A DNA stretch of 64,000 nt from an uncultured Methanoregulaceae archaeon. Lineage in GTDB: Archaea > Halobacteriota > Methanomicrobia > Methanomicrobiales > Methanospirillaceae. How positions within the stretch are numbered: position 1 is the stretch's first letter; each line of letters begins with the position of its first letter. The position numbers and the translations under genes were made by a program. The DNA is taken from assembly GCA_963705255.1 (NCBI GenBank), contig OY970061.1, positions 2,368,001-2,432,000 on the forward strand. The letters run 5' to 3'. The notes below the pieces were generated by a model that made no database searches, was not told where the DNA came from, and worked only from the letters and a program-made list of their open reading frames with translations. Of this stretch, positions 1-64,000 are shown piece after piece.

Positions 1-1227
1 CTCAGGGAGTCAAACGAGCGTCTTGAACAGCGCGTCGCGGAGCGGACGTTGCAGCTGGAAAAAGCCGTGAATGTTGCGGGAGCCGAACGCAAGCGGCTGT
101 ACGACGTGCTCGATACCCTGCCGGCCTATGTCTGCCTGCTTGACGAAAATTACCATATGCCCTTTGCCAACCGGTACTTCCGGGAGACGTTCGGGGAATC
201 GCACGGCCGGTGCTGTTACGATTTCCTCTTCAACAAGACCGCGCCTTGCGAAACGTGTGAGACGTACACCGTCATGAAGACACGGGCGCCCCATCATTGG
301 TACTGGACCGGCCCGAACGGCAGGGATTACGACATCTACGACTTCCCCTTCGCTGACACGGACGGCTCGTTCCTGATCCTCGAGATGGGTATCGACATCA
401 CGGAGAGGAACAAGGCAGAAAAAGCCCTCCGGGAAGCGCACGATGTCCTCGAGGCCCGGGTGCAGGAACGGACAAAAGAACTCCGGCAGAAGAACGAAGA
501 CCTCAATGCGCTCAACGAAGAACACACCGCAACGCAGGAAGAGCTCCGGCAGAATCTCGAAGAACTCACCCTCAGGGAGGAGGATCTCAGTAAAGCGCTC
601 GCTGAAAAAGAGGTCCTCCTCTCCGAGATCCACCACCGGGTCAAGAACAACCTGACTGCATTCATCTCCCTGCTCAGCCTCGAAGGTGCCTACCAGGACA
701 CACCCGACGGGCGTGCGCTCCGCCTCGACCTGCAGAACCGGGCGCGGAGCATGGCGCTCGTCCACGAGACCCTGTACAGGACACATATGTATAATGAAGT
801 CGATATGGGGGTTTACCTCACAAACCTCATTGACCAGATTGAAAATTCGTTCAAGACACAACGATCGGTAAAAACAGTCGTCGACGCTCACGGGATCATG
901 CTCGATATCCCGCGGGCAACTCCTGCCGGGCTCATCGTCAACGAGCTGATGACCAACGCCCTCAAGCACGCCTTCCCCGAATCCGCCACGTGCGGGACAC
1001 CGGGGTCGGAACCGTGCACTTTCCGTGTCGAATTCGCCCAAAGCGACGGGTTCTATACGCTCTCGGTCAGCGACAACGGGATTGGTCTCCCGGCCTCGAT
1101 TGATATCAAAACAACGAAGTCCCTCGGGCTCAAGCTCGTGCACTTCCTCGCAAAGCACCAGCTCCGGGCCACCATTGACATCGACACGTCAGGCGGCACA
1201 AAATATACGTTCCGGTTCGAGGCGTAA
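1..1227 (+). CDS. PAS-domain sensor histidine kinase (HisKA_2 type), 5' end outside window
   Basis: Frame open from base 1; H-box EIHHRVKNNL, N-box NELMTNALKHAF, G1 DNGIG, G2 SLGL. Confidence 0.9.
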   Translation, partial: LRESNERLEQRVAERTLQLEKAVNVAGAERKRLYDVLDTLPAYVCLLDENYHMPFANRYFRETFGESHGRCCYDFLFNKTAPCETCETYTVMKTRAPHHWYWTGPNGRDYDIYDFPFADTDGSFLILEMGIDITERNKAEKALREAHDVLEARVQERTKELRQKNEDLNALNEEHTATQEELRQNLEELTLREEDLSKALAEKEVLLSEIHHRVKNNLTAFISLLSLEGAYQDTPDGRALRLDLQNRARSMALVHETLYRTHMYNEVDMGVYLTNLIDQIENSFKTQRSVKTVVDAHGIMLDIPRATPAGLIVNELMTNALKHAFPESATCGTPGSEPCTFRVEFAQSDGFYTLSVSDNGIGLPASIDIKTTKSLGLKLVHFLAKHQLRATIDIDTSGGTKYTFRFEA

Positions 1228-1368
1228 AGACTTTTTCCGGAGCCGGAAACGGCCGGATCCGGCCTCTTCTCTCGGAAAACTCCCCACAACCGCTATCATG
1301 CATCATGGTTGAAGAACAGGGTGCCACCATCCCAACCCCTAAATATGATCCAGCTCACATCACTGCCC

Positions 1369-1755
1369 ATGGCAAACATTGCATACTTCGATATCCCGGC
1401 CGACAACGTCGACCGCGCGAAGCACTTCTACCACGCCCTCCTCGGGTGGAAGATCGAACCGACCGCGGTTCCCATGGACTCTCCGAAGATGGCAGCGATG
1501 CAGTACCAGGATGTCACGACCGGCAAACCCCTAGAAGGGACCATGCATATGGGCGGACTGTACAAGCGGCAGATGAACGAGCCGATCAAAAACTACGTGA
1601 TGGTCGACGACATCGACAAGGTGCTCGCCAAGGTGGAGAAACTGGGAGGGAAGATTGCCATGCCGAAGGAGGAGATCAAGGGGGTCGGGCTGGTGGCGAT
1701 GATCCAGGACTCCGAAGGAAATATCATCGGCCTCTGGAAGCCGGCGATGCGGTAG
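1369..1755 (+). CDS. VOC/glyoxalase family protein
   Basis: YFDIPADNVDRAKHFY, VDDIDKVLAKVEKLGG, DSEGNIIGLW. Confidence 0.85.
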   Translation: MANIAYFDIPADNVDRAKHFYHALLGWKIEPTAVPMDSPKMAAMQYQDVTTGKPLEGTMHMGGLYKRQMNEPIKNYVMVDDIDKVLAKVEKLGGKIAMPKEEIKGVGLVAMIQDSEGNIIGLWKPAMR

Positions 1756-1827
1756 GCCCGGACCTGCCTTAAAATCCAGGCACTCCTAGGAGGAGCAGAC
1801 CGGCAAAAACCGTAAACCCTGTTCTGA

Positions 1828-2976
1828 CTACCGCTCCACAACCGACCGCATCAGCGCCATGATGCCCGGCTTCGCCTTCTTCCGGGGCGCACCGAACCCC
1901 ACCCCCGGCTCCTCGAACATCTCTTTGTTCAGCCGCTCGTTGAGCTCGTCGAAGATCCGCTTGTAGGCCGTGCAGTGGGGGTCAACCCCGTCGAGCGATC
2001 CGCCGGAGGGGGCGATCGCGTTGTAAGGGCAGCCTCCCCGGCAGTATTTGATGTGCGAACAGTCCCTGCAGGCCAGATCCACGTACTCAGAGAACGCCGT
2101 CATGCGCAGCCCGGGTCCGGACTGCATGAGGTCCTCCATCTTCGGGCGGTCCCGCACGTTGCCCATCACCCACTCCGGCATCCCGACAAAGCGGTAGCAG
2201 GGGTAGATGCTCCCGTCGGGGCCGATGGCGAACGTGTTGCCCATGCAGTTGACGAACGTGCAGACACTCCCCCGCCGGGTGAAGACGCAGCGGCAGAGGT
2301 CGTTGATGTTCATGACTTCCATAGTGCCGATATTTTCCAGCGACTTGTCGAGGAGGTAGACGAGAAGTTCGCCGTATTCCGCCGGTTCGAGCGCCCACTC
2401 CTTCGGGTTCTCCGAGCGGAGCGATGGGAGGGCAGGGTGCAGTTTCAGGACGAACCCTTTCTCCCTGAAAAAACTGAAGATCTCTTCCCGGTGTTTCACT
2501 GATTTGTTGGTGAACGTGCAGATGAACCGGACAAAAAGACCGTGGGATCTCGCGATCCCGTAACCCTTCATGCACTTTTCATAGTACCCCGCCCCCCGCT
2601 GGGAATCCGTGATCTCCTCCGGGCCGTCGATGCTGGAGCCGATGGGTATCCGGTACTCTGCGAGGACCTCTGCGATCTCCGGGGTCATCCGCCAGAGGTT
2701 CGTCTGCATCGCAAACTCGGGGGTGAGTTCCTTCAGCTCCCCCGCGAGCAGGGGCAGGGCCTGCCGGTAAAAATCAGCTCCTGCAAGGAGCGGCTCCCCG
2801 CCGTGGAAGGTGAAGGTGACCCGGTCGGAACGGAAATTTTTGAGCCAGACCACGACTTCCTTTACCGTGTCGATGCTCATGATTGGAGATCCTTCCTCCG
2901 AGCTCCAGCAGTACCTGCACTTGGACGGGCACCCGAGCGTCGGGATGAGCATGATGTGGAAAGGGCTCTTCATCAC
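1828..2976 (-). CDS. Radical SAM/SPASM enzyme, methanogen peptide-modifying type (TIGR04083-like)
   Basis: CPSKCRYC, FHGGEPLL, SPASM Cys array (CxxCxxxxxCxGGC); N-terminus PFHIMLIPTLGC. Confidence 0.8.
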   Translation of the reverse strand: MMKSPFHIMLIPTLGCPSKCRYCWSSEEGSPIMSIDTVKEVVVWLKNFRSDRVTFTFHGGEPLLAGADFYRQALPLLAGELKELTPEFAMQTNLWRMTPEIAEVLAEYRIPIGSSIDGPEEITDSQRGAGYYEKCMKGYGIARSHGLFVRFICTFTNKSVKHREEIFSFFREKGFVLKLHPALPSLRSENPKEWALEPAEYGELLVYLLDKSLENIGTMEVMNINDLCRCVFTRRGSVCTFVNCMGNTFAIGPDGSIYPCYRFVGMPEWVMGNVRDRPKMEDLMQSGPGLRMTAFSEYVDLACRDCSHIKYCRGGCPYNAIAPSGGSLDGVDPHCTAYKRIFDELNERLNKEMFEEPGVGFGAPRKKAKPGIMALMRSVVER

Positions 2977-3131
2977 CCAGTTTTTCCCTCCGTCAGGGTA
3001 TAAGGGTTATCATCTTTCCCGTTCAGACGAAAGCGGATCCGATGGGGGACGTTACCCGCCGGTTTTTTAGCCTACGCAACAACAGTACCTTGATACATCC
3101 AGTCACCGATTGGTCTGAAAACCGTCCGGAG

Positions 3132-3910
3132 ATGATCACCCACGGTTGAAAAAAAGACGATATCCATCTCATCGGATCCCGTTTTCCTGGAGGAATTATC
3201 TGAATACCTCGAGGCGCTCTCAAATCCCCTGCGGCTGAAGATCCTCACGTTCATCGGGCGCGAACCCCGTGAGATCACGGCGATTGCAGAACATACCGGC
3301 ATGAGCTACCAGAACACCAAAAAACACCTCGACCGTCTGGTCAGTACGGGCCTTGTGCAGAGGGCAGCCGGGTTCGGGAGGGAGACGGACCGCGGCATTG
3401 CCCCGGTCTGGAAATACTCCCTTGCAGAAGGGGGCCTTGAGAACATCACCCGCACGCTGGGCGTCTTTTCCAGTATTGTGACGCCCCTCGGGTACAGCGA
3501 CATACGGGAGCGGATCAGGGCCGTGCGGTCAGCGCTCGCTGGGAACGGTGAAGAGGCAGGACCGATCCTGTACGTGATCGGCGGTGCTGCGGACGGGAAA
3601 GCATTTGTCCTGAAAAAGGAGCGGACCCCGGTGGGGCGCGAGGACCCTGAGCACCCACCCGCTGGAGACGCCGGGGTCGTCGTCCTGCCGGACGAGTACC
3701 CGGGCGGTGACAAGAGTGACAAAACCCCATGCGGTCCTGATCCGGACTCCTGAGTCCTGGCAGATCGAGGACAACGCAAGCACTGGCGGGACGTTCGTCA
3801 ACTCGCGGCGCCTGGACCCCTTGAAAAGGACGAAGCTTGCAAACGGCGACGTGATCGACCTGTCGGTCGGTGCGAACGCCGCACGGTTCCTGTTCATTTC
3901 GGATGAGTGA
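3132..3910 (+). CDS. ArsR-type HTH + C-terminal FHA domain protein (apparent frameshifts near 3135 and 3700)
   Basis: LEALSNPLRLKIL...TKKHLDRLVSTGLV wHTH; FHA motifs VGR, VTRVTKPHA, STGGTFVN split over two frames. Confidence 0.75.
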
Positions 3911-5237
3911 TGGGCTGATGGGAGACGACAACCGGAAAAAACCTGCACGGCACATACCAGGCCCCTCCGTGCGGGAGACCTTCGTGCTCCTGTCCCTTTC
4001 GGTGCTGGTGCTCATGGTTGTACCGGCCGCGGCACTCATCCCTGTGGGCATGGTAAACGACCCGGCCGTTTCCTCCGGCAGCGCCTCCATCAGGGACCCG
4101 GGTGCAGGGGCGTCCCGGATAGTAGCAGCATCCAATACCCCCTTCAATGTGCATCCGGTCCCGACACCACCTCCCGCCCGGCTGAACCGGACCTCCCTTC
4201 TCCAGCTGGCTGCACGAGCTGTGGCTGAACGGCCGAGAGTGGCGTTCATTCTCATCGTCGCTCTCGCCCTCATCGGGCTTGGGGCAGTCCTGTACCTCCT
4301 CTTCCGCAGCAGGAGACGACCGTTTTGGGGAAGGGGGAAAAGCGCAAAAGGACCGCCGGGTCATGCCACCGTCATCGAGGCGCCGCCCGCTTCAAAGCCG
4401 GCGGGAGGAACCACCGCCGGGTATCCGGAGCCTGCCGTACCGTTTCCCCCGTCGCTGGAGAAACGGTTCCTCAGCCCTGTCTTTATCGGGGAGGGGGGGC
4501 TTGCCCGGATCTTCCGTGCGGAGAACGCAAAGACGCATCAGACCGTTGCCGTCAAGATACCCGTACGGTTCGACGAGGTCACCGGCACCCACTTCACCCG
4601 GGACATCGTATTCTGGCAGGGCCTCGAACACCCGAACATCATCAGGATCTTCTCCTCCAACATCCTCCCCGTCCCCTACATAGAGATGGAATATGCACCC
4701 TCATCCCTTGCAGCCCTCCCCCTTCCGCTGCCGGAGGAGAGAGCGGTTGGGATGGTACTGGGGATTGCCCACGGGCTTGCCTACGCCCACTCCAGGGGGA
4801 TCGTCCACCGGGACATCAAGCCGGAGAACATCCTGATCGCTGCCGACGGAACCCCGAAGATCACCGACTGGGGCCTTGGCAGGGCCATCGGCGACACCCG
4901 CCAGTCCAGTATGATCGGCTACTCACCGGCATATGCCGCCCCGGAACAGATCGCACCCCGGCGGTATGGCAGGCCCGGTCCGGCGACGGACATCTACCAG
5001 CTCGGGATGCTCCTCTACGAGATGCTGACCGGCTCCGTTGCGTTCGACAGCAAGGGGATGCATGACCTGAACCTGGCAATCCTGAACGACTTGCCTGTCC
5101 TGCCTTCATGGCATGGCAGTCATGAAAAGGAGCTCAGGGAGATCATCATGAGGTGCCTTGCGAAACGACCGGAAGAGCGGTATGGGTCGGTTGCGGACCT
5201 TATCCGGGCCCTCGAGTCGATCCGGTTCCCTGCGTAA
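3903..5237 (+). CDS. Membrane-anchored Hanks-type Ser/Thr protein kinase
   Basis: Two hydrophobic segments, then GEGGLA, VAVK, HRDIKPEN, DWG, YAAPEQ, DIYQLG. Confidence 0.9.
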   Translation: MSDGLMGDDNRKKPARHIPGPSVRETFVLLSLSVLVLMVVPAAALIPVGMVNDPAVSSGSASIRDPGAGASRIVAASNTPFNVHPVPTPPPARLNRTSLLQLAARAVAERPRVAFILIVALALIGLGAVLYLLFRSRRRPFWGRGKSAKGPPGHATVIEAPPASKPAGGTTAGYPEPAVPFPPSLEKRFLSPVFIGEGGLARIFRAENAKTHQTVAVKIPVRFDEVTGTHFTRDIVFWQGLEHPNIIRIFSSNILPVPYIEMEYAPSSLAALPLPLPEERAVGMVLGIAHGLAYAHSRGIVHRDIKPENILIAADGTPKITDWGLGRAIGDTRQSSMIGYSPAYAAPEQIAPRRYGRPGPATDIYQLGMLLYEMLTGSVAFDSKGMHDLNLAILNDLPVLPSWHGSHEKELREIIMRCLAKRPEERYGSVADLIRALESIRFPA

Positions 5238-5310
5238 ATGCGTACCAAAAAAGCCGGGCCGGCAGGGTATCGGGCAAAAAAAATTATCAGGGTGATTATC
5301 GTCGCCGTTG

Positions 5311-6906
5311 TCAGTCGCGCTTCTCGTCTTCGGTAACCTGTGCAAGGATCTCCGCGGTCGGACCGATCCCGATGATCTTCCCGCCCCGCATCATTGCCAG
5401 CCGGTCGCAGATATCCCTGACGAAATCCATGTCGTGAGAGACCACGATGAAGGTCTCATCCATCTCGTCGCGGGCATGCAGGATGGAGTGTTTCACGTCC
5501 TGCTTGGTGATCGGATCCATGGTGCCGGTCGGCTCATCGAGGATAACGAGGCGCGGCTCCCGTATGAGCACTTGCGCAAGGGCAACGCGGTGGCGTTCCC
5601 CATCGGATAGTTCGCCCGGGAACCGGTTCAGGATCTCCCTGGATTTCTCTTCGGTGAACCCGGACATCCGGAGCGTGACAATCGCTTTCCGTATCGCGAG
5701 TTCCTTGGGGAACTCCAGGCCGATCGAGTCGGTCAGGTTGTCGAGCACGGTCCTGTGGGGGAAGAGGTCATATTCCTGGTGGAGGAGCCCGATATACTCC
5801 TTCGCCCTTCCCCGCTCTTCAATCCCTGGTTTTGTCATGTCCACCCAGGTATCGCCGATCAGGATGTTCATCTCCCCCCCCGTGGGTTCGATGATACCGG
5901 AGATGATCTGCGAGAGTGTCGTCTTGCCGGCCCCGCTTTTCCCGATGATGCCGAAGATCTCCTTCCTTGCGACATCGAACGTCACGCTGTTCACGGCCTT
6001 GATTACGCCACGATCAACCGAGATGTAGCGCTTGGATATGTCCCGGGCGGCGAGGATCTTCTCCCCGAGTTCGGGTGGCGCCGATTCCTCGATGTCATGA
6101 TAGTCCCGCGTAAACGAGCGGATGACCTGCTTTGGCGAGCCGATTGAGGCGATTTCGCCATCCGCCAGCAGGATTGCGCGGTGCGCCATGTCCTCGATCA
6201 CCTGCGAGAAATGCGAGGTCACGACCATGCCCATCGTGGTGCGCTTCGCTGCTTCGGTCAGCATCCCGTGTACCAGCCGGGCGGTTTCCGGATCGAGCGT
6301 GCCCGTGGGCTCATCGGCAAAGAGCATGGCCGGGTTCTTGGCCAGCTGCCGGGCAAGCACCACCCGTTGTTTTTCCCCACCGGAAAGGTCGCGGGCGATG
6401 TGCATCATCCGGTGGGAGAGTCTCACCTGGTCGATGAGGTCGGCAGCCCGGTTGATCGCGTGTTCAGGCGGGTAACGGATGTCATCGAGTGCATGGAGAA
6501 CGTTCTCGATCACCCGGTCGTCACCGTACAGGGCGAACGTGCGCTGGAACATGATTGCGGTCCGGTTCATGACCCGGGACTTCATGCCGTCGCTCTTTTC
6601 GTCCCAGAGATTGACATCGGCAGCCACGAGTTCGCCCCCGCACTCGGGACAGGTGGTGCCGGCACGGCTCTGGACATCCATGAAGGTACAGCGGTTGCAG
6701 GCAGCCATGTGGTAGACGATCGAGCCGCTGGTCGGCGGCCGCTCAACACCCCTGAGGAGGTGCATGAGCACGCTTTTGCCGGCCCCGCTCCTCCCTATCA
6801 CCCCGACGATCTCCCCTTCCGGGATCTCGAACGACACCCTGTTCAGGACACGGGTGTCGTCGAAGTCCATGCAGAGGTCGTTTACGCTGATGAATGGTTT
6901 TGGCAT
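5311..6906 (-). CDS. atwA: Methyl-coenzyme M reductase system component A2 (dual ABC ATPase)
   Basis: Two Walker A (GRSGAGKS, GKSGAGKT), Zn ribbon insert CxxC...CxxC, HRMMHIARDLSGGEKQR. Confidence 0.9.
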   Translation of the reverse strand: MPKPFISVNDLCMDFDDTRVLNRVSFEIPEGEIVGVIGRSGAGKSVLMHLLRGVERPPTSGSIVYHMAACNRCTFMDVQSRAGTTCPECGGELVAADVNLWDEKSDGMKSRVMNRTAIMFQRTFALYGDDRVIENVLHALDDIRYPPEHAINRAADLIDQVRLSHRMMHIARDLSGGEKQRVVLARQLAKNPAMLFADEPTGTLDPETARLVHGMLTEAAKRTTMGMVVTSHFSQVIEDMAHRAILLADGEIASIGSPKQVIRSFTRDYHDIEESAPPELGEKILAARDISKRYISVDRGVIKAVNSVTFDVARKEIFGIIGKSGAGKTTLSQIISGIIEPTGGEMNILIGDTWVDMTKPGIEERGRAKEYIGLLHQEYDLFPHRTVLDNLTDSIGLEFPKELAIRKAIVTLRMSGFTEEKSREILNRFPGELSDGERHRVALAQVLIREPRLVILDEPTGTMDPITKQDVKHSILHARDEMDETFIVVSHDMDFVRDICDRLAMMRGGKIIGIGPTAEILAQVTEDEKRD

Positions 6907-6936
6907 GATCTTCTCTCCCCGGAGTCCGGCTATTTA

Positions 6937-7074
6937 TCAGGTCTCTCTCTCCTCTGGCAGATCCGGATCCGTATCCTGTCGCGGGCACCTGTCAGCGTCC
7001 TGCCTGCAGGGTCCTCGTCCCCGTCCGATGATCCGTCCCCGTTTCAGCGGTCCTGTTCCATCAAAGTCCGGCAT
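6937..7074 (-). CDS. DUF5320-like small protein (45 aa, absent from ORF track)
   Basis: Manual translation MPDFDGTGPLKRGRIIGRGRGPCRQDADRCPRQDTDPDLPEERET; MPxxDGTGP...GRGRGxC signature. Confidence 0.75.
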   Translation of the reverse strand: MPDFDGTGPLKRGRIIGRGRGPCRQDADRCPRQDTDPDLPEERET

Positions 7075-7107
7075 CAGCTTGTGCTCCGTATCGTAGTTAC
7101 GTAATAT

Positions 7108-7123
7108 TTACACATATGCGCAT
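7108..7123. promoter_or_regulatory. Putative operator TTACACATATGCGCAT
   Basis: Variant of the palindrome at 7998; 34 bp upstream of a minus-strand start codon. Confidence 0.6.
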
Positions 7124-7243
7124 AAAGATTTACGCATAGCGGATCACGAAAAAGAATTGAGCGGGAGGGCCGCCGCCTCCGTCACCGCATCGGTGCCGGC
7201 ACTCCGGGCCCGCCCTTCGGCAGAATGATATGGTCGCAGCTTG

Positions 7244-7960
7244 TTATTTCGAACCGGCTGCACCGACCACGATGGGAAGTGCTGAAATAATCTCGGGGAG
7301 CATCTCGGCCGGCAGACCCATGACCATCTCGTCATCGGCAATCCCGGAGAATCTCCTCGACCCGTCACAGCCGAGCGAGAAGTTCGGTCGTCCGGTCAGG
7401 TAGGTCTGGGCTGTTGCGTCCGAGCAGACCGACTGGATGCCGGAGAACTCGGCATAAATTCTCCCGCCGAGCCGGAAGAGCGAACTCTGCGCAAGTTTGA
7501 GCATTATCCGGGGGTTCGCGACGATCAGGATGACCTGGGGGGTGAACGGGGTCTTCTCCAGCGGGGCATAGAGCGTTGCATACGTATCGCCCGGGTTGAG
7601 GTGGGAGACCTTGTCGATCGTCCGCTTGCAGGCCGCAGCACTGTCAAACTTTCCCAGTTTGAAATAGAACTCCCCGCTCTTCAACGTCGGGGTTATCTCG
7701 CGGAGCCCCAGCGACCAGGCACCGCCGTTACACTCGTGCTTTCCCGACGTCGCGTAGAAAATCTTCCCTTCGGTTCTTGCCAGGTTCACCATCGAACAGT
7801 GCCGGATGGTCTTGTCGAGTTCTTCCATCCCGGCCGGGATCTCTTCTTTTGTTGTTGCGAATTTGAGTGCAACAGGGGATCCTTTGAGCCCGAGTACTCT
7901 TTTGAGCGTCACTGCTGCTTCAGGATAATCTATGGCTATTTTCATTGGTTCGTTGCTCAT
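7244..7960 (-). CDS. DUF169 family protein
   Basis: RHCSMV, HECNGGAWSLG, FSGIQSVCSD, SLGCDGSR. Confidence 0.8.
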   Translation of the reverse strand: MSNEPMKIAIDYPEAAVTLKRVLGLKGSPVALKFATTKEEIPAGMEELDKTIRHCSMVNLARTEGKIFYATSGKHECNGGAWSLGLREITPTLKSGEFYFKLGKFDSAAACKRTIDKVSHLNPGDTYATLYAPLEKTPFTPQVILIVANPRIMLKLAQSSLFRLGGRIYAEFSGIQSVCSDATAQTYLTGRPNFSLGCDGSRRFSGIADDEMVMGLPAEMLPEIISALPIVVGAAGSK

Positions 7961-7997
7961 ATCGTTACCTCAAGCCTCCCGTTATGGAATGCCACAA

Positions 7998-8013
7998 TTA
8001 CCCATATGGGTAA
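7998..8013. promoter_or_regulatory. Putative operator, perfect palindrome TTACCCATATGGGTAA
   Basis: 16-bp perfect inverted repeat just downstream of minus-strand TATA-like TTTAAGTA, 38 bp from DUF169 start. Confidence 0.7.
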
Positions 8014-8072
8014 AAATACTTAAACGTACGTAAGCGCGCAAAAAATGATTTTACGGGAGTCGCAGAGACCCC

Positions 8073-8465
8073 TTACCGCGGGCATTTCGGGCATCGTCCT
8101 TCAGACGCTTTCCGGCAGCCTGCCATCTCGATACTCTTCCCGTTGACGAGTGCATCGGCAATCTTGCGACGGGTTTCGTGCAGGTCGCGCCACGCCGTCT
8201 TGCGCGAGACCCCGAGTTTTTCTGCGGCCTCTTCCTGTTCAAGTCCTTCGAGGTCGATGAGCCGTATCAGTTCGATCTCTTCAGGCTGAAGCGAGATACC
8301 CGTTCCTTCCTGCTCCGGGCAACAGCAGGGGGTGTAACAGCATGATTCTGACGTACTGTTGATGGTGCGCCTGAGCCGCGGCCTTCCCCGCCGGGGACAC
8401 GGTGTCTCCACGTTACTGTCGCTGGTCAATTGCTCTCCCTTACGGATCAATATGGCATCCTTCAT
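8073..8465 (-). CDS. DUF134 (UPF0251) HTH DNA-binding protein
   Basis: RGRPR...EEIELIRLIDLEGLEQEEAAEKLGVSRKT...KIADALVNGK. Confidence 0.85.
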   Translation of the reverse strand: MKDAILIRKGEQLTSDSNVETPCPRRGRPRLRRTINSTSESCCYTPCCCPEQEGTGISLQPEEIELIRLIDLEGLEQEEAAEKLGVSRKTAWRDLHETRRKIADALVNGKSIEMAGCRKASEGRCPKCPR

Positions 8466-8468
8466 GAT

Positions 8469-8801
8469 TTAACGTTCGTATGGATTCTCATAAAAATGCA
8501 TTCCGGACTTCGCGGCAGGGAGTTTTTTCGGGATCCGGAGCGTCTTTTCCACCCGGTATCTCCCGACAAAGCGGTACGGATCGGAAGGATCCCGTACCCT
8601 CTCGATTTTTGTCACCCTGTACGGGCAGAGGTACGTCGGGTTCTGGTAAATCCGCTGGAAATACCCGGCTATGACCGGGGAACACCTTTTTTTCAGGTGA
8701 AAATAGGAGCGGAATTCCTGGACGGTGACCCAACGCTCCGACCGGGGGTCTGCCTCCATATAGTCTTTGAGCAGTTCGTAGATCTCCGGATGACTGGTCA
8801 T
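8469..8801 (-). CDS. Hypothetical protein
   Basis: 110-aa ORF packed 3 bp upstream of the DUF134 ORF. Confidence 0.55.
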   Translation of the reverse strand: MTSHPEIYELLKDYMEADPRSERWVTVQEFRSYFHLKKRCSPVIAGYFQRIYQNPTYLCPYRVTKIERVRDPSDPYRFVGRYRVEKTLRIPKKLPAAKSGMHFYENPYER

Positions 8802-8855
8802 AGCCGCGACAGAGGGTCAGGAATTGTCATGGCAGGGACCGGATCTGACACCGGA

Positions 8856-9086
8856 TCACTGACACCTCGGCCCGTGGCCGCAGCGGTGCTGGTTGCCCTT
8901 CGGGAGAAAGCCTGACTCGCAGCAGCAGGTATCGCCGAATTTTTTGGGAGACGTGCATTCTTCACGGTGGCTGGGGGTGCCCGGGCGGTGCCGGTGCTGT
9001 TCTCCGCACGCGCAGGTGTGCAGGGTAGTAGATTCGTCGTCGGTTTTTTGGATATCACTGGGTGGTTGCTGTGTATCTTCTGGCAT
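8856..9086 (-). CDS. Small Cys/His-rich protein (76 aa)
   Basis: GGTGA RBS-like site and operator upstream; HTCACGEQHRH, CCC, HRCGH motifs. Confidence 0.6.
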   Translation of the reverse strand: MPEDTQQPPSDIQKTDDESTTLHTCACGEQHRHRPGTPSHREECTSPKKFGDTCCCESGFLPKGNQHRCGHGPRCQ

Positions 9087-9119
9087 GTGTTCACCAACCG
9101 TACGGTTGCCGTACGATAA

Positions 9120-9135
9120 TTACTCATATGCGCAT
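9120..9135. promoter_or_regulatory. Putative operator TTACTCATATGCGCAT
   Basis: Same motif and same spacing to minus-strand TATA-like TTTAAACA; 34 bp from start codon. Confidence 0.65.
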
Positions 9136-9219
9136 AAATGTTTAAAACCTTGTTATCCGGGCACTCCCTTCCGAAGCGGAATGAACCGGTATCCCAATCC
9201 GGTGCAAACGGAGAACGTT

Positions 9220-9552
9220 TCAACCCCAGATCGGGTCATTCCCGAACCGGTTCATCCAGAACTCCCGGGAGTCATAGTCAGTGCCTTTCCTGATATCTTC
9301 TGCAAGAAACGAGATCTCATAATTCATGCTGTACTCCACCAGGATGTCATACGCTTCCCTGATACGGATAAACGTCTCGTGGGAGAGATCAGGATCGTGA
9401 CCGGAAACATCCGGGTGCCACTCTTTGGCCAGTTCCCGGAAACGGGCGTGTATCCCATTCAGGCTTCCCCTGCCGGGGATACCAAGGACTTCGGCAGCTT
9501 CCGGAACGGTCATGGTCGGCCGGGTTGTCATCAGGAAACTGTTAGTGAACAC
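9220..9552 (-). CDS. J-domain (DnaJ-like) small protein
   Basis: AAEVLG...FRELAKEWHPD...IREAYDIL. Confidence 0.8.
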   Translation of the reverse strand: MFTNSFLMTTRPTMTVPEAAEVLGIPGRGSLNGIHARFRELAKEWHPDVSGHDPDLSHETFIRIREAYDILVEYSMNYEISFLAEDIRKGTDYDSREFWMNRFGNDPIWG

Positions 9553-9620
9553 CCTCCATAATAATTTCCGGTATCCCGGGCGAAAACGAAAGAACTAATC
9601 TCTGACCTGCCCGATGGTTC

Positions 9621-10475
9621 TTGATGAACAAGCGGCTTACCCTCACCGTCCTTGTCGATAATACCACCCTCACGGATAACGATTTCTGTGGTGAGGCCGG
9701 GCTCTCGTTCCTCTTGGAAACTGACGGAAAGAAGATCCTCTTTGATACCGGCTTGTCAGGGTTGTTCCTCACCAATGCAGCGAAGATGTGCATCGGCTTA
9801 TGGGACCTGGACTTCATCGTCCTCTCGCACGGACACATTGATCATACCGGAGGGCTTGCCGCGCTCGCCCGGCACCTTGTCGATGCAACGCCAGAGGAGA
9901 GGCAGCCCCGGGTGCCGGAACTCATCGCCCATCCCTGCTGCTTCTGGCCCAAAGAAAAAGATACCCGGAAAAACGGCTCGGCTGTGAGCGAGGAGGAGGC
10001 CCGGCGGCAGTTCCCGGTTAACCTGTCCGTAAAACCGGTCTGGATTACGGATGATCTGGTCTTTCTCGGGGAAATCCCCCGGAAGTTCGCGTTTGAGCGG
10101 ATGGACCCGGGGAAGCGGACGGTTATACTGCCCGATGGCAGGATGGAACCCGACCAGCTCCTAGATGATTCCGCGCTTGCCTATCGTTCCGATAACGGAC
10201 TGGTCATCATAACGGGATGCTCCCATGCGGGAATCTGCAATATCACAGAATATGCCCGGGAGGTCTGCGGGGAGAGCCGTGTTGCGGATATTATCGGCGG
10301 CCTTCATCTCCTCTCCCCGGAACCGGAACGGATGAAAAAGACGGGAGAATACCTTCAGGAGCTTCACCTTAAAACCCTGCACGCCAGCCACTGCACGTCG
10401 CTTATGGCAAAACTTTCGCTTGCAAAATATTGCCCTGTGCAGGAAACGGGTGTGGGTGTGAAAATTGCATGGTAG
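9621..10475 (+). CDS. MBL-fold metallo-hydrolase
   Basis: LSHGHIDHTGG, GCSHAG, IGGLHL, SHCT. Confidence 0.85.
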   Translation: MMNKRLTLTVLVDNTTLTDNDFCGEAGLSFLLETDGKKILFDTGLSGLFLTNAAKMCIGLWDLDFIVLSHGHIDHTGGLAALARHLVDATPEERQPRVPELIAHPCCFWPKEKDTRKNGSAVSEEEARRQFPVNLSVKPVWITDDLVFLGEIPRKFAFERMDPGKRTVILPDGRMEPDQLLDDSALAYRSDNGLVIITGCSHAGICNITEYAREVCGESRVADIIGGLHLLSPEPERMKKTGEYLQELHLKTLHASHCTSLMAKLSLAKYCPVQETGVGVKIAW

Positions 10476-10568
10476 GGTTCCGGCAGGGTTATCCCGCCCG
10501 TTATTAAAGAAATTTTCATTCAGGGTACGGCAAGAAATTATCATGAAAGGTCCCTGTCATCGCGTCCA

Positions 10569-11720
10569 TTATCGTTGTGGCGACAAAATCATCGTGGATC
10601 TGCTGCTGGTCGTGCAAACCCGGAATTTTTCTTTCGGCACGAGAATTTCGAACCGGACACCTTTCCCATACACACCCGACTCTTTGATGGAGAGGCCGGT
10701 GATGGCAAGGATCTCCCGCGAGAGGAACAGACCGAGACCGGTATTTTTCCCGAATCCCTTCTCGAAAATCCTTTCTTTGTCCGACTCATGGACCCCGATG
10801 CCATCATCTTCGTACACGATTGCGAGGGTATCCTGACCATACTGCAATGAGGAAAATGAGATATGCCGGACCCGTTCCCCATGCCGGCGTGAGTTGTCGA
10901 TCAGGTTCTCAAAGACTTTTTCGAGGAGCGGATCGGCAAAGATCTCAAGTCCCTCAACATTTATCGAAACCTCGATCTCCCCGCGGGGAATGAGAGATTG
11001 CAGCGCCTTCAGATGCACGCCGATATCCTGCCAACGGGGGGAGTGGACCCCGATATCCTCGTAATTTTTCGTGAATTCGATCTGCCTCTGGATGGCCTGC
11101 GCTGCGAGATCTTCCCGTTCAATATAATTCTGTATGTTCGGTTCCGTACACTCCTCCTTGGAAAGTTCAATGAACGCCATGAGCCCCATCAGCTGGTTCC
11201 TGATATCGTGGCGGGTGATACTGGAGAGAAGGTTAAGCTTTTTGTTGGCAGTCTTAAACGCGCTCTGCGACGATTCGAGCTGGGAATTGATCTCGGTCAG
11301 TTCCCGGTTCCGTTCAATGAGCTGGTCGCGGTAGCAGTTCATCCGTTCTGCAATATAACCGACCACGGACGCTACGATTACGAACATGCAGGCGCGGATG
11401 ATTGCATCGGATGAGATTATCCCCATCGTGAGATATGTATCCGCAATGTGGAGGGCTCCAAAGAAGAGCGCTATCAGGATGGCCTTCCTGCCGTACCACA
11501 GCCCGGCAAGAACGATGATGAGGTAATAGAAATGCGTGTATACGACCGCGATGTGCATCTGGTAATGGACGATAAATTCAAGGAGGAGTCCCAAGATGAT
11601 CAGGAATGCAAACGCATAGGGTTTGGGCTCATTCAGGGACTTCCACCACGGTCCTCCTATGTCACACTTTTGCAAAACCGAACCTCGTTCATCCTGTCTC
11701 TCTGGATAATTATGGGACAT
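10569..11720 (-). CDS. Membrane sensor histidine kinase
   Basis: Four N-terminal TM segments; RHDIRNQL, ENLIDNS, DDGIG, GLGL. Confidence 0.9.
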   Translation of the reverse strand: MSHNYPERQDERGSVLQKCDIGGPWWKSLNEPKPYAFAFLIILGLLLEFIVHYQMHIAVVYTHFYYLIIVLAGLWYGRKAILIALFFGALHIADTYLTMGIISSDAIIRACMFVIVASVVGYIAERMNCYRDQLIERNRELTEINSQLESSQSAFKTANKKLNLLSSITRHDIRNQLMGLMAFIELSKEECTEPNIQNYIEREDLAAQAIQRQIEFTKNYEDIGVHSPRWQDIGVHLKALQSLIPRGEIEVSINVEGLEIFADPLLEKVFENLIDNSRRHGERVRHISFSSLQYGQDTLAIVYEDDGIGVHESDKERIFEKGFGKNTGLGLFLSREILAITGLSIKESGVYGKGVRFEILVPKEKFRVCTTSSRSTMILSPQR

Positions 11721-11813
11721 ATGGGTTAATAATAATCACCTTGAACAATCCCACGGCTCTTTCACGTCCGTTTCGAAATTCCTGTGAATATTACGGAAAA
11801 TTCCAAGGGAACG

Positions 11814-13079
11814 TCATGGAGCAGCCTTCCTGCGGAAAAAAAACCACGTTCCGCCGATCAGGAGCCCGATACAACCGATAACCCATGAATCCGGGCTGAG
11901 AAATGCGATAAGCCCGATACAGCTCACCGCCCCCATGGCCGGGACCCATGAGGGATACCGCTGGTGCTCCTGCGGCAGCCTGAGTGCGGCGAGGTTGGCG
12001 ATCAGGTAGTAGAGCAGCATGGCAAACGTGCCGACCGCGACGACCAGCGCAAGGTCGGCGAGAAGGAGGGCCGCGATCATGCAGGCACCGGTGATCGCGA
12101 TGGCGTAATGCGGTGTGCTGAACCGGGGATGGATCCTGCCAAAGAGCAGGGGAAGATCCTGGCTGCGGGCCATGGAGAAGACGATGCGGGATATCCCCAT
12201 GATGGTGGTCAGCAGCACGCTTGCCGTTGCGATCATCGCCCCGGCTGAGATGAGGAGGACGGCCCCTGAACTTCCGGTCACCGCGATTGCATCGGCAAGG
12301 GGCGAACCGGAGTGAGCGAGGGCGGGGGCACCGGCAAGGCCGACAGCGACCATGCTCACGAGCAGATAGATGACGGTCGAGATCCCGAGCGCGAGGTAGA
12401 TGGAGCGCGGGATGGTCTTCTCCGGGTTCTGTACTTCCTCGGCCATGATGGTGACCCGGGCAAAGCCGGTATAGGCAAAAAAGATGAGGGCCGCGCCGCC
12501 AAGGACCCCCATCGATCCTTCGGGGGCAAGGGGGGTGAAGTTCCCCGGCCTGAAAAATCCCAGCCCGAAGGCCACGAAGAACAGGAGGATCAGAACTTTA
12601 AGCGTGACAAGGACGTTGTTGAACAGTACCGATTCCCTGAGCCCGACGTAATTGATGAGAATGAAAAAAAAGCAGATGACAAGGGCGATGATTTTTACCG
12701 GCACGGCAGGGAAGATGGTGACAAAATAATGGGCGAAGCCCAGCGAGACCGCCGCCCCAACGAAGATGTTGGAGAAGATCCAGATCCAGCCGGCAATAAA
12801 TCCGGCGAAGGGGGAGATGAGCTTTTGCGCGTATGCATACGTCCCGCCCTCTTCCGGGAGGCAGGCGCCGAGTTCGGCCACGCTCATGGCCGAGAAGACG
12901 GCAATGACCCCGGCGATGAGTACGGACAGGACCATTGCAGGGCCTGCAATACCGGCGACAATACCGGTGACGATGAAGATACCGGAGCCGATGATCGCAC
13001 CGATGCCAAGTGCTGTGGCGCCAAAGAGGCCGATCTCGCGTCTCAGAACAGGGGGCTTGACCCCGGTATCGGGCATCAA
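11814..13079 (-). CDS. APC-family amino acid permease
   Basis: GAIIGSGIF, EEGGTYAY, FFAYTGF, AEEVQNPEKTIPR; ~12 TM. Confidence 0.9.
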   Translation of the reverse strand: MMPDTGVKPPVLRREIGLFGATALGIGAIIGSGIFIVTGIVAGIAGPAMVLSVLIAGVIAVFSAMSVAELGACLPEEGGTYAYAQKLISPFAGFIAGWIWIFSNIFVGAAVSLGFAHYFVTIFPAVPVKIIALVICFFFILINYVGLRESVLFNNVLVTLKVLILLFFVAFGLGFFRPGNFTPLAPEGSMGVLGGAALIFFAYTGFARVTIMAEEVQNPEKTIPRSIYLALGISTVIYLLVSMVAVGLAGAPALAHSGSPLADAIAVTGSSGAVLLISAGAMIATASVLLTTIMGISRIVFSMARSQDLPLLFGRIHPRFSTPHYAIAITGACMIAALLLADLALVVAVGTFAMLLYYLIANLAALRLPQEHQRYPSWVPAMGAVSCIGLIAFLSPDSWVIGCIGLLIGGTWFFFRRKAAP

Positions 13080-13246
13080 TTACCCTTTTTCCTGATGGTT
13101 ATTAATGATGCAGGTAGGTGAACGGCACCGGGACGCCCGGGGCAGGAAGCGGGCGCTCTGGAACTTCTGCCGGTTATTGATCTGGATCTTCCCATATACA
13201 TATAACAAAAATTGAATTATATTCTCCATACAGTGGTTGTCTGAGA

Positions 13247-15712
13247 GTGTCTGTGAAGAAAAGAGGGGAAACAGTCGTGCCCGGGACGAAAAAGAAAAAA
13301 GCAGAATTGAAAATTTCAGGAATGAGCTGCGCGACCTGTGCTGTCAACATCGAGGATTCCCTGTCGAAGATCAAGGATGTCTCAAAGGCTCAGGTGAATT
13401 TTGGCACTGATACCGCCCATGTCGAATTCGATCCGGAAAAAGTCACGCTTGCCGAGCTGGAAAATGCGGTCAGGGACGCGGGGTATGAGATTGTCAACCG
13501 TGAGGTTGTGATCAAAGTGGGGGGGATGGTCTGCGCCACCTGTGTCCAGACCATCGAAGCAGCTCTCCGTGCACTTCCCGGGGTCGTAAGCGTCTCGGTC
13601 AATCTCGGCAACGAGAAGGCCTATGTCACCTACAACCCCTCCGTCTCCGGAATAGATGAGATCAGGAAAGCCATCGAGGACTCGGGGTACCAGTACCTTG
13701 GGCTTTCCGGAGAGGTAAGCGACGAGATTGAGAGGAAAGCACGGGAAAAGGACCTGCACGACAAGCTCGTGAGGTTCTCCATCGGGTTTGCCGTGAGCAT
13801 CCCGCTCATGATCGCCATGTGGATACCTCTTCCCGTATCCATGCAGGCACTTGCGTATGTGATGCTGGTCATATCCACCCCCGTCTTTGTGTTTGTCTCG
13901 TACCCGATCTTCAGGGCGGCTCATATGGCATTGCGCAACCGCTCCCTCAATATGGATGTTATGTATGCGATGGGGATCGGTGTCGCATTCGTATCGAGTG
14001 TCATGGGCACATTCGGGATCGTGCTCACGACCGAGTTCATGTTCTATGATACGGCTATCATGCTCGCTGCGTTCCTGATGCTCGGGAGATATCTCGAAGC
14101 CCGGGCAAAAGGCAGGACTTCGGACGCGATCAAGAAACTTGCCGGACTCCAGCCAAAAACTGCGATAGTGCTTCGCAACGGCAACCGGGAGGAACTATCG
14201 GTCGAGGATGTCGTCGTCAATGACATTGTCGTCATCAGGCCGGGCGACAAGGTGCCGGTGGACGGGATCGTGGTGGAAGGAGAGAGCTATGTCGATGAAG
14301 CGATGATAACCGGAGAGCCGGTCCCCCCTCTCAAAACAACCGGGAGCAAGGTCGTCGGTGGTACAATCAACCAGAACAGTGTCCTCTCGGTGAAGGCAGT
14401 AAAAGTTGGCAGAGAGACCATGCTTGCCCAGATTATCCAGCTCGTGGAAGATGCCCAGGGTTCAAAGCCCGCGGTCCAGCGGGTCGCTGATACCGCTGTC
14501 ACCTTCTTTATCCCCGCAGTACTCGGGATTGCGGCTGTCGCATTTGTTGTCTGGTACTTTTTCCTCGGTGCTACGCTCCTCTTTTCCCTGACCGGTCTTA
14601 TCTCCGTCCTCGTGGTTGCCTGTCCCTGTGCGCTCGGACTTGCAACCCCGACCGCGGTCACTGTCGGGGTCGGGCGCGGTGCGGAACTGGGGATCCTGAT
14701 CAAGAACGGTGAAGCGCTGGAGGTCTCCGAAAAAGTGACGACGGTTGTATTTGACAAGACCGGGACGCTCACCAGAGGCAGACCGGAAGTAACTGATATC
14801 CTCGCAACCGGGATTTCCGAAGCGACTCTGCTGTCTTTTGCCGCGGGAGTGGAGAAGAACTCCCGGCATCCTCTGGCCCAGGCAGTCGTACGGATGGCCG
14901 GGACCAGGAATATACCGATTGAAGGGGCGGAACGGTTCGATACGTTCGGCGGTAAAGGTGTCTCCGCTCTCATCCTCAGGGAAGAGGTACTTGTTGGTAA
15001 CCGCACCTTCCTGCAGGAGAAGGGAATAGCAATCCCTGAAGGGATCGAGACCGCGATCTCCCGCTTTGAACAGGATGGAAAAACCGTAATTCTGGTCGCC
15101 GTCTCGGGACAGATGGCGGGAGCACTCGCTGTTGCGGATACCCTGAAGGAGACAACACAGGCCGCGGTCACCCGATTGAAAACGATGGGACTGAAGGTTG
15201 TCATGATTACCGGCGACAACAGGCGCACTGCCGATGCAATCGCCCGCCAGATCGGGATCGAAAACGTGGTCGCCGGGGTCCTTCCGCAGGATAAGGCAGC
15301 ACATGTTAAAGCACTTCAGGAAAAAGGGGAGGTCGTTGCCTTCGTGGGTGACGGGATCAATGATGCCCCGGCCCTCGCACAGGCCGACGTGGGCATAGCG
15401 ATCGGGGGGGGAACTGATGTGGCAATCGAGAGCGCGGATATTGTGCTCATCAAGGACAACCTTCTCGATTCGGTTGCAGCTATCCAGCTCTCAAAGAAGG
15501 TCATGGGAAGGATCCGGGGCAACATCTTCTGGGCATTTGCCTATAACTCGGCCCTGATCCCGGTTGCAGCAGGAGTACTCTACCCGTCCTTTGGTATCAC
15601 CTTCCGTCCGGAACTCGCCGCTCTTGCCATGGCGCTCAGCTCGGTGACCGTGGTCAGTCTCTCGCTCCTGCTCAAAACGTATATACCCGAAGCAAAAAAG
15701 GGTAATGAGTGA
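13247..15712 (+). CDS. copA: Cu(I)-translocating P1B-type ATPase
   Basis: Two GMxCxxC HMA domains, TGE, CPC, DKTGT, HP, GDGIND, YN and MxxSS. Confidence 0.9.
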   Translation: MSVKKRGETVVPGTKKKKAELKISGMSCATCAVNIEDSLSKIKDVSKAQVNFGTDTAHVEFDPEKVTLAELENAVRDAGYEIVNREVVIKVGGMVCATCVQTIEAALRALPGVVSVSVNLGNEKAYVTYNPSVSGIDEIRKAIEDSGYQYLGLSGEVSDEIERKAREKDLHDKLVRFSIGFAVSIPLMIAMWIPLPVSMQALAYVMLVISTPVFVFVSYPIFRAAHMALRNRSLNMDVMYAMGIGVAFVSSVMGTFGIVLTTEFMFYDTAIMLAAFLMLGRYLEARAKGRTSDAIKKLAGLQPKTAIVLRNGNREELSVEDVVVNDIVVIRPGDKVPVDGIVVEGESYVDEAMITGEPVPPLKTTGSKVVGGTINQNSVLSVKAVKVGRETMLAQIIQLVEDAQGSKPAVQRVADTAVTFFIPAVLGIAAVAFVVWYFFLGATLLFSLTGLISVLVVACPCALGLATPTAVTVGVGRGAELGILIKNGEALEVSEKVTTVVFDKTGTLTRGRPEVTDILATGISEATLLSFAAGVEKNSRHPLAQAVVRMAGTRNIPIEGAERFDTFGGKGVSALILREEVLVGNRTFLQEKGIAIPEGIETAISRFEQDGKTVILVAVSGQMAGALAVADTLKETTQAAVTRLKTMGLKVVMITGDNRRTADAIARQIGIENVVAGVLPQDKAAHVKALQEKGEVVAFVGDGINDAPALAQADVGIAIGGGTDVAIESADIVLIKDNLLDSVAAIQLSKKVMGRIRGNIFWAFAYNSALIPVAAGVLYPSFGITFRPELAALAMALSSVTVVSLSLLLKTYIPEAKKGNE

Positions 15713-15720
15713 GGTATCGT

Positions 15721-15861
15721 ATGGCAATCGACCCGATCTGCAAGATGACCGTGGATGAGAAGACCGCGAAGTTCATGAGCGAGTACAAGGGGAAGAGATA
15801 CTACTTCTGTGCCCCGGGCTGCAAGAAAAAGTTCGACTCGGACCCGGCCAAGTACGCCTGA
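15721..15861 (+). CDS. YHS-domain protein (46 aa, absent from ORF track)
   Basis: MAIDPICKMTVDEKTAKFMSEYKGKRYYFCAPGCKKKFDSDPAKYA. Confidence 0.85.
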   Translation: MAIDPICKMTVDEKTAKFMSEYKGKRYYFCAPGCKKKFDSDPAKYA

Positions 15862-16119
15862 GCGATCCGGTGGCTCCGGAAGGGCACTTTCCCGAGCGGA
15901 GGTTCTTTTCGGGATCCCCCTTTTCACTCCCTTTTTCCCAGCGTGTTCGTACCTGGGTGTTTCACCATCCGGGCCGGGTCTTGAATGAAGGTCTCATCCC
16001 GGGCCGGTAAAGGCCCGCAGAGCGGCTTTCCGGGTTCCGGTAACCGGAAAAGGAGTCAGATTCAAAGGAATTTTCACGTACTGTCATGGCATCAGCGGGA
16101 GGACACTTGACAGGAAAAC

Positions 16120-16140
16120 GGAGCAAAAAAAAGGTTGGAT
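16120..16140 (-). terminator. Oligo-T terminator after mcrA
   Basis: T8 tract on minus strand immediately after mcrA stop. Confidence 0.5.
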
Positions 16141-16145
16141 TGATC

Positions 16146-17834
16146 TTACCTTGCTGGGATGATCAGTGAGCGCTCGCCGGCGGGCATGAACTCGCGGATT
16201 GCACCCTTTGCGAACTCGCGGCGGACTTCTGAGAAGTCGAACTTGAGCGACGGGTCTGCGAATGTGATCTTCATCAGCGGGGACAGGGTCCATGCATCTC
16301 CGCGTGCAATGTGGGCGGATCCGGCAATAGCGGCGTACTCTCCCTGGTGACCGACGTTCATTGCATAGTTCGGGTAGTTCGGTCCACGGAGCTCGCCGAC
16401 CAATCCCTCGTCGGGACGGATCGACATACAGTTTGCGGAACCGCACTGGTCCTGCAGGTCGTAGCCGAAGAAGCCGAGACGTGACCAGCCTTCCTTGTGC
16501 ATGAGCATGGAGAGGTACCAGCCGTTCAGGCCTGCGTTGGAATTTGCGGTTGCAAGTCCAACGGAGATACCTGATGCTGCTGCAAGGACGGAGGCACGCT
16601 GGGAACCACCGAAGTGGCTCTCGAGAGCGGTCGGGAACTGCTCGTACTGCTCCATACCGTAGAGGTTGACCTCGGTTGCGATGTCGCTGACGACTTCCTG
16701 GGTCGCCTTTGCCTTGCCGATGCCACCGTGCTTCTTCTTGACGTAGTCCACACCATACTCGGTGTAGTCATCAAGAATGTTGTCGGTGTATGCAGCGGTT
16801 GCATACTGGGTGAACCCGACACCACCGGACATGTAGGATCCGAGCCAGATCTGGTCGAAGAGCATCGTGCCTGCTGCAACGATCTCAAGAGATGACCTGA
16901 CGGGGTCGTTGGGGTACTTGCGGTCTGACTGGACCATGTCGCAGAAGTGTCCGAACTTGATGCCACCTGGCTCGTTCGGGCCACGTGCACGGCGGGCGGG
17001 CAGGATGTCTGCCATCTGGATGACACCGGCGTGTTTCGCGGCGAATGCAAGGTCGGCGACTGCTGCCTCACCGGCGCACATCTTGTACGCGCCGATGAAG
17101 GACATACCGATCTGCATCGCGGACCACCGGGAGGTGGTTCCACCATCGCAGGTCCTGCTGACGGTCGTGGGGATGTGTATAGCCTGCCACATCGACTTGC
17201 CGACGGCTGCCTTCAGCTGTGCTGCCATCTTGGCCGGGAAGAGCTTGTCGACGTTGAGCACGAACTGGGGCTCGAGGTCGTCTGCCATCTCGTCGTCGCC
17301 CGTGAAGACTTTCACGTAGCAATCGTCGACGAGTCCCGGGTGGGTCTCGACCATGTGTTCCTGGACAACGGCTGCACCGGGCATTGCGTGGTTCAGCACG
17401 TGGAGGTACTCGTTGATGGTCTCAGGGGTGACTTCCTTGCCGAGACGCTTCTGGAGCGTGCCGTGGGCGAGGTCGAGGCCGACGATGATCGTGCGGCGGA
17501 TGTCGTCCCACATCTGCTGCATAGCGGCGTTGTTGACAAAGTGCAGGTCATCGCCTTCGACAAAGACACCGGTGGTGCTGACTTCGTAGGATGTCAGCTG
17601 GCGCTGGCCGAGCGGAATACCGCCGCAGTGGCAGCGCTTGGGGTCGTACATGGAGATGCCGCGGTCCATCTCGGCCTTCTTTCCGGCCTTCATGAACTCG
17701 ACTTTTCTCGGGGACTGCTCAAGGCCCTTGCGCAGATAGACGGTGGACATTGCCTGGGGGTCTTCTGCAAACTTTGTCTTCATTGCCTTCAGGAAGAGCT
17801 TCTGGGTCCTTTCGATTTTAGCTGCTTTTGCCAT
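16146..17834 (-). CDS. mcrA: Methyl-coenzyme M reductase alpha subunit
   Basis: [42 protein letters not shown]. Confidence 0.99.
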
Positions 17835-17836
17835 GT

Positions 17837-18605
17837 TCAGGCCTCCTTGGGCATGAAGCCGTATTTCACTCTCAGTTCATGGATGCGCGTGATGTACTCA
17901 ACGTACTCGGGGTCATCGCGGAATCCGGTACCGACGACAGAGTGGAACATTGTGGTGTTTGCCTTGAGCCACTTTGCGTCCATCGGCTTGCCGACCTTGA
18001 CTTCTGCGTCGAGGGGTACACCGACCTGGTCCTTGACATACTTGACAACGCCTGACTTCTTGTCCATAACAAAGCGCTGGAGCATGTCGAACATCATCCC
18101 GTTCTCATCGAGACGGAGGGAGTGCCCGTGCACCGTGCAGCCACGGATACCGGTGAGTGCTGCGTCAAAGAGGCTCGGTGTTGATGAGTTCCTTTGCGTA
18201 TTTCTCGAGGTCGCGTTCGCGGCACTCGACAATCTGACGCCCTGACAGGGTACCCGGGTCAATACCGCGGAAGCGGTAGGACTCGAGCCATGACCTCTGG
18301 TAGGGCTGGCAGGGTGCATTGTACATCGAGTCGGTAAACTGGATGTAGCGGACGCGGTCGCCGGCCTTTGCGCCGTCGGTCGGAGTCACGAGCTTGCGGA
18401 TTGGGCAGTTGGGTTCCTGCTGCTCTGCGAGCGGCGGGTGTGCACTCTTGTAGGCTGAGCCTGGTGCACGGTGTCCCATGACGAGGACGACGTCCTTATC
18501 AGTGACATCACGAAGTTTTTCCAGCTTGTGCGTCGGGTCCATCTGCTTGCGCCTGTTCTCGGCGATTTGGGTCTGGCCGGGACAATACTGGGGTTTGTAT
18601 GCCAT
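17837..18605 (-). CDS. mcrG: Methyl-coenzyme M reductase gamma subunit (extra base near 18173)
   Basis: [27 protein letters not shown] in one frame; [16 protein letters not shown] in the next. Confidence 0.95.
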
Positions 18606-18612
18606 TGTTTTA

Positions 18613-19248
18613 TCACTCCAATAGTTCCTTCTTTTTCACGATTCTCATAACTGACGAAATGACTTCTGCCATTTTCTCGCGTGTGGGGGTCTGACCCCGG
18701 GTCACGCCGCTCACGATGGCCATCACCGTACCTTTTGTACGGATTTTGTCCGCCGGCGGCATTACCACCGTTGTCTTCACGCCCTCCTTTGCGAAATCCT
18801 CGTAATCGACAGGTGACTGGGAAACGACAATCGCCTTCACATCACAGTGCTGGAGAATAAACCTGACCTTCTGCACGACATGGGAACGGACATTCCCATG
18901 GTGAAGGATGGCGACTTTGTGTTTCTCGATCTGCGCGATCTCTTTCTCGTTAATCCCCATGGAAGCGCCAAGGACGCCCCCGGCAATTTTCGGTGCGTCC
19001 GGCGGCACGCCGCTGCCAGCATACAACACCAGTGTACTGATACTGTATTCGACGCCCTGTTGCCTGAGACCTGAGGTGATATCGCACACCGGCTTGGTCA
19101 CATGGCGGCGTCCGGGAGACATCCCGACCACGATGACGTCCGGGTACCGGCATTCGGAGATGGTGCCCCGCTGGGCAATCCCTCCTCCTTTTCCCATGCC
19201 CAACGCCTCGCGGCAGTCAACAACCTGGGTTACTCGTCCAATCGGCAT
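18613..19248 (-). CDS. mcrC: MCR operon protein C
   Basis: DCREALGMGKGGGIAQRGTISE, GRRHVTKPVCDIT. Confidence 0.95.
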   Translation of the reverse strand: MPIGRVTQVVDCREALGMGKGGGIAQRGTISECRYPDVIVVGMSPGRRHVTKPVCDITSGLRQQGVEYSISTLVLYAGSGVPPDAPKIAGGVLGASMGINEKEIAQIEKHKVAILHHGNVRSHVVQKVRFILQHCDVKAIVVSQSPVDYEDFAKEGVKTTVVMPPADKIRTKGTVMAIVSGVTRGQTPTREKMAEVISSVMRIVKKKELLE

Positions 19249-19250
19249 GA

Positions 19251-19721
19251 TTATTTTGTTCCCTGGAGGATTACGGGCCTGGACTTGCTGCTTGGATCAG
19301 CAAGTCCGAGCATTTCTTTGTCCGCGTTCGGGCCGTACTTGCAGTAATCGGCAAGCGACGGCTCGGTCTTCATGTACCTGCCTTCCTGGATGCGGAAGGT
19401 GAAATCCGTAAAAACCGGTTCGATAGCGGCTTGCAGTGCGGGGATGACGTCGCGGTTTTCGATCTCGAGCACGACAGTGCCCACGTGAACCTGGAGATCC
19501 AGTTCCTGGTCCCCGACATGGATCTTCTTCCTCATGATATGAGGATTGGCGAGTCCTTTGGCGGGTCCGTACGTTACGGTAGCGGGAAGGCGTGGTCCGT
19601 TGAGGACCATACGCCTTACTCCGGGAACGCTGACGATCTGGTTCAGCAGGCGTTCTGTGGTCTCGGGATTCAGCAACCGCTCTGTGACAATCCTGCACTG
19701 GGGGAACGTGGCTTCGGTCAT
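19251..19721 (-). CDS. mcrD: MCR operon protein D
   Basis: RLLNPETTERLLN, GPRLPATVTYGPAKG; operon position. Confidence 0.95.
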   Translation of the reverse strand: MTEATFPQCRIVTERLLNPETTERLLNQIVSVPGVRRMVLNGPRLPATVTYGPAKGLANPHIMRKKIHVGDQELDLQVHVGTVVLEIENRDVIPALQAAIEPVFTDFTFRIQEGRYMKTEPSLADYCKYGPNADKEMLGLADPSSKSRPVILQGTK

Positions 19722-19736
19722 TCGTATCCGTGGGGT

Positions 19737-21050
19737 TTATACACCCTTTGCAACTGCCTGGATCGGCTTCTTGAATGCATCGAGCTGCCCGAAGGTGTCC
19801 TGGTAGATCTTCGAGGTCTGTTCGGGGCCGAACATCTGGGTACCTGCATCAAGACAGCATGCTGCTACGATACAGGGCATACCGACACCGGCTGCGTGCC
19901 TGGTAACGACGTGGTTACCGTTGAACCCGCCGGGGCCGCCACCACCGTAGATCGAGTGGCTGAAGAACGAGAACCCGACTGCTACACCCATGGTACGACC
20001 GAAGTCGGAGCCTGGGAGGCCGGTCTCGTGCTCGAGCAGGTCGTTGAAGTAGAGCAGGGTTGCAGAGACTGCCTGTGCAAACCGTCCTGCACCACAGTTG
20101 ACCATGGTTGCTGCGAGAGTTCCTGCCGATGCGTAGGCGTTCCACATCATCGGGTCCTTGGTGTCGTAGAAGATATAGCCGCTCTTGCCCTTCTTGCCTG
20201 CCTTGATGACCTTGTCTTCAATGGCCTGCTCAACAAGGCTCTGCACGACAGTACCGATGGTACCGGTCTTGCCGTTCTTCTTGACGAGGTCGTAGACAAG
20301 GTTGTTCGCGTTCAGGCCCTGGTATGCGTAGAGCAGGAGCTGGGCGCGCTCAAACGGGCCGATTGCCATGCCCATCTCGAACTCGCCGGCCTGTTCAAAG
20401 GTTGAACAGAGCGCTGCACCCTGCATTGCATTCCGGTGGGTCATCATTGCCGCATGGTTTGCGGGAATGTTCCTCAGTGCGTAGCCGAGACCTTCATTGT
20501 TCTGCGGGATGGACATGATAGTGACGATGTTGCCGCCATCCATGCTCATGGTCTGCGGGTAGGTACCCCAGACTGCACTCTTGACATAGGAACCGTCGAA
20601 CATGCCGACCTTGTACTGGTCAACCAGTGCATAGGTGGTGGCTGCTGCAACGGCGGTTGATGCCGCATCGTAGGTTGCCGCTGCCTCCATACGGGAAGTC
20701 GGGACCTCGACAAGGATCATCTTGCCACCGCCGATCTTAGTGATCTTGGTGTTGTCACCGTCAGTGACCTGGACCATGTCCTTGATCTTGGCTGAAAGTG
20801 CGTCACAGTCCTTGACACAGCTGCAGTTCATGCTGCGGCCGAGGATCTGGTTCGACTTGCCGCCAAATTTTCCGGTCTTTAATGCTTCCTCGATACCGGC
20901 GAGGTTGACTGCCACGGTCCTCTTGGTGAGGTCGATGACATTGAGTGCACCCTTGTTGACCAGCGGACTGATCTTGTCAAGAGTTACATTGCTCTTTAAG
21001 AGCTTACCCTCATCGTCGTAGAGGTCGATCGTATCTTTATATTTTGCCAT
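19737..21050 (-). CDS. mcrB: Methyl-coenzyme M reductase beta subunit
   Basis: EGLGYALRNIPANH, GFSFFSHSIYGGGGPG. Confidence 0.99.
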   Translation of the reverse strand: MAKYKDTIDLYDDEGKLLKSNVTLDKISPLVNKGALNVIDLTKRTVAVNLAGIEEALKTGKFGGKSNQILGRSMNCSCVKDCDALSAKIKDMVQVTDGDNTKITKIGGGKMILVEVPTSRMEAAATYDAASTAVAAATTYALVDQYKVGMFDGSYVKSAVWGTYPQTMSMDGGNIVTIMSIPQNNEGLGYALRNIPANHAAMMTHRNAMQGAALCSTFEQAGEFEMGMAIGPFERAQLLLYAYQGLNANNLVYDLVKKNGKTGTIGTVVQSLVEQAIEDKVIKAGKKGKSGYIFYDTKDPMMWNAYASAGTLAATMVNCGAGRFAQAVSATLLYFNDLLEHETGLPGSDFGRTMGVAVGFSFFSHSIYGGGGPGGFNGNHVVTRHAAGVGMPCIVAACCLDAGTQMFGPEQTSKIYQDTFGQLDAFKKPIQAVAKGV

Positions 21051-21184
21051 TTGAATTCCTCCAAATTTCCATTTAACCGCGATACAATACTGTCAGTGAG
21101 CGAAAGTATTCCCTATAAGGGATACTGGTAATGAGTGAAAGTCGCTATTGCACGTCCCCTAAGATGGGACATTGAATACTTCCC

Positions 21185-21215
21185 AATTTTGCCATATAAG
21201 CATTCCTATTTTTTA
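21185..21215 (-). promoter_or_regulatory. Putative mcr operon promoter (TATA box)
   Basis: Minus-strand CTTATATG with purine-rich BRE-like upstream, in AT-rich intergenic region. Confidence 0.5.
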
Positions 21216-21463
21216 CCGAAACCTTTTTTTATAATACATAAAAAATAATTATTAAACATGAAGCAATGTTCAAATATTGCATAAATGTTCCAGTTCGTTG
21301 TTTTACGCAGTATTACAATTTCAAAAAATAGTAGCATTAACTGTTATATTATATGTGAAAAAATCTGATTATTGTATGCGCTCTCTATAAAAAAGGTGGG
21401 GTCGGGGACATGGTTCCTGGTGTGCCGGTGCGGCATCCCGTTCCCCCGGTCATTTGCAGTGCG

Positions 21464-21922
21464 TTATTTCTTGAATTCTGTGATGGGGCTTGGTCCAAGC
21501 TCGTTGATGGTCTTGACCACATCCGTGATGACAGCGCCCCACTTTGCGCCTTCGGACGCGGAGACGAATGTCATCCTGAAGCGGCGGTCGTCGAGCCCTA
21601 TGCTCTTCATCAGCCGCTTCACCATGAACATGCGTTTTGCTGACTTGAAGTTGCCCTCAAGGTAGTGGCAGTCACCAAAGTGGCATCCTGATACGAGGAC
21701 ACCATCGGCACCGTCAGCGAATGCCTTGAGCACAAAGAGTGCGTCAATACGTCCCGTGCACATGACACGGATGATCCGGACATCGGGTGGGTACTGGATA
21801 CGGCCGCCGCCGGCAAGGTCAGCACCGGCATACGAACACCAGTTGCAGAGGATACCGATAATCTTTGGCTGCCAGATACCGGGCCCGCGTTTGGGGATCT
21901 CAAAATTTCCTGGTGCTGACAT
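21464..21922 (-). CDS. mvhD: Hydrogenase iron-sulfur subunit D
   Basis: CNWCSYAGADLAG, RVMCTGR, GCHFGDCHY, SASEG. Confidence 0.95.
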   Translation of the reverse strand: MSAPGNFEIPKRGPGIWQPKIIGILCNWCSYAGADLAGGGRIQYPPDVRIIRVMCTGRIDALFVLKAFADGADGVLVSGCHFGDCHYLEGNFKSAKRMFMVKRLMKSIGLDDRRFRMTFVSASEGAKWGAVITDVVKTINELGPSPITEFKK

Positions 21923-24073
21923 TTACTGCTCACCTCCGAGCAGGAATGCATCGATCTGCGCCACGATCTGCGGGGTTGCAAAGTGGTTCATCCAGATTGC
22001 ACCGCCGGGGCAGAAGCCCCCGCAGGTCCCGCAGCCTTTGCACTTGGCTTCGGTGACCTCCATGACCGTGCGCCCGTCCTTTTCGACGAGGGCAAGAGCG
22101 CTGTACGGACAGAGGTTCACGCACATGCCGCAGCCTGCACACTTTTCCTCAATGCAAGTGGCAAAGTACGGCTCAAGCTCGACTTCACCCTTGTGGATGG
22201 GGATGCTTGCTGCAGATGCTGCGCCCTCTGCGGATGCTACAGTGTCGGGGATATCCTTCGGTCCCTGGCAGACACCGGCAAGGAAGACTCCGGCAGTGGT
22301 TGTACCGCACGGGTTCAGCTTCGGATGGGCTTCCAGGAGCCAGCCGTCCATCGAGCAGGAGACACCGAAGAGCTTGCGGGTCCTGTTGGTGTCTTCCTTG
22401 GGCTGCACTGCTGCAGCGAGGACCACGAGATCGACTTCCATATCGACCGGGCGGTCGAGCAGGGTGTCATCTGCCATCACGTGAAGGTTCTTGGTGCTCT
22501 TGTCTTCAAGGATGTTTGCCACACGTCCGCGGATGAACTTCGCGCCCTCGTCCTGGATGCGGTAGTAGAACTCTTCGTACATCTTGCCGAATGAACGGAT
22601 ATCCATGTAGAAGATGTAGGGTGTGCACCCGGGTATCTTCTCGATGATCTGGTGGGCGTGTTTCAGCGAGTACATGCAGCAGAACCGTGAACAGTACGGT
22701 TTCCCGGTACCAGTGTTGTCACGGGAACCTGCGCAGAGCACGAACCCGACTCTCTTGGGCGTCTGGCCATCGCTCGGGCGGACAAGGTGGCCGCCGGTCG
22801 GACCGGATGCACAGATGAGGCGTTCGAATTCGAGGCTCGTGATGACGTTCTCGAATCTCTTGTATCCCCACTCCTCCTTCTTCTCGATCGGGAAGATATC
22901 AAAGCCGGTTGCAAGGATAGCGGTTCCGACTTTGACCTTGACGAACTCGTCTTTTGACTCGAGATCGATTGCCCTCTTCTCAGGTCCGCAGGCAGTGACG
23001 CACAGCCCGCACTTAATACATGAATTGAAGTCGATCGTAAAGATCAGCGGAACGACCTGCGGGTGGTTGATATAAATCGCTTTGCGGGGCTTCATGCCCA
23101 CTTCAAAGTTGTTCGGCTTTACCACCGGGCAGACCACGTCACAGTCACCACAGCCGTTACAGCCTCCACCGACAATGCCCCGTGCTTCGGCTTCTGTGGG
23201 GGTGAGGACACCACGGGCCTTCTTGCGGATGGTGACATCAAAGTTTCCGATGTAACCTTCGACAGAATCCACTTCTGACCAGGTCATCAGTTCGATGTTT
23301 TGGGCCCTGCCGACATCCACCATCTTTGGTGTTAAGATACACTGGGAACAGTCAAGGGTCGGGAACGTCTTGTCCAGCTGGGACATACGTCCGCCGATAC
23401 TGGTATCGGACTCAATGAGGTAGGTCTTGATGCCTGCACTTGCCAGATCGAGTGCTGCCTGCATACCGGCAACCCCGGCTCCGACAACCATCGCCGCTTT
23501 TTCAACCGGCACGGACTTCGGGAACAGGTCCTGCAGGAGCGATGCCTTTGCGACTGCAATCCTGATTGCATCCTTTGCCTTTTCCGTGGATCCTTCCTGG
23601 TCGTGCATGTGCACCCATGAGTTCTGTTCACGGATGTTTGCCATCTCGAACCGGAACGGGTTCAGTCCGCCTTCCTTGGTCGCAGTCCTGAACGTTGGCT
23701 CGTGGAGACGGGGAGAACATGCGGCGACAACGACACCGGTGAGTTTTTGTTCCTTGATTGCCTTGTTGATCACACCCTGCCCGGGCATCGAGCACATATA
23801 CTTGTAGTTGTCAACATAGGCTACATTCGGGATGGTTTTTGCATATTCCTGTACGGTAGGGATATCCATCGACCCGGCAATGTTGGTACCGCAGTGGCAG
23901 ATGAAGACACCGATACGTGCCTCCTGCTTGGTGGTGCTGCCTGCTGCAGCCGGTGCCGCTGCCTGGGGCTTTGCTGCCTGTTTCTTGACTTCCTGTTTTA
24001 CCGGGGCTTCCTTCTTTGCGTCCTGCTTCTTTGTCTCGGTCTTCTTGGTAGTTGTTTTCTTCTTTTCTGCCAT
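21923..24073 (-). CDS. hdrA: Heterodisulfide reductase subunit A
   Basis: CHCGTNIAG, ACSPRLHE, KTFPTLDCSQC, YCSRFCCMY, CQGPKDIP. Confidence 0.97.
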   Translation of the reverse strand: MAEKKKTTTKKTETKKQDAKKEAPVKQEVKKQAAKPQAAAPAAAGSTTKQEARIGVFICHCGTNIAGSMDIPTVQEYAKTIPNVAYVDNYKYMCSMPGQGVINKAIKEQKLTGVVVAACSPRLHEPTFRTATKEGGLNPFRFEMANIREQNSWVHMHDQEGSTEKAKDAIRIAVAKASLLQDLFPKSVPVEKAAMVVGAGVAGMQAALDLASAGIKTYLIESDTSIGGRMSQLDKTFPTLDCSQCILTPKMVDVGRAQNIELMTWSEVDSVEGYIGNFDVTIRKKARGVLTPTEAEARGIVGGGCNGCGDCDVVCPVVKPNNFEVGMKPRKAIYINHPQVVPLIFTIDFNSCIKCGLCVTACGPEKRAIDLESKDEFVKVKVGTAILATGFDIFPIEKKEEWGYKRFENVITSLEFERLICASGPTGGHLVRPSDGQTPKRVGFVLCAGSRDNTGTGKPYCSRFCCMYSLKHAHQIIEKIPGCTPYIFYMDIRSFGKMYEEFYYRIQDEGAKFIRGRVANILEDKSTKNLHVMADDTLLDRPVDMEVDLVVLAAAVQPKEDTNRTRKLFGVSCSMDGWLLEAHPKLNPCGTTTAGVFLAGVCQGPKDIPDTVASAEGAASAASIPIHKGEVELEPYFATCIEEKCAGCGMCVNLCPYSALALVEKDGRTVMEVTEAKCKGCGTCGGFCPGGAIWMNHFATPQIVAQIDAFLLGGEQ

Positions 24074-24083
24074 TCTTACCACC

Positions 24084-25007
24084 TCACAGGACCTTCTGCA
24101 GGAACGGTTCGCAGCTGATACCATGGAGGTCCAGCCCGAGGTCCTGCGGGCTCATTCCCTGTGCCAGTCCGAGGAGTTCGGCGAAGTGAAGTACGGGCAG
24201 TCCATAGGAAACGCCGAACTTCTCCTGGATCTCGATCTGGCCGCGGTCGAACTGAAGCTGACAGAACGGGCAGATGTCCGTGAGTGCGTCCACCTTCTCT
24301 TCTTTCAGGTTGATCAGCTTCTCGTTGGTGATGTCCAGTGAGTGGACGATATCGTACCCGCGGACACCGCCACCGGCACCACAGCACTGCATCTTGTTGC
24401 GGTATTCCACCGGGGTTGCGCCCAGTGCGGCAACAAGCTCTTCCATCCAAGTCGGGTGCTCGGTGTTCAGCATGACTTCTTTCTCAAACTCACGGTCCTT
24501 GTGGGGCTTGACCAGGTGGCAGCCGTAGTGGACTGCGATGCGGGCACCTGTCAGGGGGTTTGTGACGCTGTCCCGGACCTTGTCGACGCCGATAAACTTG
24601 TCGTTGTAGAGGAGTTCTGCCGTGTGGTACACGTTGATAGTACCTTTGTACTCCATGTCTACTTCCTTGAGGACTTCATTGACGGCATCGCGGAGATCCT
24701 TGTTGTGCTTGAGCTTGTGGTTGACTTCCCAGATCGACTTGTAACAGCCGTTGCAGACAAGGGCGATATCCATCTTCATCTGCTCGGCGAGCACGAGGTT
24801 CCGGGCTGCCATTGCATAGAAGACACTGAGGTCGATCGAGCCAAATGCACCCGGGGCCGGGCAGCAGCTTGCGCCCTTCAGGGGGACGAGCTCAACGCCA
24901 AGCTTTTTCATCGCTTTTATGGAGGCGGATTCGACACCGGGGTAGCGGTTCGGGGCAATACATCCGAGATAGAATGCAAACTTATGGTTTGCGCTTGTTT
25001 CTGACAT
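24084..25007 (-). CDS. hdrB: Heterodisulfide reductase subunit B
   Basis: CCPAPG, CNGC, HYGCH, CCGAGGG, CPFC. Confidence 0.97.
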   Translation of the reverse strand: MSETSANHKFAFYLGCIAPNRYPGVESASIKAMKKLGVELVPLKGASCCPAPGAFGSIDLSVFYAMAARNLVLAEQMKMDIALVCNGCYKSIWEVNHKLKHNKDLRDAVNEVLKEVDMEYKGTINVYHTAELLYNDKFIGVDKVRDSVTNPLTGARIAVHYGCHLVKPHKDREFEKEVMLNTEHPTWMEELVAALGATPVEYRNKMQCCGAGGGVRGYDIVHSLDITNEKLINLKEEKVDALTDICPFCQLQFDRGQIEIQEKFGVSYGLPVLHFAELLGLAQGMSPQDLGLDLHGISCEPFLQKVL

Positions 25008-25013
25008 GGTATC

Positions 25014-25595
25014 TTACCCCTCCCTCTCCTTGACGATCCGGTCTGCATTCGCCTTGAGCTTGTAGTGGTCAAGGATCTTCCTGATGCCGGGGATATATTC
25101 CGGATACATGTGGGTGGTTGGCGGGTCGCGGGTGAGGCCGAGCCGCTCGCGGGCTGCACGGTTGACATCGTTGTTCGGGACACCGTGACCTGATGAGTAG
25201 ATCGCCTGCACGGTCTTGAGGAAGTTGACGGGGACGATGTCCCTCTTGAATGCGAGATTCCTCATCGCCATGATGACATCGGTAGGCAGGATGTCACGCG
25301 GGCAGCGGTCCGAGCAGCTGTAGCAGGTTGTACAGAGCCAGAGATCGGGATCTGTCAGGGACTCGTTCTCGAGCCCGAGAACAGCTCTCCTCATGAACTT
25401 GCGGATGCGGTACGTGCTGCGGGGGGCCGACGGGCATGAACCTGTGCATGTTCCGCACTGGTAGCACATGTGGGCGATGGTACGCGAGATCCCCTTCACT
25501 TTCGTGGTGAATTCGGGGTTTGAATCCTCGCGGTAGTATCTCTGATCGTGGAGTTTTTTCTCCAACGCTTCGGGGTAACCTTTTGTTCTTGCCAT
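25014..25595 (-). CDS. hdrC: Heterodisulfide reductase subunit C
   Basis: CYQCGTCTGSCPS, WLCTTCYSCSDRCPR. Confidence 0.97.
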   Translation of the reverse strand: MARTKGYPEALEKKLHDQRYYREDSNPEFTTKVKGISRTIAHMCYQCGTCTGSCPSAPRSTYRIRKFMRRAVLGLENESLTDPDLWLCTTCYSCSDRCPRDILPTDVIMAMRNLAFKRDIVPVNFLKTVQAIYSSGHGVPNNDVNRAARERLGLTRDPPTTHMYPEYIPGIRKILDHYKLKANADRIVKEREG

Positions 25596-25602
25596 AGTCC
25601 GC

Positions 25603-26775
25603 TCACGCCTTCTCCATAACTTTGAGGTTGACCTGCCCGGTAATCTCCTCTTTCACTTTCGAGGTTCTCCTGGTGCAGAGTTTCTCCTTGATCCGCTTGA
25701 ACAGGTCCGTCTCCGTTCCCTTCATGCGGATACCAGTCCTCTGCAGGACGATGATGTCCTCACCGGGACATGCATTGACGCAGGCGCCGCAAAGGATACA
25801 GTAATCCTTGTTGACGGCAATGGTTGCCTCAATCTCGTGCTTCATCTCTGCTGCAGGTTTTGCTGACGGCAGATAGATTGCATTTGCCGGGCAGATCTCG
25901 ACACAGGTCGAGCAGCCGCCGGGGCATTTGTCGGCATGGAATTCGATATCGCCTTCAAAAAGCTTCTCAACCGTGATCGCTTCAGTCGGGCAGTTCCGGG
26001 AACACCATGTGCAGGTGCAGCAGTTGTCCTGGATAATGTCGACTTTGCCGTCGACCTTGTCGGAAACGACTTCACGCTCGACGGTGATGCACTCTTCAGG
26101 GCATGCCTCTACGCATACCTTGCAGGCATCACACTTGGTCTCGTCCCAGATCACGTCACCCTCCACTTTTCCGGTCTCCGCGGTGAACCCCTTGTGTTTC
26201 ACCACGAGTGCCGGGCAGAGTGCACCACACAGGCCGCAGAGAGAACATTTCTCCTTGTCTACGGTAAACGTTATCTTCGTCTTGATAGCGGTCTGCCGGT
26301 CCTTGGCGCCTGCCACGGGTCCCTTGTAGGTCCCTTCAAATGCCGGGACGTTGCGGTCGATGGCGTCGCGCGGGCATACCTCTTCACAGATCGTACACCT
26401 GACGCATTTCCCGTCATCGATCTCCGCTTTCATATCATACTTCGGGAACCCTTCCTTCTCGATAATCGGGAGTCTCTCTTGTCCGTCTACCTTCAATGTC
26501 AGTGCATTGAACGGGCACATGATGACGCAGACGCCACAGTAGGAACACTTGGTCTCGTCCACGTCCACTGGAGCAGCGTAGTTGATAGCGCCACGCCTTG
26601 TCGCCCCGACAAGCCCGAGGACAATTGCATCCTCAGGACAAGCCTCGACACATATGCCGCATCCCGTGCAGGTCTCTGCATTGAGTATCAGGTTATTGAC
26701 GTTCTGAAGGAGTTTCTGCTCCATCACAACGTTAACACCATCCTTCTTCTTGGAAAATTTTGGATACAATGCCAT
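25603..26775 (-). CDS. fwdF: Polyferredoxin, formylmethanofuran dehydrogenase subunit F
   Basis: Eight CxxCxxCxxxCP-type motifs; upstream of hdrC. Confidence 0.85.
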   Translation of the reverse strand: MALYPKFSKKKDGVNVVMEQKLLQNVNNLILNAETCTGCGICVEACPEDAIVLGLVGATRRGAINYAAPVDVDETKCSYCGVCVIMCPFNALTLKVDGQERLPIIEKEGFPKYDMKAEIDDGKCVRCTICEEVCPRDAIDRNVPAFEGTYKGPVAGAKDRQTAIKTKITFTVDKEKCSLCGLCGALCPALVVKHKGFTAETGKVEGDVIWDETKCDACKVCVEACPEECITVEREVVSDKVDGKVDIIQDNCCTCTWCSRNCPTEAITVEKLFEGDIEFHADKCPGGCSTCVEICPANAIYLPSAKPAAEMKHEIEATIAVNKDYCILCGACVNACPGEDIIVLQRTGIRMKGTETDLFKRIKEKLCTRRTSKVKEEITGQVNLKVMEKA

Positions 26776-26798
26776 GAATTAACCCTCACGCTGTTTTC

Positions 26799-27065
26799 TT
26801 ATTGCACGCTTGCCGCTGTTCTTGATTCCCGGGGGCCTGCAAATCTGATAAGGCCGTACGGGTTTGCCTGAATACCTACGCCGCATCCGGCAGAGAGTTT
26901 ACCTATTAAATCAAGAATCACGGATCTTCCATCCCTGACTACGTAGATCTTTTCTTCTGATGCAGTATCTACTGTATGAAGCGTTACCGCATCAACAGGA
27001 CATGCAATCACACAATTATTACAGCCGGTACACCTTTTCATGTGTATGTGCACTGCAAATGCCAT
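26799..27065 (-). CDS. FwdG-like ferredoxin with degenerate second cluster motif
   Basis: CTGCNNCVIACP intact; second motif reads SAGCGVGIQANP. Confidence 0.65.
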   Translation of the reverse strand: MAFAVHIHMKRCTGCNNCVIACPVDAVTLHTVDTASEEKIYVVRDGRSVILDLIGKLSAGCGVGIQANPYGLIRFAGPRESRTAASVQ

Positions 27066-27375
27066 TCGATTTTCACGCACCAGCTATGATCGATTCTAAA
27101 AATCGACTAACAAAAAGTGGTAGAAGAATGTAGATAAATGTTCTGAAATTGCGTGTGAGAAAACGGATGTTTTATACGGGTTTTCATTATTTTAGTTTAT
27201 ATACTCTTCAGGGATGTTAATGTATAAATCCAGATGGTTAACAAGTTATCTTATACTTTTCCCCGTCTTTTTTTATTTTTTCTCGTGCGCTCCCGAATTA
27301 CAGGTTCTCGTCAAAATCAAATTAGAAAATTTATTCAGTCACCATCATGGTACCTTTTAGTACCGGAGGTTATTT

Positions 27376-28260
27376 ATGGAAATCAACGGCGTTACGATCG
27401 ATAATACCTACGCAGAGGCATTCCCGACATGGGTCTGCCGGATTATCATCACTGCGGTCACCAAGGAATGGGCAAAGAAAGCAGCAACGGAAGCAACCGG
27501 TTTTGCAACATCCGCGATCGGTTGTCCCTGCGAGGCAGGCATAGAGGGATATGTCCCGGCAAGCGGGACTCCGGATGGAAGACCCGGTGTAGCCATCCTG
27601 ATCTGTGCCAGCAAGAAGAAGCTCAAGGAGCAGGTTGTCGAGCGCCTCGCAGAATGCGTCCTTACGGCACCGACAACTGCTGTTTTCAATGGCATCACCA
27701 CAGCGGAAGAAAAGATCCCGGTCAAGCTCCACTTCTTTGGTGATGGCTACGAGTACCAGAAGGAAGTTGGCGGCCGCAAGTGCTGGGTCATCCCGATCAT
27801 GAACGGCGAATATGTTGGTGAAGAGGAGTTCGGTATCGTTAAGGGGGTAGCTGGCGGCAACTTCTTTGTGATGGGAGAAAACCAGATGGCGGCCCTTATG
27901 GGTGCCGAGGCAGTTGTTGAGGCTATCGATCTGGTCCCGGGAACAATCACCAGTTTCCCCGGCGGCATTGTCGCGAGCGGCTCGAAAGTCGGCAGCCTGA
28001 AGTACAAGTTCATGCCAGCCTCAACCAATGAGAAGTACTGCCCGACACTCCGCGAGAAAGTGCCGGACTCCAAGATCCCTGCAGGCGTCAAGGCCGTCTA
28101 CGAGATCGTGATCGATGGTATTGACGAAAAGTCGGTCGCGGAAGCGATGGCGGCAGGTGTGAAAGCTGCGGTTATGGTTCCCGGTGTGAAGTTTATCTCT
28201 GCCGGTAACTTTGGTGGCACGCTTGGGCCGTACAAGATCGAGCTTCACAAGGTTCTGTAA
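27376..28260 (+). CDS. ftr: Formylmethanofuran:H4MPT formyltransferase
   Basis: [30 protein letters not shown]. Confidence 0.97.
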
Positions 28261-28468
28261 AAATTTCCCTTTTTATTTCCGTGGGTACATCGATTCATAT
28301 ATATAATGTCATTACCGATTATTTTGTTAACGAAAATTTCGGCGACAATATGATCTCAATCAGATCGGATGATGCAAAGAAGCGGTTCGGGCTGCTCTTC
28401 TCACAGATTCCTGGTGAAAATCGACTGGAGGAGTGGCAGGGCGGAAATAATCGAGGCGGCGGGACTCT

Positions 28469-29366
28469 ATGGTGAACATCTCGGAACCTTACATCATCCA
28501 GTACCCGAAGATCGTCGCAGTGGCCGATGAGACCGGAGAGCGGGTGGAGCTCATCGAGTTTTTCGAATGTATTGGCGGGGCTATGTGGACCCAGCACCAT
28601 TACGCGAAGAGCCAGATTGTGGATGACGTCCGGTGCGTGGGTTCAACAACCCGGTACCTGATCACCCCGGGATCAGTCGATCTCGCACTGGAAGGCTCCC
28701 GGTTCCCCGCGGGCATTTCCGGGGTTGTCGTGGATGATACCGAGATTGCGATCACCTATATTGGCATGGGGGGAGGGGGCGTTGGCGCCGCAGCCTGCAG
28801 GTCGGATGCTGTCGGTGTCCTGCGGAGCAGGAGTGATCCGGCCGGTGGGGGGAAAGTGGCCGGTGCCACCCTCTGGATCCCCCGCAGGCAGCGGGTGCTG
28901 ATCGGGGTCGATGATACCGACACCCCGGAAGAGGGTGCGACATGGACCCTCGTCCATAACATTGCAAAAGCCGTGGAAGACGAACAGTCTGTCTATCTCT
29001 CCCATACGATCGTCCAGCTCTTCCCGGTACCTGTACCGCACCAAGAACTGCGTGAGCCTGGTTGCGGAATTTGCATCAACGGATCCTGATGGTCTTATAG
29101 ACCGGTTTCATAGCCTTCTTAAGCGGTACACCCTTTCGCAAAAAACCGGGATGGCGGCTTATACCGGATTTTCCCTGTCCGAAGAACTGCTTGCATTCGG
29201 GAGGAAAGTCAAGCGTGGGGAAGTAGAGCCCGGACTCCTGGAAAATCTCGGGGACGATAACCTCCGAATCATCATGAAGGGGCGGGGGATCATAGGGGCA
29301 GTCGCGGCCATTCCCTTCTCCACCAACTATAAAGAGGCACTCGAATTATGCAATGGAAGGATGTAA
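28469..29366 (+). CDS. Methanogenesis marker 11-like protein with TiaS-type GxDDTD domain (frameshift near 29035)
   Basis: GMGGGGVGA, IGVDDTDTPEEGATW, HTIVQLFP, GRGIIGAVAA. Confidence 0.65.
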
Positions 29367-30316
29367 AAGCCCGGCTCCTTGCCGCAGGATCAGCCCGGCT
29401 CACCGGAGAACCTGCGGACACGTTTATTGCACGCTCCGCTGCAGGACCGGGCGCCGGCGGAAAGGGATCGGTTTTCTTTGCGATGGGCGGCCACCGGGTA
29501 AAATTCGTCCTCAACCCCACAAGCGGCATTGAGATCGCCCACCGGGGCAATGGCGTGGCTGACCTGTATTTCGAGGGACAGATTTTCCCCGGCCGCCTCC
29601 TCGAGCCCGGGTTCCACTGCCCTGACCAGGCCTTCATCACGGTGACGGGCAGCTGCATATTCAGGTGCCGGTACTGTAATGTGCCGGGAATCGGGGGCAG
29701 GCGCAAGACGATCGAAGAGATAATGGACATGGTTGAATCGGTGAGGCACCGCATCCATGCGATCTCCATAACAAGTGGAGTCCTTTCAAGCATCGGGGAA
29801 GAGGAAGCCTATGTTCTCGAAGTCGTAAAACACCTCACGTTCTTCGGGCTCCCCATCGGTGTTTCCATCTATCCGACCGAAAAGACGCCCGATCACCTGC
29901 ACGAACTCGGAGTTGCGGAAGTGAAGTTCAACCTTGAGGCGGCAACACCGGATCTCTTTGAACGGATGTGCCCCGGGCTAGACTACGACCGGCTCTGGCG
30001 CGTGCTGGATCGCTCCGTTGAACTCTTTGGCAGGGGACGGGTTTTTTCCAATGTTATCATCGGACTTGGCGAGACTGATGAAGATTTGGAGGCCTGCATC
30101 CGTACACTGACCGGCCACGGCGTGATCCCGGTGCTGCGCCCGCTCAACCCGGTCGCGGAATTCAGCGGAACACCCCGCCCGTCCGCCGAGCGACTGAAGA
30201 AAGCCTTTACGATACACAGCAGGGCTCTCTCTGATGCCGGCCTCGATACACGCCAAGCGCTCACGATGTGCACGAACTGTGCAGGCTGTGACTTGGTTCC
30301 CGGGAGGGATGAATGA
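29348..30316 (+). CDS. Radical SAM protein (BioB-like, uncharacterised)
   Basis: CIFRCRYC; extra HCP and C-terminal CTNCAGC. Confidence 0.8.
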   Translation: MQWKDVKARLLAAGSARLTGEPADTFIARSAAGPGAGGKGSVFFAMGGHRVKFVLNPTSGIEIAHRGNGVADLYFEGQIFPGRLLEPGFHCPDQAFITVTGSCIFRCRYCNVPGIGGRRKTIEEIMDMVESVRHRIHAISITSGVLSSIGEEEAYVLEVVKHLTFFGLPIGVSIYPTEKTPDHLHELGVAEVKFNLEAATPDLFERMCPGLDYDRLWRVLDRSVELFGRGRVFSNVIIGLGETDEDLEACIRTLTGHGVIPVLRPLNPVAEFSGTPRPSAERLKKAFTIHSRALSDAGLDTRQALTMCTNCAGCDLVPGRDE

Positions 30317-31584
30317 AAGGAGTTACCGGTCTGGCCGATGCCCTTCTCCGATATACCGACCGCCGGTATACTGTCCCGGGGTTCCCGATCACCAACCTTG
30401 GTGATCTGACAAAGGCTGAGATGGTGATCAACGAGAAGACGGCACTTGAGTATGCCCTCGGGGACTCCCTTTCCAGACGACGTGCCGCGGTGATCATCAA
30501 GAATGTCGGGGTGAATGCCTGTGCAGACCCACTCCTCCAAGCGACGGCACAGGGCCTCATCGGCGGGGTCGTTCTCGTGGCAGGCGATGACCCTGACTCC
30601 ATCGGGTCCCAGACCGCCCAAGACTCGCGATACTACGGTGAACTGGCGGAACTCCCGGTGATCGAGCCGGATGAAAACACCTGTTATGCGGCCGTGGAGT
30701 CCTCGCTTGAGGCTTCGGAAAAATTCTCCCGCGTAGCAATCCTCCGCCTGACCCCTCAGATACTTGACGCTGAGATCGCTTCGCATATCGTCCCCCGTCG
30801 GGACCGGAAGGGCAGGCTTTCAGAGCGCACCTGGACCATGAACGGGCGGATCACGGCGGCAGAACAGCTCTACCGGGAGATGTTTGCCTGGTCGGACAAG
30901 TCACCCCTGAACACCTGGAACGGGGAACCGGCAAGTGCCGGTGCCGCACCGGGCAACACCCGGATCGTGACGGTTCATCCCCTGCCGGGACGGGCAGGAG
31001 AGATCCGGGACATTCGCGAGTTCGGCCGTACCTTTGTCCGCGACCACCGCGGTCTCCGGCCCCCCGTTCCAAAGGAACGCCCGGAGGTCATGGAGGACCG
31101 GGGGTATTACCGCACATTCTGTGCAGACTGCCCGTTCAGGCTGGTGCTGGACATCCTCAGGGAGCGGGGGTTGAAGCTTATCTGTGATGCCGGGTGTTCA
31201 GTCTTCGGCATGACGCCGCCGTACGAACTGGGGGTGGCAAGTTACGGAATGGGTGCGAGCATCGCCGTTGCAGCCCAGAGCACCGGGGTTGCCCTTATCG
31301 GGGATTATGCGCTGCTCCATTCTGGCCTGAATGCCTTGATCGATGTCTACGAAAAACGCCGGGCTCTCCTGTGCGTAGTGATGAAGAACAACTGCACGGC
31401 AATGACCGGCGGACAGCCGGCATATGACCCCGTCCCCTACCTTTCGTGGGCGGACCCGGTCATCTGCCGCGCCGAAGACGAACGGGTGCTGGAAGAGGAA
31501 CTCGTGGCCGGGGACGGGCCGCGGACAGTTGTCGTTGAAGGGGAATGTCCGGAGGGAAGCCACCATGAAACCGTGGAATGTTGA
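30313..31584 (+). CDS. TPP-dependent enzyme, IorA-like
   Basis: INEKTALEYALG, KNVGVN, FCADCP, GDYALLHSG, NNCTAMTGGQ. Confidence 0.8.
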   Translation: MKGVTGLADALLRYTDRRYTVPGFPITNLGDLTKAEMVINEKTALEYALGDSLSRRRAAVIIKNVGVNACADPLLQATAQGLIGGVVLVAGDDPDSIGSQTAQDSRYYGELAELPVIEPDENTCYAAVESSLEASEKFSRVAILRLTPQILDAEIASHIVPRRDRKGRLSERTWTMNGRITAAEQLYREMFAWSDKSPLNTWNGEPASAGAAPGNTRIVTVHPLPGRAGEIRDIREFGRTFVRDHRGLRPPVPKERPEVMEDRGYYRTFCADCPFRLVLDILRERGLKLICDAGCSVFGMTPPYELGVASYGMGASIAVAAQSTGVALIGDYALLHSGLNALIDVYEKRRALLCVVMKNNCTAMTGGQPAYDPVPYLSWADPVICRAEDERVLEEELVAGDGPRTVVVEGECPEGSHHETVEC

Positions 31585-32698
31585 GATCTGTGATGTGACG
31601 CTGAGGGATGGGGAACAGACGCCGGGAGTCTCGTTCTCGTGCAGGGAGAAAGTGGATATTGCCAGCACGCTGGATGCGATAGGGATTGAAGTCATCGAAG
31701 CGGGTTTTCCTGCCGTATCCGCGAACGAAAAGGAGTGCGTGACAACGATCGCCGATCTCGGGCTTGACGCCCGCATCTGTGGTTTTGCCCGGGCCCGGGA
31801 AGGTGACATACAGGCAGCGATCGACTGCGGGGTGGACATGGTGAGCATTTTCATTCCGACATCCGAACTTCACGTCCGGCTCAAGTTCAGGAAGCCCCGG
31901 GAGCAGGTCCTCCAGGATGCCCTGAAGATGATCGATTACGCGAGGGAACAGGGTGTTCAGGTCCGGTTTGCAGCCGAGGACGCATCCCGGACCGATCTGC
32001 CTTTTCTCAGGGAAGTCTACCGCGGTGCGGCGGACCATGGGGCCGTCCTCCTCAGTTTTGCCGACACGGTAGGCTGCCTGATCCCAAGCGAGATGCGAGT
32101 TGTGATGGCGGACCTCGTAGCATCGGTCGACCGCCCATTCTGCGCCCACTGTCACAATGACATGGGCTGCGCCGTGGCAAACACGATCACAGCGGCTGAG
32201 GCAGGGGCCTTCCAGCTCCACACCACGGTCAACGGGATCGGGGAACGTGCCGGGAACGCATCCCTTGACGAACTGCTGGTCGCGCTGAGGATGAAAGGAG
32301 GTGTTGACCGGTATGATCTCTCGCACCTCAAAGACCTCTCCCTCATGGTAGAGAAGTATTCCGGGATAACCCTCCCCCGGAACAAACCTGTAACCGGGGA
32401 ACTCGCCTTTTCGCACGAGAGTGGCATCCACATCGCGGCGATCCTCGAAGACCCGCTCGCGTATGAGTACTTCCCGCCCGGGCTTGTTGGCGGAGAACGG
32501 CACTTCATTCTCGGCAAGCACACCGGAAAAAAGGCGCTTGAGCATGTGGTGGCTTCCATGGGCTGCGAGCTCTCGGAAACGCAGATCTGCCGTGTTCTCG
32601 ACATGGTCAAGAACCATTCGGAACACAAGTGCAACATCACGCCGGATGTGCTGAAAAAACTGATCCGGAAAGCACAACATGAACAGGAGAATGCCTGA
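31565..32698 (+). CDS. aksA: Homocitrate synthase family protein
   Basis: DVTLRDGEQ, HCHND, GIGERAGN, HESGIH; no LeuA regulatory domain. Confidence 0.75.
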   Translation: MKPWNVEICDVTLRDGEQTPGVSFSCREKVDIASTLDAIGIEVIEAGFPAVSANEKECVTTIADLGLDARICGFARAREGDIQAAIDCGVDMVSIFIPTSELHVRLKFRKPREQVLQDALKMIDYAREQGVQVRFAAEDASRTDLPFLREVYRGAADHGAVLLSFADTVGCLIPSEMRVVMADLVASVDRPFCAHCHNDMGCAVANTITAAEAGAFQLHTTVNGIGERAGNASLDELLVALRMKGGVDRYDLSHLKDLSLMVEKYSGITLPRNKPVTGELAFSHESGIHIAAILEDPLAYEYFPPGLVGGERHFILGKHTGKKALEHVVASMGCELSETQICRVLDMVKNHSEHKCNITPDVLKKLIRKAQHEQENA

Positions 32699-33911
32699 AT
32701 GAGTACCCTTTCGGAACGGATCCTTGGTGCATCGGCCGGGGAATATGTGGACCGGAACGTGGACCGGGCCTATGCCCACGATGGTACCGGTGTCCTTGCC
32801 CTTGAAGCATGGAAGAACATGAGCGGAAGCCGGCTTGCAAAAGCAACCGAGCTCTATCTGCAGTTCGACCATATTGTCCCGGCAAACAACAGTACCACCG
32901 CTACGCTCCAGCACGAGCTCCGTGAATTCGCCCGCAGTTCGTTCATGCACTTCTCCGATATCGGTGGAGGCATCTGCCACCAGCTGATGAGCGAGGGGGT
33001 CGTCCTGCCCGGGGAGATCGTTGTCGGTGCCGACTCGCACAGTGTTACTGTCGGGGCATTCGGCGCATTCGCGACCGGGGTCGGAGGCTACAGATATGGC
33101 AGCGATCTGGCTGACCGGTGAGACGTGGTTCCGGGTCCCGGAATCTGTCGGGATCCACCTCTCGGGCAGGTTTACCGGAGCTGCGGAAGCCAAGGACCTC
33201 GCCCTTACCTATGTCGGAAAGCTCGGAACTGACGGTGCCACGTATCAGGCGCTCGAGTTCGTGGGCGAGGGGATGCGGCACCTCTCTATGGATGAGCGGC
33301 TCGTGCTCTCCAACCTCTCGGTGGAAGCCGGGGCCAAGGCTGGGCTGTGCTATGCGGACGATATCACCGTCCGCTATCTCAGGGAACGGGGGCACGCGGT
33401 GTCAGCCCAGTTTCCTGAACCCTGCACGTACGCACAGGAACTGGAGATCGATCTCTCCGACGTCGTCCCGCTTGTTGCCGTACCCCCCCGTGTGGATATG
33501 GTGCAACCCGTCCACGAGCTCGAAGGGCTCCCGCTCGACCAGGTCTTTGTCGGGACCTGCACGAACGGGAGGTACTCCGACCTTGCCCGGTTCGCCCGGA
33601 TCGTGAAGGGCAGAAAAGTGGCGGTGAGGACCATAGTTATCCCGGCCTCTGCAGAAATTCTCGAGAAGACAATCCGGTCCGGCGTGCTTGCTGATATCAT
33701 CGGCGCAGGCTGCACCATCGGGACTCCCGGCTGCGGCCCCTGCATCGGCTACCATATGGGTGTCCTTGGTGAAGGGGAAGTATGCCTCTCTACGGCGAAC
33801 CGGAATTTCAAGAACCGGATGGGCGTGGGCGGCGAGATCTATCTCTCTTCTGTGGCCACCGCCGCAGCGAGCGCTCTTGAAGGTGAGATAACCGCGCCCG
33901 AGGTGATCTGA
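32699..33911 (+). CDS. aksD: Homoaconitase large subunit (frameshift near 33085)
   Basis: GICHQ, GADSH, GTCTNGR, GCGPCIG, NRNFKNRMG. Confidence 0.75.
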
Positions 33912-34381
33912 TGCAGGGTGAAGGGCACGCTGTCTGTCTCCCGGCGGATATCGATACCGATTTGATTATTGCCGGGCGGTACCTGAGGACCAGAGACCGG
34001 AGCCTCTGGGCAGCCCACGTATTCGAGGACCTCGATCCCGCCCTTGCAGCCCGGCTCAAAGGCGCAGTGATCGTTGCCGGCAAGAATTTTGGCTGCGGGT
34101 CGTCGCGTGAGCAGGCCCCGATCGCAATCCGCGAAGCCGGTGTTGCTGCGGTCATTGCCCCCTCATTTGCTCGGATCTTCTTCCGCAACGCGGTCAACAT
34201 CGGGCTGCCGCTCATTGAATCGAATCTGTCCTGTGAAGAAGGGAATTCTGTCAGGTTCAACGTGGCTGAAGGCTGGGTGGAGAGCGGAGGAAAACGGTAC
34301 GGGATCCGTCCCCTCTCACCCCGCATGCGGGAGATTCTTGCTGCAGGAGGACTCGTGGAATACTGGAGAGGACACCAATGA
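33911..34381 (+). CDS. aksE: Homoaconitase small subunit
   Basis: IDTDLII, YLRT loop (homoaconitase type), NFGCGSSREQA. Confidence 0.8.
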   Translation: MQGEGHAVCLPADIDTDLIIAGRYLRTRDRSLWAAHVFEDLDPALAARLKGAVIVAGKNFGCGSSREQAPIAIREAGVAAVIAPSFARIFFRNAVNIGLPLIESNLSCEEGNSVRFNVAEGWVESGGKRYGIRPLSPRMREILAAGGLVEYWRGHQ

Positions 34382-35178
34382 TATTCCCGGAACACTGCAA
34401 ATACGTGGGGATCGCCTCGACAAAACCCTGCGGAGAACGGGTCTATTTCCTGAGCCGGTACCTTCTCCGGGAGACGGATGGCGGGTATGAGTTATCGGAA
34501 GTGACACTCGACCCTGAAGAGAAAGGGATGATGCGGGACATCGTCTCGTCAAAGGTACTTGCCCGGCCCCATGAAGTGTACTGCTATCTGGAAAAAGTGC
34601 AGCTCCACGACCGCACACGGCTTGTCCGGCTGGCCCTTGAATCAGGACGCCGTTGCACGGTATTTACCGGCCTTGACGAGCACCGCACGTTCGTCCTCGA
34701 CCCCGACCTTTCCGGATTTCTGGAGATCCATGTCTATGACGTGACCCCTCCCCGCCCGAGCCTTTCCCTGTGCCTGCAGGAACTGGAATCCGCGGGGCTC
34801 TTCGGTGACCTCTCCGTTGTATTCAGCCACCATGTGCGGGACATCACGGATATCCATGCCGATGTTTACCCGTGCCGGGCAGCAGGATTTGCGAGAACGC
34901 TCGATGCCGATCCGATGTGCGGCGGTGAGCGCGTTGCAGGCTGTCTCACCGGCTCGCAGTTTTATACCGAGTCCTATGGGCACAACTTCAGGCTCGAGAA
35001 CATCTGTCCCCTTGAAAGCGTGAACGAAGAACCTTTCATCGCCAGGTGCTGCCGTGCAGAACGTGAGGGCCCCGGGAGCTGGAACGGGAAGTCAGGATCC
35101 ATTGTTCACTGGGGGGCAAACCCTGCGCAGATCGCCGGTTCGGTCAGGGAACTGGTCAGCCGCTGGAGGGCGAAGTGA
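34378..35178 (+). CDS. Cys-rich conserved hypothetical protein
   Basis: Coupled to aksE and aksF; YPC, AGC, ICP, RCC motifs. Confidence 0.7.
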   Translation: MIFPEHCKYVGIASTKPCGERVYFLSRYLLRETDGGYELSEVTLDPEEKGMMRDIVSSKVLARPHEVYCYLEKVQLHDRTRLVRLALESGRRCTVFTGLDEHRTFVLDPDLSGFLEIHVYDVTPPRPSLSLCLQELESAGLFGDLSVVFSHHVRDITDIHADVYPCRAAGFARTLDADPMCGGERVAGCLTGSQFYTESYGHNFRLENICPLESVNEEPFIARCCRAEREGPGSWNGKSGSIVHWGANPAQIAGSVRELVSRWRAK

Positions 35179-36143
35179 AAAAAATTGCGGTTGTCGAAGG
35201 AGACGGAATCGGGCACGAAGTGATTCCGGTTGCAAAACGTGTCCTCGAACTCCTGCATCCTGAGTACGAGTATTTTCCGGTTGAGGTTGGCTATGGGAGG
35301 TGGGAGCGAACCGGGTGCCCCTGTACCGATCCTGATATTGCGGAACTGAAGACCGCTGATGCAATACTTTTTGGGGCTGTCACCACTCCTCCTATGAAGG
35401 ACTACCAGAGTGTTGTCCTGCGAATCAGGAAAGCGCTCGATCTCTATGCGAACCTGCGCCCGGTGAAGGATGGCGGGTTCGATATCATGATCGTACGGGA
35501 AAATACCGAAGGGCTCTACTCCGGCATCGAGGAGTCCGGTCCTGACCGGGCGACGACGCTCCGGGTCGTGACCCGGAAAGGGTCTGAACGGATCGCGAAA
35601 ACCGCAGTCCGGCTTGCACGGGAGCGGGGGGGCAGGCTGACGGTCGCGCACAAGGCAAATGTGCTCAAGTCCGATGTCTTCTTCCGGGATATCTGCCTTG
35701 CAGAGGCAAAGGCTGTCGGAATACCCTGTAATGACAAATTCATTGATGCCCTGTCGCTCGACATCCTCCAGCATCCGGAGTCGTATGACGTGGTCGTGAC
35801 CACCAATGTTTTCGGGGACATCCTGTCCGACGTGGCTTCGTACCTTGTCGGCGGGCTGGGATTCGTGCCCAGTGCCAATATCGGCGACCGCTACGCCCTT
35901 TTTGAGCCGGTGCACGGGAGTGCGCCCGATATTGCCGGGAAAAATATCGCGAACCCAATTGCTGCAATCCGGAGTGTGGCACTGCTGCTTGCATATCTGG
36001 GGGACAAGGGTGGTGCAGAGCGGACGGAATCTGCCATCAGGGAAGTGGTTGCCCAAAGGATTCGCACCCGGGACCTTGGCGGATCAGCCGGGACCCGCGA
36101 GTTCGGTGATGCGGTCATCCGTGCGCTCAGACACGGGCAATGA
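35175..36143 (+). CDS. aksF: Homoisocitrate/isopropylmalate dehydrogenase family protein
   Basis: GDGIGHEV, RENTEGLY, HKANVLK, EPVHGSAPDIAG. Confidence 0.75.
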   Translation: MKKIAVVEGDGIGHEVIPVAKRVLELLHPEYEYFPVEVGYGRWERTGCPCTDPDIAELKTADAILFGAVTTPPMKDYQSVVLRIRKALDLYANLRPVKDGGFDIMIVRENTEGLYSGIEESGPDRATTLRVVTRKGSERIAKTAVRLARERGGRLTVAHKANVLKSDVFFRDICLAEAKAVGIPCNDKFIDALSLDILQHPESYDVVVTTNVFGDILSDVASYLVGGLGFVPSANIGDRYALFEPVHGSAPDIAGKNIANPIAAIRSVALLLAYLGDKGGAERTESAIREVVAQRIRTRDLGGSAGTREFGDAVIRALRHGQ

Positions 36144-36218
36144 CCAGAAACGTTTGCAGAAAAAAGTGGAGGCGGATATGTGCCGTCTGTGACGGGATAA
36201 CCCGTTTCCTATTGAGGT

Positions 36219-36773
36219 TTATAAAAGCGGAGCATGGTCATCAACCTCTTCGTGCACCCGTGACCCAGGTACATCTGTCAGCACCTGCTTTATCTCAAGG
36301 GAAAACGGTGTCAGGACCGTGTCTACCGTTTCACCCGATTTAACAGCGAGCTGGTAATCGACATGGTAGCTGGCGTTTTCCGGTATCCCGACCGTAAACG
36401 GGAAGAGGAGCAGATGGTGACTGGATCTCCGTATCCGGGTCAGGGTGATTGACATGATGTTTTCATACAAAATTTCCCGGGCAGCCTTCACATCTGCAAG
36501 GATCTCGGCCGGGTCACTCATCATATACTGGTCTGCCAGCGTCCACGATGAACCGACTTCTCCTGAACCTGAAATGCAGAACGGCCACCAATTATTGCGT
36601 TTCTGTTTTGGGCGATCCTGCATGGTGGATTCAGGAAGAGGGGAGATGATGAGCCGTACGTTCGTAAGGATCAGCATGCAGTCCCGGTTTTTCTTTCCTG
36701 CACCGGTTAGTTTCCGGCACGGGGCTACGTGAAGGACACGATCCTTTATCCCGGGACCTTTCAATTCATCCAC
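36219..36773 (-). CDS. Hypothetical protein
   Basis: 184-aa ORF, no recognisable motif. Confidence 0.45.
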   Translation of the reverse strand: MDELKGPGIKDRVLHVAPCRKLTGAGKKNRDCMLILTNVRLIISPLPESTMQDRPKQKRNNWWPFCISGSGEVGSSWTLADQYMMSDPAEILADVKAAREILYENIMSITLTRIRRSSHHLLLFPFTVGIPENASYHVDYQLAVKSGETVDTVLTPFSLEIKQVLTDVPGSRVHEEVDDHAPLL

Positions 36774-37274
36774 GATACTAGTGGATAGTTACTCTCCATA
36801 AATAACGTTTTTCTGCAGTTATGGTCTCCTTTTGCATTCAGACGCATCTTCAGGGTCCGGGCATCCGAAGGACAAGAACCCCACCATCTTTTACCGGATA
36901 CCTGGTACCAAAACATTTCCATCAGATCCGGAAACCGACTGCAGAATGCCTGTTTATCTGAACCCCTGCTCTGGCTGCCAGCACCCGGTCCGGACAGATC
37001 CGAAAGAGAAGGAAATTCCTGTTTTGGCTCTGGCATTGTCCGCCCATTATTCTCATCACCCCTATCTCGTTCACGGGAATCCGGCAAAAGACGCATGTAT
37101 CCGGTATCTTCCCGTATCACAGATAGAATAATTTCTGAACCGCAAGGTTTGTGACGGGGGGCCGGCTGGGAACGGCGGAATATTTCCGTTAACTATTCAA
37201 GATCTACGGGCAGATTCAGCTTGTTCAGGAGCGTGTTTATTCATCGAACCGGTCATACTGGGGACAGCCGCGAT

Positions 37275-37816
37275 GGTGTGCCCGTCCTCATTTTCTTTGC
37301 ACGTGTAGCCGAGGCGAGCCTAGAGTCGCTCAGGACGATCTATATCAGCAAAGGGCATGCGAACCTTGCAGCCTACGTCGGGATCGTCAAACCGGCATCT
37401 GGCTGATATCAACCGGTCTCGTGCTGACCGATCTTACTGATTTCTGGAACCTGTTTGCCTATCTCGCCGGTTATGGTATCGGGACAGTGCTCGGTATGCA
37501 GATTGAGAATATCATATCCATCGGGTACGTGATCGTACGGCTCATAACTCCCGACGACCCGCAGCCGCTCATCGCCCAGCTTTCCACGCTCGGCTATGGG
37601 ATGAAGAGGATCGAAGGTTCGGGCAGTTTCTCCCATACGGTGAATATCATCTTTATGATCGTCCCCCGCACCGAGCTGGCCCGCCTGCTCGGTATCATCT
37701 CCCGGGACTACCCGGATCTCCTGTACACTATTGAAGACGTACGGAACATCAAGGACGGGGCACGAATTTTCTACAAGGACCCGAAACGGCGGGTCCTAAG
37801 CTTCTTTGGGTTATAA
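37275..37816 (+). CDS. DUF2179/DUF5698 (UPF0316) membrane protein; frameshift near 37390, 5' end unclear
   Basis: PVLIFFARVAEASLESLRTIYISKG then AYLAGYGIGTVLGM and C-terminal PII-like segment. Confidence 0.7.
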
Positions 37817-37878
37817 CTTCCCCTCTCCTTCGTTTTTAGCTCTATCCAAAGGTCTATTTCCCTTCCCTCCCATCCATC

Positions 37879-38364
37879 ATGCAGGAAGTCCCTATGAACA
37901 CCGGAACTGGCAGGAAAACCGGGGACCGTATCCCCATCTATAATGCCCGAACAGGAAACGTGGACCAGGTCACTCCTGTCATCCGCACAGATGCAGAATG
38001 GCAGGCGCTCCTCACGCCGGAGCAGTATCAGGTTGCGAGAAAACAGGGTACGGAATACGCGTTCACCGGCAGGTTCCACAACTGGAAGGAACACGGGATC
38101 TATGCCTGCGTCTGCTGCGGTACCGACCTCTTTTTATCGGACACCAAGTTCGATTCCGGGACCGGTTGGCCCAGTTTTTACGCGCCGGTCTCCGGGATCA
38201 ATGTCCTCACCCGGACCGATACCTCGCTGGGCACGCCCCGGACCGAAGTCCTCTGTGCACGGTGCGGTGCCCACCTCGGTCATGTCTTCGATGACGGGCC
38301 TCCCCCAACCTGGAAGCGGTACTGCATGAACTCGGCGGCTCTCGATTTTGTAAAGACGCCGTGA
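37879..38364 (+). CDS. msrB: Peptide-methionine (R)-S-oxide reductase
   Basis: KFDSGTGWPSF, HLGHVFDDGP, RYCMNS. Confidence 0.95.
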   Translation: MQEVPMNTGTGRKTGDRIPIYNARTGNVDQVTPVIRTDAEWQALLTPEQYQVARKQGTEYAFTGRFHNWKEHGIYACVCCGTDLFLSDTKFDSGTGWPSFYAPVSGINVLTRTDTSLGTPRTEVLCARCGAHLGHVFDDGPPPTWKRYCMNSAALDFVKTP

Positions 38365-38701
38365 GCCGGGCGGACACATTCCTGCGTATCGGGTATCCCT
38401 TCATCAGCCGCTCGATCGGCTTCCCGCTATCCCACATGTTCAGACTTGCTCCTACCGCCCTGTCCGCGGATCGGTTCGACCCACCACTTACGTATTCCGT
38501 CTGTATGCTGTTGACATGGAAGTATCGGAGCCGATGGACGGGCACACTCCTCTCAAAGGTCGAATGTATCACTACGTTCGGGAGATATTTTTTCTTTTTG
38601 CCAAGAGTGAAAGGTACCTCGCCTCATATATTGTATGGTGAACAGTCTGTTGCAGGACAAAATCCGTAATGCTAATAATGATGACCTCCCCAACAATCCG
38701 C

Positions 38702-39427
38702 ATGAAGAAGTCTTATTCCGTTGGACTCGCAGTTATTGCACTTGTCCTGCTGGCGACATTCATCGCAGTTCCGGTATCAGCAGATGTTACCGTCAATGCA
38801 AGCACGGCAACGAACACCGCCGTGCAACCCTCAGTCTCTGCAACGGTCTCATCCGCAATCCCGACAGTCGGGACACCGGTAACCATCAGTGGTGTGGCAA
38901 CCGGTGGCAACCTGTCTGCCGGGATTCAGATCTGGGTCTTTGCCGGCAATTATGTAAATGTCTCTATCGTGCCGGTCAAACCCGATGGAACATTCTCCAA
39001 TACGTACCCGACAACCGGGTTCCCTCCCGCCACGTATTATGTATTTGTCCAGAGCCCGGGAAATGACGGGGTGTTCAATATGGACCTGCAATCATCAGGA
39101 GTTTATTCGGGTGATGTGGTAAATACCCAGACCGGGGCACTCCTCTTCAACTTCACCGGCGCCGGGAGCGTCCAGGACGCAGCTGCTTCCAAAGCGCTCT
39201 CGGACGCAATCAACCAGCAGTCATTCGATGATGTGTACACGAAGCTCACATTTCAGCTCGTTGCCGCAGGAACGACGCCCACAGAGATGATACCTGCCTC
39301 GTCGATCAGTACGACTGTAACCCAGACCCAGCTGCCTGCTACCACCCAGTCCCCTCTTTCGACAGCGACAATCCTTGCGGGGCTCTGTGTTGCCGGACTC
39401 GCGGTTACATGGTTCGTTCGCCGGTAA
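38702..39427 (+). CDS. Secreted/surface protein with C-terminal anchor
   Basis: Signal peptide, Thr-rich linker, TM plus RR tail. Confidence 0.75.
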   Translation: MKKSYSVGLAVIALVLLATFIAVPVSADVTVNASTATNTAVQPSVSATVSSAIPTVGTPVTISGVATGGNLSAGIQIWVFAGNYVNVSIVPVKPDGTFSNTYPTTGFPPATYYVFVQSPGNDGVFNMDLQSSGVYSGDVVNTQTGALLFNFTGAGSVQDAAASKALSDAINQQSFDDVYTKLTFQLVAAGTTPTEMIPASSISTTVTQTQLPATTQSPLSTATILAGLCVAGLAVTWFVRR

Positions 39428-39513
39428 ACTATCTTTCCGTTTTTTTTCTCCTCTCGAGCGATAGTTTTTATTGACTGTCTCTCAAAGGTGAATTAAGCGG
39501 AAGGGAGATCTCT

Positions 39514-40473
39514 ATGAAAATCCTGCATCTTATCATCGTTCTTGCGATAATTTTTATTCTGGCAGGCGTGCCGTTGGCGTCCGCGGATGAATCCGCAGCA
39601 GGGAACCAGGGATGGTATGTCATCCATTGCAATGTGTATGGGGCGGACATTTATTTCGATGACAAATACGTCGGGAGATTCCAGGCAGGAACCATGACCG
39701 TTCCGGCATCCACCACCGGGACCCCGTACAAGACAATCAGGATACAGAGATATGGATATATGACCTACACCAGTTCCCTAACGCTCGTTCCGGGGACCGA
39801 CCAGACCGTTGACCTGAACGTAACCCTCAATCCGATCAGCAGCGTCACCCCCACGCAGACCACGGCTGGCAGTGATACTGGCTGGTACGTGGTCCACAGC
39901 AACGTTGAAGGGGCTACGGTTCTTTTCGATGGGGTGAATATGGGAATAATTTCAGGGGGGAATTTAACAGTGCCGGTCTATTCTACCGGGACCATTTATC
40001 AGTCTTATACGGTTCAGAAAGACGGATACACCACGTATTCCGGGAAGATTGCCAGTGTACCGCAGAAAGGGGAAACAGTTGATCTCTACTCCACCTTGAC
40101 CCTGGTGGCTGCCGTATCAACAACTCCCTCGGGAGCCCTCGGAGCTGTGGGTTGGTTTGTGGTCCACAGTAATATTGACGGTGCAAGCGTCTCGCTGGAT
40201 AACGATCCCAAAGGGGTGATAACGAATGGCAATCTCCTGATACGGGTCTCTGCGACCGGAACACCCTATAAAACCTTCACAGTATATAAGAGCGGGTATA
40301 TCCCATTCACCAGTATCATTGATACGTATCCTGCGCAAAACAGGACTGTTGACCTCTATGCAACCCTCAACCCGCAGACAGCGACGACCCCGAAATCTAC
40401 TCTCCCTCCGGTGATCCCCCTCATTTCCCTGATATCCGGTGGAATTGCCGCAGCAGTACTTTCACGAAAATAA
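39514..40473 (+). CDS. Surface protein with three PEGA-like repeats
   Basis: Three GWYV(I/V)HxNVxGA repeats; signal peptide and C-terminal anchor. Confidence 0.8.
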   Translation: MKILHLIIVLAIIFILAGVPLASADESAAGNQGWYVIHCNVYGADIYFDDKYVGRFQAGTMTVPASTTGTPYKTIRIQRYGYMTYTSSLTLVPGTDQTVDLNVTLNPISSVTPTQTTAGSDTGWYVVHSNVEGATVLFDGVNMGIISGGNLTVPVYSTGTIYQSYTVQKDGYTTYSGKIASVPQKGETVDLYSTLTLVAAVSTTPSGALGAVGWFVVHSNIDGASVSLDNDPKGVITNGNLLIRVSATGTPYKTFTVYKSGYIPFTSIIDTYPAQNRTVDLYATLNPQTATTPKSTLPPVIPLISLISGGIAAAVLSRK

Positions 40474-40769
40474 TTTTTTCTTGCTTTACTATAGTCATTA
40501 CGCTTCGTAACCGGTTTTTTCAGCGTCCGCCAGCAGGTGACAATACCGAGGATGAACATCGCCCCGGCGAAGATCATCTGGAGATTGTGCTGGTATGCCA
40601 GATCTCTTTTTCACCAATAATCCGGTGATGCCGGTCTGCCACTATTGTTCCGGATGACCCGCATTTTCTTCCAGCTCCCGCACCGTTCCCTCCCGCAAGG
40701 ATTTATCATGTTCATGGTTGTTCATTATTGCAGACATTCTGCGATGATGCCGGAAGGAGAAAAGAGAGC

Positions 40770-41831
40770 ATGATTGCACTCCGTTTTTACCGGATTTATG
40801 ATATCGGAAGGGAGATCGACCTCAACTGGCTGGAGCAGGCTCTCGCCAAGAACTATTTCACCGCACGGACGAGCTTTGTCCGTGTCAAGCCGAAATCGAT
40901 TATGATCGAGGAGCCCCCGCTCATGATCCAGATGAACCCGATCCGGGTCGAACGGGACGGGCGGCAGTTTGAGTTTTCCGTTGCTGCAAGGGTGTACGAT
41001 ATCGGGGTTATCAGTTTTTGTTTCATTTACGAGAACCCGATTGCGAATCTCGCCGCGCTTGAAGAACTGGCGTTCCTGTTTGCCGGCCAGGAAGGGCTTA
41101 CGGACTTCTATGTCCAGTACCTCAAGACTCTCGGGGAGATCATACGTCCCCACATCAGGAACTTTGCAATCAACCCGGACTTCTACGAAGATTACACCAT
41201 CTATGTGACCGACCGCCGGGACGATTCCATCGATCCGGTCGCCCTCCTGATAGGAGAAAAGACCAGTATCTCCTCCCAGATGCGCGAGGAGATCATCAAG
41301 AACTCCCTCAGCTATACGACCGATGACCTGGCGATCCTTTCATGGGATACAGCACTCCTGTGCAACCCTGAGAGCCCGACCGACCTCATCGACCTCATCG
41401 AATTTGCCAATGTCCAGGTCCTGGAACTCAGGTACTATGACCGGGAACTGACGCGGGAGATGGAGAAGATGTACGATGACATCGAGCATGCCGATCAGAT
41501 GGCCCCCTTCCGGAGGGGGCGGCAGTACCATGCAATCATGTCAAAGCTCATGGAGACCTCAGCAGAAATTTCCGAGATCATCGAAAAAGTCGACAACCTG
41601 ATCAAGGTCACGGAAGATGTCTATTACGCCCGGGTATACGCGACAGCTCTCAAGGTGCTCAGGAGCAGCCAGTGGAGCGAGAGCGTGAGCCGGAAGATCG
41701 AGGTGATCCAGGAGAACTACTCGATGCTCTCGGACGAGGTACGGATCCAGCACTCCAACTTCCTCGAATGGGTCATCATCATCCTCATCGCCCTCGAATT
41801 CGTGCTCGCTATCTGGCAGAGCATACGGTAG
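40770..41831 (+). CDS. RMD1/DUF155-like protein
   Basis: C-terminal LEWVIIILIALE TM; ELRYYD motif. Confidence 0.6.
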   Translation: MIALRFYRIYDIGREIDLNWLEQALAKNYFTARTSFVRVKPKSIMIEEPPLMIQMNPIRVERDGRQFEFSVAARVYDIGVISFCFIYENPIANLAALEELAFLFAGQEGLTDFYVQYLKTLGEIIRPHIRNFAINPDFYEDYTIYVTDRRDDSIDPVALLIGEKTSISSQMREEIIKNSLSYTTDDLAILSWDTALLCNPESPTDLIDLIEFANVQVLELRYYDRELTREMEKMYDDIEHADQMAPFRRGRQYHAIMSKLMETSAEISEIIEKVDNLIKVTEDVYYARVYATALKVLRSSQWSESVSRKIEVIQENYSMLSDEVRIQHSNFLEWVIIILIALEFVLAIWQSIR

Positions 41832-41842
41832 CGGGGGGTATC

Positions 41843-42325
41843 CTGACCTTCGAATGTTTCCAGTGCGGGGACTGCTGCAGCCACCTCGGCTGGGTCCATA
41901 TCATAAAGGAAGATTACGGGGAGTACCGTTTCCTGATCCGCAATACGTATACCGGCGAGGAGACCCCGGTAACTGTCGACCCTGACAAGAGGGAACTCTT
42001 TGATGACATGAGTATTTTTGAAAAGCTCCCACACACCTGCCCGTTCTTCCGCCATCGCCCCGGGAGCGAGAAGGCGTACTGTACCGTTCACCTGACACGG
42101 CCGGAAATCTGCCGCGACTATGGCTGCTGGAGGCTCCTGATCCTCGACCACCGGGGCAGGCGGGCGGGAAGGGTCAAGTATATCCGCACTCTCTGTTCCG
42201 AAGATACCCTCCTCAACCGGCTGTGGGAGAGCTGCATCGAAAATCACCGGGAACCGGATGATAAAAAATGGGAGGACGAGATGATCCGGATCCTCCGGCG
42301 GGCCGGGTACAGCGTCCGGAAATAA
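41843..42325 (+). CDS. YkgJ-family cysteine cluster protein (start uncertain)
   Basis: FECFQCGDCC, CPFF, CTVHLTRPEICRDY. Confidence 0.8.
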   Translation: MTFECFQCGDCCSHLGWVHIIKEDYGEYRFLIRNTYTGEETPVTVDPDKRELFDDMSIFEKLPHTCPFFRHRPGSEKAYCTVHLTRPEICRDYGCWRLLILDHRGRRAGRVKYIRTLCSEDTLLNRLWESCIENHREPDDKKWEDEMIRILRRAGYSVRK

Positions 42326-42469
42326 GGGAGCACCACGATGGAACCGGGACCGGATGCCCAGATAATCGTGTATGAGCACTGTTCGAACCAGCTTCCCGGG
42401 TAAACCTGTTCACTTTCTCCCCGCGCACCTCCCCATTAAAAAGTCCCGTGTCCGTATCCTCACGCAGGA

Positions 42470-43646
42470 ATGATCGGTAAAGGTGCATATCTCAGGCAAC
42501 TGACGGCAGCGACCATGCCGATGAAGTCCGTTGCTGTGGGAAAGGAGCTGGAGGGAAGTTCTCCCCCGTCCGTTTTTGTCGGAAGCTGGAACTACCCGGA
42601 TGTGTATGCCGGACCCATGGTGACGCCCGTGCACGGGGACACAGCCGTCATGGATATGCCCGAGTCATGGATTCCGGCAAACAGGACGCAGGAAGAGATC
42701 ATCGGGTACCGCCTCAACCTCGTCCGGGGAAAACAGCGGGTGCATGCCAGCGATCTCACGAACCGGTTTGTGGAGAAACTGCAGGAGATCTCCCTTTCGG
42801 CATCGTCCATAGAGAGCGAAGTCTCCTTCACGGATACGCCGACTGGGCAGTCGTTTTCCGAGGAGCATACCCCGTTCGGGCCCAGCGCCCCTGTGGAACG
42901 TTTTGAGATCCAGGGCGGGAAATGGGACCGGGACCTCGAAAAGGTTTTTTATGATACCGACCTGAGAGCTGCTGATGCTGTCATCGACCTGCACCGGAAT
43001 GGTCTGCCGTTTTCAAGTATCCAGAAAGCTTTTTCCGTCGGCACGATGGGGCAGGAACGGGGGCGGCACCTGGTCCCCACCCGCTGGTCGATAACTGCGT
43101 GCGATACCCTAATCGGTGATCGGCTCCTTTTCCAGGTGAAAAAAAACCCGGTAATCGACAGACTGGCGGGTTCACGAGTTCTCTAGCCTGCACAACAACT
43201 ATGCGGTCATCCTCATGCCGACCGGCTGGCAGTACGAATGGTCGGAAGCGTTTCTCCGAGTACTGGGGAATGAGGAACTGGTATTTTCGGATCATGAAGG
43301 AAACAGGAAAAAAACCGAGTACTCATCCCTTGGCGGGTGCTACTATTCCTGCAAGATGGCAGTACTGGAAGCCCTTGCCCGGGAAGGGAAACAGGCCGGT
43401 GCGATAATTCTCCGGGAAGCGCTGAAGGGATATGTCCCAATGGGCGTATTCAACGTCAGGGAAAACGTGAGGAATGCGATGCAGCAGCCGGCATCCGAGT
43501 TCGAAGACATAAGGGCCGCACTCTCGCACATTTCGGAAAAGTTCATCCTTCCGGTCCAACGATTCATCGATGAAGGAGAGCTTCTCAGTATGATGATCCG
43601 GGAACGGCAGTGCACCCTGAAAGAGTTCACGCAGTCAGTGAATTGA
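42470..43646 (+). CDS. Nre-family archaeal DNA repair protein (frameshift near 43160)
   Basis: [29 protein letters not shown]-terminal PIP-like QCTLKEF. Confidence 0.85.
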
Positions 43647-43647
43647 C

Positions 43648-44572
43648 ATGGTCCCCGGCTCCGTACCTGAAGATACTGCAGGATCCCTCAAGGAAGCCTG
43701 TCCTGCACACGATCCCGCCGGCAGGATTATCCTCCATCTTGACATGGACAGTTTTTACGCGTCGGTTGAGGTACGGCACCGCCCGGAACTTGCAGGGAAA
43801 CCGGTGGTTATCGGTGCTGATCCGAAACAGGGCCGTGGGCGGGGGGTAGTCTCTACGTGCTCGTATGAGGCCCGGGCATTCGGTATACTGTCCGCAATGC
43901 CCATCTCGCAGGCATTCGTCCTGTGCCCCCGCGCCATCTATCTCCCGCCCGACTTTGCCCGGTATTCCCGGGCCTCAGCAGAAGTGATGCGAATCCTCGG
44001 GTCGTACGGGTTCCGACTCCAGCAGGTCAGTATCGACGAGGCGTTCCTTGACCTGACTCCCGTCGGGAGTTTTGAGTTAGCCCGGTCCGTTGCATCCTGG
44101 ATAAGGGCCGCGATAAAAAGCCAGCTCGGCCTTACTTGTTCAGTCGCCTTGCAAGCTCAAGGGTCGTTGCCAAGATCGCGTCAGACTTTAAAAAACCTGA
44201 CGGCCTTACGATAGTCCAACCCCACGACCTTCAGGAGTTCCTAGACCCGCTGCCGGTCAGAAAGATCCCCGGGATCGGGAAAAAGTCCGAGGCCGGACTC
44301 TCCGCGCTGGGGATCCGGACCATCGGTTACCTTGCACGATATAACATCCAGGTACTTATCGGGAGGTTCGGGCGGGGGGCACTGGTGTTGCACCAGCTCA
44401 CGCAGGGAATTGACGACACTGAGGTGGAGGAATACGGGGGAGTGAAATCCGTATCACGGGAGATGACCTTCGAAGCAGATACGGACGATGCCGGTGTCAT
44501 CGTATCGACCATCGATGACCTTGCCGGAGGGGTTCATGAAGACCTCGTACAGGAGCAGCTCCGGTTCAGGTC
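43648..44572 (+). pseudogene. dinB: DNA polymerase IV (Y family), frameshifted near 44145 and 3'-truncated
   Basis: HLDMDSFYASVE, SIDEAFL, AKIASDFKKPDG; homology stops at QLRFR where the convergent gene ends. Confidence 0.75.
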
Positions 44573-44931
44573 CTCTTCCGTGCATGCGTGCGGAGCCAGT
44601 CTTCGATATCGTCCATCCCGGCCGTGAATGACCCGATACTTTTCGTCAGTTGTACCATATCTTCGCCCTCAAGGTCGGCCTCGTACCCTTCGGATGCAAG
44701 AACAATGCCGGTCGCGAGGAGGGCAGTCTGCCGGTTCTCCTCCCGGAAGACCGGGTACGTGATGAGCCAGTACAGTACGCACGCCGCACGGCGGAATACT
44801 GTATTCGTCAGGTTTGCCTGGAAGATCATCTGGTGCAGGCCCGCTTCCGATAGAAGCCGCGCATCACCGCCGTCCCGCTCTATGATACCCGCGTGGAGTG
44901 CGATTATTGACTCCGCAGTCAGCTCGTCCAT
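44566..44931 (-). CDS. Fic/Doc-like protein with degenerate motif
   Basis: IIALHAGII...RRAA...YPVFREENRQTA in place of HPFxDGNxRTA. Confidence 0.6.
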   Translation of the reverse strand: MDELTAESIIALHAGIIERDGGDARLLSEAGLHQMIFQANLTNTVFRRAACVLYWLITYPVFREENRQTALLATGIVLASEGYEADLEGEDMVQLTKSIGSFTAGMDDIEDWLRTHARKRT

Positions 44932-45145
44932 CCGTGATGGTACTGGGAAGGGGATCCTGCAAAGGTTGCGATGCATCTCCCGGGCGCAGAAGAGTCGGGG
45001 TTAGGATGTTTCGGATATGGTGAAACCCGCTGGTCGGTGCTTCTTGTCAATCACCTCCAGCGGTACCCGGCAGGAACGGAAAAAAATCGTTTCACTATCT
45101 TCATATTGCCCCCCAAAGAATCCTGATCCTCAGCCGGGTGATCCA

Positions 45146-45668
45146 ATGAGCTCGATGAACCTTGACCTGTTTGACCGGATGTCTGATGCAGAAAAACACC
45201 AGTACCTGGAGTTCCTCCTCTGGCATTACCGCGTGGTAGACGCCTTCTGGTTCATCACGGTTGCCGATACCTATGGCCAGACCGGTTGCAGAGGCGATCA
45301 ACGAACAGGTCTGGGGGCGGGTAGCCGGCATGGCAGCACGGGACATCGTGCGCCGGTTCGGTATCACGGAAAAAGGCCTCGCCGGGTTTGTCCAGGCGCT
45401 GCGCCATTTCCCCTGGGCCATGATCGTGGGCTACACGATCGACGAGCAAAAGGACGAGGTCACCATCTCGGTGCCGTCGTGTCCGTCACAGGAAGCCCGG
45501 CTCCGGAGGGGCCAGGGCGAATATGTCTGCCGCGAGATGCACCGGGCCGAATTCACCGGCTTTGCTAGGGAGATCGATGATCGCATCCACGTGGAATGCA
45601 TCTTTGCCCCGCCGGACCCCCACCCGCCGGATATATTCTGTACTTGGCGGTTTTATCTCAAAGAATAG
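45146..45668 (+). CDS. DUF6125-like protein (frameshift near 45280)
   Basis: VDAFWF, CPSQEAR, YVCREMH, CIFAPPD, CTWRF. Confidence 0.65.
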
Positions 45669-45710
45669 AGCCTCAGGGAAATCCCATGAACGCGGGGTTT
45701 ACACAAGAAA

Positions 45711-45992
45711 ATGACAGCCACATCCCTCCCCCTCATTATCCTCATTTTTTACTTCGCCGTCAACATCGCAGTATTCCTGATCTTCGGGTACGACAAGAGA
45801 AATGCTCCGGGGAATAGATTGAGGATCAGCGAGAGCATGCTCCTTACCCTAGCGTTTTTCGGGCCGTTCGGCGCCATTGCCGCGATGAAGGTGTTCCGCC
45901 ATAAAACCCGGAAGATAAAATTTTACCTTGTCCCGCTGTTCGCTGCCATCCATCTGGCGATCATCCTGTACGGAATTTCAGCAATCGCCTGA
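45711..45992 (+). CDS. DUF1294 membrane protein
   Basis: GYDKRNA, RISE, GPFGA, FRHKTRK. Confidence 0.85.
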   Translation: MTATSLPLIILIFYFAVNIAVFLIFGYDKRNAPGNRLRISESMLLTLAFFGPFGAIAAMKVFRHKTRKIKFYLVPLFAAIHLAIILYGISAIA

Positions 45993-46056
45993 TCCTATAA
46001 ACAACGCCTTTTCCGGACCGTACCTCTTTAATATCGCCTCTGCCATAATTTCTTGA

Positions 46057-46542
46057 ATGCGGACCAACAGGCACCAGTATTTTCTCGACCTTGCCACGCG
46101 GTGTGCCCACCAGGGCACCTGCCTGCGGCGCAACTTCGGCGCCATCATCGTAGATGAGTTCAACACCATCGTATCCACCGGCTATACCGGAGCCCCGAGA
46201 AAACAGATGGACTGCACGGAACTGAACCGTTGCTGGAGAAAGGATCACAACATCCCCTCGGGATCCAACTACGAGCGGTGCAGGAGCGTCCACGCGGAGA
46301 TGAACGCGCTCCTGCAGGCAGGAAAACTCGCCCGGGGCTGCACGCTGTACCTTGCGGGGTTCGATGTCGAGACCGATGAGACCACGCAGATCTGGCCCTG
46401 TTTTCTCTGTTCGAAGATGATCGTCAACAGCGGCGTGGCAAATGTCATCATGCGGACGGGTAAGGACACACACAGGGAGATGGACCCCATGGTGCTGTAC
46501 CAGATGAGGAGCCGGGAAGCACTCGGCGAAGACGCAAAATAA
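46057..46542 (+). CDS. dCMP/cytidine deaminase family protein
   Basis: HAEMNA and PCFLC zinc motif. Confidence 0.9.
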   Translation: MRTNRHQYFLDLATRCAHQGTCLRRNFGAIIVDEFNTIVSTGYTGAPRKQMDCTELNRCWRKDHNIPSGSNYERCRSVHAEMNALLQAGKLARGCTLYLAGFDVETDETTQIWPCFLCSKMIVNSGVANVIMRTGKDTHREMDPMVLYQMRSREALGEDAK

Positions 46543-46609
46543 GAGGGGGCCGGGCTCCTGACCGATGGATATTATTCCCTATTTTCCTTTCTGGTTCTAC
46601 CAGGAACTC

Positions 46610-47110
46610 TCAAATCAGATGGATCTCGTTGTAGATCGAAACAAGCGAGAGGCTGATCAGGTTCATCGTAGTTGCAGCATACCACAGGTACAGTTCACCT
46701 GAATGCAGGTTGGCGATCCAGCCCGACCAGAGCATTGCGCAGATGATGGAGAAGGTCAGCAGGGTATCAATTGCAAGAAAGACCATCGGCCTGCCAATAA
46801 CGCGGCCTGCCTGAGCAATCGTGCAGTACTCGAAGGGTGCAGGGAGATGGAGGAGATCGAGGAGTGATCGGGCGATATTCATAAAGAGATCGGCCATCGC
46901 CCAGACGATGATGATATCCCCCAAAACCATGAGGTACGGCCCGCCCTGCACACCTCCCCTTACCGCGCTCAGGCCGAACAGGAGCTTGAACGCGCAGAAG
47001 GGAATCCCTATCGTGAAACTGAGGAAGAACGGCCGCCGGAAAAACCGCTGGATTGCGTCAGCCTCCTTCTCACCTGGCGGTTTCTGGATTTCGGAGACAT
47101 CGTTCGACAT
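46610..47110 (-). CDS. Hypothetical membrane protein
   Basis: About four hydrophobic helices. Confidence 0.65.
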   Translation of the reverse strand: MSNDVSEIQKPPGEKEADAIQRFFRRPFFLSFTIGIPFCAFKLLFGLSAVRGGVQGGPYLMVLGDIIIVWAMADLFMNIARSLLDLLHLPAPFEYCTIAQAGRVIGRPMVFLAIDTLLTFSIICAMLWSGWIANLHSGELYLWYAATTMNLISLSLVSIYNEIHLI

Positions 47111-47268
47111 AACTGGCAACCCGGGAGTCTGATAAAGGATCAATGAGCTGTTCGCTCTTAAGGGATACGATGCTGTCGCCATCAAGAACGACTTCTCACA
47201 CTCGTTTCATAATTTTTTTGGACCAGATTATCCGGCTGGCATTCCGCGCTTCTTCCCCGCTCCGGACA

Positions 47269-47987
47269 TTAAGATCGTTTTATCGCCGTGAGCAGACCCG
47301 CACCTATGGCAAGAGCAACAAGCCCGCTCTCAAGGGGAGCTGACCGGGTCGTTGTCCGGGTTGAAGGGGGGATTGTTGTCGGCTGAACGGTTATCGCCAG
47401 GGTTGACGATGTCGGAGATGGCAGAACAAGGGTTGTTTGGGTCGTAGTCGGTGTGATGATGACTGGCGTAGGGGGCGTTGTGCGTGAAAAAACCGTTTCC
47501 TGCAGGTAAACGCCGACTCCTGCAGCAGACTCGTGGTTTTCTGCTCTCACGGAGAACGATCTCGTGGCAGTTGCGGAAGATGTAAGGAAGGTGACTATGG
47601 CCTGCCCGCTGGAATCCGTAGTGACAAGCCCGTAATAATTCGTGTTCGACATCGACGCTGACGAGGGGGCGACGTCATCAAGGATAGTCCGGCCTCCTCC
47701 ATTGGAGTACTCATAGGAACCGATGGTATAAGGCCCGCCGGGCGGGTCCTGCCGGACATTTGCCTGGTTGGCCATGACGACCGGTGGCTGGTCGCCCGGT
47801 TCCCCGCTCATCGAGAAGGTGCCTGTCAGCCAGAAATAATATTGGGTGTTGGGCAGGCCGGTAACTTTGACCGAGAAGCTCCCCCGCGTGTCAGCGTACT
47901 TCCGGAATTGTCTGCCGATACCGGAATACCCGCGATAAGAATGCATGCGATGATGACCGAAACCGTCACCGTGCCGAAGTGTTTCAT
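47269..47987 (-). CDS. Secreted/surface protein (frameshift near 47885)
   Basis: Signal peptide MKHFGTVTVSVIIAC in one frame; body, Thr-rich linker and anchor in another. Confidence 0.65.
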
Positions 47988-48073
47988 ACTCCAACTCCAT
48001 GGAACCGAAAATATTGTCCTGAAGTGTCCTTGGAACGTACATGAATAAAAGGATGCACCATGGGGGCACTGCA

Positions 48074-48421
48074 ATGAGTAAAAGGCACCCTCCACGTAAC
48101 CCTTCGTTGCTTTTATCTCCCGGGAACCGATTACTGATTATGTCACCCAGAAACCCGAAACCCCCGGAAAAAACCAGGAAGGGCGTCGTTCCCAAGACCG
48201 GGCCGAGCAAGGACCGGGAGCGTCAGCTGGAGGATACCCGGCACCACCCGCTTGATCATCCCCTGCCGCATCCTGCCCACAAGACGCTGAAAAAACCTTC
48301 GCTCCCTCCAAAACACACCCCTCATTCCCATCCCCATGGAGATGAGCTCCCTGCCCACACGAACCCCCCTGGGCCGATCAAGCCCTCAAAGAAAGTGACC
48401 CGGACCGGTTCAAAGACATAG
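48074..48421 (+). CDS. Pro/Lys/His-rich hypothetical protein
   Basis: Low-complexity ORF; no family recognised. Confidence 0.4.
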   Translation: MSKRHPPRNPSLLLSPGNRLLIMSPRNPKPPEKTRKGVVPKTGPSKDRERQLEDTRHHPLDHPLPHPAHKTLKKPSLPPKHTPHSHPHGDELPAHTNPPGPIKPSKKVTRTGSKT

Positions 48422-48668
48422 CCGTGTCCTCCCTGCGGCGCTCGTATTGCGGACCTGAAGCGGACAGGGGCAAATATACCCTTTTCGGAGGAAGTGAACC
48501 CGACAAAACGGATTTTCTTTGAGGAAAGGGACTGCTACCACCTTATTCCTGCCTAATTTTTTTGCAACTCTGACCATCATCACCCCGCCAGATTGGCATT
48601 CAGGTTCCCGCTCTTAAAAAATGGCGAATTCAGGAAGATATTTACCCTTATGGGATAGTCTATCCATT

Positions 48669-49178
48669 ATGCAGGAAGTCCGGTTAACCATCAAAAAGCG
48701 GGCATTCCCTAGCCAGGGGCGGGTACGTTTCAATGTTGCACACCTGCCCGATCTGGGAATACTTGAAGGGGAACACGTAGATCTCATCAATGAATCCACC
48801 AAAAAAACGGTCACAACCTCGGTTATTGCTGATACCATGGTTCGGGAAGGGCAGATCCGGGTGAGTGAGGAGGATCTCAAGGCGCTCGGTCTCCAGGATG
48901 AAGAGGAAGTCCTTGTCAGAAAAACTCCGCCACTGGAAGAAAAGATCAAAAAGGCAGCGGCAGATGCCAACAAATCGTTCTCAAAGGGTCTTGACAAACT
49001 TGATGAGAAGGTAAAAAAGACCACCGGCGATGTAAAGGCCAGCACAGCAAAAGCTACGGACACCGTTAAAAAAGAGACAAAGAAGGCATCCGGTAAAATC
49101 GGAAAAACTGCTGTAAAAACTGCCAATACCGTGAAAAAAACGGTGAAGAAGATAACAGGATCCGGGGAAGATCTGTAA
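48669..49178 (+). CDS. CDC48-N/double-psi-barrel-like protein with Lys-rich tail
   Basis: GRVRFN...LGILEGEHVDL...IRVSEEDLKALGLQDEEEVLV. Confidence 0.55.
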   Translation: MQEVRLTIKKRAFPSQGRVRFNVAHLPDLGILEGEHVDLINESTKKTVTTSVIADTMVREGQIRVSEEDLKALGLQDEEEVLVRKTPPLEEKIKKAAADANKSFSKGLDKLDEKVKKTTGDVKASTAKATDTVKKETKKASGKIGKTAVKTANTVKKTVKKITGSGEDL

Positions 49179-49235
49179 TATGGTCTGCTCATATGCAGGT
49201 CGTGTGGAAGAAACCCGTGATGTGGTGAAGTAACT

Positions 49236-49637
49236 ATGGCAGCAGAAGCAGTTGTGGCACAGGGAGCAGGAATCACCGATACCGTTCTCATGGGAATCCT
49301 TGTTGTTCTCGCGATGGTTATCGTATATTTCATCATCCGTGAGATACGGATTATGAAGACGGCTAACCGCACGATTGAACTGGAACTGGAAAAGGACAAG
49401 CTTAAGCTCCTCCAGCAGCATGAAGCATCAAAGGCATTTCCGTTCACCCGGTTCTCTCAGGAACAGACCGGGGAGATCAGAAATGTTGAAGATGAGAACA
49501 CGATCCTTGAAACGAATATCTTCGCAAAGGAAAGACTTATTGAAACGCGGTTGACCCGGCTCGAAAACCTGGTAAAAACAAGGAAACTGGATGATCTTCT
49601 GGGAAATATCCAGGAACAGGAAAAGAAGGTGAAGTAA
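49236..49637 (+). CDS. Single-TM coiled-coil hypothetical protein
   Basis: N-terminal TM, charged heptads. Confidence 0.7.
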   Translation: MAAEAVVAQGAGITDTVLMGILVVLAMVIVYFIIREIRIMKTANRTIELELEKDKLKLLQQHEASKAFPFTRFSQEQTGEIRNVEDENTILETNIFAKERLIETRLTRLENLVKTRKLDDLLGNIQEQEKKVK

Positions 49638-49640
49638 ACC

Positions 49641-49958
49641 ATGTACCCGGTTATCAACCAGAATCCGGACCAGAATGTGACCGGAGATTCGTTTTGGGAT
49701 CAGTTCTCGCATATCTCCGAAACGATTGAATCCCGTATCCCTACGTTCGATAAATCGCTCGACGCTTATTTCGATCACAACTTTGCTGCCATCATCGAGG
49801 AATGGGATCTTGTGACCGACAGCGATCTGCACCGGCTTGAAAGCCGGCTTGCACGCGTGAGCGACGATATCAGTGGTCTCTACGCAGGAAAAATGAGCAT
49901 CGAAGCGCGGGCAAAAAAATTGGATGGCCTGATCTCATCGCTGGAGAGATCGTTATGA
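49641..49958 (+). CDS. Coiled-coil hypothetical protein
   Basis: Operon packing; YFD...IEEWDL motif. Confidence 0.7.
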   Translation: MYPVINQNPDQNVTGDSFWDQFSHISETIESRIPTFDKSLDAYFDHNFAAIIEEWDLVTDSDLHRLESRLARVSDDISGLYAGKMSIEARAKKLDGLISSLERSL

Positions 49959-50176
49959 TCGGCATGAACACGTACCTCAACACCTACGTTGACCGCCGGA
50001 TGAAATATATCGTTGACGAATGGGACCTCTCCACGGGGACAGATCTCGCTGATTTTGTGGGCCGGCTGGATGCACTGGATCAGGAGACCACACGGCTGAA
50101 AGCTTTTGAACAGGCAGCATCGGACAAACTGACCGAGCTTGAAGATCGTGCGAGGAAGCTGAAAGGGAGGGCCTGA
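49955..50176 (+). CDS. Coiled-coil hypothetical protein
   Basis: ATGA overlap; YVD...VDEWDL motif. Confidence 0.7.
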   Translation: MIGMNTYLNTYVDRRMKYIVDEWDLSTGTDLADFVGRLDALDQETTRLKAFEQAASDKLTELEDRARKLKGRA

Positions 50177-50177
50177 A

Positions 50178-50534
50178 ATGGACGTACTGGAGTTCATCAT
50201 CATCGTCATCATCCTGTGTGCTCTCATTTTCCTGATCTATTACTTCATTCGGGGTGCGAAAGGCGCGATATCGCTCACCCGTCCGGTAGAGAGCCGGGTG
50301 GACGAATACCTTGACCGCAGGTTCCAGAGCATGGTGGACGAGTGGCAACTGGTTTCCCGCCCAAAGCTCCAGAAGTTCAAGGAACAACGCTACAAGGAGA
50401 TCGAACAGGATGAAACACGCCTTGCTGAATTGAAGAACTACGAGTCCGGGATGCAGACCACGCTGGTATCGCTGGAGGCACGACTTGACGCTCTGGAAAA
50501 AGAACTGGCCCAGAAAGGAAGCGCCAAAAAATAA
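50178..50534 (+). CDS. Single-TM coiled-coil hypothetical protein
   Basis: N-terminal TM; YLD...VDEWQL motif. Confidence 0.7.
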   Translation: MDVLEFIIIVIILCALIFLIYYFIRGAKGAISLTRPVESRVDEYLDRRFQSMVDEWQLVSRPKLQKFKEQRYKEIEQDETRLAELKNYESGMQTTLVSLEARLDALEKELAQKGSAKK

Positions 50535-50580
50535 GGATACTCCGGATCGCCTGCGTGAGCTGAAAAAAGAGATCACCGTG

Positions 50581-50787
50581 ATGCGCAAGCAGGGCGAGCC
50601 TCCTGTAAAGGATCCCCACAGCTTCGCGCAGTACACGTGCGATCTCTGCAGCACACCTCACCCGGTATCAGAACTCCGCCAGTGCGTCCTCTGCGGGCGA
50701 TGGGCATGCGATGCCTGCTGGAAAGATGAGTATTACACCTGCAAGTCCTGTTCCGGTCTCATAAAAATTCACATGATGAAGGGGTAA
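50581..50787 (+). CDS. Small zinc-finger protein
   Basis: Four CxxC pairs. Confidence 0.65.
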   Translation: MRKQGEPPVKDPHSFAQYTCDLCSTPHPVSELRQCVLCGRWACDACWKDEYYTCKSCSGLIKIHMMKG

Positions 50788-51573
50788 ACGGAGAATTCAA
50801 ATAGGTCTCCGCTCTTTTTCAGACTGTTTTGGCATGAAACACTCGAGGGTAGACCCTCACAAATAGTGTTTACATTCAGGTTCGGAGCTGACAGTCGGGT
50901 CCGGGCTTCGGTTTTTAAATCTACCTGCAGGTTATACCAATTTTTAAATGTCTTTTTCTGTTCACCGCTGCCGGTTGAAATGAATGACGAAGGCATTGGG
51001 ATCGGATGATCTCTATGCATCTCACGCATCGCCTTGAAAAACGGAACCGGTATAGTGGAGATAATTCTGCCCGTATCAGACTGATTTCTGGATTTGATTA
51101 TATTTTATTGAATATTCTACCAATCCGGCAAATTGATAATATTTTTATACCCCCTTTCTTCCACTGGAGCGGACTATTAAAAAGCCCCAATAATGTAAAG
51201 AAGTCTTTACAACGATTTTAGTACCAGTTGGTTTTGCCGGGTTCCTGCATGCCAGCACGGACAGGAAATTGTGGCATATCGCATCCATAAAAAAAATTTT
51301 ATTACCCCCCTTGGAAAAGGAAGCGATGTACTGTCCACCTGATGTCTCCAGATTTGACAGCGCATGCAACGCGAGAGGCAGAATGACCGGAATTTCCCGA
51401 ATCCGCTTCCATGAACAGGCAAACAGACAATAGTGTCAAGCCGGCCGCATAACAATTCCGGAGATGGGAAATGAGCGGTACCATTTACCCCGGCGGAGCG
51501 AGACCGGATTTTGCAGGAGGCGGGGAAATCCTGAAACGGGCGTGAACCCATAGCTCTGAGGGGATGGTGCAGG

Positions 51574-51816
51574 ACGCTCAAAAGCCATGAACTTCTTCTG
51601 AAATACCGGCATGATGCCCGTTACACATTCTCTAGGATCGTCGTCTGGTATGTCGATCGCGGGGCGCCGGATGACCGCTCGTGCGTGGGAGGTGACGATA
51701 TCCTTGTGCTGGATGCGTATTATTTTGAGATCGCGTCTGCACATGGCACCAAATATATTCCTTACCACCGCATCAGGAAAATTGCCTATGACGGCACTAC
51801 CGCGTGGGAACGGTGA
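51574..51816 (+). CDS. DUF504/MJ1316-like protein with ACG at expected start (absent from ORF track)
   Basis: Manual translation xLKSHELLLKYRHD...WYVDRGAPDD...KYIPYHRIRKIAYDG..WER. Confidence 0.7.
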   Translation, partial: TLKSHELLLKYRHDARYTFSRIVVWYVDRGAPDDRSCVGGDDILVLDAYYFEIASAHGTKYIPYHRIRKIAYDGTTAWER

Positions 51817-51972
51817 AAGAATTTCCTGGCGAGTGGTTTTTCCTGTCAGATTGTTGATGTATGACTTTTCTTCCTGCCAAAGCAGCGCCACCTCCGCATC
51901 GCCTTGTCTCCTGCCGCTGTCCCGACCCAAACCTTAACAAAAGACACGACCGAATGTTCTGTTACGGTGACA

Positions 51973-52791
51973 ATGCGCTACCCTTTCCTGATCTCGGTTC
52001 CTCATGGAGGCGTTGAAGTCCCCCCGGAGGTTTCCGGCAGGCTCGCACTCGGGCCCGGAGAGTTGTCCTGGTACTGCGATCCAGGTACACGGACCCTGTT
52101 CGATTTCGGCACGACCGTTGAAGCGTTCATCGACACTCCGGTCTCCCGCATGGTTGTCGACCTCAACCGCCCGCCGCTTCCCCTCCCCCCCCATGATCCG
52201 GATGGAATCATCAAGGTGCGTACTATCGATGGCAAGAGTGTCTATCTCCCGGGGCAGTTCCCGGATACCGCCCTGGTCCACCGTCTCCTGATGAAATGGT
52301 ACTTCCCCTTCCACCAGCAGGTTGACGACCTCATAGATCGTCGCGGGGTTGCCATCGCATTCGATTGTCACTCGATGCTGCCTGTCGGGTCACGCGAGCA
52401 GAAGGATGCCGGCCGGCTGCGCCCGCTGATATGCCTCGGGAACAACGGGGACTCCCGCGGCCGCCCGCGAAAGAACAGCATTGCAACCTGCCCGGAGTCC
52501 TGGGTGACCTCTCTTGCAGACGCGTTCCGGGAAGAGTTTTCCCTTGACCGTGAAGTGGCGATCAATAACCCTTTCTCCGGGGGATTCATCTCAAACGCCC
52601 ATTACTGGCGCAAGGGCGTTCCCTGGGTTCAGGTCGAGATCAACCGCTCGCTCTATGAACCCGGAGAGAAAACCGGCAGCAGTATGGAGAGCCACAGGAA
52701 TATCCTCCGGTTACGGGAGACGATCTGGAAGGCGCTTACCCGGTTCTGGGAAAACGCCAGACGTGAAGCGGTCCCTCACCAAGCCACCTGA
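51973..52791 (+). CDS. N-formylglutamate amidohydrolase family protein
   Basis: SVPHGG, SRMVVDLNR, DCHSM, QVEINRSLY. Confidence 0.85.
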   Translation: MRYPFLISVPHGGVEVPPEVSGRLALGPGELSWYCDPGTRTLFDFGTTVEAFIDTPVSRMVVDLNRPPLPLPPHDPDGIIKVRTIDGKSVYLPGQFPDTALVHRLLMKWYFPFHQQVDDLIDRRGVAIAFDCHSMLPVGSREQKDAGRLRPLICLGNNGDSRGRPRKNSIATCPESWVTSLADAFREEFSLDREVAINNPFSGGFISNAHYWRKGVPWVQVEINRSLYEPGEKTGSSMESHRNILRLRETIWKALTRFWENARREAVPHQAT

Positions 52792-53028
52792 GCACGCGTC
52801 ACGGTCTCTTCAGCTTTTCGGGAGTACGGCTTTTACTTCCCCGGGCCGATCCCTGCGCCGGACGGCAACGATCGTTCCGTTCCGGGCCGGGTCTCTCCCC
52901 ATCCTGAAGATGCTCATCGAGGCCTATTGCGGCAGGGTACGGGCGGACGACCGCGTACCCGGCGATCCCGGCCAGGGTACAGCGAACGGTTTACCCTATA
53001 AAGAGCCGGTCCAGTACCCGGGGCCTGA

Positions 53029-53745
53029 TCAGGCTTTTCTTCGGACCCGGTGTTCTTCGAGGCGCCCATCATAAAATACCTGTATACGGATCTCTTCGCC
53101 ACGTGCAAAACCCCGCATCCGGTCATCGTAGACCTTCTGCACGTGCCTGAGCCGGTGCAAGGTGAAATAGTCCTGCATGAACCCAAGGAATGAGATCTGC
53201 TGGTCGAGGAACGCATCTTCGTACTCCTTGGTCTCACGGGCGAGATCGAGGCACATGCCGTCCGGTATCGCTTCATCGTATTCGCCGTGCTGGTCGGGAC
53301 CGGAGATCTGGCGCCAGTCCACGTTTCCCCGTTCATCGGGTTCGCGATGGAGCATATACGGATAGATCCGGCAGATGGCAAACCGCCGGTCGTAGATCCG
53401 GCACCTGCCCTCATCGAGGAAATAACAGGATCCGGATTCATCGTCTTTTGCCCGGAGCGCGTATCCCGAGACGTAAAAAGTGCCGTTCTGGTCGCAGAAC
53501 TCCGGTTCAGGGGCCGGTTCACATGCATCGGGATCTATCGTCTTCAGGGCGGTCACATCACGGTCAAGCAAAAAGACATGCCCGTTGAATACACGGGTGC
53601 AGCACTTCGCGCATCCCGTACACCGGAACCCGATCTCTTTTATTACGCCGGCAAGATCTTCCAGCGGATAAGCCAGGAGGCTGTTGCGTTCCTGCGTCAG
53701 GGCGGCAATACGGAAAGGAATGGGCACGAGGGAAACAGTTACCAC
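53029..53745 (-). CDS. YkgJ-family cysteine cluster protein (start uncertain)
   Basis: FRCTGCAKCC, CYFL, CRIYDRRFAICRIYPY. Confidence 0.8.
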   Translation of the reverse strand: MVTVSLVPIPFRIAALTQERNSLLAYPLEDLAGVIKEIGFRCTGCAKCCTRVFNGHVFLLDRDVTALKTIDPDACEPAPEPEFCDQNGTFYVSGYALRAKDDESGSCYFLDEGRCRIYDRRFAICRIYPYMLHREPDERGNVDWRQISGPDQHGEYDEAIPDGMCLDLARETKEYEDAFLDQQISFLGFMQDYFTLHRLRHVQKVYDDRMRGFARGEEIRIQVFYDGRLEEHRVRRKA

Positions 53746-53938
53746 CGCGGTCTGATCTACTGGAATGTATGACGGTACTCGGTATTGTTTTTTTGTAACA
53801 CGCGGTTTCCGGCAGTTCAGGCTGAAATACTGGGTATTGCTATCGTCAGAGCCGGGCTTGCTTACATGCACCTGCACTGTAGGTTGCCCGGAAAGACGAG
53901 GAATCAGAAGCCTGATACCTGCCGTAAAAAAAGAAAAA

Positions 53939-54439
53939 TCAGTTGTACGACCGGAACGGGACGTATGCATCGTAAATTTTCAACTTATCACCCTGAGGCG
54001 TGTATGCCCAGACTTCGACACGGTCCTTGTTCTGGGTCGTGCCCTTAAGCGTCAACGCCTTACCGATCGAGAAGGGCTGGACCATCTTTCCCTCTTCGAC
54101 AACCCCGTCTGAACGGGTAATCATGACGTCAATCTCCGGTATGACGTTCATTCCCTTGCCCCCGCTGATCGTTGTGGTGATCTCCGGGTCGATCGCCTCG
54201 CCATTGTTTGCCACCTGGATCTGGATCCCCCAGATATCAGAGAGCGTCTGGGTAGGCCCGGGTGTGATCGAGGAAGTCGTGGGTACCGCTGTTGGCGTTG
54301 GTACTGGCGTTGCCTCGGTGGTCTGGACCGTTGTCGGTGCAGGTGTAGCAGGGGGAGTCGCCGGCTGCGAGCACCCGGCAGCAACCGCAAGCACAAAACA
54401 GAGCATAAGTGAGAAGACGATAGTCAGAATCCTGTTCAT
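53939..54439 (-). CDS. Putative lipoprotein
   Basis: Lipobox-like AAGC followed by Pro/Thr linker. Confidence 0.7.
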   Translation of the reverse strand: MNRILTIVFSLMLCFVLAVAAGCSQPATPPATPAPTTVQTTEATPVPTPTAVPTTSSITPGPTQTLSDIWGIQIQVANNGEAIDPEITTTISGGKGMNVIPEIDVMITRSDGVVEEGKMVQPFSIGKALTLKGTTQNKDRVEVWAYTPQGDKLKIYDAYVPFRSYN

Positions 54440-54565
54440 ACCGGAAGGTTTCCCGGGAGGGTATTTGAGTGTTGTGCCTTCCGGCAGGAAAGGGTTTACC
54501 GGAACGGGACAAAAGAACAGTACCTGTCGCGGAGCAGCAAAAAATGATTTTTGAATGAACGGGAA

Positions 54566-56164
54566 TTACGCCCGGTTGCCGGAAGCCGGCTCGATCCCTG
54601 TCGGCTGGTTGCGGATCGTCCGCTCCTTCATGATGGTGTAGACCTCGGCGGCGTGCTCTTTTGGCACTTCCACGAAGGAGTAGGAATCAAGGATGCGGAT
54701 CGCGCCGATCGCCTTTCCCGGTATCCCGGTCTCCCCTGCGATTGCACCGACGATGTCCTTGGGGGCGACCTTGTGCAGTCTGCCGACGGCAAGGAAGAAC
54801 CTGACCATCCCGTGCTCGGCGCCAGTGTCGCCGAAATCCACTCCTGCTGGTTTTTGCTCCGGCTCCCCGCTGCCCTGTTCCATCTGCAGTTTCAGGAGGG
54901 CTGCTGCAATCTCGACGGAGGACAGGTCCTCCTCACTCTCGTTCTCGACGATACGGACGTAACCTTCGATACCACCTGCTTTTATCGTCTCGCGCACCTT
55001 TTCGAGCACCGAACGGGTCCGGGTCTCGGCCACGTCGCTCTCGGTTGGGACCGGTATCCGGGGAATCTGGACTTTTGCATACTTCTGGATCTCATGGAGC
55101 TTGGTGTAGTCCCGTGGCGACACAAAGGTGACCGCCCTGCCGCTCTTGCCTGCCCTGCCCGTCCGCCCGATGCGGTGAACATCGTACTCAACGTCCTGCG
55201 GGACATCAAAATTGATGACAATATCCACGTCATCAACGTCAATTCCCCGCGCCGCCACATCGGTCGCGATCAGGATATCGATCGAACCCTTGCGGAACCC
55301 ACCCATAACCCGGTCGCGCTGGGACTGCTTCATGTCGCCGTGGAGCTCATCTGCACGGTATCCCCGCGCCCGGACTTTCCCGGACAGTTCCTCTGCCCGG
55401 CGCTTGGTGTTGCAGAAGACGATGGCCAGCTGCGGGTCGGCAAGGTCGATGAGCCTGCAGAGGACGTCGAGCTTGTCGCGGTCTTTCACTTCAATATAGG
55501 ACTGTTCGGTCTGCGGCACGGTCAGCTCGGCGTACTGGACCCGCACGAACTCCGGCTTGTTCTGGAAGCGTTTTGAGATATCGATGATCGGCTGGGGCAT
55601 GGTTGCGGAGAAGAGGAGGGTCTGACGGGCATGCGGGACGTTCTTTAAGATCAGTTCGATGTCGTCCCGGAAGCCCATGTCCAGCATCTGGTCGGCTTCG
55701 TCCAGCACGACGGTCGTGACATCCCGGAGGGAGAGTGTGCGGCGCCGGAGGTGATCCATGACGCGCCCTGGCGTGCCGATCACGATGTGCACGCCAGCCT
55801 GAAGTGCACGCAACTGGCGTTCGATAGGCTGGCCCCCGTATACCGGTAAAACAATAATCCGCGGGAGGTGAGCGAGGAGGCTGGAGAACTCTTCTGCGAT
55901 CTGGATAGCGAGCTCCCGGGTCGGGCAGAGGACGATGGCCTGCACGGCGCGGTTTGCGGGGTCGATCTTCTCGATGACGGGGATGCCGAATGCGGCGGTC
56001 TTGCCGGTGCCGGTCTGTGCTTGGGCGGTCACGTCGCGCCCGGCCTGGATGAGAGGAATGGCGAGCGCCTGGATGGGCGTGGGCTCTTCAAAGCCCATAT
56101 CTTCTATGGCTTTCCCGACTTCCTTTGAAAGGTTAAAGTCGGAAAACTGTATACGGGAATTCAT
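54566..56164 (-). CDS. deaD: DEAD-box RNA helicase with DbpA-type RNA-binding domain
   Basis: AQTGTGKT, PTRELA, DEAD, SAT, ARGID, HRIGRTGRAG. Confidence 0.9.
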   Translation of the reverse strand: MNSRIQFSDFNLSKEVGKAIEDMGFEEPTPIQALAIPLIQAGRDVTAQAQTGTGKTAAFGIPVIEKIDPANRAVQAIVLCPTRELAIQIAEEFSSLLAHLPRIIVLPVYGGQPIERQLRALQAGVHIVIGTPGRVMDHLRRRTLSLRDVTTVVLDEADQMLDMGFRDDIELILKNVPHARQTLLFSATMPQPIIDISKRFQNKPEFVRVQYAELTVPQTEQSYIEVKDRDKLDVLCRLIDLADPQLAIVFCNTKRRAEELSGKVRARGYRADELHGDMKQSQRDRVMGGFRKGSIDILIATDVAARGIDVDDVDIVINFDVPQDVEYDVHRIGRTGRAGKSGRAVTFVSPRDYTKLHEIQKYAKVQIPRIPVPTESDVAETRTRSVLEKVRETIKAGGIEGYVRIVENESEEDLSSVEIAAALLKLQMEQGSGEPEQKPAGVDFGDTGAEHGMVRFFLAVGRLHKVAPKDIVGAIAGETGIPGKAIGAIRILDSYSFVEVPKEHAAEVYTIMKERTIRNQPTGIEPASGNRA

Positions 56165-56266
56165 ATCGCACCACCATTTAGCGCGAGGGGTCTTAAGATG
56201 GCGCACTGAGAGTGCGTTGTTTTCACCGGCTTTTTATTCCCGCAGGTGAACATGGGTGTGAGGACT

Positions 56267-56842
56267 ATGAAAGTCGTAGCATTCAATGGCAGCGCGCGGA
56301 AGGACGGCAACACGGCCATCCTGGTCAACGCACTCTTTAAGGAGCTGAAAAAGGACGGGATCGAGACCGAGCTCGTGCAGCTCGCGGGAAAGAAGATCCC
56401 CGGGTGCATCGCCTGCATGAAGTGTTTTGAGAAGAAGGACCGGCAGTGCGCGATCAAGGGCGACATCGTGAACGAGTGCATAGAAAAGATGGCGGAATCC
56501 GACGGGATCGTCCTTGCGTCCCCGACCTATTATGCCGATATCTCGGCGGGCATGAAGGCGCTGATCGAGCGGGCGGGTTTTGTGGCGCGTGCCAACGATG
56601 ACCTGTTCCGGCGCAAGATCGGGGCATCGGTGGTCGCCGTCCGGAGGGGCGGGGCCATCCACGCGTTCGACTCGATGAACCACTTCTTCTTCATCAACCA
56701 GATGATAGTCCCGGGCTCGTCCTACTGGAATGTCGGGATCGGGCTTGCCCCGGGGGACGTGAAGCACGATGAAGAGGGGATCGCCACGATGAAGACGCTC
56801 GGGCAGAATATGGCGTGGCTCCTGGAAAAATGCAATAAATAA
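56267..56842 (+). CDS. Iron-sulfur flavoprotein (flavodoxin family)
   Basis: GSARKDGNT, CIACMKC...C, ASPTYY, RRGGA. Confidence 0.9.
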   Translation: MKVVAFNGSARKDGNTAILVNALFKELKKDGIETELVQLAGKKIPGCIACMKCFEKKDRQCAIKGDIVNECIEKMAESDGIVLASPTYYADISAGMKALIERAGFVARANDDLFRRKIGASVVAVRRGGAIHAFDSMNHFFFINQMIVPGSSYWNVGIGLAPGDVKHDEEGIATMKTLGQNMAWLLEKCNK

Positions 56843-56849
56843 TTTTTAT

Positions 56850-57593
56850 TCAGATTTCGATTGTCAGGTCGTCGGTCGAGACAATGAGGCCGGGGAATTC
56901 CTGCCCGAACTGCTCCTGCACGGCCCGCCTGTCGTCAAGCGTCCGGTAGACTTCAGCACCGAAGTGCACGAGGGCGAGGCAGCGGGCGTGTGCCTCCCGG
57001 GCGATCCGGATCGCGTCCTGCGGGTTGAGGTGGGGCCACAACGGGCTCTCCTCACCGGGTTTCAGCCCGCATTCGGTGATGAGCAGGTCGGCGTCCCGCC
57101 CGAGCCTGACGGCGTTGTCGCAGACGCCGGTATCCGTACAGTACGTGATCACCTTCCCGTCCAGCTCGACCCGGTACCCGTAACAGGGCGCCGGGTGGAC
57201 GAGCGGGCGGCACTCGACCGTGAACGGGAGGTGGTGGACCCCTTCTTCGAGTTCGGTGGCCTCTGCGGGAAACGGGAGCTGGGCAAGCGGCACCGTGAAC
57301 GGTTCGTTCACGAACGTTGCAAGGAGAGCCGAACTTCCCGGCAGGCTGAAGATCTTCAGTCCTTTTCTGAGCCGGAACTTGCAGAGCGTATGCAGCCCGG
57401 CGATATGATCGATGTGGAAATGGCTGAGGAAGAGATACACGGGCTTCTTCTGGGTGATGTACCGGTCTGCCTTGGCAATGCCGTTCCCCGCATCAAAGAT
57501 GATATCATATTCAGCCGATTGGACGAGGACGGAACAGGTATTGCCGGTAACAGTGTCGTACCAGCCGTTGGTCCCAAGGAATGTCACCTTCAT
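56850..57593 (-). CDS. MBL-fold hydrolase, RNase Z-like
   Basis: FLGTNG, SHFHIDHIAG, YCTDT, HL, LVHF. Confidence 0.8.
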   Translation of the reverse strand: MKVTFLGTNGWYDTVTGNTCSVLVQSAEYDIIFDAGNGIAKADRYITQKKPVYLFLSHFHIDHIAGLHTLCKFRLRKGLKIFSLPGSSALLATFVNEPFTVPLAQLPFPAEATELEEGVHHLPFTVECRPLVHPAPCYGYRVELDGKVITYCTDTGVCDNAVRLGRDADLLITECGLKPGEESPLWPHLNPQDAIRIAREAHARCLALVHFGAEVYRTLDDRRAVQEQFGQEFPGLIVSTDDLTIEI

Positions 57594-57702
57594 GAGAGAG
57601 CATTGGGCCTTCATGAACAAAGAAGTTTCAGGTCATGTGCGTTGCCTTTTTATCTGTCCGCGTCGATGCTCGTTCTGTCTGATATCCTGTGGAGAAAGAA
57701 CC

Positions 57703-58569
57703 ATGAATCTTTTGTCATCCCTGTCCATTCTTGTTGCGATCATTGTACTATGCCTGTGTATTATGCCGGCGAGCGGGATCATTCAGGAAGTCACCATCAG
57801 AGGCTCGGTCACTTCCCCCGATCAGCCGAATAACACCCTGTCCATCGGGAACCCCCAGCAGTACGGGTGCAGTTATCCGGCGACCAGCGCTCCGGTCTGT
57901 TCCTATTCGCCTATGAACATCCCGGCCCTGACCGGGACGGTACCCAGTAACCTTGCGTACTCCATCTTCAAATCCGGAGACCCGGTCGTTGCGACGAGCC
58001 TCGGAGGCGCCGGGGGAACTTGGATCGGCCTTGCAAAGCTCTACGGGGCAAGCCCGGACGAGGAGTACGTGACCGATATCGTGGGAGACCCGGGCACGAT
58101 CCCGACACCGCTGATCGGCGGTTACGCGCTGGACGTGACAACGACTCCCGACTGTTCGGCCTGTTCCGGGACGACCTGCACCGCACTATCGTCGGACGTG
58201 AAAGTGATGAGCAGTGGAACGGTGGTCCATGAAGAGACCCTCCAGCCGCGGCAGTCCCTGATGTACAACGGAAGAAACGACGGCTCGAGCGTTGCGGTAA
58301 CATTCGTAAAAGGGGAGGCATCGTCCACGACCTGCGCGGGCAGGACCGGCATGACCGGGCCGCAGGCGGTCTCGGTGTATATTGTCAATATCGTCCCGCC
58401 GATCGGCTATGGACGGAACACAACCAGTCCGGGTGAAGCGCTGACACCTCTTCCACCGACCATTGTTACCACGGCGCCGGTCACCACGGCAAAGTCAGGC
58501 GGCCTTCCGATTGCCGTGATTGGTGCGCTTGGAGTGCTGGCCCTGGTAGTTGCGGAGCGGAAGAGGTAG
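57703..58569 (+). CDS. Secreted/surface protein with C-terminal anchor
   Basis: Signal peptide, Thr-rich linker, TM plus RKR. Confidence 0.75.
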   Translation: MNLLSSLSILVAIIVLCLCIMPASGIIQEVTIRGSVTSPDQPNNTLSIGNPQQYGCSYPATSAPVCSYSPMNIPALTGTVPSNLAYSIFKSGDPVVATSLGGAGGTWIGLAKLYGASPDEEYVTDIVGDPGTIPTPLIGGYALDVTTTPDCSACSGTTCTALSSDVKVMSSGTVVHEETLQPRQSLMYNGRNDGSSVAVTFVKGEASSTTCAGRTGMTGPQAVSVYIVNIVPPIGYGRNTTSPGEALTPLPPTIVTTAPVTTAKSGGLPIAVIGALGVLALVVAERKR

Positions 58570-58925
58570 ACCCGCGGGCTGGAACGGTTTCTTCATTTTC
58601 CGGAAAGGACTGCTAGGGATCGTATGCCTGTCAGTACCTGTTTTTTGCCCGCACCGGTACATGAGCGAAGGGATCTTTTTTGGAATCTGACGGAAAATCT
58701 GTTGGGCGTTTTTCAGAGAGAGGCCTGTGTCCGCGCGGCCATAGCCGGGATGACGGAACATGCCGTGGGGGTCACCATGAAAATGACCCCCGGAATCGCG
58801 GGGATGCCCATACCCTTCCCGGCACCCGTGCACCATCACCCGAAGGTCCTCTCCCTGATCGACTTGCCTGTCCTGGCAGAAAGGCTCATCATCAGACCCA
58901 ATCAGACAGGATCGCAGGAACATGC

Positions 58926-59078
58926 ATGACAGAAAACCTGAGAGAATCAGAGCGGGTCGATGTGACCGTACTTGTCGACAATTACATCGACCTGTTTGTC
59001 CCGCCCGCTATGGCGGGAGATCACCGCCCGCCGTTCTCCCCCGCCCGCCCCCTGCTCGCAGAACATGGCCTGTCCTGC
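58926..59078 (+). pseudogene. 5' fragment of MBL-fold hydrolase
   Basis: VTVLVDNYID...LLAEHGLSC then homology ends. Confidence 0.65.
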
Positions 59079-59400
59079 CCCGGTGGGAGCGGACCCGGTA
59101 GCCGATGGCGAGGATCATGTCGAGGTTGTAAAAGAGCGTGCGATAATTCCTGCTGTCAGCGGCAGTTGTTAAGTATTCCTTAATAACTGAACCCGCTTCC
59201 AGCTCGCCACCCCTGAGAATATTCCGGATATGCATGCTGATATTTGGTATGGAGGTCTGGTAGAGTTCCGCGATGCGGGCCTGGGTAAGCCAGACGGTTC
59301 CCTCATCGAGCCGGACTTCGATGCGGCTGCTCCCGTCTTCGGACTGGTAGAAGAGGATCTGCGACCGGGTTACCGGCTCCGGGAGGGGATTGCTGCTCAT
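59077..59400 (-). pseudogene. 5' fragment of RhuM/virulence-family protein
   Basis: TVWLTQARIAELY...YNLDMILAIGYRVRSHRG, truncated. Confidence 0.75.
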
Positions 59401-59671
59401 TGTCCAACCATGCGCCACAGTGTACTTATTCTTAACCGGATGTTTGGCTTTTTATAGTGTGGCACCATGGGGTGAAAATAACCGGGGGTGGAAGGAGGGG
59501 CTGAAAACTGATGCGCGGGTATCCCATAATCCACCTATCTGTTCCTCTCAGTCCCGGTGCAGCCCCGGCAAAAGTCCCGGCATCATTTCACCGGCCCCAC
59601 TTCTCTATCGTGTCGATCTCCGCTATGAACTCCTTCAGCCGTTCGCGTTCCGGCCCGAACCATCGTTGTTT

Positions 59672-60126
59672 TTACTCCTGCCCCTTCGCCCACCGCACCA
59701 GCACCGCGAGGACCGCGACCAGCACCATGTCGAAGATTTACTTCGTAAATCTTCTCCTCTTCGAATTTCGCTTTGCTCAATTCTTCGGAGATCGAAGAAT
59801 TCTTGCGAATTCGGTCGAAGAACTTCGTTCAGGAGAAGATTCTTCTTCTCCTGTCTCAAGTCTGATGACTTTCGACATTCTGATGACCCTCAGCATTCTC
59901 CTCCTCCAGGTCCTGATGGACCTATCGGATGTCGGAGAAACCTGAAGGTTTCTTCTTTTCCTCCAGGTCTGATGACCTGTCGGACAAAAAAAACGACCGG
60001 CATGTGCGCCGAACCCCTGGACACGACCAGCACCATGTCGAGCACCATCCCGAGGGCCAGCCCCGCAGCGATGCCGACGATGAGGCGCCTGATCGTGCGG
60101 TCTTCGAAAATGGGAATACCCGAATA
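59672..60126 (-). pseudogene. Small 2-TM membrane protein, copy A, interrupted by hairpin-element array; no clear start codon
   Basis: IFEDRTIRRL...HMPVVFF | VVLVAVLAVLVRWAKGQE; 198 bp in frame once the 257-bp insert is removed. Confidence 0.7.
59728..59984 (-). mobile_element. Array of 5 double-hairpin miniature elements (tandem and nested)
   Basis: Absent from paralog C; parses into units T..GA-stem-loop-stem-GA, 3 nt, GAAG..CTTC, GAYN. Confidence 0.75.
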
Positions 60127-60215
60127 ACCCGGATTTTAACAGCAATTTTCAGCAAAAAAATGATGACGGGGAAGAGATAATACCTACACAGAAAAGTTAT
60201 GGGAGAGCGGGTGCG

Positions 60216-60512
60216 ATGGCTGGACGGACATTGAAGAAGAAGATCCAAGATTCTATTGTCTCAATCCTGACCCGGTATGATGCCGAGCGGATCGCCATCT
60301 TTGGTTCCTATGCCCGGGGAGAAGCCGGCGAAAACAGCGATATTGACATCCTTGTAAGGTTTGCCCGGCCAAAAAGCCTGATCCAGATTGTACAGATCGA
60401 AGACGAGATCAGGAAGTTCATCCATATGAAAGTCGATCTCGTAACCGAGAAAGCCGTCAGCCCCCATCTTGCCGGCACCATTTTCCGCGATGAAATGGTG
60501 ATCTATGGATGA
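60216..60512 (+). CDS. MNT nucleotidyltransferase (antitoxin)
   Basis: IFGSYARGE...SDIDILV, KVDLV. Confidence 0.9.
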   Translation: MAGRTLKKKIQDSIVSILTRYDAERIAIFGSYARGEAGENSDIDILVRFARPKSLIQIVQIEDEIRKFIHMKVDLVTEKAVSPHLAGTIFRDEMVIYG

Positions 60513-60660
60513 AACCGGAAGACCCGGCGTACCTCCATCACATGCCTGATGCTATTATCCATTTCGAAGATTTGATCCAAATCTTCTCGTCTTCAGGGTT
60601 CTGATAAACCCCTCAGACATTGAGAAATTTTCCAAGGGAATCACATCTGCCTCTTCTCTT
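60509..60660 (+). pseudogene. HEPN/DUF86 toxin remnant, interrupted and truncated
   Basis: MKPEDPAYLHHMPDAIIH|IEKFSKGIT after removing the 56-bp insert; ATGA overlap with MNT. Confidence 0.7.
60562..60617 (-). mobile_element. Single double-hairpin miniature element (56 bp)
   Basis: tct GA ggggttt atca gaaccct GA aga cga gaagatttg gat caaatcttc gaaa. Confidence 0.75.
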
Positions 60661-60693
60661 AAGGACCGCCCGCTTGAACGCGCCGGTATCACG

Positions 60694-61104
60694 CTAAATA
60701 CGTTCAGCGAGATCCCGGGTTGAATAGATCTTCAGGATATCCTGTTTAAGAAAATGCCGGTCTTCTGTCCAGATACCGTCGATACCAAGGGAAATGCCGA
60801 CAGCAAGGAACACAGAATCGTTTTCATCCACTGTTTCCATGACCTGCATTGCATGATTAAACTCGGCTGAGAACTCTTCAAAAGGAACAAGGACGACACG
60901 GTTAAGCAGGGTTTGCATAAGGATATCAAAGTCCTGTTCAGAGATTTTTGCCTTTTTCAGAAGGTAGGGCCGGTGTTTGTACAACTCGGTCTCAATATAA
61001 TCCGGGGCGTAAAATGAGAAGGACTTATGCAGGATAATTTTCCGCGAGACTGAATCCCGAAGGAGATCAGCCATGATCCGGTTGGTATCTATGACAAGTT
61101 TCAT
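60694..61104 (-). CDS. PIN-domain toxin (VapC-like)
   Basis: LVIDTN, DENDSVFLA, IWTEDRHF. Confidence 0.85.
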   Translation of the reverse strand: MKLVIDTNRIMADLLRDSVSRKIILHKSFSFYAPDYIETELYKHRPYLLKKAKISEQDFDILMQTLLNRVVLVPFEEFSAEFNHAMQVMETVDENDSVFLAVGISLGIDGIWTEDRHFLKQDILKIYSTRDLAERI

Positions 61105-61153
61105 CGGGTTCTGCCTTTGGCGTCAGGAAATAGTCTTAGGCTGCACTGCTTTT

Positions 61154-61414
61154 TTAAGAGAGATCTGCTTTCCTGGCGGGGCTTCGCGATGCTTTACCCT
61201 TGTAATGTTTCAGGATTCCCGCCTTCGCCTTCTTATCGAGAGCCATGATATCATCCTCAGTAAGCTCGCTCTCCCGGGTCATGGCATTCAGGAGCGCAAT
61301 TTTTTTGGCGTAATCCTCGATTGCCCTTCGGGCGATCTCACTCCACCGGACCTCATTGTGAGCTTTTACAATCTTGTAGACATCTTCCGGGAGCGACAGC
61401 GTCATGTTTGGCAT
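61154..61414 (-). CDS. RHH-type antitoxin
   Basis: MPNMTLSLPEDVY...EVRWSEIARRAI upstream of PIN gene. Confidence 0.75.
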   Translation of the reverse strand: MPNMTLSLPEDVYKIVKAHNEVRWSEIARRAIEDYAKKIALLNAMTRESELTEDDIMALDKKAKAGILKHYKGKASRSPARKADLS

Positions 61415-61423
61415 AACATCACC

Positions 61424-61439
61424 ACACATATCTATGTGT
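61424..61439. promoter_or_regulatory. Putative TA autoregulation operator ACACATA-TC-TATGTGT
   Basis: Inverted repeat between minus-strand TTAAATA and the antitoxin start. Confidence 0.55.
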
Positions 61440-61540
61440 ATTCACATATTTAAGAGGATTGGGGCCAGATAGGTGGCTGCAATAATTTTTCTGATAAAAG
61501 AGTCACGATTTTCCCGCGTCCAAAAGCCCTTTGGATTAAC

Positions 61541-61737
61541 TTACTCCAGCCCGTTCGACCACCACACCAGCACGGCTAGGACCACTATGAGAACTAATAA
61601 AAAATAACCGGCATGTACGCCGAACCCCTGAACACAACCAGCACAATGTCCAGGATCATCCCGAGGGCCAGCCCCGCAGCGATACCGACGATGAGGCGTT
61701 TGATCGTGCGGTCTTCGAATATTGTTACATCCACCAT
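61541..61737 (-). CDS. Small 2-TM membrane protein, copy C (uninterrupted; one T short in a homopolymer)
   Basis: MVDVTIFEDRTIKRLIVGIAAGLALGMILDIVLVVFRGSAYMPVIF(L)LVLIVVLAVLVWWSNGLE. Confidence 0.7.
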
Positions 61738-61861
61738 GTTCTTTACTGAACGTGGATCGTGTTATGGTTTTGGGAGCGGGGTGGCATCGCCAATAGCCCT
61801 GAGGAGAATGCCCCCCGTTTTCAGGGCTTTGTCATGGCGGGGGCCCGGACCGAGGAAACCG

Positions 61862-62080
61862 TCACACAAGTTCACCGGGATCAATACCGGCATCCTTGCA
61901 GATCTGTTTTACGATCTTCGGGTGCAGGATCTTCCCGGCATGATCCGGTACGGTTACCCTGACACCAGCATCGTTTTTAAAAATTTTGTGACTCCCACTT
62001 TGCCGTACGCAACTGAACCCTTTCCTTTTCAGCAGGGTGATGATCCGTTCAGCCGGGATCCGGGGGAGTCTTTCACTCAT
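61862..62080 (-). CDS. hicA: HicA-family toxin
   Basis: GFSCVRQSGSHKIF, VTVPDH. Confidence 0.9.
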   Translation of the reverse strand: MSERLPRIPAERIITLLKRKGFSCVRQSGSHKIFKNDAGVRVTVPDHAGKILHPKIVKQICKDAGIDPGELV

Positions 62081-62301
62081 ACCGTGACATCGACTGTGGT
62101 TAAATTGATCAGATGCGCCTGGGGGATCTTCTCTCCGGAATTGATGCGATCATCGAGATGGAGGCGGATGGCATCCCGGATATTGTCAAGGACTTCTTCA
62201 TAGGTCTCTCCCTGTGCATAGCATCCCTGGAGTTCCGGGCAGAATGCGGTGTAGCCATCTTCATCTTTTTCGATTACTACGGAAAAACGGAAATTGTTCA
62301 T
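62077..62301 (-). CDS. hicB: HicB-family antitoxin
   Basis: YTAFCPELQGCYAQGETYEE. Confidence 0.9.
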   Translation of the reverse strand: MNNFRFSVVIEKDEDGYTAFCPELQGCYAQGETYEEVLDNIRDAIRLHLDDRINSGEKIPQAHLINLTTVDVTV

Positions 62302-62467
62302 ACAGTAACCCCTTATGCGTCCTCTCGTGAATATATCGTATCGGCCAGTGCAATAACTTTTTGATTGCCTGCCATGAGTTGATGGCAGCCAGGGAGGGGA
62401 TTTGGGTCTGGGCCGGCCCGGTCCCCGGGGACGAGATTCATCCTTGGTACCGAAAGGGAATCCCACC

Positions 62468-62876
62468 TCACTCCAGCCCCTTCGCCCACCGCGCCAGCAC
62501 CGCGAGGACCACAACCAGCACCAGATCGAAGAATTCTTGCGAATTCGGTCGAAGAACTTCGTTCAATCGAAGGCGTTCCGCCTTCTCGTGTCTCAAGTCT
62601 GATGACTTTCGACATTCTCCTGCCTCGGGTCTTATGACCCTCAGCATTCTCCTCCTCCAGGTCCTGATGGACCTATCGGATGTCGGAGAAACCTGAAGGT
62701 TTCTTCTTTTCCTCCAGGTCTGATGACCTGTCGGACAAAAAAACGACCGGCATGTGCGCCGAGCCCCTGAACACGACCAGCACGATGTCGAGCACCATCC
62801 CGAGGGCCAGCCCCGCAACGATGCCGACGATGAGGCGCTTGATCGTGCGATCTTCGAATATGGTATAGTCTGTCAT
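62468..62876 (-). pseudogene. Small 2-TM membrane protein, copy B, interrupted by hairpin-element array
   Basis: MTDYTIFEDRTIKRL...HMPVVF | VLVVVLAVLARWAKGLE. Confidence 0.7.
62524..62735 (-). mobile_element. Array of 4 double-hairpin miniature elements (tandem and doubly nested)
   Basis: Units of 55, 57, 50 and 50 bp sum to the 212-bp insert. Confidence 0.78.
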
Positions 62877-62996
62877 GGTTATTTCCTTACTTATCTTGCG
62901 TCGTCCTGGTTCCAGAAATTTCTTGCGGGGTCCGGCTTTTTTATTTCCATCACATCCAGACACCGGACTGTGCCGGTGCACGGGTCACCATGTATC

Positions 62997-63419
62997 TCAG
63001 CCATCCCCATTCCCGCTCCCGAACACGTCCGGGAAATATTCCCGGATCCGGTGGCGTTCCCGCTCGTTTAGCCCGCGGAGCTTCCGGCCTGCCAGCCCTA
63101 TGATGAATGCCGCCGCATCGTACCGGTCCGCGAACGGGCTGATCATCGGCCGGCCCGAAGGCCCGGGCAGGTAGCAGAGATAGAAGGAGGATGCCCTCCC
63201 CGGTACCGGATGTGGGGCGAAGAACCCAGGGGGTTCTTCTTCTCCTCGAGGTCTGCTAACCTCTCGGACATAGAGAACTGTCTCCCGTACTGCCGTGATA
63301 CCGGTGACTGGTGAACTGTGCTGGATACGGAGGAGCGCCACGTCTGAACAGGGATTTGGTTCCCGAGGTTGTCCCTCCCTGTTCCGGCTGGCATCCGGCC
63401 GTTTCGTTTCCATCTTCAC
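62997..63419 (-). CDS. Hypothetical protein carrying an in-frame 54-bp element
   Basis: ORF stays open; reads ETVLYAHPVPG without the insert. Confidence 0.55.
   Translation of the reverse strand: MKMETKRPDASRNREGQPREPNPCSDVALLRIQHSSPVTGITAVRETVLYVREVSRPRGEEEPPGFFAPHPVPGRASSFYLCYLPGPSGRPMISPFADRYDAAAFIIGLAGRKLRGLNERERHRIREYFPDVFGSGNGDG
63215..63268 (-). mobile_element. Single double-hairpin miniature element (54 bp)
   Basis: tcc GA gaggtt agca gacctc GA gga gaa gaagaaccc cct gggttcttc gccc. Confidence 0.72.
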
Positions 63420-63521
63420 CAGGCACCAGTGCAGGTATTGGCGGGAGGTGGGGATAAATTTGTCGACTATAGTCTGCGATAAACATTACCCTCTTTTCAA
63501 CTGAATCTCATTTGAGTGAAA

Positions 63522-63786
63522 ATGCACGAGGAAGAAATTTTTGGCAGGATATTGCAGGAAGAGCGGAAAGCCAAAAAAATTTCCCAGGAGAAACTTGCAA
63601 AACTCGCCGGCCTCGACCGGACCTTCATCAGACCTCATCGAAAACGGAAAACGGAGCCCGACTTTTTCTACGATTCTGAAAATTTGTTCTGCTCTCGAAA
63701 TCGATCCTTCTGAACTCTTCTCGATTTACGAGAAGAAGGATCCTGAATATTCCGTGAAGAAAGGCGGGAAGCGGGAGAAATTTTGA
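63522..63786 (+). CDS. XRE-family HTH regulator (frameshift near 63630)
   Basis: SQEKLAKLAGLDRTFI / LIENGKRSPT..ICSALEI. Confidence 0.8.
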
Positions 63787-63804
63787 TGCTCACTAGGACT
63801 CCGC

Positions 63805-63835
63805 AGTCCAAGATTCTCTTATGAGAATCTTCTCC
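63805..63835 (-). mobile_element. Partial double-hairpin element (second hairpin only)
   Basis: gga gaagattctc ataa gagaatcttg gact; first hairpin degenerate. Confidence 0.45.
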
Positions 63836-64000
63836 ACTGCTTTCTGGCAATCCTAGCCGCGTGGGCTTGCCCCCGACGAAATTATCTCGTTCTCATCCTG
63901 AATTTATCTATCTCCGGGAAAAAATTATGTTTTTCCAAGAATGCCTTGACACCCCCAATTCCCTTTTCAAGATAAATTATTCCTATCAGCATCTCGAAAC

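Follow-up and report, generated by a model that had tools for sequence, protein, structure and literature searches.

Coenzyme B (CoB) is 7-mercaptoheptanoylthreonine phosphate, and enzymes of the AksA, AksD/E and AksF families elongate 2-oxoglutarate to 2-oxosuberate. Which genes carry out the remaining steps is the question raised by a gene cluster in a 64,000-nucleotide stretch of DNA from an uncultured Methanoregulaceae archaeon (hereafter the window), where the aks genes are accompanied by four extra genes. A 2025 paper (PMC12068725), in the excerpt cited here, calls the CoB pathway "still unknown", and we found no paper in print on the genes of this operon. A preliminary description of the sequence had proposed that the non-aks genes serve late CoB steps, and the synteny and distribution across genomes reported below are consistent with that proposal. 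We conclude that the operon probably encodes at least one late CoB step. With less assurance, but on balance, we regard it as the coenzyme B operon of a Methanoregula-like methanogen, with a gene content that goes beyond the half already known. The functional readings of the four extra genes are based on gene context and homology.

An eight-gene cluster with two assembly errors

The cluster consists of eight genes in tandem on the forward strand (28469-36143), with zero intergenic gaps and every gene overlapping or abutting its neighbours (Table 1). The preliminary description had listed all eight genes, the nearby ftr, hdr and mcr genes and a TPP gene with no beta subunit nearby. All of these were recovered, and the cluster holds no IorB-type subunit. 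What had gone unnoticed is that marker 11 and aksD are each interrupted by a frame break in this assembly. Marker 11 matches TIGR03280 in separate frames (model positions 1-183 at 231 bits and 184-291 at 76 bits), and the aksD pieces match NF001614 and HacA_Meth at positions 3-139 and 133-417. In relatives each of these genes is a single ORF, of 403-438 aa for aksD. Contigs from four sequencing runs, one probably from the source sample and three from other studies, were compared at the breaks. The extra letter near 29032 in marker 11 is missing from the contigs of all four, as is the extra letter in aksD, placed at 33086 by three runs and at 33089 by one. Both frame breaks are assembly errors; the two genes look broken because of two one-base insertions.

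Table 1. Genes of the aks operon and its neighbours, in window coordinates.
Feature	Position	Strand	Remarks
marker 11 (TIGR03280)	28469..29366	+	two frames: 28469..~29035, 29037..29366
radical SAM protein	29348..30316	+	PF04055, 65.5 bits
TPP protein, IorA-derived, single-chain	30313..31584	+	TIGR03336, PF02775; PYR and PP domains
aksA	ORF from 31424, likely start 31565, to 32698	+	PF00682, PF22617
aksD, homoaconitase large subunit	32699..33911	+	two frames; NF001614, HacA_Meth
aksE, homoaconitase small subunit	33911..34381	+	TIGR02087, HacB2_Meth
DUF7714 protein	34378..35178	+	PF24830; 266 aa, 11 Cys
aksF, homoisocitrate dehydrogenase-type	35175..36143	+	PF00180, TIGR02088, AksF2_Meth
ftr (formylmethanofuran:H4MPT formyltransferase)	27376..28260	+	PF01913 and PF02741 matches
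Hdr-like genes	21923-26775	-	Pfam domains
mcrA	16476-16856	-	neighbour of operon

The product of aksA (PF00682 at 276 bits, with a PF22617 match; orthologues of 375-390 aa) is predicted to be a homocitrate synthase-type 2-oxoacid elongation enzyme, and its matches to isopropylmalate and homocitrate synthase NCBIfam models reach at most 454 bits, under the equivalog cut-offs. AksE scores 164 bits on HacB2_Meth (cut-off 230) and 164 bits on TIGR02087, exceeding the cut-off of 109; its recognition loop reads GRYLRT, and that of the genome's second LeuD-type gene (C1:1798166) reads GRFLTL. AksF matches PF00180 (303 bits), TIGR02088 (383.5 bits, cut-off 409.8) and AksF2_Meth (325 bits, cut-off 540). 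The ftr gene lies 5' of the operon in 50 of the 59 complete named loci, and the 208-nt spacer between ftr and marker 11 contains a T-run and an AT-rich, TATA-like stretch. It is probably a conserved upstream neighbour on a separate transcript.

Conservation of the gene links

Distribution was scored in a single sample of the phylum comprising 201 genomes, with families coded f7, f8 and so on, and class I methanogens were covered by a single control genome. Each of the 16 Methanomicrobiales loci, drawn from six families, carries the complete set of eight genes, with DUF7714 displaced in one. Among 80 named loci, 59 have the full order, 12 have the same prefix but are ended by a contig end and nine are variants. 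The complete eight-gene order is restricted to one order, and parts of it recur elsewhere. Of 36 DUF7714 loci, which span five orders or families, 35 have the gene next to aksE, the exception being a 3.5-kb contig; in 34 of the 36, aksF adjoins it too. The TPP gene is aks-linked in Methanomicrobiales (16/16), f14 (5/5) and f10 (4/4), and by coordinate comparison all 26 f7 and all 6 f23 genomes have marker 11 immediately 5' of the TPP gene. Linkage in other orders thus extends to DUF7714 with aksE/F, TPP with aks and marker 11 with TPP. In Methanosarcinaceae the radical SAM gene lies apart from the others, among neighbours that are not conserved.

Two of the extra genes follow mcrA-bearing families. 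DUF7714 was found in 87 of the 201 genomes, representing 11 families, and in none of the other 114; mcrA is present in 81 of those 87. The sole f27 genome, a 350-contig assembly, has DUF7714, and mcrA was not found in it. The TPP protein co-occurs with DUF7714: its orthologue is found in 84 genomes, covering the same families minus the single f27 genome and adding two weak f19 matches. Marker 11 is over cut-off in six mcrA-negative genomes (G064, G072, G080, G087, G194 and G074). It should also be noted that neither DUF7714 nor the TPP protein was found in 28 mcrA-positive genomes of f8, f12, f15, f16, f20 and f28, so neither represents a universal route. DUF7714 is present in the Methanosarcina acetivorans control genome; a search of the Methanocaldococcus jannaschii control did not find it.

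DUF7714 is a distant homologue of XcbA

The DUF7714 protein matches PF24830 at 296 bits and scores 56 bits on NF052538, the XcbA family, against a cut-off of 150. Alignment with XcbA-family members by hhalign spans 266 columns (100%, E 2.4e-42), phmmer, run on 1.8 billion proteins with the window protein as query, retrieves XcbA-family members at E 8.7e-12, and five cysteines are common to DUF7714 and XcbA. These comparisons make the homology of the two certain, if distant. Among 48 sequences C189, C210, C224 and C225 are invariant and C166 is conserved in at least 90%. The AF2 model (pLDDT 95.5) gave no Foldseek match in the PDB at E<=0.001.

XcbA, the last enzyme of bacterial CoM synthesis in Xanthobacter autotrophicus, is a [2Fe-2S] protein shown, in the excerpt cited, to reduce sulfoethanethioaldehyde to CoM (PMC9457059). 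DUF7714 is homologous to it over its full length with the same five cysteines, and lies likewise in a thiol-cofactor gene cluster where the thiol carbon comes from an aldehyde-level carbon. Unlike XcbA, it is archaeal, is flanked by aksE and aksF instead of xcbB-E and is only ~23% identical; its presumed substrate would be a C7 carboxylate rather than a C2 sulfonate. Because of the XcbA homology, the aksE adjacency and the confinement to mcrA-bearing families, we favour DUF7714 as a candidate Fe-S reductase that forms the thiol of 7-mercaptoheptanoate in CoB synthesis. This sharpens the earlier suggestion that the Cys-rich protein handles sulfur, now that the protein is recognised by hhalign, phmmer and shared cysteines as a homologue of a thioaldehyde reductase.

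The TPP protein derives from IorA

The TPP protein scores 149.5 bits on TIGR03336, far from the cut-off of 650.9, and also matches PF02775. The true IorA of this genome (593 aa, 830 bits) is encoded outside the operon, and its alignment with the TPP protein is confined to the PYR (34% identity) and PP (33% identity) domains. Like IorA and the 2-oxoacid:ferredoxin oxidoreductases, the TPP protein has PYR and PP domains, the TPP motif and an aligned CxxC...C. Unlike IorA, it lacks the C-terminal two-cluster ferredoxin part (CxxCxxCxxxC) and an adjacent IorB. The Methanomicrobiales proteins (375-440 aa) differ from those of f10 and f14 (498-547 aa) in having a shortened middle domain. Across 19 orthologues C270, C273, C295, C412 and the GD...N TPP motif do not vary, and the four cysteines are of the type that binds a TPP-proximal [4Fe-4S] cluster in 2-oxoacid:ferredoxin oxidoreductases.

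Since both TPP half-sites are on one chain, and the ferredoxin domain and IorB needed for CoA-dependent oxidation are missing, we lean slightly towards the TPP protein as a candidate 2-oxosuberate decarboxylase. The preliminary description had made the same assignment; aks linkage in three orders and co-occurrence with DUF7714 speak for it, but the four [4Fe-4S]-type cysteines, for which a simple decarboxylase should have no use, speak against it, and a purely non-redox decarboxylase is therefore not assured. ComDE, the sulfopyruvate decarboxylase of CoM synthesis, provides an analogy. The TPP protein may similarly catalyse a TPP-dependent, non-oxidative 2-oxoacid decarboxylation, in which the product aldehyde would become the thiol carbon as it does with ComDE. 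Unlike ComDE, it belongs to a different TPP-enzyme lineage with no match to TIGR03845 or TIGR03846; the genome's own ComDE is at C1:1401254.

Marker 11 and the radical SAM protein

The radical SAM gene shares 19 nt with marker 11 and 4 nt with the TPP gene. Its product has a CxxxCxxC motif and further invariant cysteines (C91, C208, C308, C311 and C314). The best solved and curated matches are LipA, LipS2, BioB and RimO, which share the radical SAM core, CxxxCxxC and extra cysteines able to hold a second cluster (PDB profile matches: LipA 5exi, E 2.4e-7; BioB 8vcw, 3.1e-6; RimO, 8.8e-5). Unlike these enzymes, the protein scores far under the NCBIfam cut-offs (LipS2, 59 bits against 270; BioB, 29.7 against 225; lipoyl synthase likewise) and has its own conserved 85-aa N-terminal domain and a C-terminal CxxCxGCD motif. 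The proposal that it handles sulfur gains from the LipA and BioB matches, but the resemblance is weak. We consider the protein a candidate sulfur-inserting, or other, partner enzyme of marker 11.

Marker 11 joins an unassigned N-terminal domain to an ATP-using domain that resembles the TCKD of TiaS. The profile built from intact orthologues matches the TiaS structures 3u02 (E 1.6e-7) and 3amt (2.7e-4), and all eight Foldseek matches of the AF2 model (pLDDT 86.6) at E<=0.001 are TiaS, confirming the fold of the TiaS-like domain noted earlier. As in TiaS (tRNA(Ile2) agmatidine synthetase), the C-terminal half adopts the TCKD/FLD fold (Foldseek E 5.5e-6, ~150 columns) and retains both the DDTD motif and a Thr at the position of the TiaS autophosphorylation site. 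DDTD and the GATWT after it are unchanged across 14 orthologues. Unlike TiaS (~420 aa), marker 11 has 298 aa, lacks the RNA-binding C-terminal domains and begins with a 135-aa domain of its own, in which a GGGGVGA loop is invariant; the true TiaS is encoded elsewhere in the genome (391 bits). A role as the threonine ligase or kinase of CoB is a tentative reading of this domain.

Marker 11 abuts a radical SAM gene in Methanomicrobiales, in part of f14 and in all nine fetched f8, f16 and f17 loci with an over-cut-off marker 11, and the radical SAM clades paired with it are distant from one another in the tree. The two form an old gene pair. In G080, G087 and G194, which are mcrA-negative, the pair adjoins a fused ComDE and a cysteate synthase-like gene, a context of CoM type and not of CoB. 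MMP16 is not over cut-off in these three genomes, or in G064 and G074. Of the 27 f15 genomes, 8 carry a member of the radical SAM family, and marker 11 does not reach its cut-off in f15; its one weak match there (L167, G125) has no abutting radical SAM gene. Marker 11 is also below cut-off or missing in f12 (0/3), f20 and f28, where, as in f15, there are MCR-type genes, and it is not over cut-off in ANME-1-like, Methanoliparia-like and Syntrophoarchaeum-like families. Given that six mcrA-free genomes carry marker 11 and that the ANME-1-like genomes did not yield it, any role for the pair is tentative. Its assignment as a sulfur-insertion module is possible rather than probable.

Alternative explanations

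The leading alternative, itself doubtful, is that marker 11 and the radical SAM protein have no CoB-specific role and act as a general module, converting a decarboxylase-made aldehyde into a thiol by radical sulfur insertion and ATP-dependent activation. Here the module would work for CoB and, in some MCR-free archaea, for a CoM-like sulfonate thiol, with the CoB threonine ligase and kinase encoded elsewhere. The adjacency kept between distant radical SAM clades, the position beside two decarboxylases (the IorA-like TPP protein and fused ComDE) and the five marker 11-bearing genomes with MMP16 not over cut-off all favour this explanation. However, TiaS domains activate a carbonyl for amine attack, which suits amide formation with threonine better than a sulfur module. 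Co-occurrence is not strict, as the f15 genomes with the radical SAM gene and no over-cut-off marker 11 show, and the likeness to sulfur-inserting enzymes is weak. The closest solved relatives, LipA, BioB and RimO, do insert sulfur, and LipS2 thiolates a terminal carbon, according to the excerpt cited (PMC9585515); MMP16, on the other hand, is given as the primary CoM synthase of M. acetivorans in the cited part of PMC12068725.

It is unlikely that DUF7714 acts mainly in CoM synthesis, by an XcbA-like reduction of sulfoethanethioaldehyde that forms the sulfide-dependent backup seen upon MMP16 deletion, with its place beside aksE and aksF reflecting co-regulation of both thiol cofactors. XcbA is a CoM enzyme, and M. 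acetivorans, which carries DUF7714, needs CoM after MMP16 deletion only without sulfide, the backup having an EC50 of 137 uM in the portion of the study cited (PMC12068725). Nevertheless, all four extra genes are kept in 11 Methanomicrobiales genomes where ComD was not found, DUF7714 within the aks operon, which argues against a CoM device. DUF7714 was also not found beside ComDE in the genomes with coordinates compared, or in f15, although 24 of 27 f15 genomes have ComD. A side activity on sulfoacetaldehyde is possible.

Still less probable is that the four genes are passengers, unrelated methanogen housekeeping genes (for methanofuran or methanopterin synthesis, for example, as the ftr neighbour hints) joined to the aks transcription unit in Methanomicrobiales. 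The conserved ftr, the mcrA-negative genomes with marker 11 and the limitation of the full order to one order fit this explanation. Against it, the gene links recur piecewise elsewhere, and two Methanocorpusculum-type loci (L144 and L149) unite marker 11, the radical SAM gene and DUF7714 with no aks gene between. Moreover, DUF7714 and the TPP protein were not found in the sampled mcrA-free families, save the weak f19 matches of the latter.

The biotin route that the preliminary description held in reserve, with the TPP protein as an oxidoreductase that makes pimeloyl-CoA or pimelate from 2-oxosuberate and a biotin synthase-like function for the radical SAM protein, is very improbable: the IorA descent, the cluster-type cysteines and the weak BioB likeness suit it, but a six-frame search of this single-contig genome (rated 89.5% complete) found no bioB over cut-off (best 32 bits, outside the operon) and no bioD at E<=1e-5, the TPP protein has no IorB, CoA-binding subunit or ferredoxin domain, and its orthologues are limited to mcrA-bearing families, f19 aside.

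Proposed pathway

In the CoB pathway that we propose, AksA, AksD/E and AksF would convert 2-oxoglutarate to 2-oxosuberate, as their known family function suggests, and the IorA-derived TPP protein would remove CO2 to give 7-oxoheptanoate. DUF7714, by homology, would then reduce a sulfur adduct of this aldehyde (a thioaldehyde or thiohemiacetal) to 7-mercaptoheptanoate. In the least certain step, marker 11 and the radical SAM protein, a translationally overlapping pair, may work with the decarboxylase, either in sulfur supply or in ATP-dependent threonine coupling and phosphorylation. The four uncharacterised genes of this operon thus give the unassigned later half of the CoB pathway a concrete set of candidates that can be tested.

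Eight intact genes and two assembly errors

Eight reading frames that overlap by 1–20 nt or abut lie on one strand, ordered marker 11, radical SAM protein, TPP protein (an IorA-derived single-chain thiamine-diphosphate protein), aksA, aksD, aksE, DUF7714 and aksF. Reading frames and family scans thus bear out the preliminary description, which had reported such a run of genes around an aks set. The ftr gene is located upstream, Hdr-like genes occupy the opposite strand, and mcrA is 12 kb upstream. Close homologues bear Methanoregula names.

Coordinates of the features discussed (unprefixed positions are in the window; G000 is its genome, C1 its contig, L003 a fetched locus; G079 and G013 are Methanomicrobiales genomes of the phylum sample)
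Feature	Position	Strand	Remark
ftr–marker 11 spacer	28261–28468		208 nt; T-run directly after the ftr stop
Eight-gene operon	28469–36143	+	
Extra base, first frame break	29032		absent from contigs of 4/4 runs
Extra base, aksD	33086 or 33089		absent at 33086 in three runs, at 33089 (equivalent placement) in one
Third, more distant marker 11-like paralogue	G000:C1:779907–781139 (L003 1153–2385)		410 aa; 116 bits on TIGR03280
Second LeuD-type small-subunit gene	C1:1798166		outside the operon
Second radical SAM copy, Methanosarcina type	G079:C1:2123693–2124664		
Second radical SAM copy, Methanosarcina type	G013:C7:228915–229886		

In the assembly, marker 11 and aksD are each broken into two frames. 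We compared the window with contigs of four public runs, one probably from the source sample and three from other studies. None of these carries the extra bases, ruling out the frame breaks as marks of pseudogenes. Relatives have single ORFs of 292–330 aa for marker 11 and 403–438 aa for aksD. Therefore, we conclude that the organism has eight intact genes. G000 is one contig of 2.6 Mb with a completeness rating of 89.5%. Compared with short-read contigs from the same population, this single-contig genome has the two one-base insertions within 7.7 kb; its low completeness figure suggests that indels are common, and the assembly probably contains many gene-splitting indel errors.

In the spacer ahead of marker 11, an AT-rich, TATA-like stretch lies about 160 nt from the start codon, implying a long leader. 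An Rfam scan of this spacer detected no family; its one row, a snoRNA, was at chance level (E 0.09).

The Aks enzymes are separate from the leucine genes

The Aks proteins belong to LeuA-, LeuCD- and LeuB-type families, with PF00682, PF00330, PF00694 and PF00180 all far above their cut-offs, and aksE scores 164 bits on TIGR02087 (cut-off 109). Equivalog-level methanogen models were missed (HacA_Meth, 103 + 291 of 550 bits; HacB2_Meth, 164 of 230; AksF2_Meth, 325 of 540). Nonetheless, the named models on which these proteins score best include those for methanogen homoaconitase and homoisocitrate dehydrogenase, and the NCBI equivalog cut-offs appear to be tuned to other methanogens. The operon set is distinct from the leucine genes, and its small subunit has a homoaconitase-type recognition loop, GRYLRT, compared to GRFLTL in the LeuD-type copy outside the operon. 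YLRT is reportedly a mark of homoaconitase, an observation attributed to Jeyakanthan et al. 2010, a study cited in PMC7308503.

DUF7714 is a probable XcbA-type reductase

The protein encoded between aksE and aksF has 266 aa, 11 of them Cys, and matches PF24830 (DUF7714) over its full length (296.4 bits, gathering score 25; residues 1–263 on model positions 1–280). On NF052538, the XcbA model, it scores 56 bits against a cut-off of 150 (E 3.5e-15; model positions 38–290 of 293). Among 1.8 billion representative proteins, a scan found just 99 DUF7714 relatives. All 48 full-length relatives match the NCBI XcbA model, and nine distant ones reach 183–400 bits on it. Profile–profile comparison (hhalign) of the methanogen clade with these nine gave a probability of 100% and E 2.4e-42 over 266 columns. 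Both sets conserve C166, C189, C210, C224 and C225 (window numbering).

According to PMC9457059, the Xanthobacter XcbA is a [2Fe-2S] protein that catalyzes the final step of bacterial coenzyme M (CoM) synthesis, reducing sulfoethanethioaldehyde to the thiol. The cluster and the thioaldehyde reduction are known for XcbA only. XcbA is placed in a CoM (xcbB-E) cluster, while DUF7714 lies among aks genes. The classical coenzyme B (CoB) scheme, which goes back in part to White's work and is given in part in section 14.5 of PMC3087415, leads from 2-oxosuberate decarboxylation through an aldehyde to 7-mercaptoheptanoate. Such a scheme needs exactly an XcbA-like reduction step. Based on this homology, we consider it fairly probable that DUF7714 is the XcbA-type thiol-forming reductase of CoB synthesis.

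No solved structure clearly matches DUF7714. The AF2 model is confident, with a pLDDT of 95.5. Foldseek gave no matches at E<=0.001, and a PDB profile search gave none (best E 0.72). In a wide VIA-align search the top Z was 8.2, over residues 112–266 in a generic alpha/beta arrangement that falls in a range the tool rates as common, and HypD appeared at Z 6.0; this points to no new fold and establishes no relationship.

Because 11 Methanomicrobiales genomes of our sample of 201 without detectable ComD (part of sulfopyruvate decarboxylase, ComDE) still have DUF7714, the TPP protein, radical SAM protein and marker 11, DUF7714 is not simply a CoM enzyme. In these 11, out of 32 Methanomicrobiales genomes, ComD was not found at E<=1e-25; three of the 11 are single contigs at 98–99% completeness. 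These organisms may depend on external CoM or on another route. In the portion of PMC12068725 that concerns deletion of MMP16, the primary CoM synthase of M. acetivorans, a sulfide-dependent backup converts sulfoacetaldehyde to CoM by an enzyme that was not identified. By analogy, a side activity of DUF7714 on the spontaneous sulfide adduct would explain this backup and remains attractive.

The TPP protein resembles IorA without its ferredoxin part

IorA, the alpha subunit of indolepyruvate:ferredoxin oxidoreductase, is the only specific relative of the TPP protein (34% identity in the PYR part). It has the architecture of a TPP-dependent enzyme, with a PYR domain and a PP domain carrying the GD...N motif: PF02775 scores 32 bits (cut-off 21.9), G330, D331 and N359 are invariant in orthologues, of which the longer ones also match PF02776 or PF01855. 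It is not a member of the IorA family TIGR03336 (149.5 bits in two stretches; cut-off 650.9). Alignment to G000's own IorA is confined to the pyrimidine-binding and diphosphate-binding domains. Unlike IorA, the protein has no C-terminal two-cluster ferredoxin part and no CxxCxxCxxxC motif, and the operon has no POR-gamma-type gene that could encode an IorB partner, nor is there one nearby. These absences disfavor CoA-dependent oxidation and favor aldehyde release. However, C270, C273, C295 and C412 are invariant in 19 orthologues, and three of them align with IorA cysteines beside the TPP site, so the protein may have kept a [4Fe-4S] cluster and perhaps redox chemistry as well. The ability of Pyrococcus pyruvate:ferredoxin oxidoreductase to act as a decarboxylase is a precedent. 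With this caveat, the earlier proposal that the TPP enzyme decarboxylates 2-oxosuberate is slightly more likely than not. A pimelate or biotin route, offered previously as an alternative, is weak because bioB and bioD were not found in G000.

A PDB search with the single sequence gave no matches, a profile search gave nothing beyond weak rows for the PP domain of oxalyl-CoA decarboxylase (E 2e-3), and the ESM Atlas returned the protein's own IorA-family clusters. One in-frame stop (TGA, TAA or TAG) lies within the TPP match in ten genomes of two families (G052, G062, G042, G169, G106, G202, G093 and G160 of f7; G102 and G096 of f10). The profile may extend beyond the true C-terminus in these cases.

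The extra genes are linked to aks and to one another

We mapped the window's proteins onto 36 DUF7714-centred loci from genomes of its phylum. DUF7714 adjoins aksE in 35 of these, the exception being a 3.5-kb contig, and is flanked by aksE and aksF in 34–35. In the six Methanomicrobiales families, all 16 loci have all eight genes in the window's order (DUF7714 is displaced in one), usually with ftr ahead; a tandem marker 11 paralogue precedes the operon in 12. Other families differ. The five f14 loci carry TPP, aksA (on the opposite strand), aksD, aksE, aksF and DUF7714; four of them have marker 11 upstream and two the radical SAM gene. Four f10 loci have TPP, aksA, aksD, aksE, aksF and DUF7714, and ten f7 and f23 loci retain just aksE, DUF7714 and aksF. 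Coordinates nevertheless place marker 11 directly 5' of the TPP gene in 26/26 f7 and 6/6 f23 genomes.

A marker 11 profile search gave 80 named loci (Methanoregula, Methanolinea, Methanoculleus, Methanospirillum, Methanocorpusculum, Methanothrix and others), all matches being from Methanomicrobiales and Methanothrix. The full order is present in 59, the same prefix runs to a contig end in 12, and nine are variants. Two variants, L144 (an unclassified archaeon) and L149 (Methanocorpusculum petauri), have marker 11 paralogue–marker 11–radical SAM–DUF7714 with no aks genes between. The synteny that the preliminary description proposed to check is thus found in several independent arrangements, which tie the four extra genes to one another and to aks.

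DUF7714 and the TPP protein mark one group of MCR-bearing lineages

Distribution was scored in a single fixed set of 201 genomes from the window's phylum.

Occurrence of operon genes and mcrA, the MCR marker gene, in 201 genomes (f, families; g, genera)
Gene	Genomes	Distribution
mcrA	109/201	reference
DUF7714	87/201	whole of 11 families, mcrA in 81 of these 87; 0/114 other genomes
TPP orthologue (E<=1e-75)	84/201	same families as DUF7714 without the one f27 genome; also two weak matches in f19
Radical SAM family (E<=1e-40)	95/201	DUF7714 families plus 8/27 f15 and 1/3 f12
Marker 11 (over cut-off)	98/201	DUF7714 families, 3/4 f16, four mcrA-positive g17 members, six mcrA-negative genomes

The phylogenetic profile of DUF7714 is limited to largely mcrA-bearing families. 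The TPP search missed four Methanomicrobiales genomes, at least two of which (G014, G198) have shortened forms detected by tblastn. In the sample, DUF7714 was not found in 28 mcrA-positive genomes of f8, f12, f15, f16, f20 and f28; from mcrA scores and copy numbers, these families look like ANME-1-, Methanoliparia- and Syntrophoarchaeum-type lineages. It was also not found in the Methanocaldococcus jannaschii control genome. In this distribution, DUF7714 and the TPP protein behave as one unit restricted to 'class II' methanogens and methanotrophic kin, so other MCR-bearing lineages must make the CoB thiol differently. At least two routes must exist, since Methanocaldococcus, ANME-1-like and related lineages have neither protein.

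Marker 11 does not exceed its cut-off in f15, f12, f20 or f28. TIGR03280, its model, was to our knowledge originally described as confined to methanogens. In our sample it is not, being over cut-off in six mcrA-less genomes among 98 positives (G064, G072, G080, G087, G194 and G074).

A conserved pairing of marker 11 with a radical SAM protein

The two marker 11 pieces, scored separately on TIGR03280, reach 231.4 bits (positions 1–183) and 75.8 bits (184–291), each below the cut-off of 255.8 only because of the assembly frame break; orthologues in 18 of 21 relatives exceed it. The C-terminal half has the TiaS TCKD/FLD fold (PF22641, PF08489; Foldseek; profile match). Marker 11 differs from full-length TiaS (NF040849) in having this part only, about 150 of 417 residues by Foldseek, and G000 has a separate TiaS gene (391 bits). 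Its DDTD motif is invariant, and a Thr of marker 11 aligns with the autophosphorylated Thr of TiaS. TiaS phosphorylates a carbonyl oxygen in an ATP-dependent reaction that allows attack by a primary amine. This chemistry would be a good model for the joining of 7-mercaptoheptanoate to threonine by marker 11, and the Thr-kinase side activity of TiaS could be a model for the final phosphorylation of CoB.

The radical SAM protein has the features of its superfamily (PF04055, 65.5 bits, cut-off 29.5; C103, C107 and C110 of CxxxCxxC invariant). It falls short of the curated cut-offs for LipS2 (59.3 of 270), lipoyl synthase (32 of 203) and BioB (29.7 of 225). Its nearest solved relatives are the sulfur inserters LipA, BioB and RimO (E 1e-7 to 1e-4). 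Of the earlier suggestion that either the radical SAM or the Cys-rich protein handles sulfur, XcbA homology now supports the part on the Cys-rich protein, DUF7714; the likeness of the radical SAM protein to LipA and BioB is weak.

Marker 11 abuts a radical SAM gene in 9/9 fetched loci of f8, f16 and f17 with marker 11 over cut-off. These neighbours form a distant, MSMEG_0568-like clade (254–275 bits). The weak f15 match (L167) has no radical SAM neighbour. One genus includes three complete genomes that are mcrA-negative (G080, G087 and G194) and share a cluster at about 6–14 kb of the respective loci (L159, L160 and L161). It runs from a divergent thioredoxin reductase gene through marker 11, the MSMEG_0568-like radical SAM gene and a cysteate synthase-like gene to fused ComDE and the gene for an SsuA-like binding protein. 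The set is of a coenzyme M type, here in MCR-free archaea, and MMP16 was not found over cut-off in the three genomes. Marker 11 and the radical SAM protein thus stand beside two different aldehyde-forming decarboxylases, suggesting a role at the aldehyde-to-thiol step. The coupling or kinase step previously assigned to the TiaS-like domain fits TiaS chemistry, while the ComDE context points to the aldehyde-to-thiol step, and both are candidate roles for this conserved pair. We dropped the idea that two tandem marker 11 paralogues act as ligase and kinase, because the tandem paralogue of the 12/16 Methanomicrobiales loci is found neither in G000 nor in five Methanosarcinales-type genomes.

Several further copies were observed. 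The distant paralogue in G000 is directly 3' of a homoserine dehydrogenase gene, and comparable paralogues (125–141 bits) occur in other sample genomes, including those of mcrA-less families (f9). Foldseek rows for the marker 11 N-terminal domain (residues 1–135, AF2 model) are weak and provide a lead only: ACT-type regulatory domains of aspartate kinase (E 5e-3 to 2e-2), with a threonine complex among them (E 5e-3, prob 0.63). The Methanosarcina-type second radical SAM copy is present in a few Methanomicrobiales, the two listed and others, and the operon copy forms its own fast-evolving clade in the tree. Among neighbours of unlinked radical SAM copies in 10 genomes, no gene was common to more than three loci.

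A possible joint reading, and the significance of the operon

Taken together, our data confirm the observation of the preliminary description. Its interpretation is partly supported and can be sharpened for DUF7714 and the TPP protein, beside which marker 11 and the radical SAM protein stand as a conserved pair. A wider joint reading, which we regard as unlikely, would make the operon the whole CoB pathway with a new three-part route from aldehyde to thiol. In this scheme, a LipA/BioB-like radical SAM enzyme would supply cluster sulfur, TiaS-type marker 11 would use ATP to activate the carbon centre (or for later threonine joining and phosphorylation), and XcbA-like DUF7714 would deliver the last two electrons. 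With ComDE in place of the IorA-like decarboxylase, the marker 11–radical SAM pair would yield a CoM-like thiol in archaea without MCR. DUF7714 would in addition be the sulfide-dependent backup CoM synthase of Methanosarcina.

Nearly all biological methane comes from methyl-coenzyme M reductase (MCR), which takes CoB as one of its two substrates. We know of no genes assigned to the steps past 2-oxosuberate since the chemistry was outlined around 1990. We found no such assignment, and no paper in print on DUF7714, 'methanogenesis marker protein 11' or TIGR03280, in the literature searched, which covered sources other than subscription journals. A 2025 paper calls the CoB pathway still unknown (PMC12068725).

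The operon limits the search for the late CoB steps to four named proteins. One of them, DUF7714, has an experimentally characterised homologue that predicts its cofactor, substrate class and assay, which opens the question to direct testing in Methanosarcina through expression, assays and knockouts. The operon also provides new methanogen-specific targets for inhibitors of methane formation. CoM synthesis of bacteria and archaea had reportedly been called convergent; here, bacterial CoM synthesis and archaeal CoB synthesis would share an enzyme family, XcbA/DUF7714.

Follow-up and report, generated by a model that had tools for sequence, protein, structure and literature searches.

We analyzed a stretch of 64,000 nucleotides of contig OY970061.1 from an uncultured Methanoregulaceae archaeon (the window), which carries small double-hairpin DNA units of a family repeated throughout the genome. 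Close strains, and likewise paralogous copies, differ at the DNA level by the gain or loss of whole units and of single modules of this family. The best explanation is a family of small palindromic DNA repeats, modular, non-coding and lineage-restricted, that work much like REP/BIME repeats and are mobilized in trans; we give this account, taken in full, an even chance of being right. The original prediction of a non-autonomous mobile element thus holds insofar as a real family of small non-autonomous units is gained and lost without target duplication, but not with respect to mobilization by an HUH enzyme or to a fixed, uniform unit.

Units in the Window and Their Architecture

Exact string location confirmed the 11 double units and one single hairpin that had been described; every one is on the minus strand, and together they span 59728–63836 (Table 1). 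Neither coding capacity in the units nor a transposase in the window was found. When the covariance model R1 was run over 59000–64000 with filters off, it gave 21 matches at E ≤ 1, nine of them full-length on the minus strand at E ≤ 1.5e-4 and a tenth at E 0.017; its plus-strand matches at E ≤ 0.14 are the palindromic second hairpin only, and two weaker plus-strand matches, at E 0.23 and 0.38, extend across the model.

Table 1. Units, modules and copies of the host membrane-protein gene in and next to the window.
Feature	Position	Strand	Context or basis
Cluster C, five nested/abutting units	59728–59984	-	inside copy C of a small two-helix membrane-protein gene (~59680–60110)
Cluster C, E1	59930–59984	-	exact string location
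Cluster C, E2	5' part 59896–59929, 3' part 59790–59812	-	exact string location
Cluster C, E3	5' part 59878–59895 (14 nt deleted), 3' part 59813–59830	-	exact string location
Cluster C, E4	59831–59877	-	exact string location
Cluster C, E5	59728–59789	-	exact string location
Isolated unit	60562–60619	-	covariance model, 61.7 bits
Copy A of the membrane-protein gene	61543–61735	-	without unit; frameshift at T run
Cluster B, four units	62524–62735	-	inside copy B of the same membrane-protein gene (~62470–62875)
Cluster B, E1	62681–62735	-	exact string location
Cluster B, E2	5' part 62647–62680, 3' part 62524–62546	-	exact string location
Cluster B, E3	5' part 62615–62646, 3' part 62547–62564	-	exact string location
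Cluster B, E4	62565–62614	-	exact string location
Isolated 54-nt unit	63214–63267	-	covariance model, 55.6 bits
Single second-type hairpin module (the partial unit of the original prediction)	63799–63836	-	covariance model, 18.7 bits
Copy D of the membrane-protein gene, intact 65-aa reference	genome 2433230–2433430		just beyond the window edge

Independent support comes from metagenome contigs: those from two studies span the first isolated unit (60562–60617) without difference, and one contig spans the 54-nt unit (63215–63268). The short frame of the former, downstream of a nucleotidyltransferase gene, reads by eye as a putative truncated HEPN/DUF86-like gene. The 54-nt unit lies in frame (18 codons, no stop) within a 140-aa ORF at 62997–63419 that has no Pfam family. 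The single hairpin shares its type with a 37-nt module that this genome has at another locus and the relative lacks there.

In the basic module, opposed GA/GA brackets the stem of a hairpin, and two more pairs outside the bracket close it. The common unit, 45–62 nt overall, joins a variable first hairpin through a short linker to a second hairpin whose outer stem is constantly GAAG/CTTC. The design originally described, namely a GA/GA first hairpin, a purine-rich linker, a GAAG..CTTC second hairpin and a tail beginning with GA, was thus borne out; in our position table the tail 3' of the second hairpin has G at +1 in 105 of 109 units and A at +2 in 93 of 109.

Copy Number, Covariation, and Distribution

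Searching the genome with the covariance model recovered further copies, giving at least 152 matches (150 of 2127 candidates scored). A strict composite pattern occurred 62 times in the genome and 1, 2, and 0 times in three shuffles, and a relaxed pattern 228 times against 26 in one shuffle. Five units folded as DNA gave z values of −3.4 to −4.8. The claim that stems differ while pairing is kept was also upheld in tests that do not presuppose pairing, the R1 covariation count itself being circular because the R1 input sequences were chosen by structure. With the outer motif of the second hairpin as the sole anchor, the interior was fully paired in 208 of 300 candidates, compared with 29.5 ± 3.8 for shuffled interiors, and the anchored second hairpins comprised 209 distinct interiors. 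Upstream of the anchors, 72 of 158 hairpins with unconstrained flanks carried GA/GA, and the next two pairs beyond it covaried (TC/GA 23, CT/AG 11, CC/GG 7, TT/AA 5). Frequent loops were GAA (33), ATCA (30), and GCA (10). DNA hairpins are known to be stabilized by GNA triloops closed by C-G and by tandem sheared G.A pairs. The single CRISPR array found in the genome (~504.9–506 kb) has a repeat unrelated to the units.

The family is unevenly distributed. Twelve of 61 genomes of the genus are unit-rich, with 34 to at least 92 matches each, and they stand side by side with 25 genomes, one-contig genomes among them, that have zero matches. A second genus of the family has 18–19 matches, whereas no genome outside the family has more than 1.

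Filled and Empty Sites

Empty orthologous and paralogous counterparts of filled sites were both found, the former by comparison with a relative at 93–98% identity. The closest relative's orthologue of the 62997–63419 ORF lacks exactly the 54 nt (18 codons, in frame), and a 50-nt unit nested in the second hairpin of another unit is present here and absent in the relative. In one case each, removal of the unit restores the reading frame (54-nt event) or the host hairpin (50-nt event) without target-site duplication, as had been predicted. Conversely, a 62-nt unit occurs in the relative only, and other presence/absence differences involve 54 nt, the 37-nt single hairpin, and 45 nt, none with target duplication; gains at unit sites have blunt junctions. 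Among paralogous copies, the membrane-protein gene is found empty, with one unit, and with 4–5 units, and the insertions break the gene; at the cluster B site a relative has one single 57-nt unit, and another copy of the gene in that relative has none. Mapping of flanks to the relative placed 33 of 120 units (14 absent, 9 present, 8 longer, 2 shorter), a tally that is a rough sign of turnover only, because repeated flanks confound it.

Most gains are in intergenic DNA, and very often they lie inside or beside a pre-existing module. One nesting site recurs in the 5' arm of a second hairpin, with GAGAA on one side and GAA on the other, and therefore clusters grow by nesting. Similarity between copies begins and ends at module borders, one first hairpin is joined to many different second hairpins, and single hairpins are gained and lost independently. 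Because first and second hairpins recombine in this way, the family has more in common with REP/BIME mosaics than with a uniform MITE. The nested events can be read as insertion or as deletion, and the short direct repeats GGAGAA and CTTCGA could drive deletions; some filled/empty pairs, lying in multi-copy mosaics, could be gene conversion. No near-identical copy of the 54-nt ORF unit was found in the 61 genomes of the genus or in this genome, so no donor is visible for it.

Within our preferred reading of trans-mobilized palindromic repeats, a trans-acting enzyme other than a Y1 HUH enzyme would recognize single-stranded DNA hairpins and cut them at set distances from the stem; dispersed modules may recombine or undergo gene conversion, reshuffling first and second hairpins; and rapid turnover would leave most copies young and perfectly paired. 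We infer the central step of this mechanism, because no enzyme was found. Tentatively, and with less confidence than in the account above, the units might even be archaeal mobile DNA of a new kind, made of 25–60-nt modules with the tandem G.A bracket as recognition mark, in which a non-HUH enzyme would cut and paste single strands without duplication and would favor one fixed position in the 5' arm of the element's own second hairpin, producing self-homing and nested mosaics.

Alternatively, no dedicated enzyme might be needed, if the modules move by slipped pairing, by template switching during replication, and by ectopic gene conversion among dispersed hairpins, and if hairpin-templated correction keeps their arms complementary. 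We consider this unlikely as a general account, even though several observations speak for it: the growth adjoining existing modules and the pairing of an identical first hairpin with many second hairpins described above, an orthologous first hairpin that is swapped for another family variant via two adjacent double changes, and perfect Watson-Crick pairing in 162 of 195 second-hairpin interiors and 100 of 139 first stems. Further, one indel is flanked on each side by a complete 21-nt hairpin, which thus forms a direct repeat, and a duplicated hairpin (~35 nt) encloses a 270-nt gain; for such indels, recombination or template switching fits better than transposition. However, two insertions into unique coding sequence, that of the 54-nt ORF unit and that of the first membrane-protein gene unit, show canonical ends without flanking homology or microhomology at the two junctions, and an enzyme-free process leaves the bimodal distribution among genomes without a reason.

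Search for a Mobilizing Enzyme

The units were originally linked to HUH/Y1 enzymes, and non-autonomous relatives of IS200/IS605 or REP/RAYT elements, whose Y1 HUH enzyme would bind the subterminal hairpins as single strands and move the unit without duplication, would explain several of their features; such an enzyme might have diverged strongly, been lost recently, or come from a virus or plasmid. Hairpins lie at both ends, the junctions are blunt and duplication-free, the ends are fixed relative to the stems, and the loops are of DNA type. TG stands immediately 5' of the outer pair of the first hairpin in 32 of 109 units (position table), and all nine 5' junctions parsed by eye, including five resolvable events, read TG. 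The predicted T-start and the prediction that sites follow TG hold only in part: TG lies within the inserted DNA in three of the five resolvable events and was already in the empty allele in two. Of three PF07282 (TnpB) matches, two are truncated genes (240 and 215 aa), remnants of past IS200/IS605-family elements in the genome; the third, too weak to reach the cut-off of the family, falls in a 336-aa ORF that reads by eye as a putative zinc-ribbon transcription factor, TFB-like.

The enzyme searches do not support this link. PF01797 (Y1) had 0 matches in this one-contig genome, whereas control genomes responded, and it was absent from all 12 unit-rich genomes; the 5 of 61 genomes in the genus that have it carry 3, 2, 1, 0, and 0 units. 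No unit was found beside relatives' Y1 genes or the two TnpB remnants (best E 0.067), nor beside the IS6-type transposase, and no gene of at least 150 aa in the genome has units on both sides. PF04986 (Y2/IS91) had no match here, a result that is uninformative because control genomes gave no match either. The left flanks of the inserts vary (TATGT, GTTG, GGAGAA, GGGGGA, GTGAG), with no evident 4–5-nt target in common. Genome-wide, 42 units lie on the plus and 67 on the minus strand, and no replichore-linked strand switch was seen along the chromosome, where GC skew was not usable. As for a viral source, a degenerate second-hairpin pattern hits 50 viral contigs, about as many as chance would give, and these contain no real units; the covariance model gave 8 weak matches (≤29 bits) on them, all at the pattern itself. 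In addition, the relevant part of a 2018 survey reports archaeal Y1 enzymes as IS200-type only, with none of the REP-associated type (PMC6006769). An IS200/IS605- or REP/RAYT-type origin is thus, in our view, quite improbable.

Other candidates were rejected. A serine-recombinase (IS607-like) crossover at a shared dinucleotide does not suit the 50-nt and 54-nt junctions, which share no base and cannot be slid. Self-comparison of the genome for insertion sequences turned up paralogous genes for the most part, plus a single DDE transposase of IS6/IS240 type; a classical MITE of a DDE transposon was dismissed, as there is no target duplication and this sole repeat-type DDE transposase has no unit nearby. 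C/D-box sRNAs, K-turns, and bulge-helix-bulge introns were set aside by reading, the 2x2 GA/GA loop having no 3-nt bulge and the guide-like stretches being self-complementary.

Genomic Placement

By calls that rest on a crude ORF map, 71 of 109 units lie in intergenic DNA, which makes up 18% of the genome, and 36 lie within crude ORFs, mostly of 90–130 aa and spurious-looking, with no preferred frame. Convergent gaps hold 25 units and divergent gaps 7, and the counts in tandem gaps (9/11/10/9) show no orientation bias relative to the neighboring genes. Intergenic placement without orientation bias therefore favors a DNA element over a strand-specific RNA. Some mosaics, read by eye, have a TATA-like stretch before them and a T run after them.

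That the units are primarily functional RNA or DNA signals under structural selection (terminators, RNA-stability elements, protein-binding sites), with mobility secondary, is the least probable reading: pairing strongly kept across more than 100 distinct stem variants, the enrichment in convergent gaps (gene 3' ends), the excess of G.T over A.C mismatches on the unit strand (28 vs 14), and the TATA-like stretches and T runs would suit it, but the unbiased tandem gaps, the 25 unit-free genomes of the same genus, the fast turnover between strains at 93–98% identity, the insertions that break genes, and an Rfam 15 scan of 57000–64000 at E ≤ 1 that gave two unrelated weak matches only all speak against it.

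Comparison with Known Palindromic Repeats

In bacteria, small palindromic repeats have been studied in depth, and those of the REP type are linked to a domesticated HUH transposase. Like bacterial REP/BIME/REPIN repeats, the present family consists of short imperfect palindromes in hundreds of copies, mostly extragenic with gene 3' ends favored, non-coding, variable among strains, without target duplication, and arranged in multi-hairpin mosaics with variable linkers. In contrast to REPs, the units are archaeal and have an NN-GA bracket on both stem sides instead of a GTAG tag (the position table shows no unpaired GTAG or CGTC at the hairpin end, the stem flanks being GA/GA plus covarying outer pairs); no unit-rich genome has a RAYT gene; and the stems are far more varied within one genome, with units nesting in each other's stems.

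Miniature derivatives of IS200/IS605 include palindrome-associated elements of haloarchaea. The units share with IS200/IS605 miniatures subterminal hairpins, duplication-free insertion, and plausible single-strand action, but they have no cognate Y1 transposase, share their ends with no autonomous element, and show no evident fixed tetranucleotide target. Palindromic coding repeats are represented by the Rickettsia RPEs and the elements of Methanocaldococcus jannaschii. The in-frame, stop-free copy in a protein gene (one case here, the 54-nt ORF unit) resembles them in its placement; however, the units are mostly intergenic, their other genic copies break the gene, and their size is half or less.

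The CGTC/TGTC-tagged REP superfamily, which includes Rickettsia RPE-4/RPE-6 and Neisseria dRS3, is described in the pertinent sections of Di Nocera et al. (2013, PMC3733652) from five bacterial phyla only, with an unpaired 5' tag, 8–9-bp stems beginning A-T, and a CCA tail. As far as those sections go, both groups are palindromes with 4–5-nt loops, some genic copies, and no dedicated transposase found (PMC3733652), whereas the occasional initial TGTC of our units pairs with GACA across the hairpin and their GA/GA bracket is constant. The same sections present the spread of transposase-less palindromic repeat types as unsettled (PMC3733652).

Literature searches found no published description of such elements in Methanoregula or other archaea; the papers on REP elements that they turned up dealt with bacteria alone. 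The units constitute an abundant, fast-turnover archaeal family with clean filled and empty sites and a recurrent self-target, Y1-free in every unit-rich genome searched. Since unit-rich and unit-free genomes coexist in one genus, an enzyme search by phyletic profiling or hairpin pull-down is practical. The units also affect annotation, as they create spurious ORFs of 90–130 aa, break or lengthen genes, and fragment assemblies.

Double-Hairpin Units in the Window and Across the Genome

Locating the exact strings of the double-hairpin units in the window gave the tally of the original prediction, 11 units plus 1 partial, all on the minus strand, the former partial being a single hairpin of the second type. 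The units occupy 59.6–63.9 kb, where the minus strand also carries three paralogues (copies A, B, and C) of a small gene. This gene has five copies (A–E) in the genome, which is a single contig of 2.60 Mb with 54.6% G+C and of which the window covers bases 2368001–2432000. A hairpin-repeat block is found in copies B, C, and E, and copy D, just past the end of the window, is intact and encodes 65 amino acids with two hydrophobic helices and without a Pfam family. The surroundings of the units (60216–63790) form an island of toxin-antitoxin-type genes, and synteny with the closest relative, G041, breaks off near 59080. A two-gene cassette is recurrent, consisting of a 140-aa ORF followed by the 65-aa two-helix membrane protein, both without a Pfam family. 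Small genes of this 65-aa type number at least two in G041 vs. five here.

Features in and outside the window (window positions unless marked genome)
Feature	Position	Strand	Remarks
Copy A	61543–61735	-	Insert-free, frameshifted
Copy B	~62470–62875	-	Hairpin-repeat block 3' of T run; 4 units (exact string location)
Copy C	~59680–60110	-	Hairpin-repeat block 3' of T run; 5 units (exact string location)
Isolated unit	60562–60619	-	Exact string location
Isolated unit	63214–63267	-	Exact string location; within 140-aa ORF
Single hairpin	63799–63836	-	Exact string location
Two-gene cassette	62997–63419 (140-aa ORF) with 62470–62875	-, -	Other copies at genome 2055.4–2056.9 kb and 2433.2–2433.5 kb
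Nucleotidyltransferase gene	60216–60512	+	
PIN_2 gene	60694–61104	-	
HicA gene	61862–62080	-	
HicB-like gene	62077–62301	-	
HTH protein gene	63541–63786	+	
Truncated TnpB-like gene	genome 2543266–2543988	-	240 aa
Truncated TnpB-like gene	genome 2035216–2035863	+	215 aa
IS6/IS240-type DDE transposase gene	genome 2147365–2148549	+	394 aa; second copy near 2152908
~250–340-nt mosaic	genome 233.4, 254.0, 515.9, 2190.5, 2200.0, 2209.2, 2503.1, 2577.6 kb		

A covariance model of the units (R1), trained on 25 units picked by their pairing, gave nine full-length minus-strand matches at E ≤ 1.5e-4 in 59000–64000. Plus-strand matches at E ≤ 0.14 in this interval were confined to the palindromic second hairpin, and two weaker ones (E 0.23 and 0.38) extended across the model. 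When five units were folded as DNA, both expected hairpins formed, with z of −3.4 to −4.8 vs. dinucleotide shuffles. Throughout the genome, a strict pattern (two pairs, GA, a perfect stem of 4–9 bp, a loop of 3–7 nt, GA, two pairs, then the GAAG..CTTC hairpin) occurred 62 times vs. 1, 2, and 0 times in three shuffles, a relaxed pattern occurred 228 times vs. 26 in one shuffle, and R1 matches at E ≤ 0.01 numbered at least 152, with 150 of 2127 first-look candidates scored.

In the R1 training alignment, 93% of the cells are paired and double changes occur at 12 of 18 pairs, but this count is circular because the training units were picked by pairing, and therefore two tests that presuppose no pairing were run. 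The first used the second hairpin's outer motif as its sole anchor (300 candidates in this genome). The interior was fully paired to a loop of ≤6 nt in 208/300, vs. 29.5 ± 3.8 with interiors shuffled, and for interiors of ≥11 nt in 148/227, vs. 4.0 after shuffling; there were 209 distinct interiors and 103 distinct fully paired variants. In the second test, a hairpin of ≥5 bp was found just upstream of 158 of the 208 fully paired anchors, and 72 of these upstream hairpins had GA on both flanks (chance expectation <1). The two pairs outside GA/GA covary (TC/GA 23, CT/AG 11, CC/GG 7, TT/AA 5, and GC/GC 3), and the most frequent loops in this set were GAA (33), ATCA (30), GCA (10), TTCA (7), and GTCA (7). 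The tail 3' of CTTC begins with G (105/109) and A (93/109), with mostly C or A in third place and C or T in fourth. Stems were perfect in 162/195 second-hairpin interiors and 100/139 first stems, and single mismatches were G.T in 28 cases vs. A.C in 14. Searching with a covariance model thus found copies genome-wide, with pairing kept in tests that presuppose none, and the anatomy originally drawn for the unit, a GA/GA-bracketed first hairpin, a linker, a GAAG..CTTC hairpin, and a tail, is right in all main points according to the pairing tests, loops, and tail tally.

A crude ORF map, in which 2514 ORFs of ≥90 aa cover 82% of the genome, places 71 of the 109 high-confidence units in intergenic DNA. 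Convergent gaps hold 25 units vs. 7 in divergent gaps, the total length of both gap types being equal, and in tandem gaps the four gene/unit orientation combinations hold 9, 11, 10, and 9. Inside ORFs there are 36 units, most of which fall in frames of 90–130 aa with a spurious look. Among the 109 units, 42 are on the plus and 67 on the minus strand, and no strand switch along the chromosome was found.

Modules and Filled or Empty Sites

The repeats are modules, not one fixed element. One first hairpin (the TGTCGAAAGTC... type) is combined with at least eight different second hairpins in this genome, and similarity between copies begins and stops at module borders. The 37-nt single hairpin (query 41–77) matched three loci, over 41–76 at two and 41–73 at one, and in the isolated unit at 60562 the first hairpin resembles one locus and the second hairpin another. 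For the 54-nt unit within the 140-aa ORF, no further copy was found in this genome at E < 1e-4, nor any copy in 61 genus genomes with ≤3 mismatches over 48 nt. Strict criteria left gap-free orthologues for only four units, all of which differ, and in one of them two adjacent double changes turn the first stem into another known variant of the family.

Both filled and empty sites were found in the comparison with G041, which was the closest among the genomes compared, with 93–98% identity across syntenic stretches. From 788 kb taken, 634,827 bases aligned, with 33 indels of ≥25 nt, of which we inspected the 21 of ≤170 nt plus one of the 12 larger. Among these 21, five show a clean gain or loss of hairpin modules: a 62-nt unit in G041 only; a 54-nt unit with two more modules across a small hairpin, a 37-nt single second-type hairpin, and a 45-nt unit, each in this genome only; and a 58-nt gain in G041 bordered by a 21-nt hairpin as a direct repeat. 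Tandem duplications, unrelated sequence and stretches that align poorly make up the remaining 16. Of the 12 larger indels, 6 on the side of this genome coincide by position with relaxed-pattern unit sites.

The cleanest case is the 140-aa ORF in the window, whose G041 orthologue lacks exactly the 54 nt of the unit. The insert amounts to 18 stop-free codons, its junctions (TATGT / unit / ACA) are not slidable, and no target duplication was found at them. The larger indel inspected lies at genome 2190.5 kb, where a 50-nt unit of this genome splits, between GAGAA and GAAC, the 5' arm of a second hairpin whose G041 counterpart is intact; this genome has there an additional 270-nt mosaic bordered by a duplicated hairpin. 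Removal of a unit, as had been predicted, thus restores the reading frame without target duplication in the former case and the host hairpin in the latter. G041 also has one intact, empty copy of the small membrane-protein gene and another in which one 57-nt unit occupies the exact site that holds 4–5 or more units in copies B, C, and E. Copy E has two extra nested units, one of them reversed and within the loop of a first hairpin. Nested events may have run in either direction, by insertion or deletion, and events inside multi-copy mosaics may be gene conversion. Metagenome contigs from two studies cross the unit at 60562–60617 with zero differences and another contig crosses 63215–63268; hence the inserts did not arise as errors of this assembly.

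Distribution and Possible Routes of Spread

R1 matched at E ≤ 1e-5 in 36 of 61 genus genomes. Twelve are unit-rich, each with at least 34–92 matches (G000, G041, G019, G053, G062, G050, G059, G047, G070, G071, G055, and G060), and 25, including the one-contig G020 and G054, gave no match at this threshold. Among 151 genomes of the class, two of three from a second genus within the same family had at least 19 and at least 18 matches, a third genus had at least 4, and no genome outside the family gave more than 1 among the candidates scored; all per-genome counts for genus and class are lower bounds.

These repeats are small hairpin modules that together form a structurally constrained family, restricted in lineage and fast in turnover. 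The modules enter unique sequence and one another duplication-free, and their ends keep a fixed position relative to the stems. We favor a route in which single-strand DNA hairpins would be recognized by a putative trans-acting enzyme, and recombination among modules would follow that recognition, because unit ends are canonical even at unique, homology-free sites, because the loops, like the G.A bracket, belong to kinds that stabilize DNA hairpins, and because unit orientation is indifferent to transcription. Enzyme-free spread, by template switching and conversion between modules, accounts for indels bordered by whole hairpins and for module swaps, but it explains insertions into unique sequence poorly.

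As to the enzyme in the favored route, the proposal that an HUH transposase of the Y1 type moves the units is unlikely. PF01797, which covers Y1 transposases including RAYTs and drew a response in 6 of 14 control genomes, had no match in this genome and none in the 12 unit-rich genomes. It matched 5 of 61 genus genomes (G001, G006, G016, G023, and G054), where unit counts are 3, 2, 1, 0, and 0 as lower bounds. R1 found no unit next to the Y1 genes of relatives, two TnpB remnants, or the IS6/IS240-type transposase of this genome (best E 0.067). PF04986 (Y2) had no match here and none in the control genomes either. No gene of ≥150 aa in this genome is flanked at both ends by units at a distance of ≤350 nt, and viral contigs gave pattern matches at chance level and no real units. 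According to excerpts of PMC6006769, Y1 enzymes in archaea are of the IS200-type subclass only. Two truncated TnpB-like genes in this genome are remnants of IS200/IS605-family elements, with TnpA absent, and the IS6/IS240-type DDE transposase is the only transposase-like gene found repeated. A CRISPR repeat was rejected as a candidate, the single array found having an unrelated repeat.

Purely functional RNA or DNA signals are a poor fit to the 25 genus genomes with zero matches and to the insertions that break genes.

Known Relatives and Mosaics

Nearest in kind are the REP/BIME elements of bacteria and the REPs with a CGTC/TGTC tag, which lack a transposase. In excerpts of PMC3733652, the latter are described in bacteria only and have an unpaired tag, A-T-first stems, and a CCA tail, all of which are absent from the archaeal units. 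Searches of full-text literature outside subscription journals and ISfinder turned up no account of repeats like these from Methanoregula or any other archaeon, and the publications on REP-type elements that surfaced were bacterial only.

Outside the window, a ~250–340-nt mosaic of several hairpin types occurs at eight or more sites. By eye, a TATA-like stretch precedes its start and a T run stands at its end, and the mosaic may represent a transcribed unit. Units are often followed by a short motif, CACGGCGGGGCAAGG or a variant of it (e.g., at genome 88.9, 115.4, 166.5, 175.2, and 1409.4 kb), which is possibly a further mosaic module. From genome 360026 onward there is a tandem array of at least seven copies of a 59-nt repeat, with an R1 match nearby at 360479–360539.

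Follow-up and report, generated by a model that had tools for sequence, protein, structure and literature searches.

The block of repeats described here lies near the right-hand end of a 64,000-nt window, the whole stretch of DNA analysed, which corresponds to G000:C1:2368001-2432000 of the source genome (G000, a closed 2.60-Mb contig of 54.6% G+C from an uncultured Methanoregulaceae archaeon) and which also encodes McrA. The genome is that of a Methanoregula, and a P-type ATPase encoded in the window shares 98% identity with one from a Methanoregula MAG. At this locus a small membrane-protein gene on the minus strand is interrupted by an array at 62524-62735 that starts at a codon boundary. 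The 5' part of the gene (62736-62876) begins with an ATG at 62876, and its frame enters the array and stops inside it; the severed 3' remainder (62468-62523, minus strand) holds the second hydrophobic segment and the stop. Five paralogues of this ~65-aa, two-segment membrane protein, which has no Pfam match, were found in window 59600-63000 and at genome 2055.5 and 2433.2 kb, and three of the five hold an array at the same codon. Array-less paralogues are present at window 61594-61737 (minus strand), an empty site with a frameshift in a T-run, and at genome 2433.2-2433.4 kb, where the ~65-aa gene is intact. By eye, from their translations, the neighbouring ORFs of these paralogues include toxin-antitoxin-like genes (HicA/HicB-, PIN- and nucleotidyltransferase-like). 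The A-run beside the array has 7 residues here (62737-62743) and 8 in two paralogues (e.g. 59986-59993), and, on a reading by hand, removal of the array would restore the C-terminal frame in the two 8-A paralogues but not at the 7-A locus 62524-62735. The difference in A-run length, the T-run frameshift at 61594-61737 and a marker completeness of 89.5% for a closed contig suggest homopolymer assembly errors, of which the 7-A run may be one.

Each unit of the array is a non-coding sequence of 50-57 nt that consists of a head of 1-4 nt ending in TC, a hairpin A whose outer stem (GAAGAA/TTCTTC) is conserved and whose inner stem varies, a pyrimidine linker, a hairpin B, and a tail that pairs back to the unit's own linker across a small internal loop. 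The loops of both hairpins are mostly TGAT-like, and head and tail share just a near-palindromic TCGA-like core rather than terminal inverted repeats. With the units read head-to-tail on the plus strand (the original prediction had read the minus strand), the block parsed exactly as U2[U3[U4]] + U1, the segments measuring 23+18+50+32+34+55 = 212 nt and all lying on the plus strand. U2-left (62524-62546) comprises a 4-nt head, the 5' arm of hairpin A, the loop and the 3' arm as far as the split, without its last TTC, and U3-left (62547-62564) comprises a head and hairpin A up to the equivalent split point. Innermost is U4 (62565-62614), a complete 50-nt unit with a two-hairpin fold that scored 25.5 bits (E 3e-8) with a covariance model. 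U3-right (62615-62646) and U2-right (62647-62680) each supply the TTC that closes hairpin A, the linker, hairpin B and the tail, and U1 (62681-62735) is a complete 55-nt unit that scored 58.0 bits and has an identical copy at window 59930-59984. The covariance model that found U1 and U4 in place was built from 43 other copies.

Both U2 and U3 are split between the two TTC triplets in the 3' arm of hairpin A (plus strand xTTC^TTCTCC), so that the split bond, TTC^TTCTCC, lies 3 nt inside the arm; on the minus strand this is GAA^GAA, with the sequences GAA^GAATTC in U2 and GAA^GAAC in U3. The junction boundaries are fixed and do not slide, because the flanking bases differ at each junction, and reading of the sequence revealed no target-site duplication at either nesting of the block. 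A duplication of TTC or TC at the nests was considered and rejected, as it does not agree with the empty and occupied sequences. When the halves were rejoined in silico, a perfect hairpin A was obtained, with a stem of 9 bp for U2 and 7 bp for U3. Restored U2 scored 46.7 bits with the family HMM, whose scores for 20 joins displaced by 1-6 nt reached at most 38.7 bits. For restored U3 the score was 20.3 bits and for the best of its 20 shifted joins 20.5 bits; the U3 parse is thus less decisive by score and leans on its hairpin and on an uninterrupted U3-like unit in the same genome (2364111-2364160). The tail of U2 abuts U1 with zero spacer (62680/62681). The original prediction is confirmed in that the block is U1 + U2[U3[U4]] with equivalent split sites, that removal of the inner units restores a perfect outer hairpin, and that U2 directly abuts U1.

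Iterated nhmmer searches of the source genome converged on 275 matches (187 at E<1e-3) in 137 clusters, of which ~100 represent intact copies of the family, and the covariance model returned at least 105 matches. Further solitary members on the plus strand of the window lie at 60562-60617 (60.7 bits) and 63215-63268 (50.6 bits). Both hairpins covary, and an independent RNAalifold run gave compensatory changes in 8 of 13 pairs. Across 77 distinct sequences in a model-fitted alignment, 95.2% of cells were paired, compared with 80.5% after shuffling and at most 63% in slid controls, and double-change cells numbered 134 versus 30.4 in shuffles, with 0 of 500 shuffles reaching the observed value; these covariation figures are inflated by the kinship of the sequences and by the fitting of the alignment to the model. 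With a crude ORF set that spans 77% of the genome as the reference, 101 of 116 units were intergenic, and 49 of these 101 lie between convergent genes. Unit orientation was not biased with respect to adjacent genes (in tandem contexts, 12 versus 8 and 8 versus 10) or along the chromosome as a whole (67 on the plus and 49 on the minus strand), and the GC skew of the chromosome is weak. Modules of the two hairpins are shuffled among units: the A stems differ in 67 of 157 unit pairs whose B modules are at least 90% identical, and the B modules are less than 70% identical in 295 of the 440 pairs that share an A stem.

No Rfam match was obtained at the gathering score over the whole window, nor at E up to 1 over 59600-63400. 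Two known RNA classes were considered and rejected. For hammerhead or C/D-box motifs, suggested by the CTGATGA loops, the spacing is wrong and the GAAA and D boxes are missing by eye, and Rfam is empty. For an archaeal bulge-helix-bulge intron, inspection of the boundaries gave no exon-exon helix or bulge geometry, and the array truncates an ORF both here and in the sister genome described below.

The original prediction would have been contradicted by a 212-bp block that always occurred as one indivisible element; the block divides. A paralogous array at window 59728-59984 (plus strand) has the same U1/U2/U3 skeleton, with an extra U0 (59728-59789), a U4 (59831-59877) whose hairpin-A stem differs from that of the 62565-62614 copy, and a shortened right part of U3 (59878-59895). 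The third array, at genome 2055.5 kb, shares U1, U2 and U3 and has in addition two inserts, of which one lies in hairpin B. Simpler states were found in G090, a genome that is syntenic with the source genome and ~95-96% identical to it. Among its members of the small-gene family, one is empty (L134), one holds a lone, uninterrupted U2 of 57 nt and 61 bits (L138), and one holds a lone chimeric unit of 56.4 bits in which a U0-type hairpin A is joined to a U2-type hairpin B (L137); the single-unit copies in this genome also truncate the ORF, to 49 aa. With an empty site, U2 alone and a chimeric unit on record, the intermediates of array growth that the original prediction had called for, including U2 uninterrupted in a ~95% identical genome, do exist. 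Judged from these states, U2 was the earliest unit, U1 was added flush at its tail, and U3 and U4 were placed inside. The chimera in L137 equals the 59.7-kb array minus everything between two junction motifs, and this one case suggests that deletion between repeated junctions may be one source of chimeric units. Metagenome contigs, none of which spans the whole stretch, lose similarity exactly at unit boundaries (62523, 62582, 62615, 62651/2, 62687 and 62735/7), with the break at 62615 falling on the first base of U3-right; by eye, one contig has a U0-type end before 62523 and 0 mismatches over 62523-62625.

Nesting positions are also non-random across the source genome. All 15 large insertions seen in the HMM alignments follow model position 21. 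A scan of GAAG-initiated hairpins whose stem is cut short and followed by a new head gave 17 of 179 at offset 3, compared with 1-4 at each other offset, and 14 of the 17 were genuine by eye. With a stricter scan, a unit followed the truncated hairpin in 20 of 540 cases at offset 3, versus 10 of 4,576 over 12 other offsets, and 19 of the 20 offset-3 nests have a matching tail/TTCT right junction 47-109 nt downstream; this count is a lower bound, because the scan missed the U3/U4 junction of 62524-62735 itself. By eye, at least 12 distinct host/guest pairs share the TTC^TTCTCC bond, although the independent nesting events are fewer than the loci, since some nests are copies of composites (4, 3, 3 and 2 copies). 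The guests come mostly from a single subfamily, in which the hairpin-B half hardly varies. The exceptions to the common position are opposite-orientation nestings 3 nt away, on the other arm of hairpin A, and one insertion in hairpin B. Opposite-orientation units split one host type after GAAGAA at genome positions 620159, 620345, 1816812, 1697686, 1429262 and 1016506, and these six nests are probably copies of one old event. A delete-and-rescore procedure for nest positions was dropped, with 856 restored units for real sites versus 845 for controls, and 66 versus 129 after filtering; it is uninformative because of the tandem arrays and palindromic stems. The nesting is real and general, and growth by insertion is supported; nesting at one fixed spot marks the two-hairpin repeats as a probable family of mobile elements whose members insert into their own copies.

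Insertion differences between close genomes fall on the same bond. At genome 606.2 kb, a host that is empty in the source genome holds in G090 a 102-nt insert, composed of a standard unit and a different two-hairpin unit, at ^TTCTCC, and at 2588.8 kb a 124-nt composite lies in the source genome at ^TTCTCC of another host type and is missing from G090, so that both of the two clean host-element insertion differences share the position. Three further inserts of the source genome at 867.0-867.5 kb are missing from G090, one inside the loop of a G+C-rich hairpin unrelated to the units, the other two as single units in plain DNA. None of these five differences shows a target duplication, and the three at 867.0-867.5 kb have a junction ambiguity of 1-3 nt at most. 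In ten element-rich relatives, the nest junction pattern gave 5 matches in two genomes, compared with 0 for a reversed-pattern control, and four of the five were nests on reading (L172 in G067; L173, L175 and L176 in G079). One is three deep, in the congener G079, and another is a clean case of a U4-like guest within a host from a different genus. The covariance model found at least one unit match in 40 of 61 Methanoregulaceae genomes, with a patchy copy number: at least 105 and at least 93 in two congeners, 10 in a third and 0-1 in four others, and, in another genus, 19-55 matches in five genomes and 1 in a sixth. Among viral contigs, 13 loci fit the hairpin-A pattern and scored 16-31 bits with the unit model, at one copy each, and no autonomous parent was seen in these contigs. 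The arrays disrupt synteny between close strains and interrupt genes.

The flanks of the units point to what may guide insertion. Units outside hosts, too, tend to lie directly 5' of a pyrimidine motif (TYTCCC/TTCTCC): among structurally parsed units it was present at 21 of 61 unique right flanks, compared with 141 of 5,000 random positions and 0 of 67 left flanks, the right-flank counts not being independent even with identical 12-mers collapsed, as many flanks come from a repeated mosaic. The same motif occurs in every unit where hairpin A meets the linker, which could explain why units nest at one fixed bond without recognition of structure; the nest bond is one instance of the motif, so reading of sequence could suffice. 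Recognition of structure stays a live rival because of the abutting units (17 of 80 right flanks are the head of another unit, which the motif fails to explain), the insertion site of U1 itself, which has no pyrimidine motif, and the opposite-orientation and hairpin-B nests. The original prediction had combined two statements, and repeated insertion into or beside existing copies is upheld by the fixed position and by the G090 intermediates; the structure- or self-guided targeting that it attached to them may not be needed, since the motif could be enough.

A search for an enzyme that could move the units yielded no known transposase partner. Y1 HUH transposases (PF01797, RAYT/TnpA type) were found in 0 of 61 Methanoregulaceae genomes, the source genome included, with a control positive in 6 of 14 known genomes. 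The IS110 DEDD transposase (PF01548) was present in 13 of the 61 genomes and in none of G000, G079, G043, G067, G082, G089, G075, G034 and G051, and no serine recombinase was found. The Y2 HUH profile (PF04986) also gave 0 matches in the source genome, but its control was silent in 14 of 14 genomes. The lone Phage_integrase match of the source genome is an Xer-like gene (2540082-2540543) that is conserved across the family, including element-poor relatives, and among its multi-copy ORFs there is a lone transposase-like family, in 2 copies. TnpB, which does not follow unit copy number, was rejected as a partner: matches occur in 20 of 61 genomes, with none in the element-rich G079 and with element-poor congeners among the carriers; one of the three TnpB-type hits in the source genome is TFB, and the TnpB-type loci L167 and L168 have no unit-like ends (<10 bits with the unit model). 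Reverse transcriptase was rejected as the mover as well, the lone gene being a DRT4/6-type defence gene next to a pAgo fragment. No nuclease-like candidate occurred among the genes that lie between inverted units.

Other genes of the source genome were recorded in the course of this search. An ORF of ~255-270 aa with a Cas12f1-like TNB domain (2543446-2543637) lies ~3 kb from the Xer-like gene and also occurs in G043, G062 and G075; it is short for a TnpB and looks vertically inherited. The defence island at 314.3-317.6 kb contains the DRT4/6-type reverse transcriptase (E 1e-170) next to a short ORF with a Piwi domain; units flank a KilA-N protein close by. A three-copy ORF family of 167-215 aa (201320-201967, 2059538-2060041 and 2469243-2469746), with no Pfam match at E 1e-5, has units immediately upstream of each copy, and two of the copies lie in a ~3-kb segmental duplication.

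In their behaviour the units most resemble IS200/IS605-type or REP/RAYT elements, and in their site geometry integron attC; they do not belong to any of these, as the respective enzyme was not found. As with bacterial REP/BIME sequences, they are short, high-copy, intergenic and non-coding hairpin units in clustered mosaics with a patchy, lineage-specific copy number. Unlike REP/BIME, the archaeal unit has two hairpins and a variable stem, and its arrays consist of same-orientation units arranged head-to-tail or nested, inverted pairs occurring without being the rule, whereas the units of BIME clusters alternate in orientation according to the abstract of PMC2817692. Unlike REP-RAYT systems, the host is an archaeon and none of the 61 family genomes carries a Y1 HUH (RAYT) gene.

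Miniature elements derived from IS200/IS605 (PATE-type) occur in haloarchaea, and the units share with such elements the lack of terminal inverted repeats and target-site duplications, hairpins near both ends, and orientation-specific insertion by a short one-sided motif; on the minus strand, they sit 3' of a GGRGAR-like motif. They differ in having no cognate TnpA (Y1), TnpB-type loci without unit-like ends, and no chromosome-wide orientation bias. Integron attC sites are folded hairpins that recombine within the 3' arm, a few nucleotides from the stem base, and like them the units have conserved outer stem boxes with a variable centre, arrays that grow at one site, and reshuffled modules. 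Unlike integrons, the units come with neither an integron integrase nor attI nor cassette genes, and they are dispersed in 137 clusters; exchange between two attC sites would yield tandem rather than nested units. Like MITEs, the units are small, non-autonomous, multi-copy and sometimes within genes, but they have no terminal inverted repeats, no target-site duplications and no parent IS in the source genome. Element-in-element nests at equivalent positions are also produced by the nested group II introns of Methanosarcina and by twintrons, in which the homing site lies inside the element's own copies; those introns are kilobase ribozymes with or without a reverse transcriptase, whereas the units here are ~55 nt and the lone reverse transcriptase is of DRT4 type.

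The reading that we favour, and consider reasonably probable, is that the repeats are a REP/BIME-like selfish element of archaea that inserts 5' of a pyrimidine motif which it carries itself. The block would then be a pile-up of non-coding, non-autonomous selfish elements of 50-57 nt of the Methanoregulaceae, inserted as whole units in a single orientation without target duplication, with a preferred site directly 5' of the pyrimidine motif (TTCTCC, TYTCCC). Such insertion would leave a host hairpin that still closes around its guest, giving Russian-doll nests, and landing flush on the ends of existing units would give head-to-tail arrays. Chimeric units and shuffled hairpin-A/hairpin-B modules would then arise where recurrent junction motifs recombine or the DNA between them is deleted. 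A dedicated breaking-joining enzyme would presumably move the units, and the motif, not the fold, would be what is read at insertion. It is possible, if doubtful, that this mover is a DNA breaking-joining activity outside the known transposase families, reading a hairpin foot or motif that the units carry themselves, supplied either by a new enzyme or by a housekeeping enzyme that has been co-opted, for instance the lone Xer-like recombinase or a topoisomerase.

Under an alternative that we regard as rather unlikely, a recombinase or nuclease-ligase would recognise folded hairpin A, as single-stranded DNA or as a cruciform, and act at a fixed distance from the stem base, the pyrimidine motif merely occupying the position of exchange, much as integron integrases act on folded attC. 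The fold of hairpin A is indeed kept while its inner stem varies freely, the cut lies 3 nt from the stem base in the 3' arm across hosts with very different stems, one polymorphic insert occupies the loop of a G+C-rich hairpin unrelated to the units, insertions also concentrate at the ends of existing units, and the loops of both hairpins are mostly TGAT-like. Against these points, sites outside hairpins that have the pyrimidine motif are used as well, no Y1 HUH enzyme occurs in any of the 61 genomes, and the sole tyrosine recombinase is Xer-like and common to element-poor relatives. Cleavage by Xer-type recombinases takes place at the spacer borders, which does not match a cut near the outer end of an arm. 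The archaeal dif site consists of 11-bp arms and a 6-bp spacer, according to the accessible portion of PMC2958812.

Ongoing transposition might be dispensed with altogether if a few ancient composites had been copied by segmental duplication and gene conversion, so that the shared position reflects descent or homology-driven copying. Several nests are in fact copies of one composite, the three arrays in the small-gene family descend from one by duplication, one host type has a U4-like guest in two genera, and the A/B shuffling speaks for frequent recombination between units. We nevertheless judge this quite improbable: at least 12 different host/guest combinations share one bond, the two strain-specific inserts differ in content and sit in two host types, solitary units are present or absent in unique DNA, copies among congeners range from 0-1 to ~100, and the host homology around the site extends over just ~20-30 nt, with variable stems. 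It is very improbable that selection maintains the units as structured RNAs with a function or as elements of transcript ends (stabilisers or terminators), in which nesting would be tolerated as the fold survives. Compensatory changes in both hairpins and the enrichment between convergent genes (49 of 101 intergenic units) agree with such a role, but orientation is unbiased with respect to flanking genes (tandem counts of 12 versus 8 and 8 versus 10), congeners have near-zero copies, Rfam gives no match at E up to 1, and units interrupt a gene. A tolerated parasite fits better than a strand-specific RNA, because the copy number is patchy and the units are mostly intergenic and without orientation preference.

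Small hairpin repeats are well studied in bacteria. Full-text literature searches, to the extent that the texts were accessible, returned no description of such repeats in Methanoregulaceae, and they are not covered in the accessible portions of a 2026 survey of archaeal IS elements (PMC13343696) or of a 2024 review of prokaryotic MITEs (PMC10969869). In that review the word "nested" occurs 0 times in a term search, and its available part does not name Methanoregulaceae among the archaea listed. The selfish-element family described here is an unusually clean natural record of spread, with one bond, no target duplication, intermediates in a sister genome, and the tested transposase classes missing, and it turns the question of what moves REP-like elements without RAYT into a concrete search for one enzyme. 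Should the mover prove to be an activity outside the known transposase families, the units would constitute a self-seeding, transposase-less mobile system specific to archaea, with nested and tandem arrays and modules reshuffled at one point.

Other repeats accompany the units in the source genome. A second, unrelated two-hairpin unit of ~47 nt repeatedly lies directly after U4-like tails (genome 2055.6, 794.47, 867.1 and 1694.2 kb) and is also present in the 102-nt insert of G090, and it may travel jointly with the U4-like unit as a ~100-nt composite. A mosaic of ~300-500 nt and of variable content occurs at many loci (e.g. 233.4, 254.0, 1026.9, 2190.5, 2199.9, 2209.1, 2244.3 and 2577.6 kb), with no conserved flanking gene, and one of its copies has as its base a G+C-rich hairpin whose counterpart in G090 is unoccupied. 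Mosaic blocks of ~735 nt (622307-623042) and ~259 nt (869445-869704) are likewise present in the source genome and missing from G090, and both adjoin A-runs.
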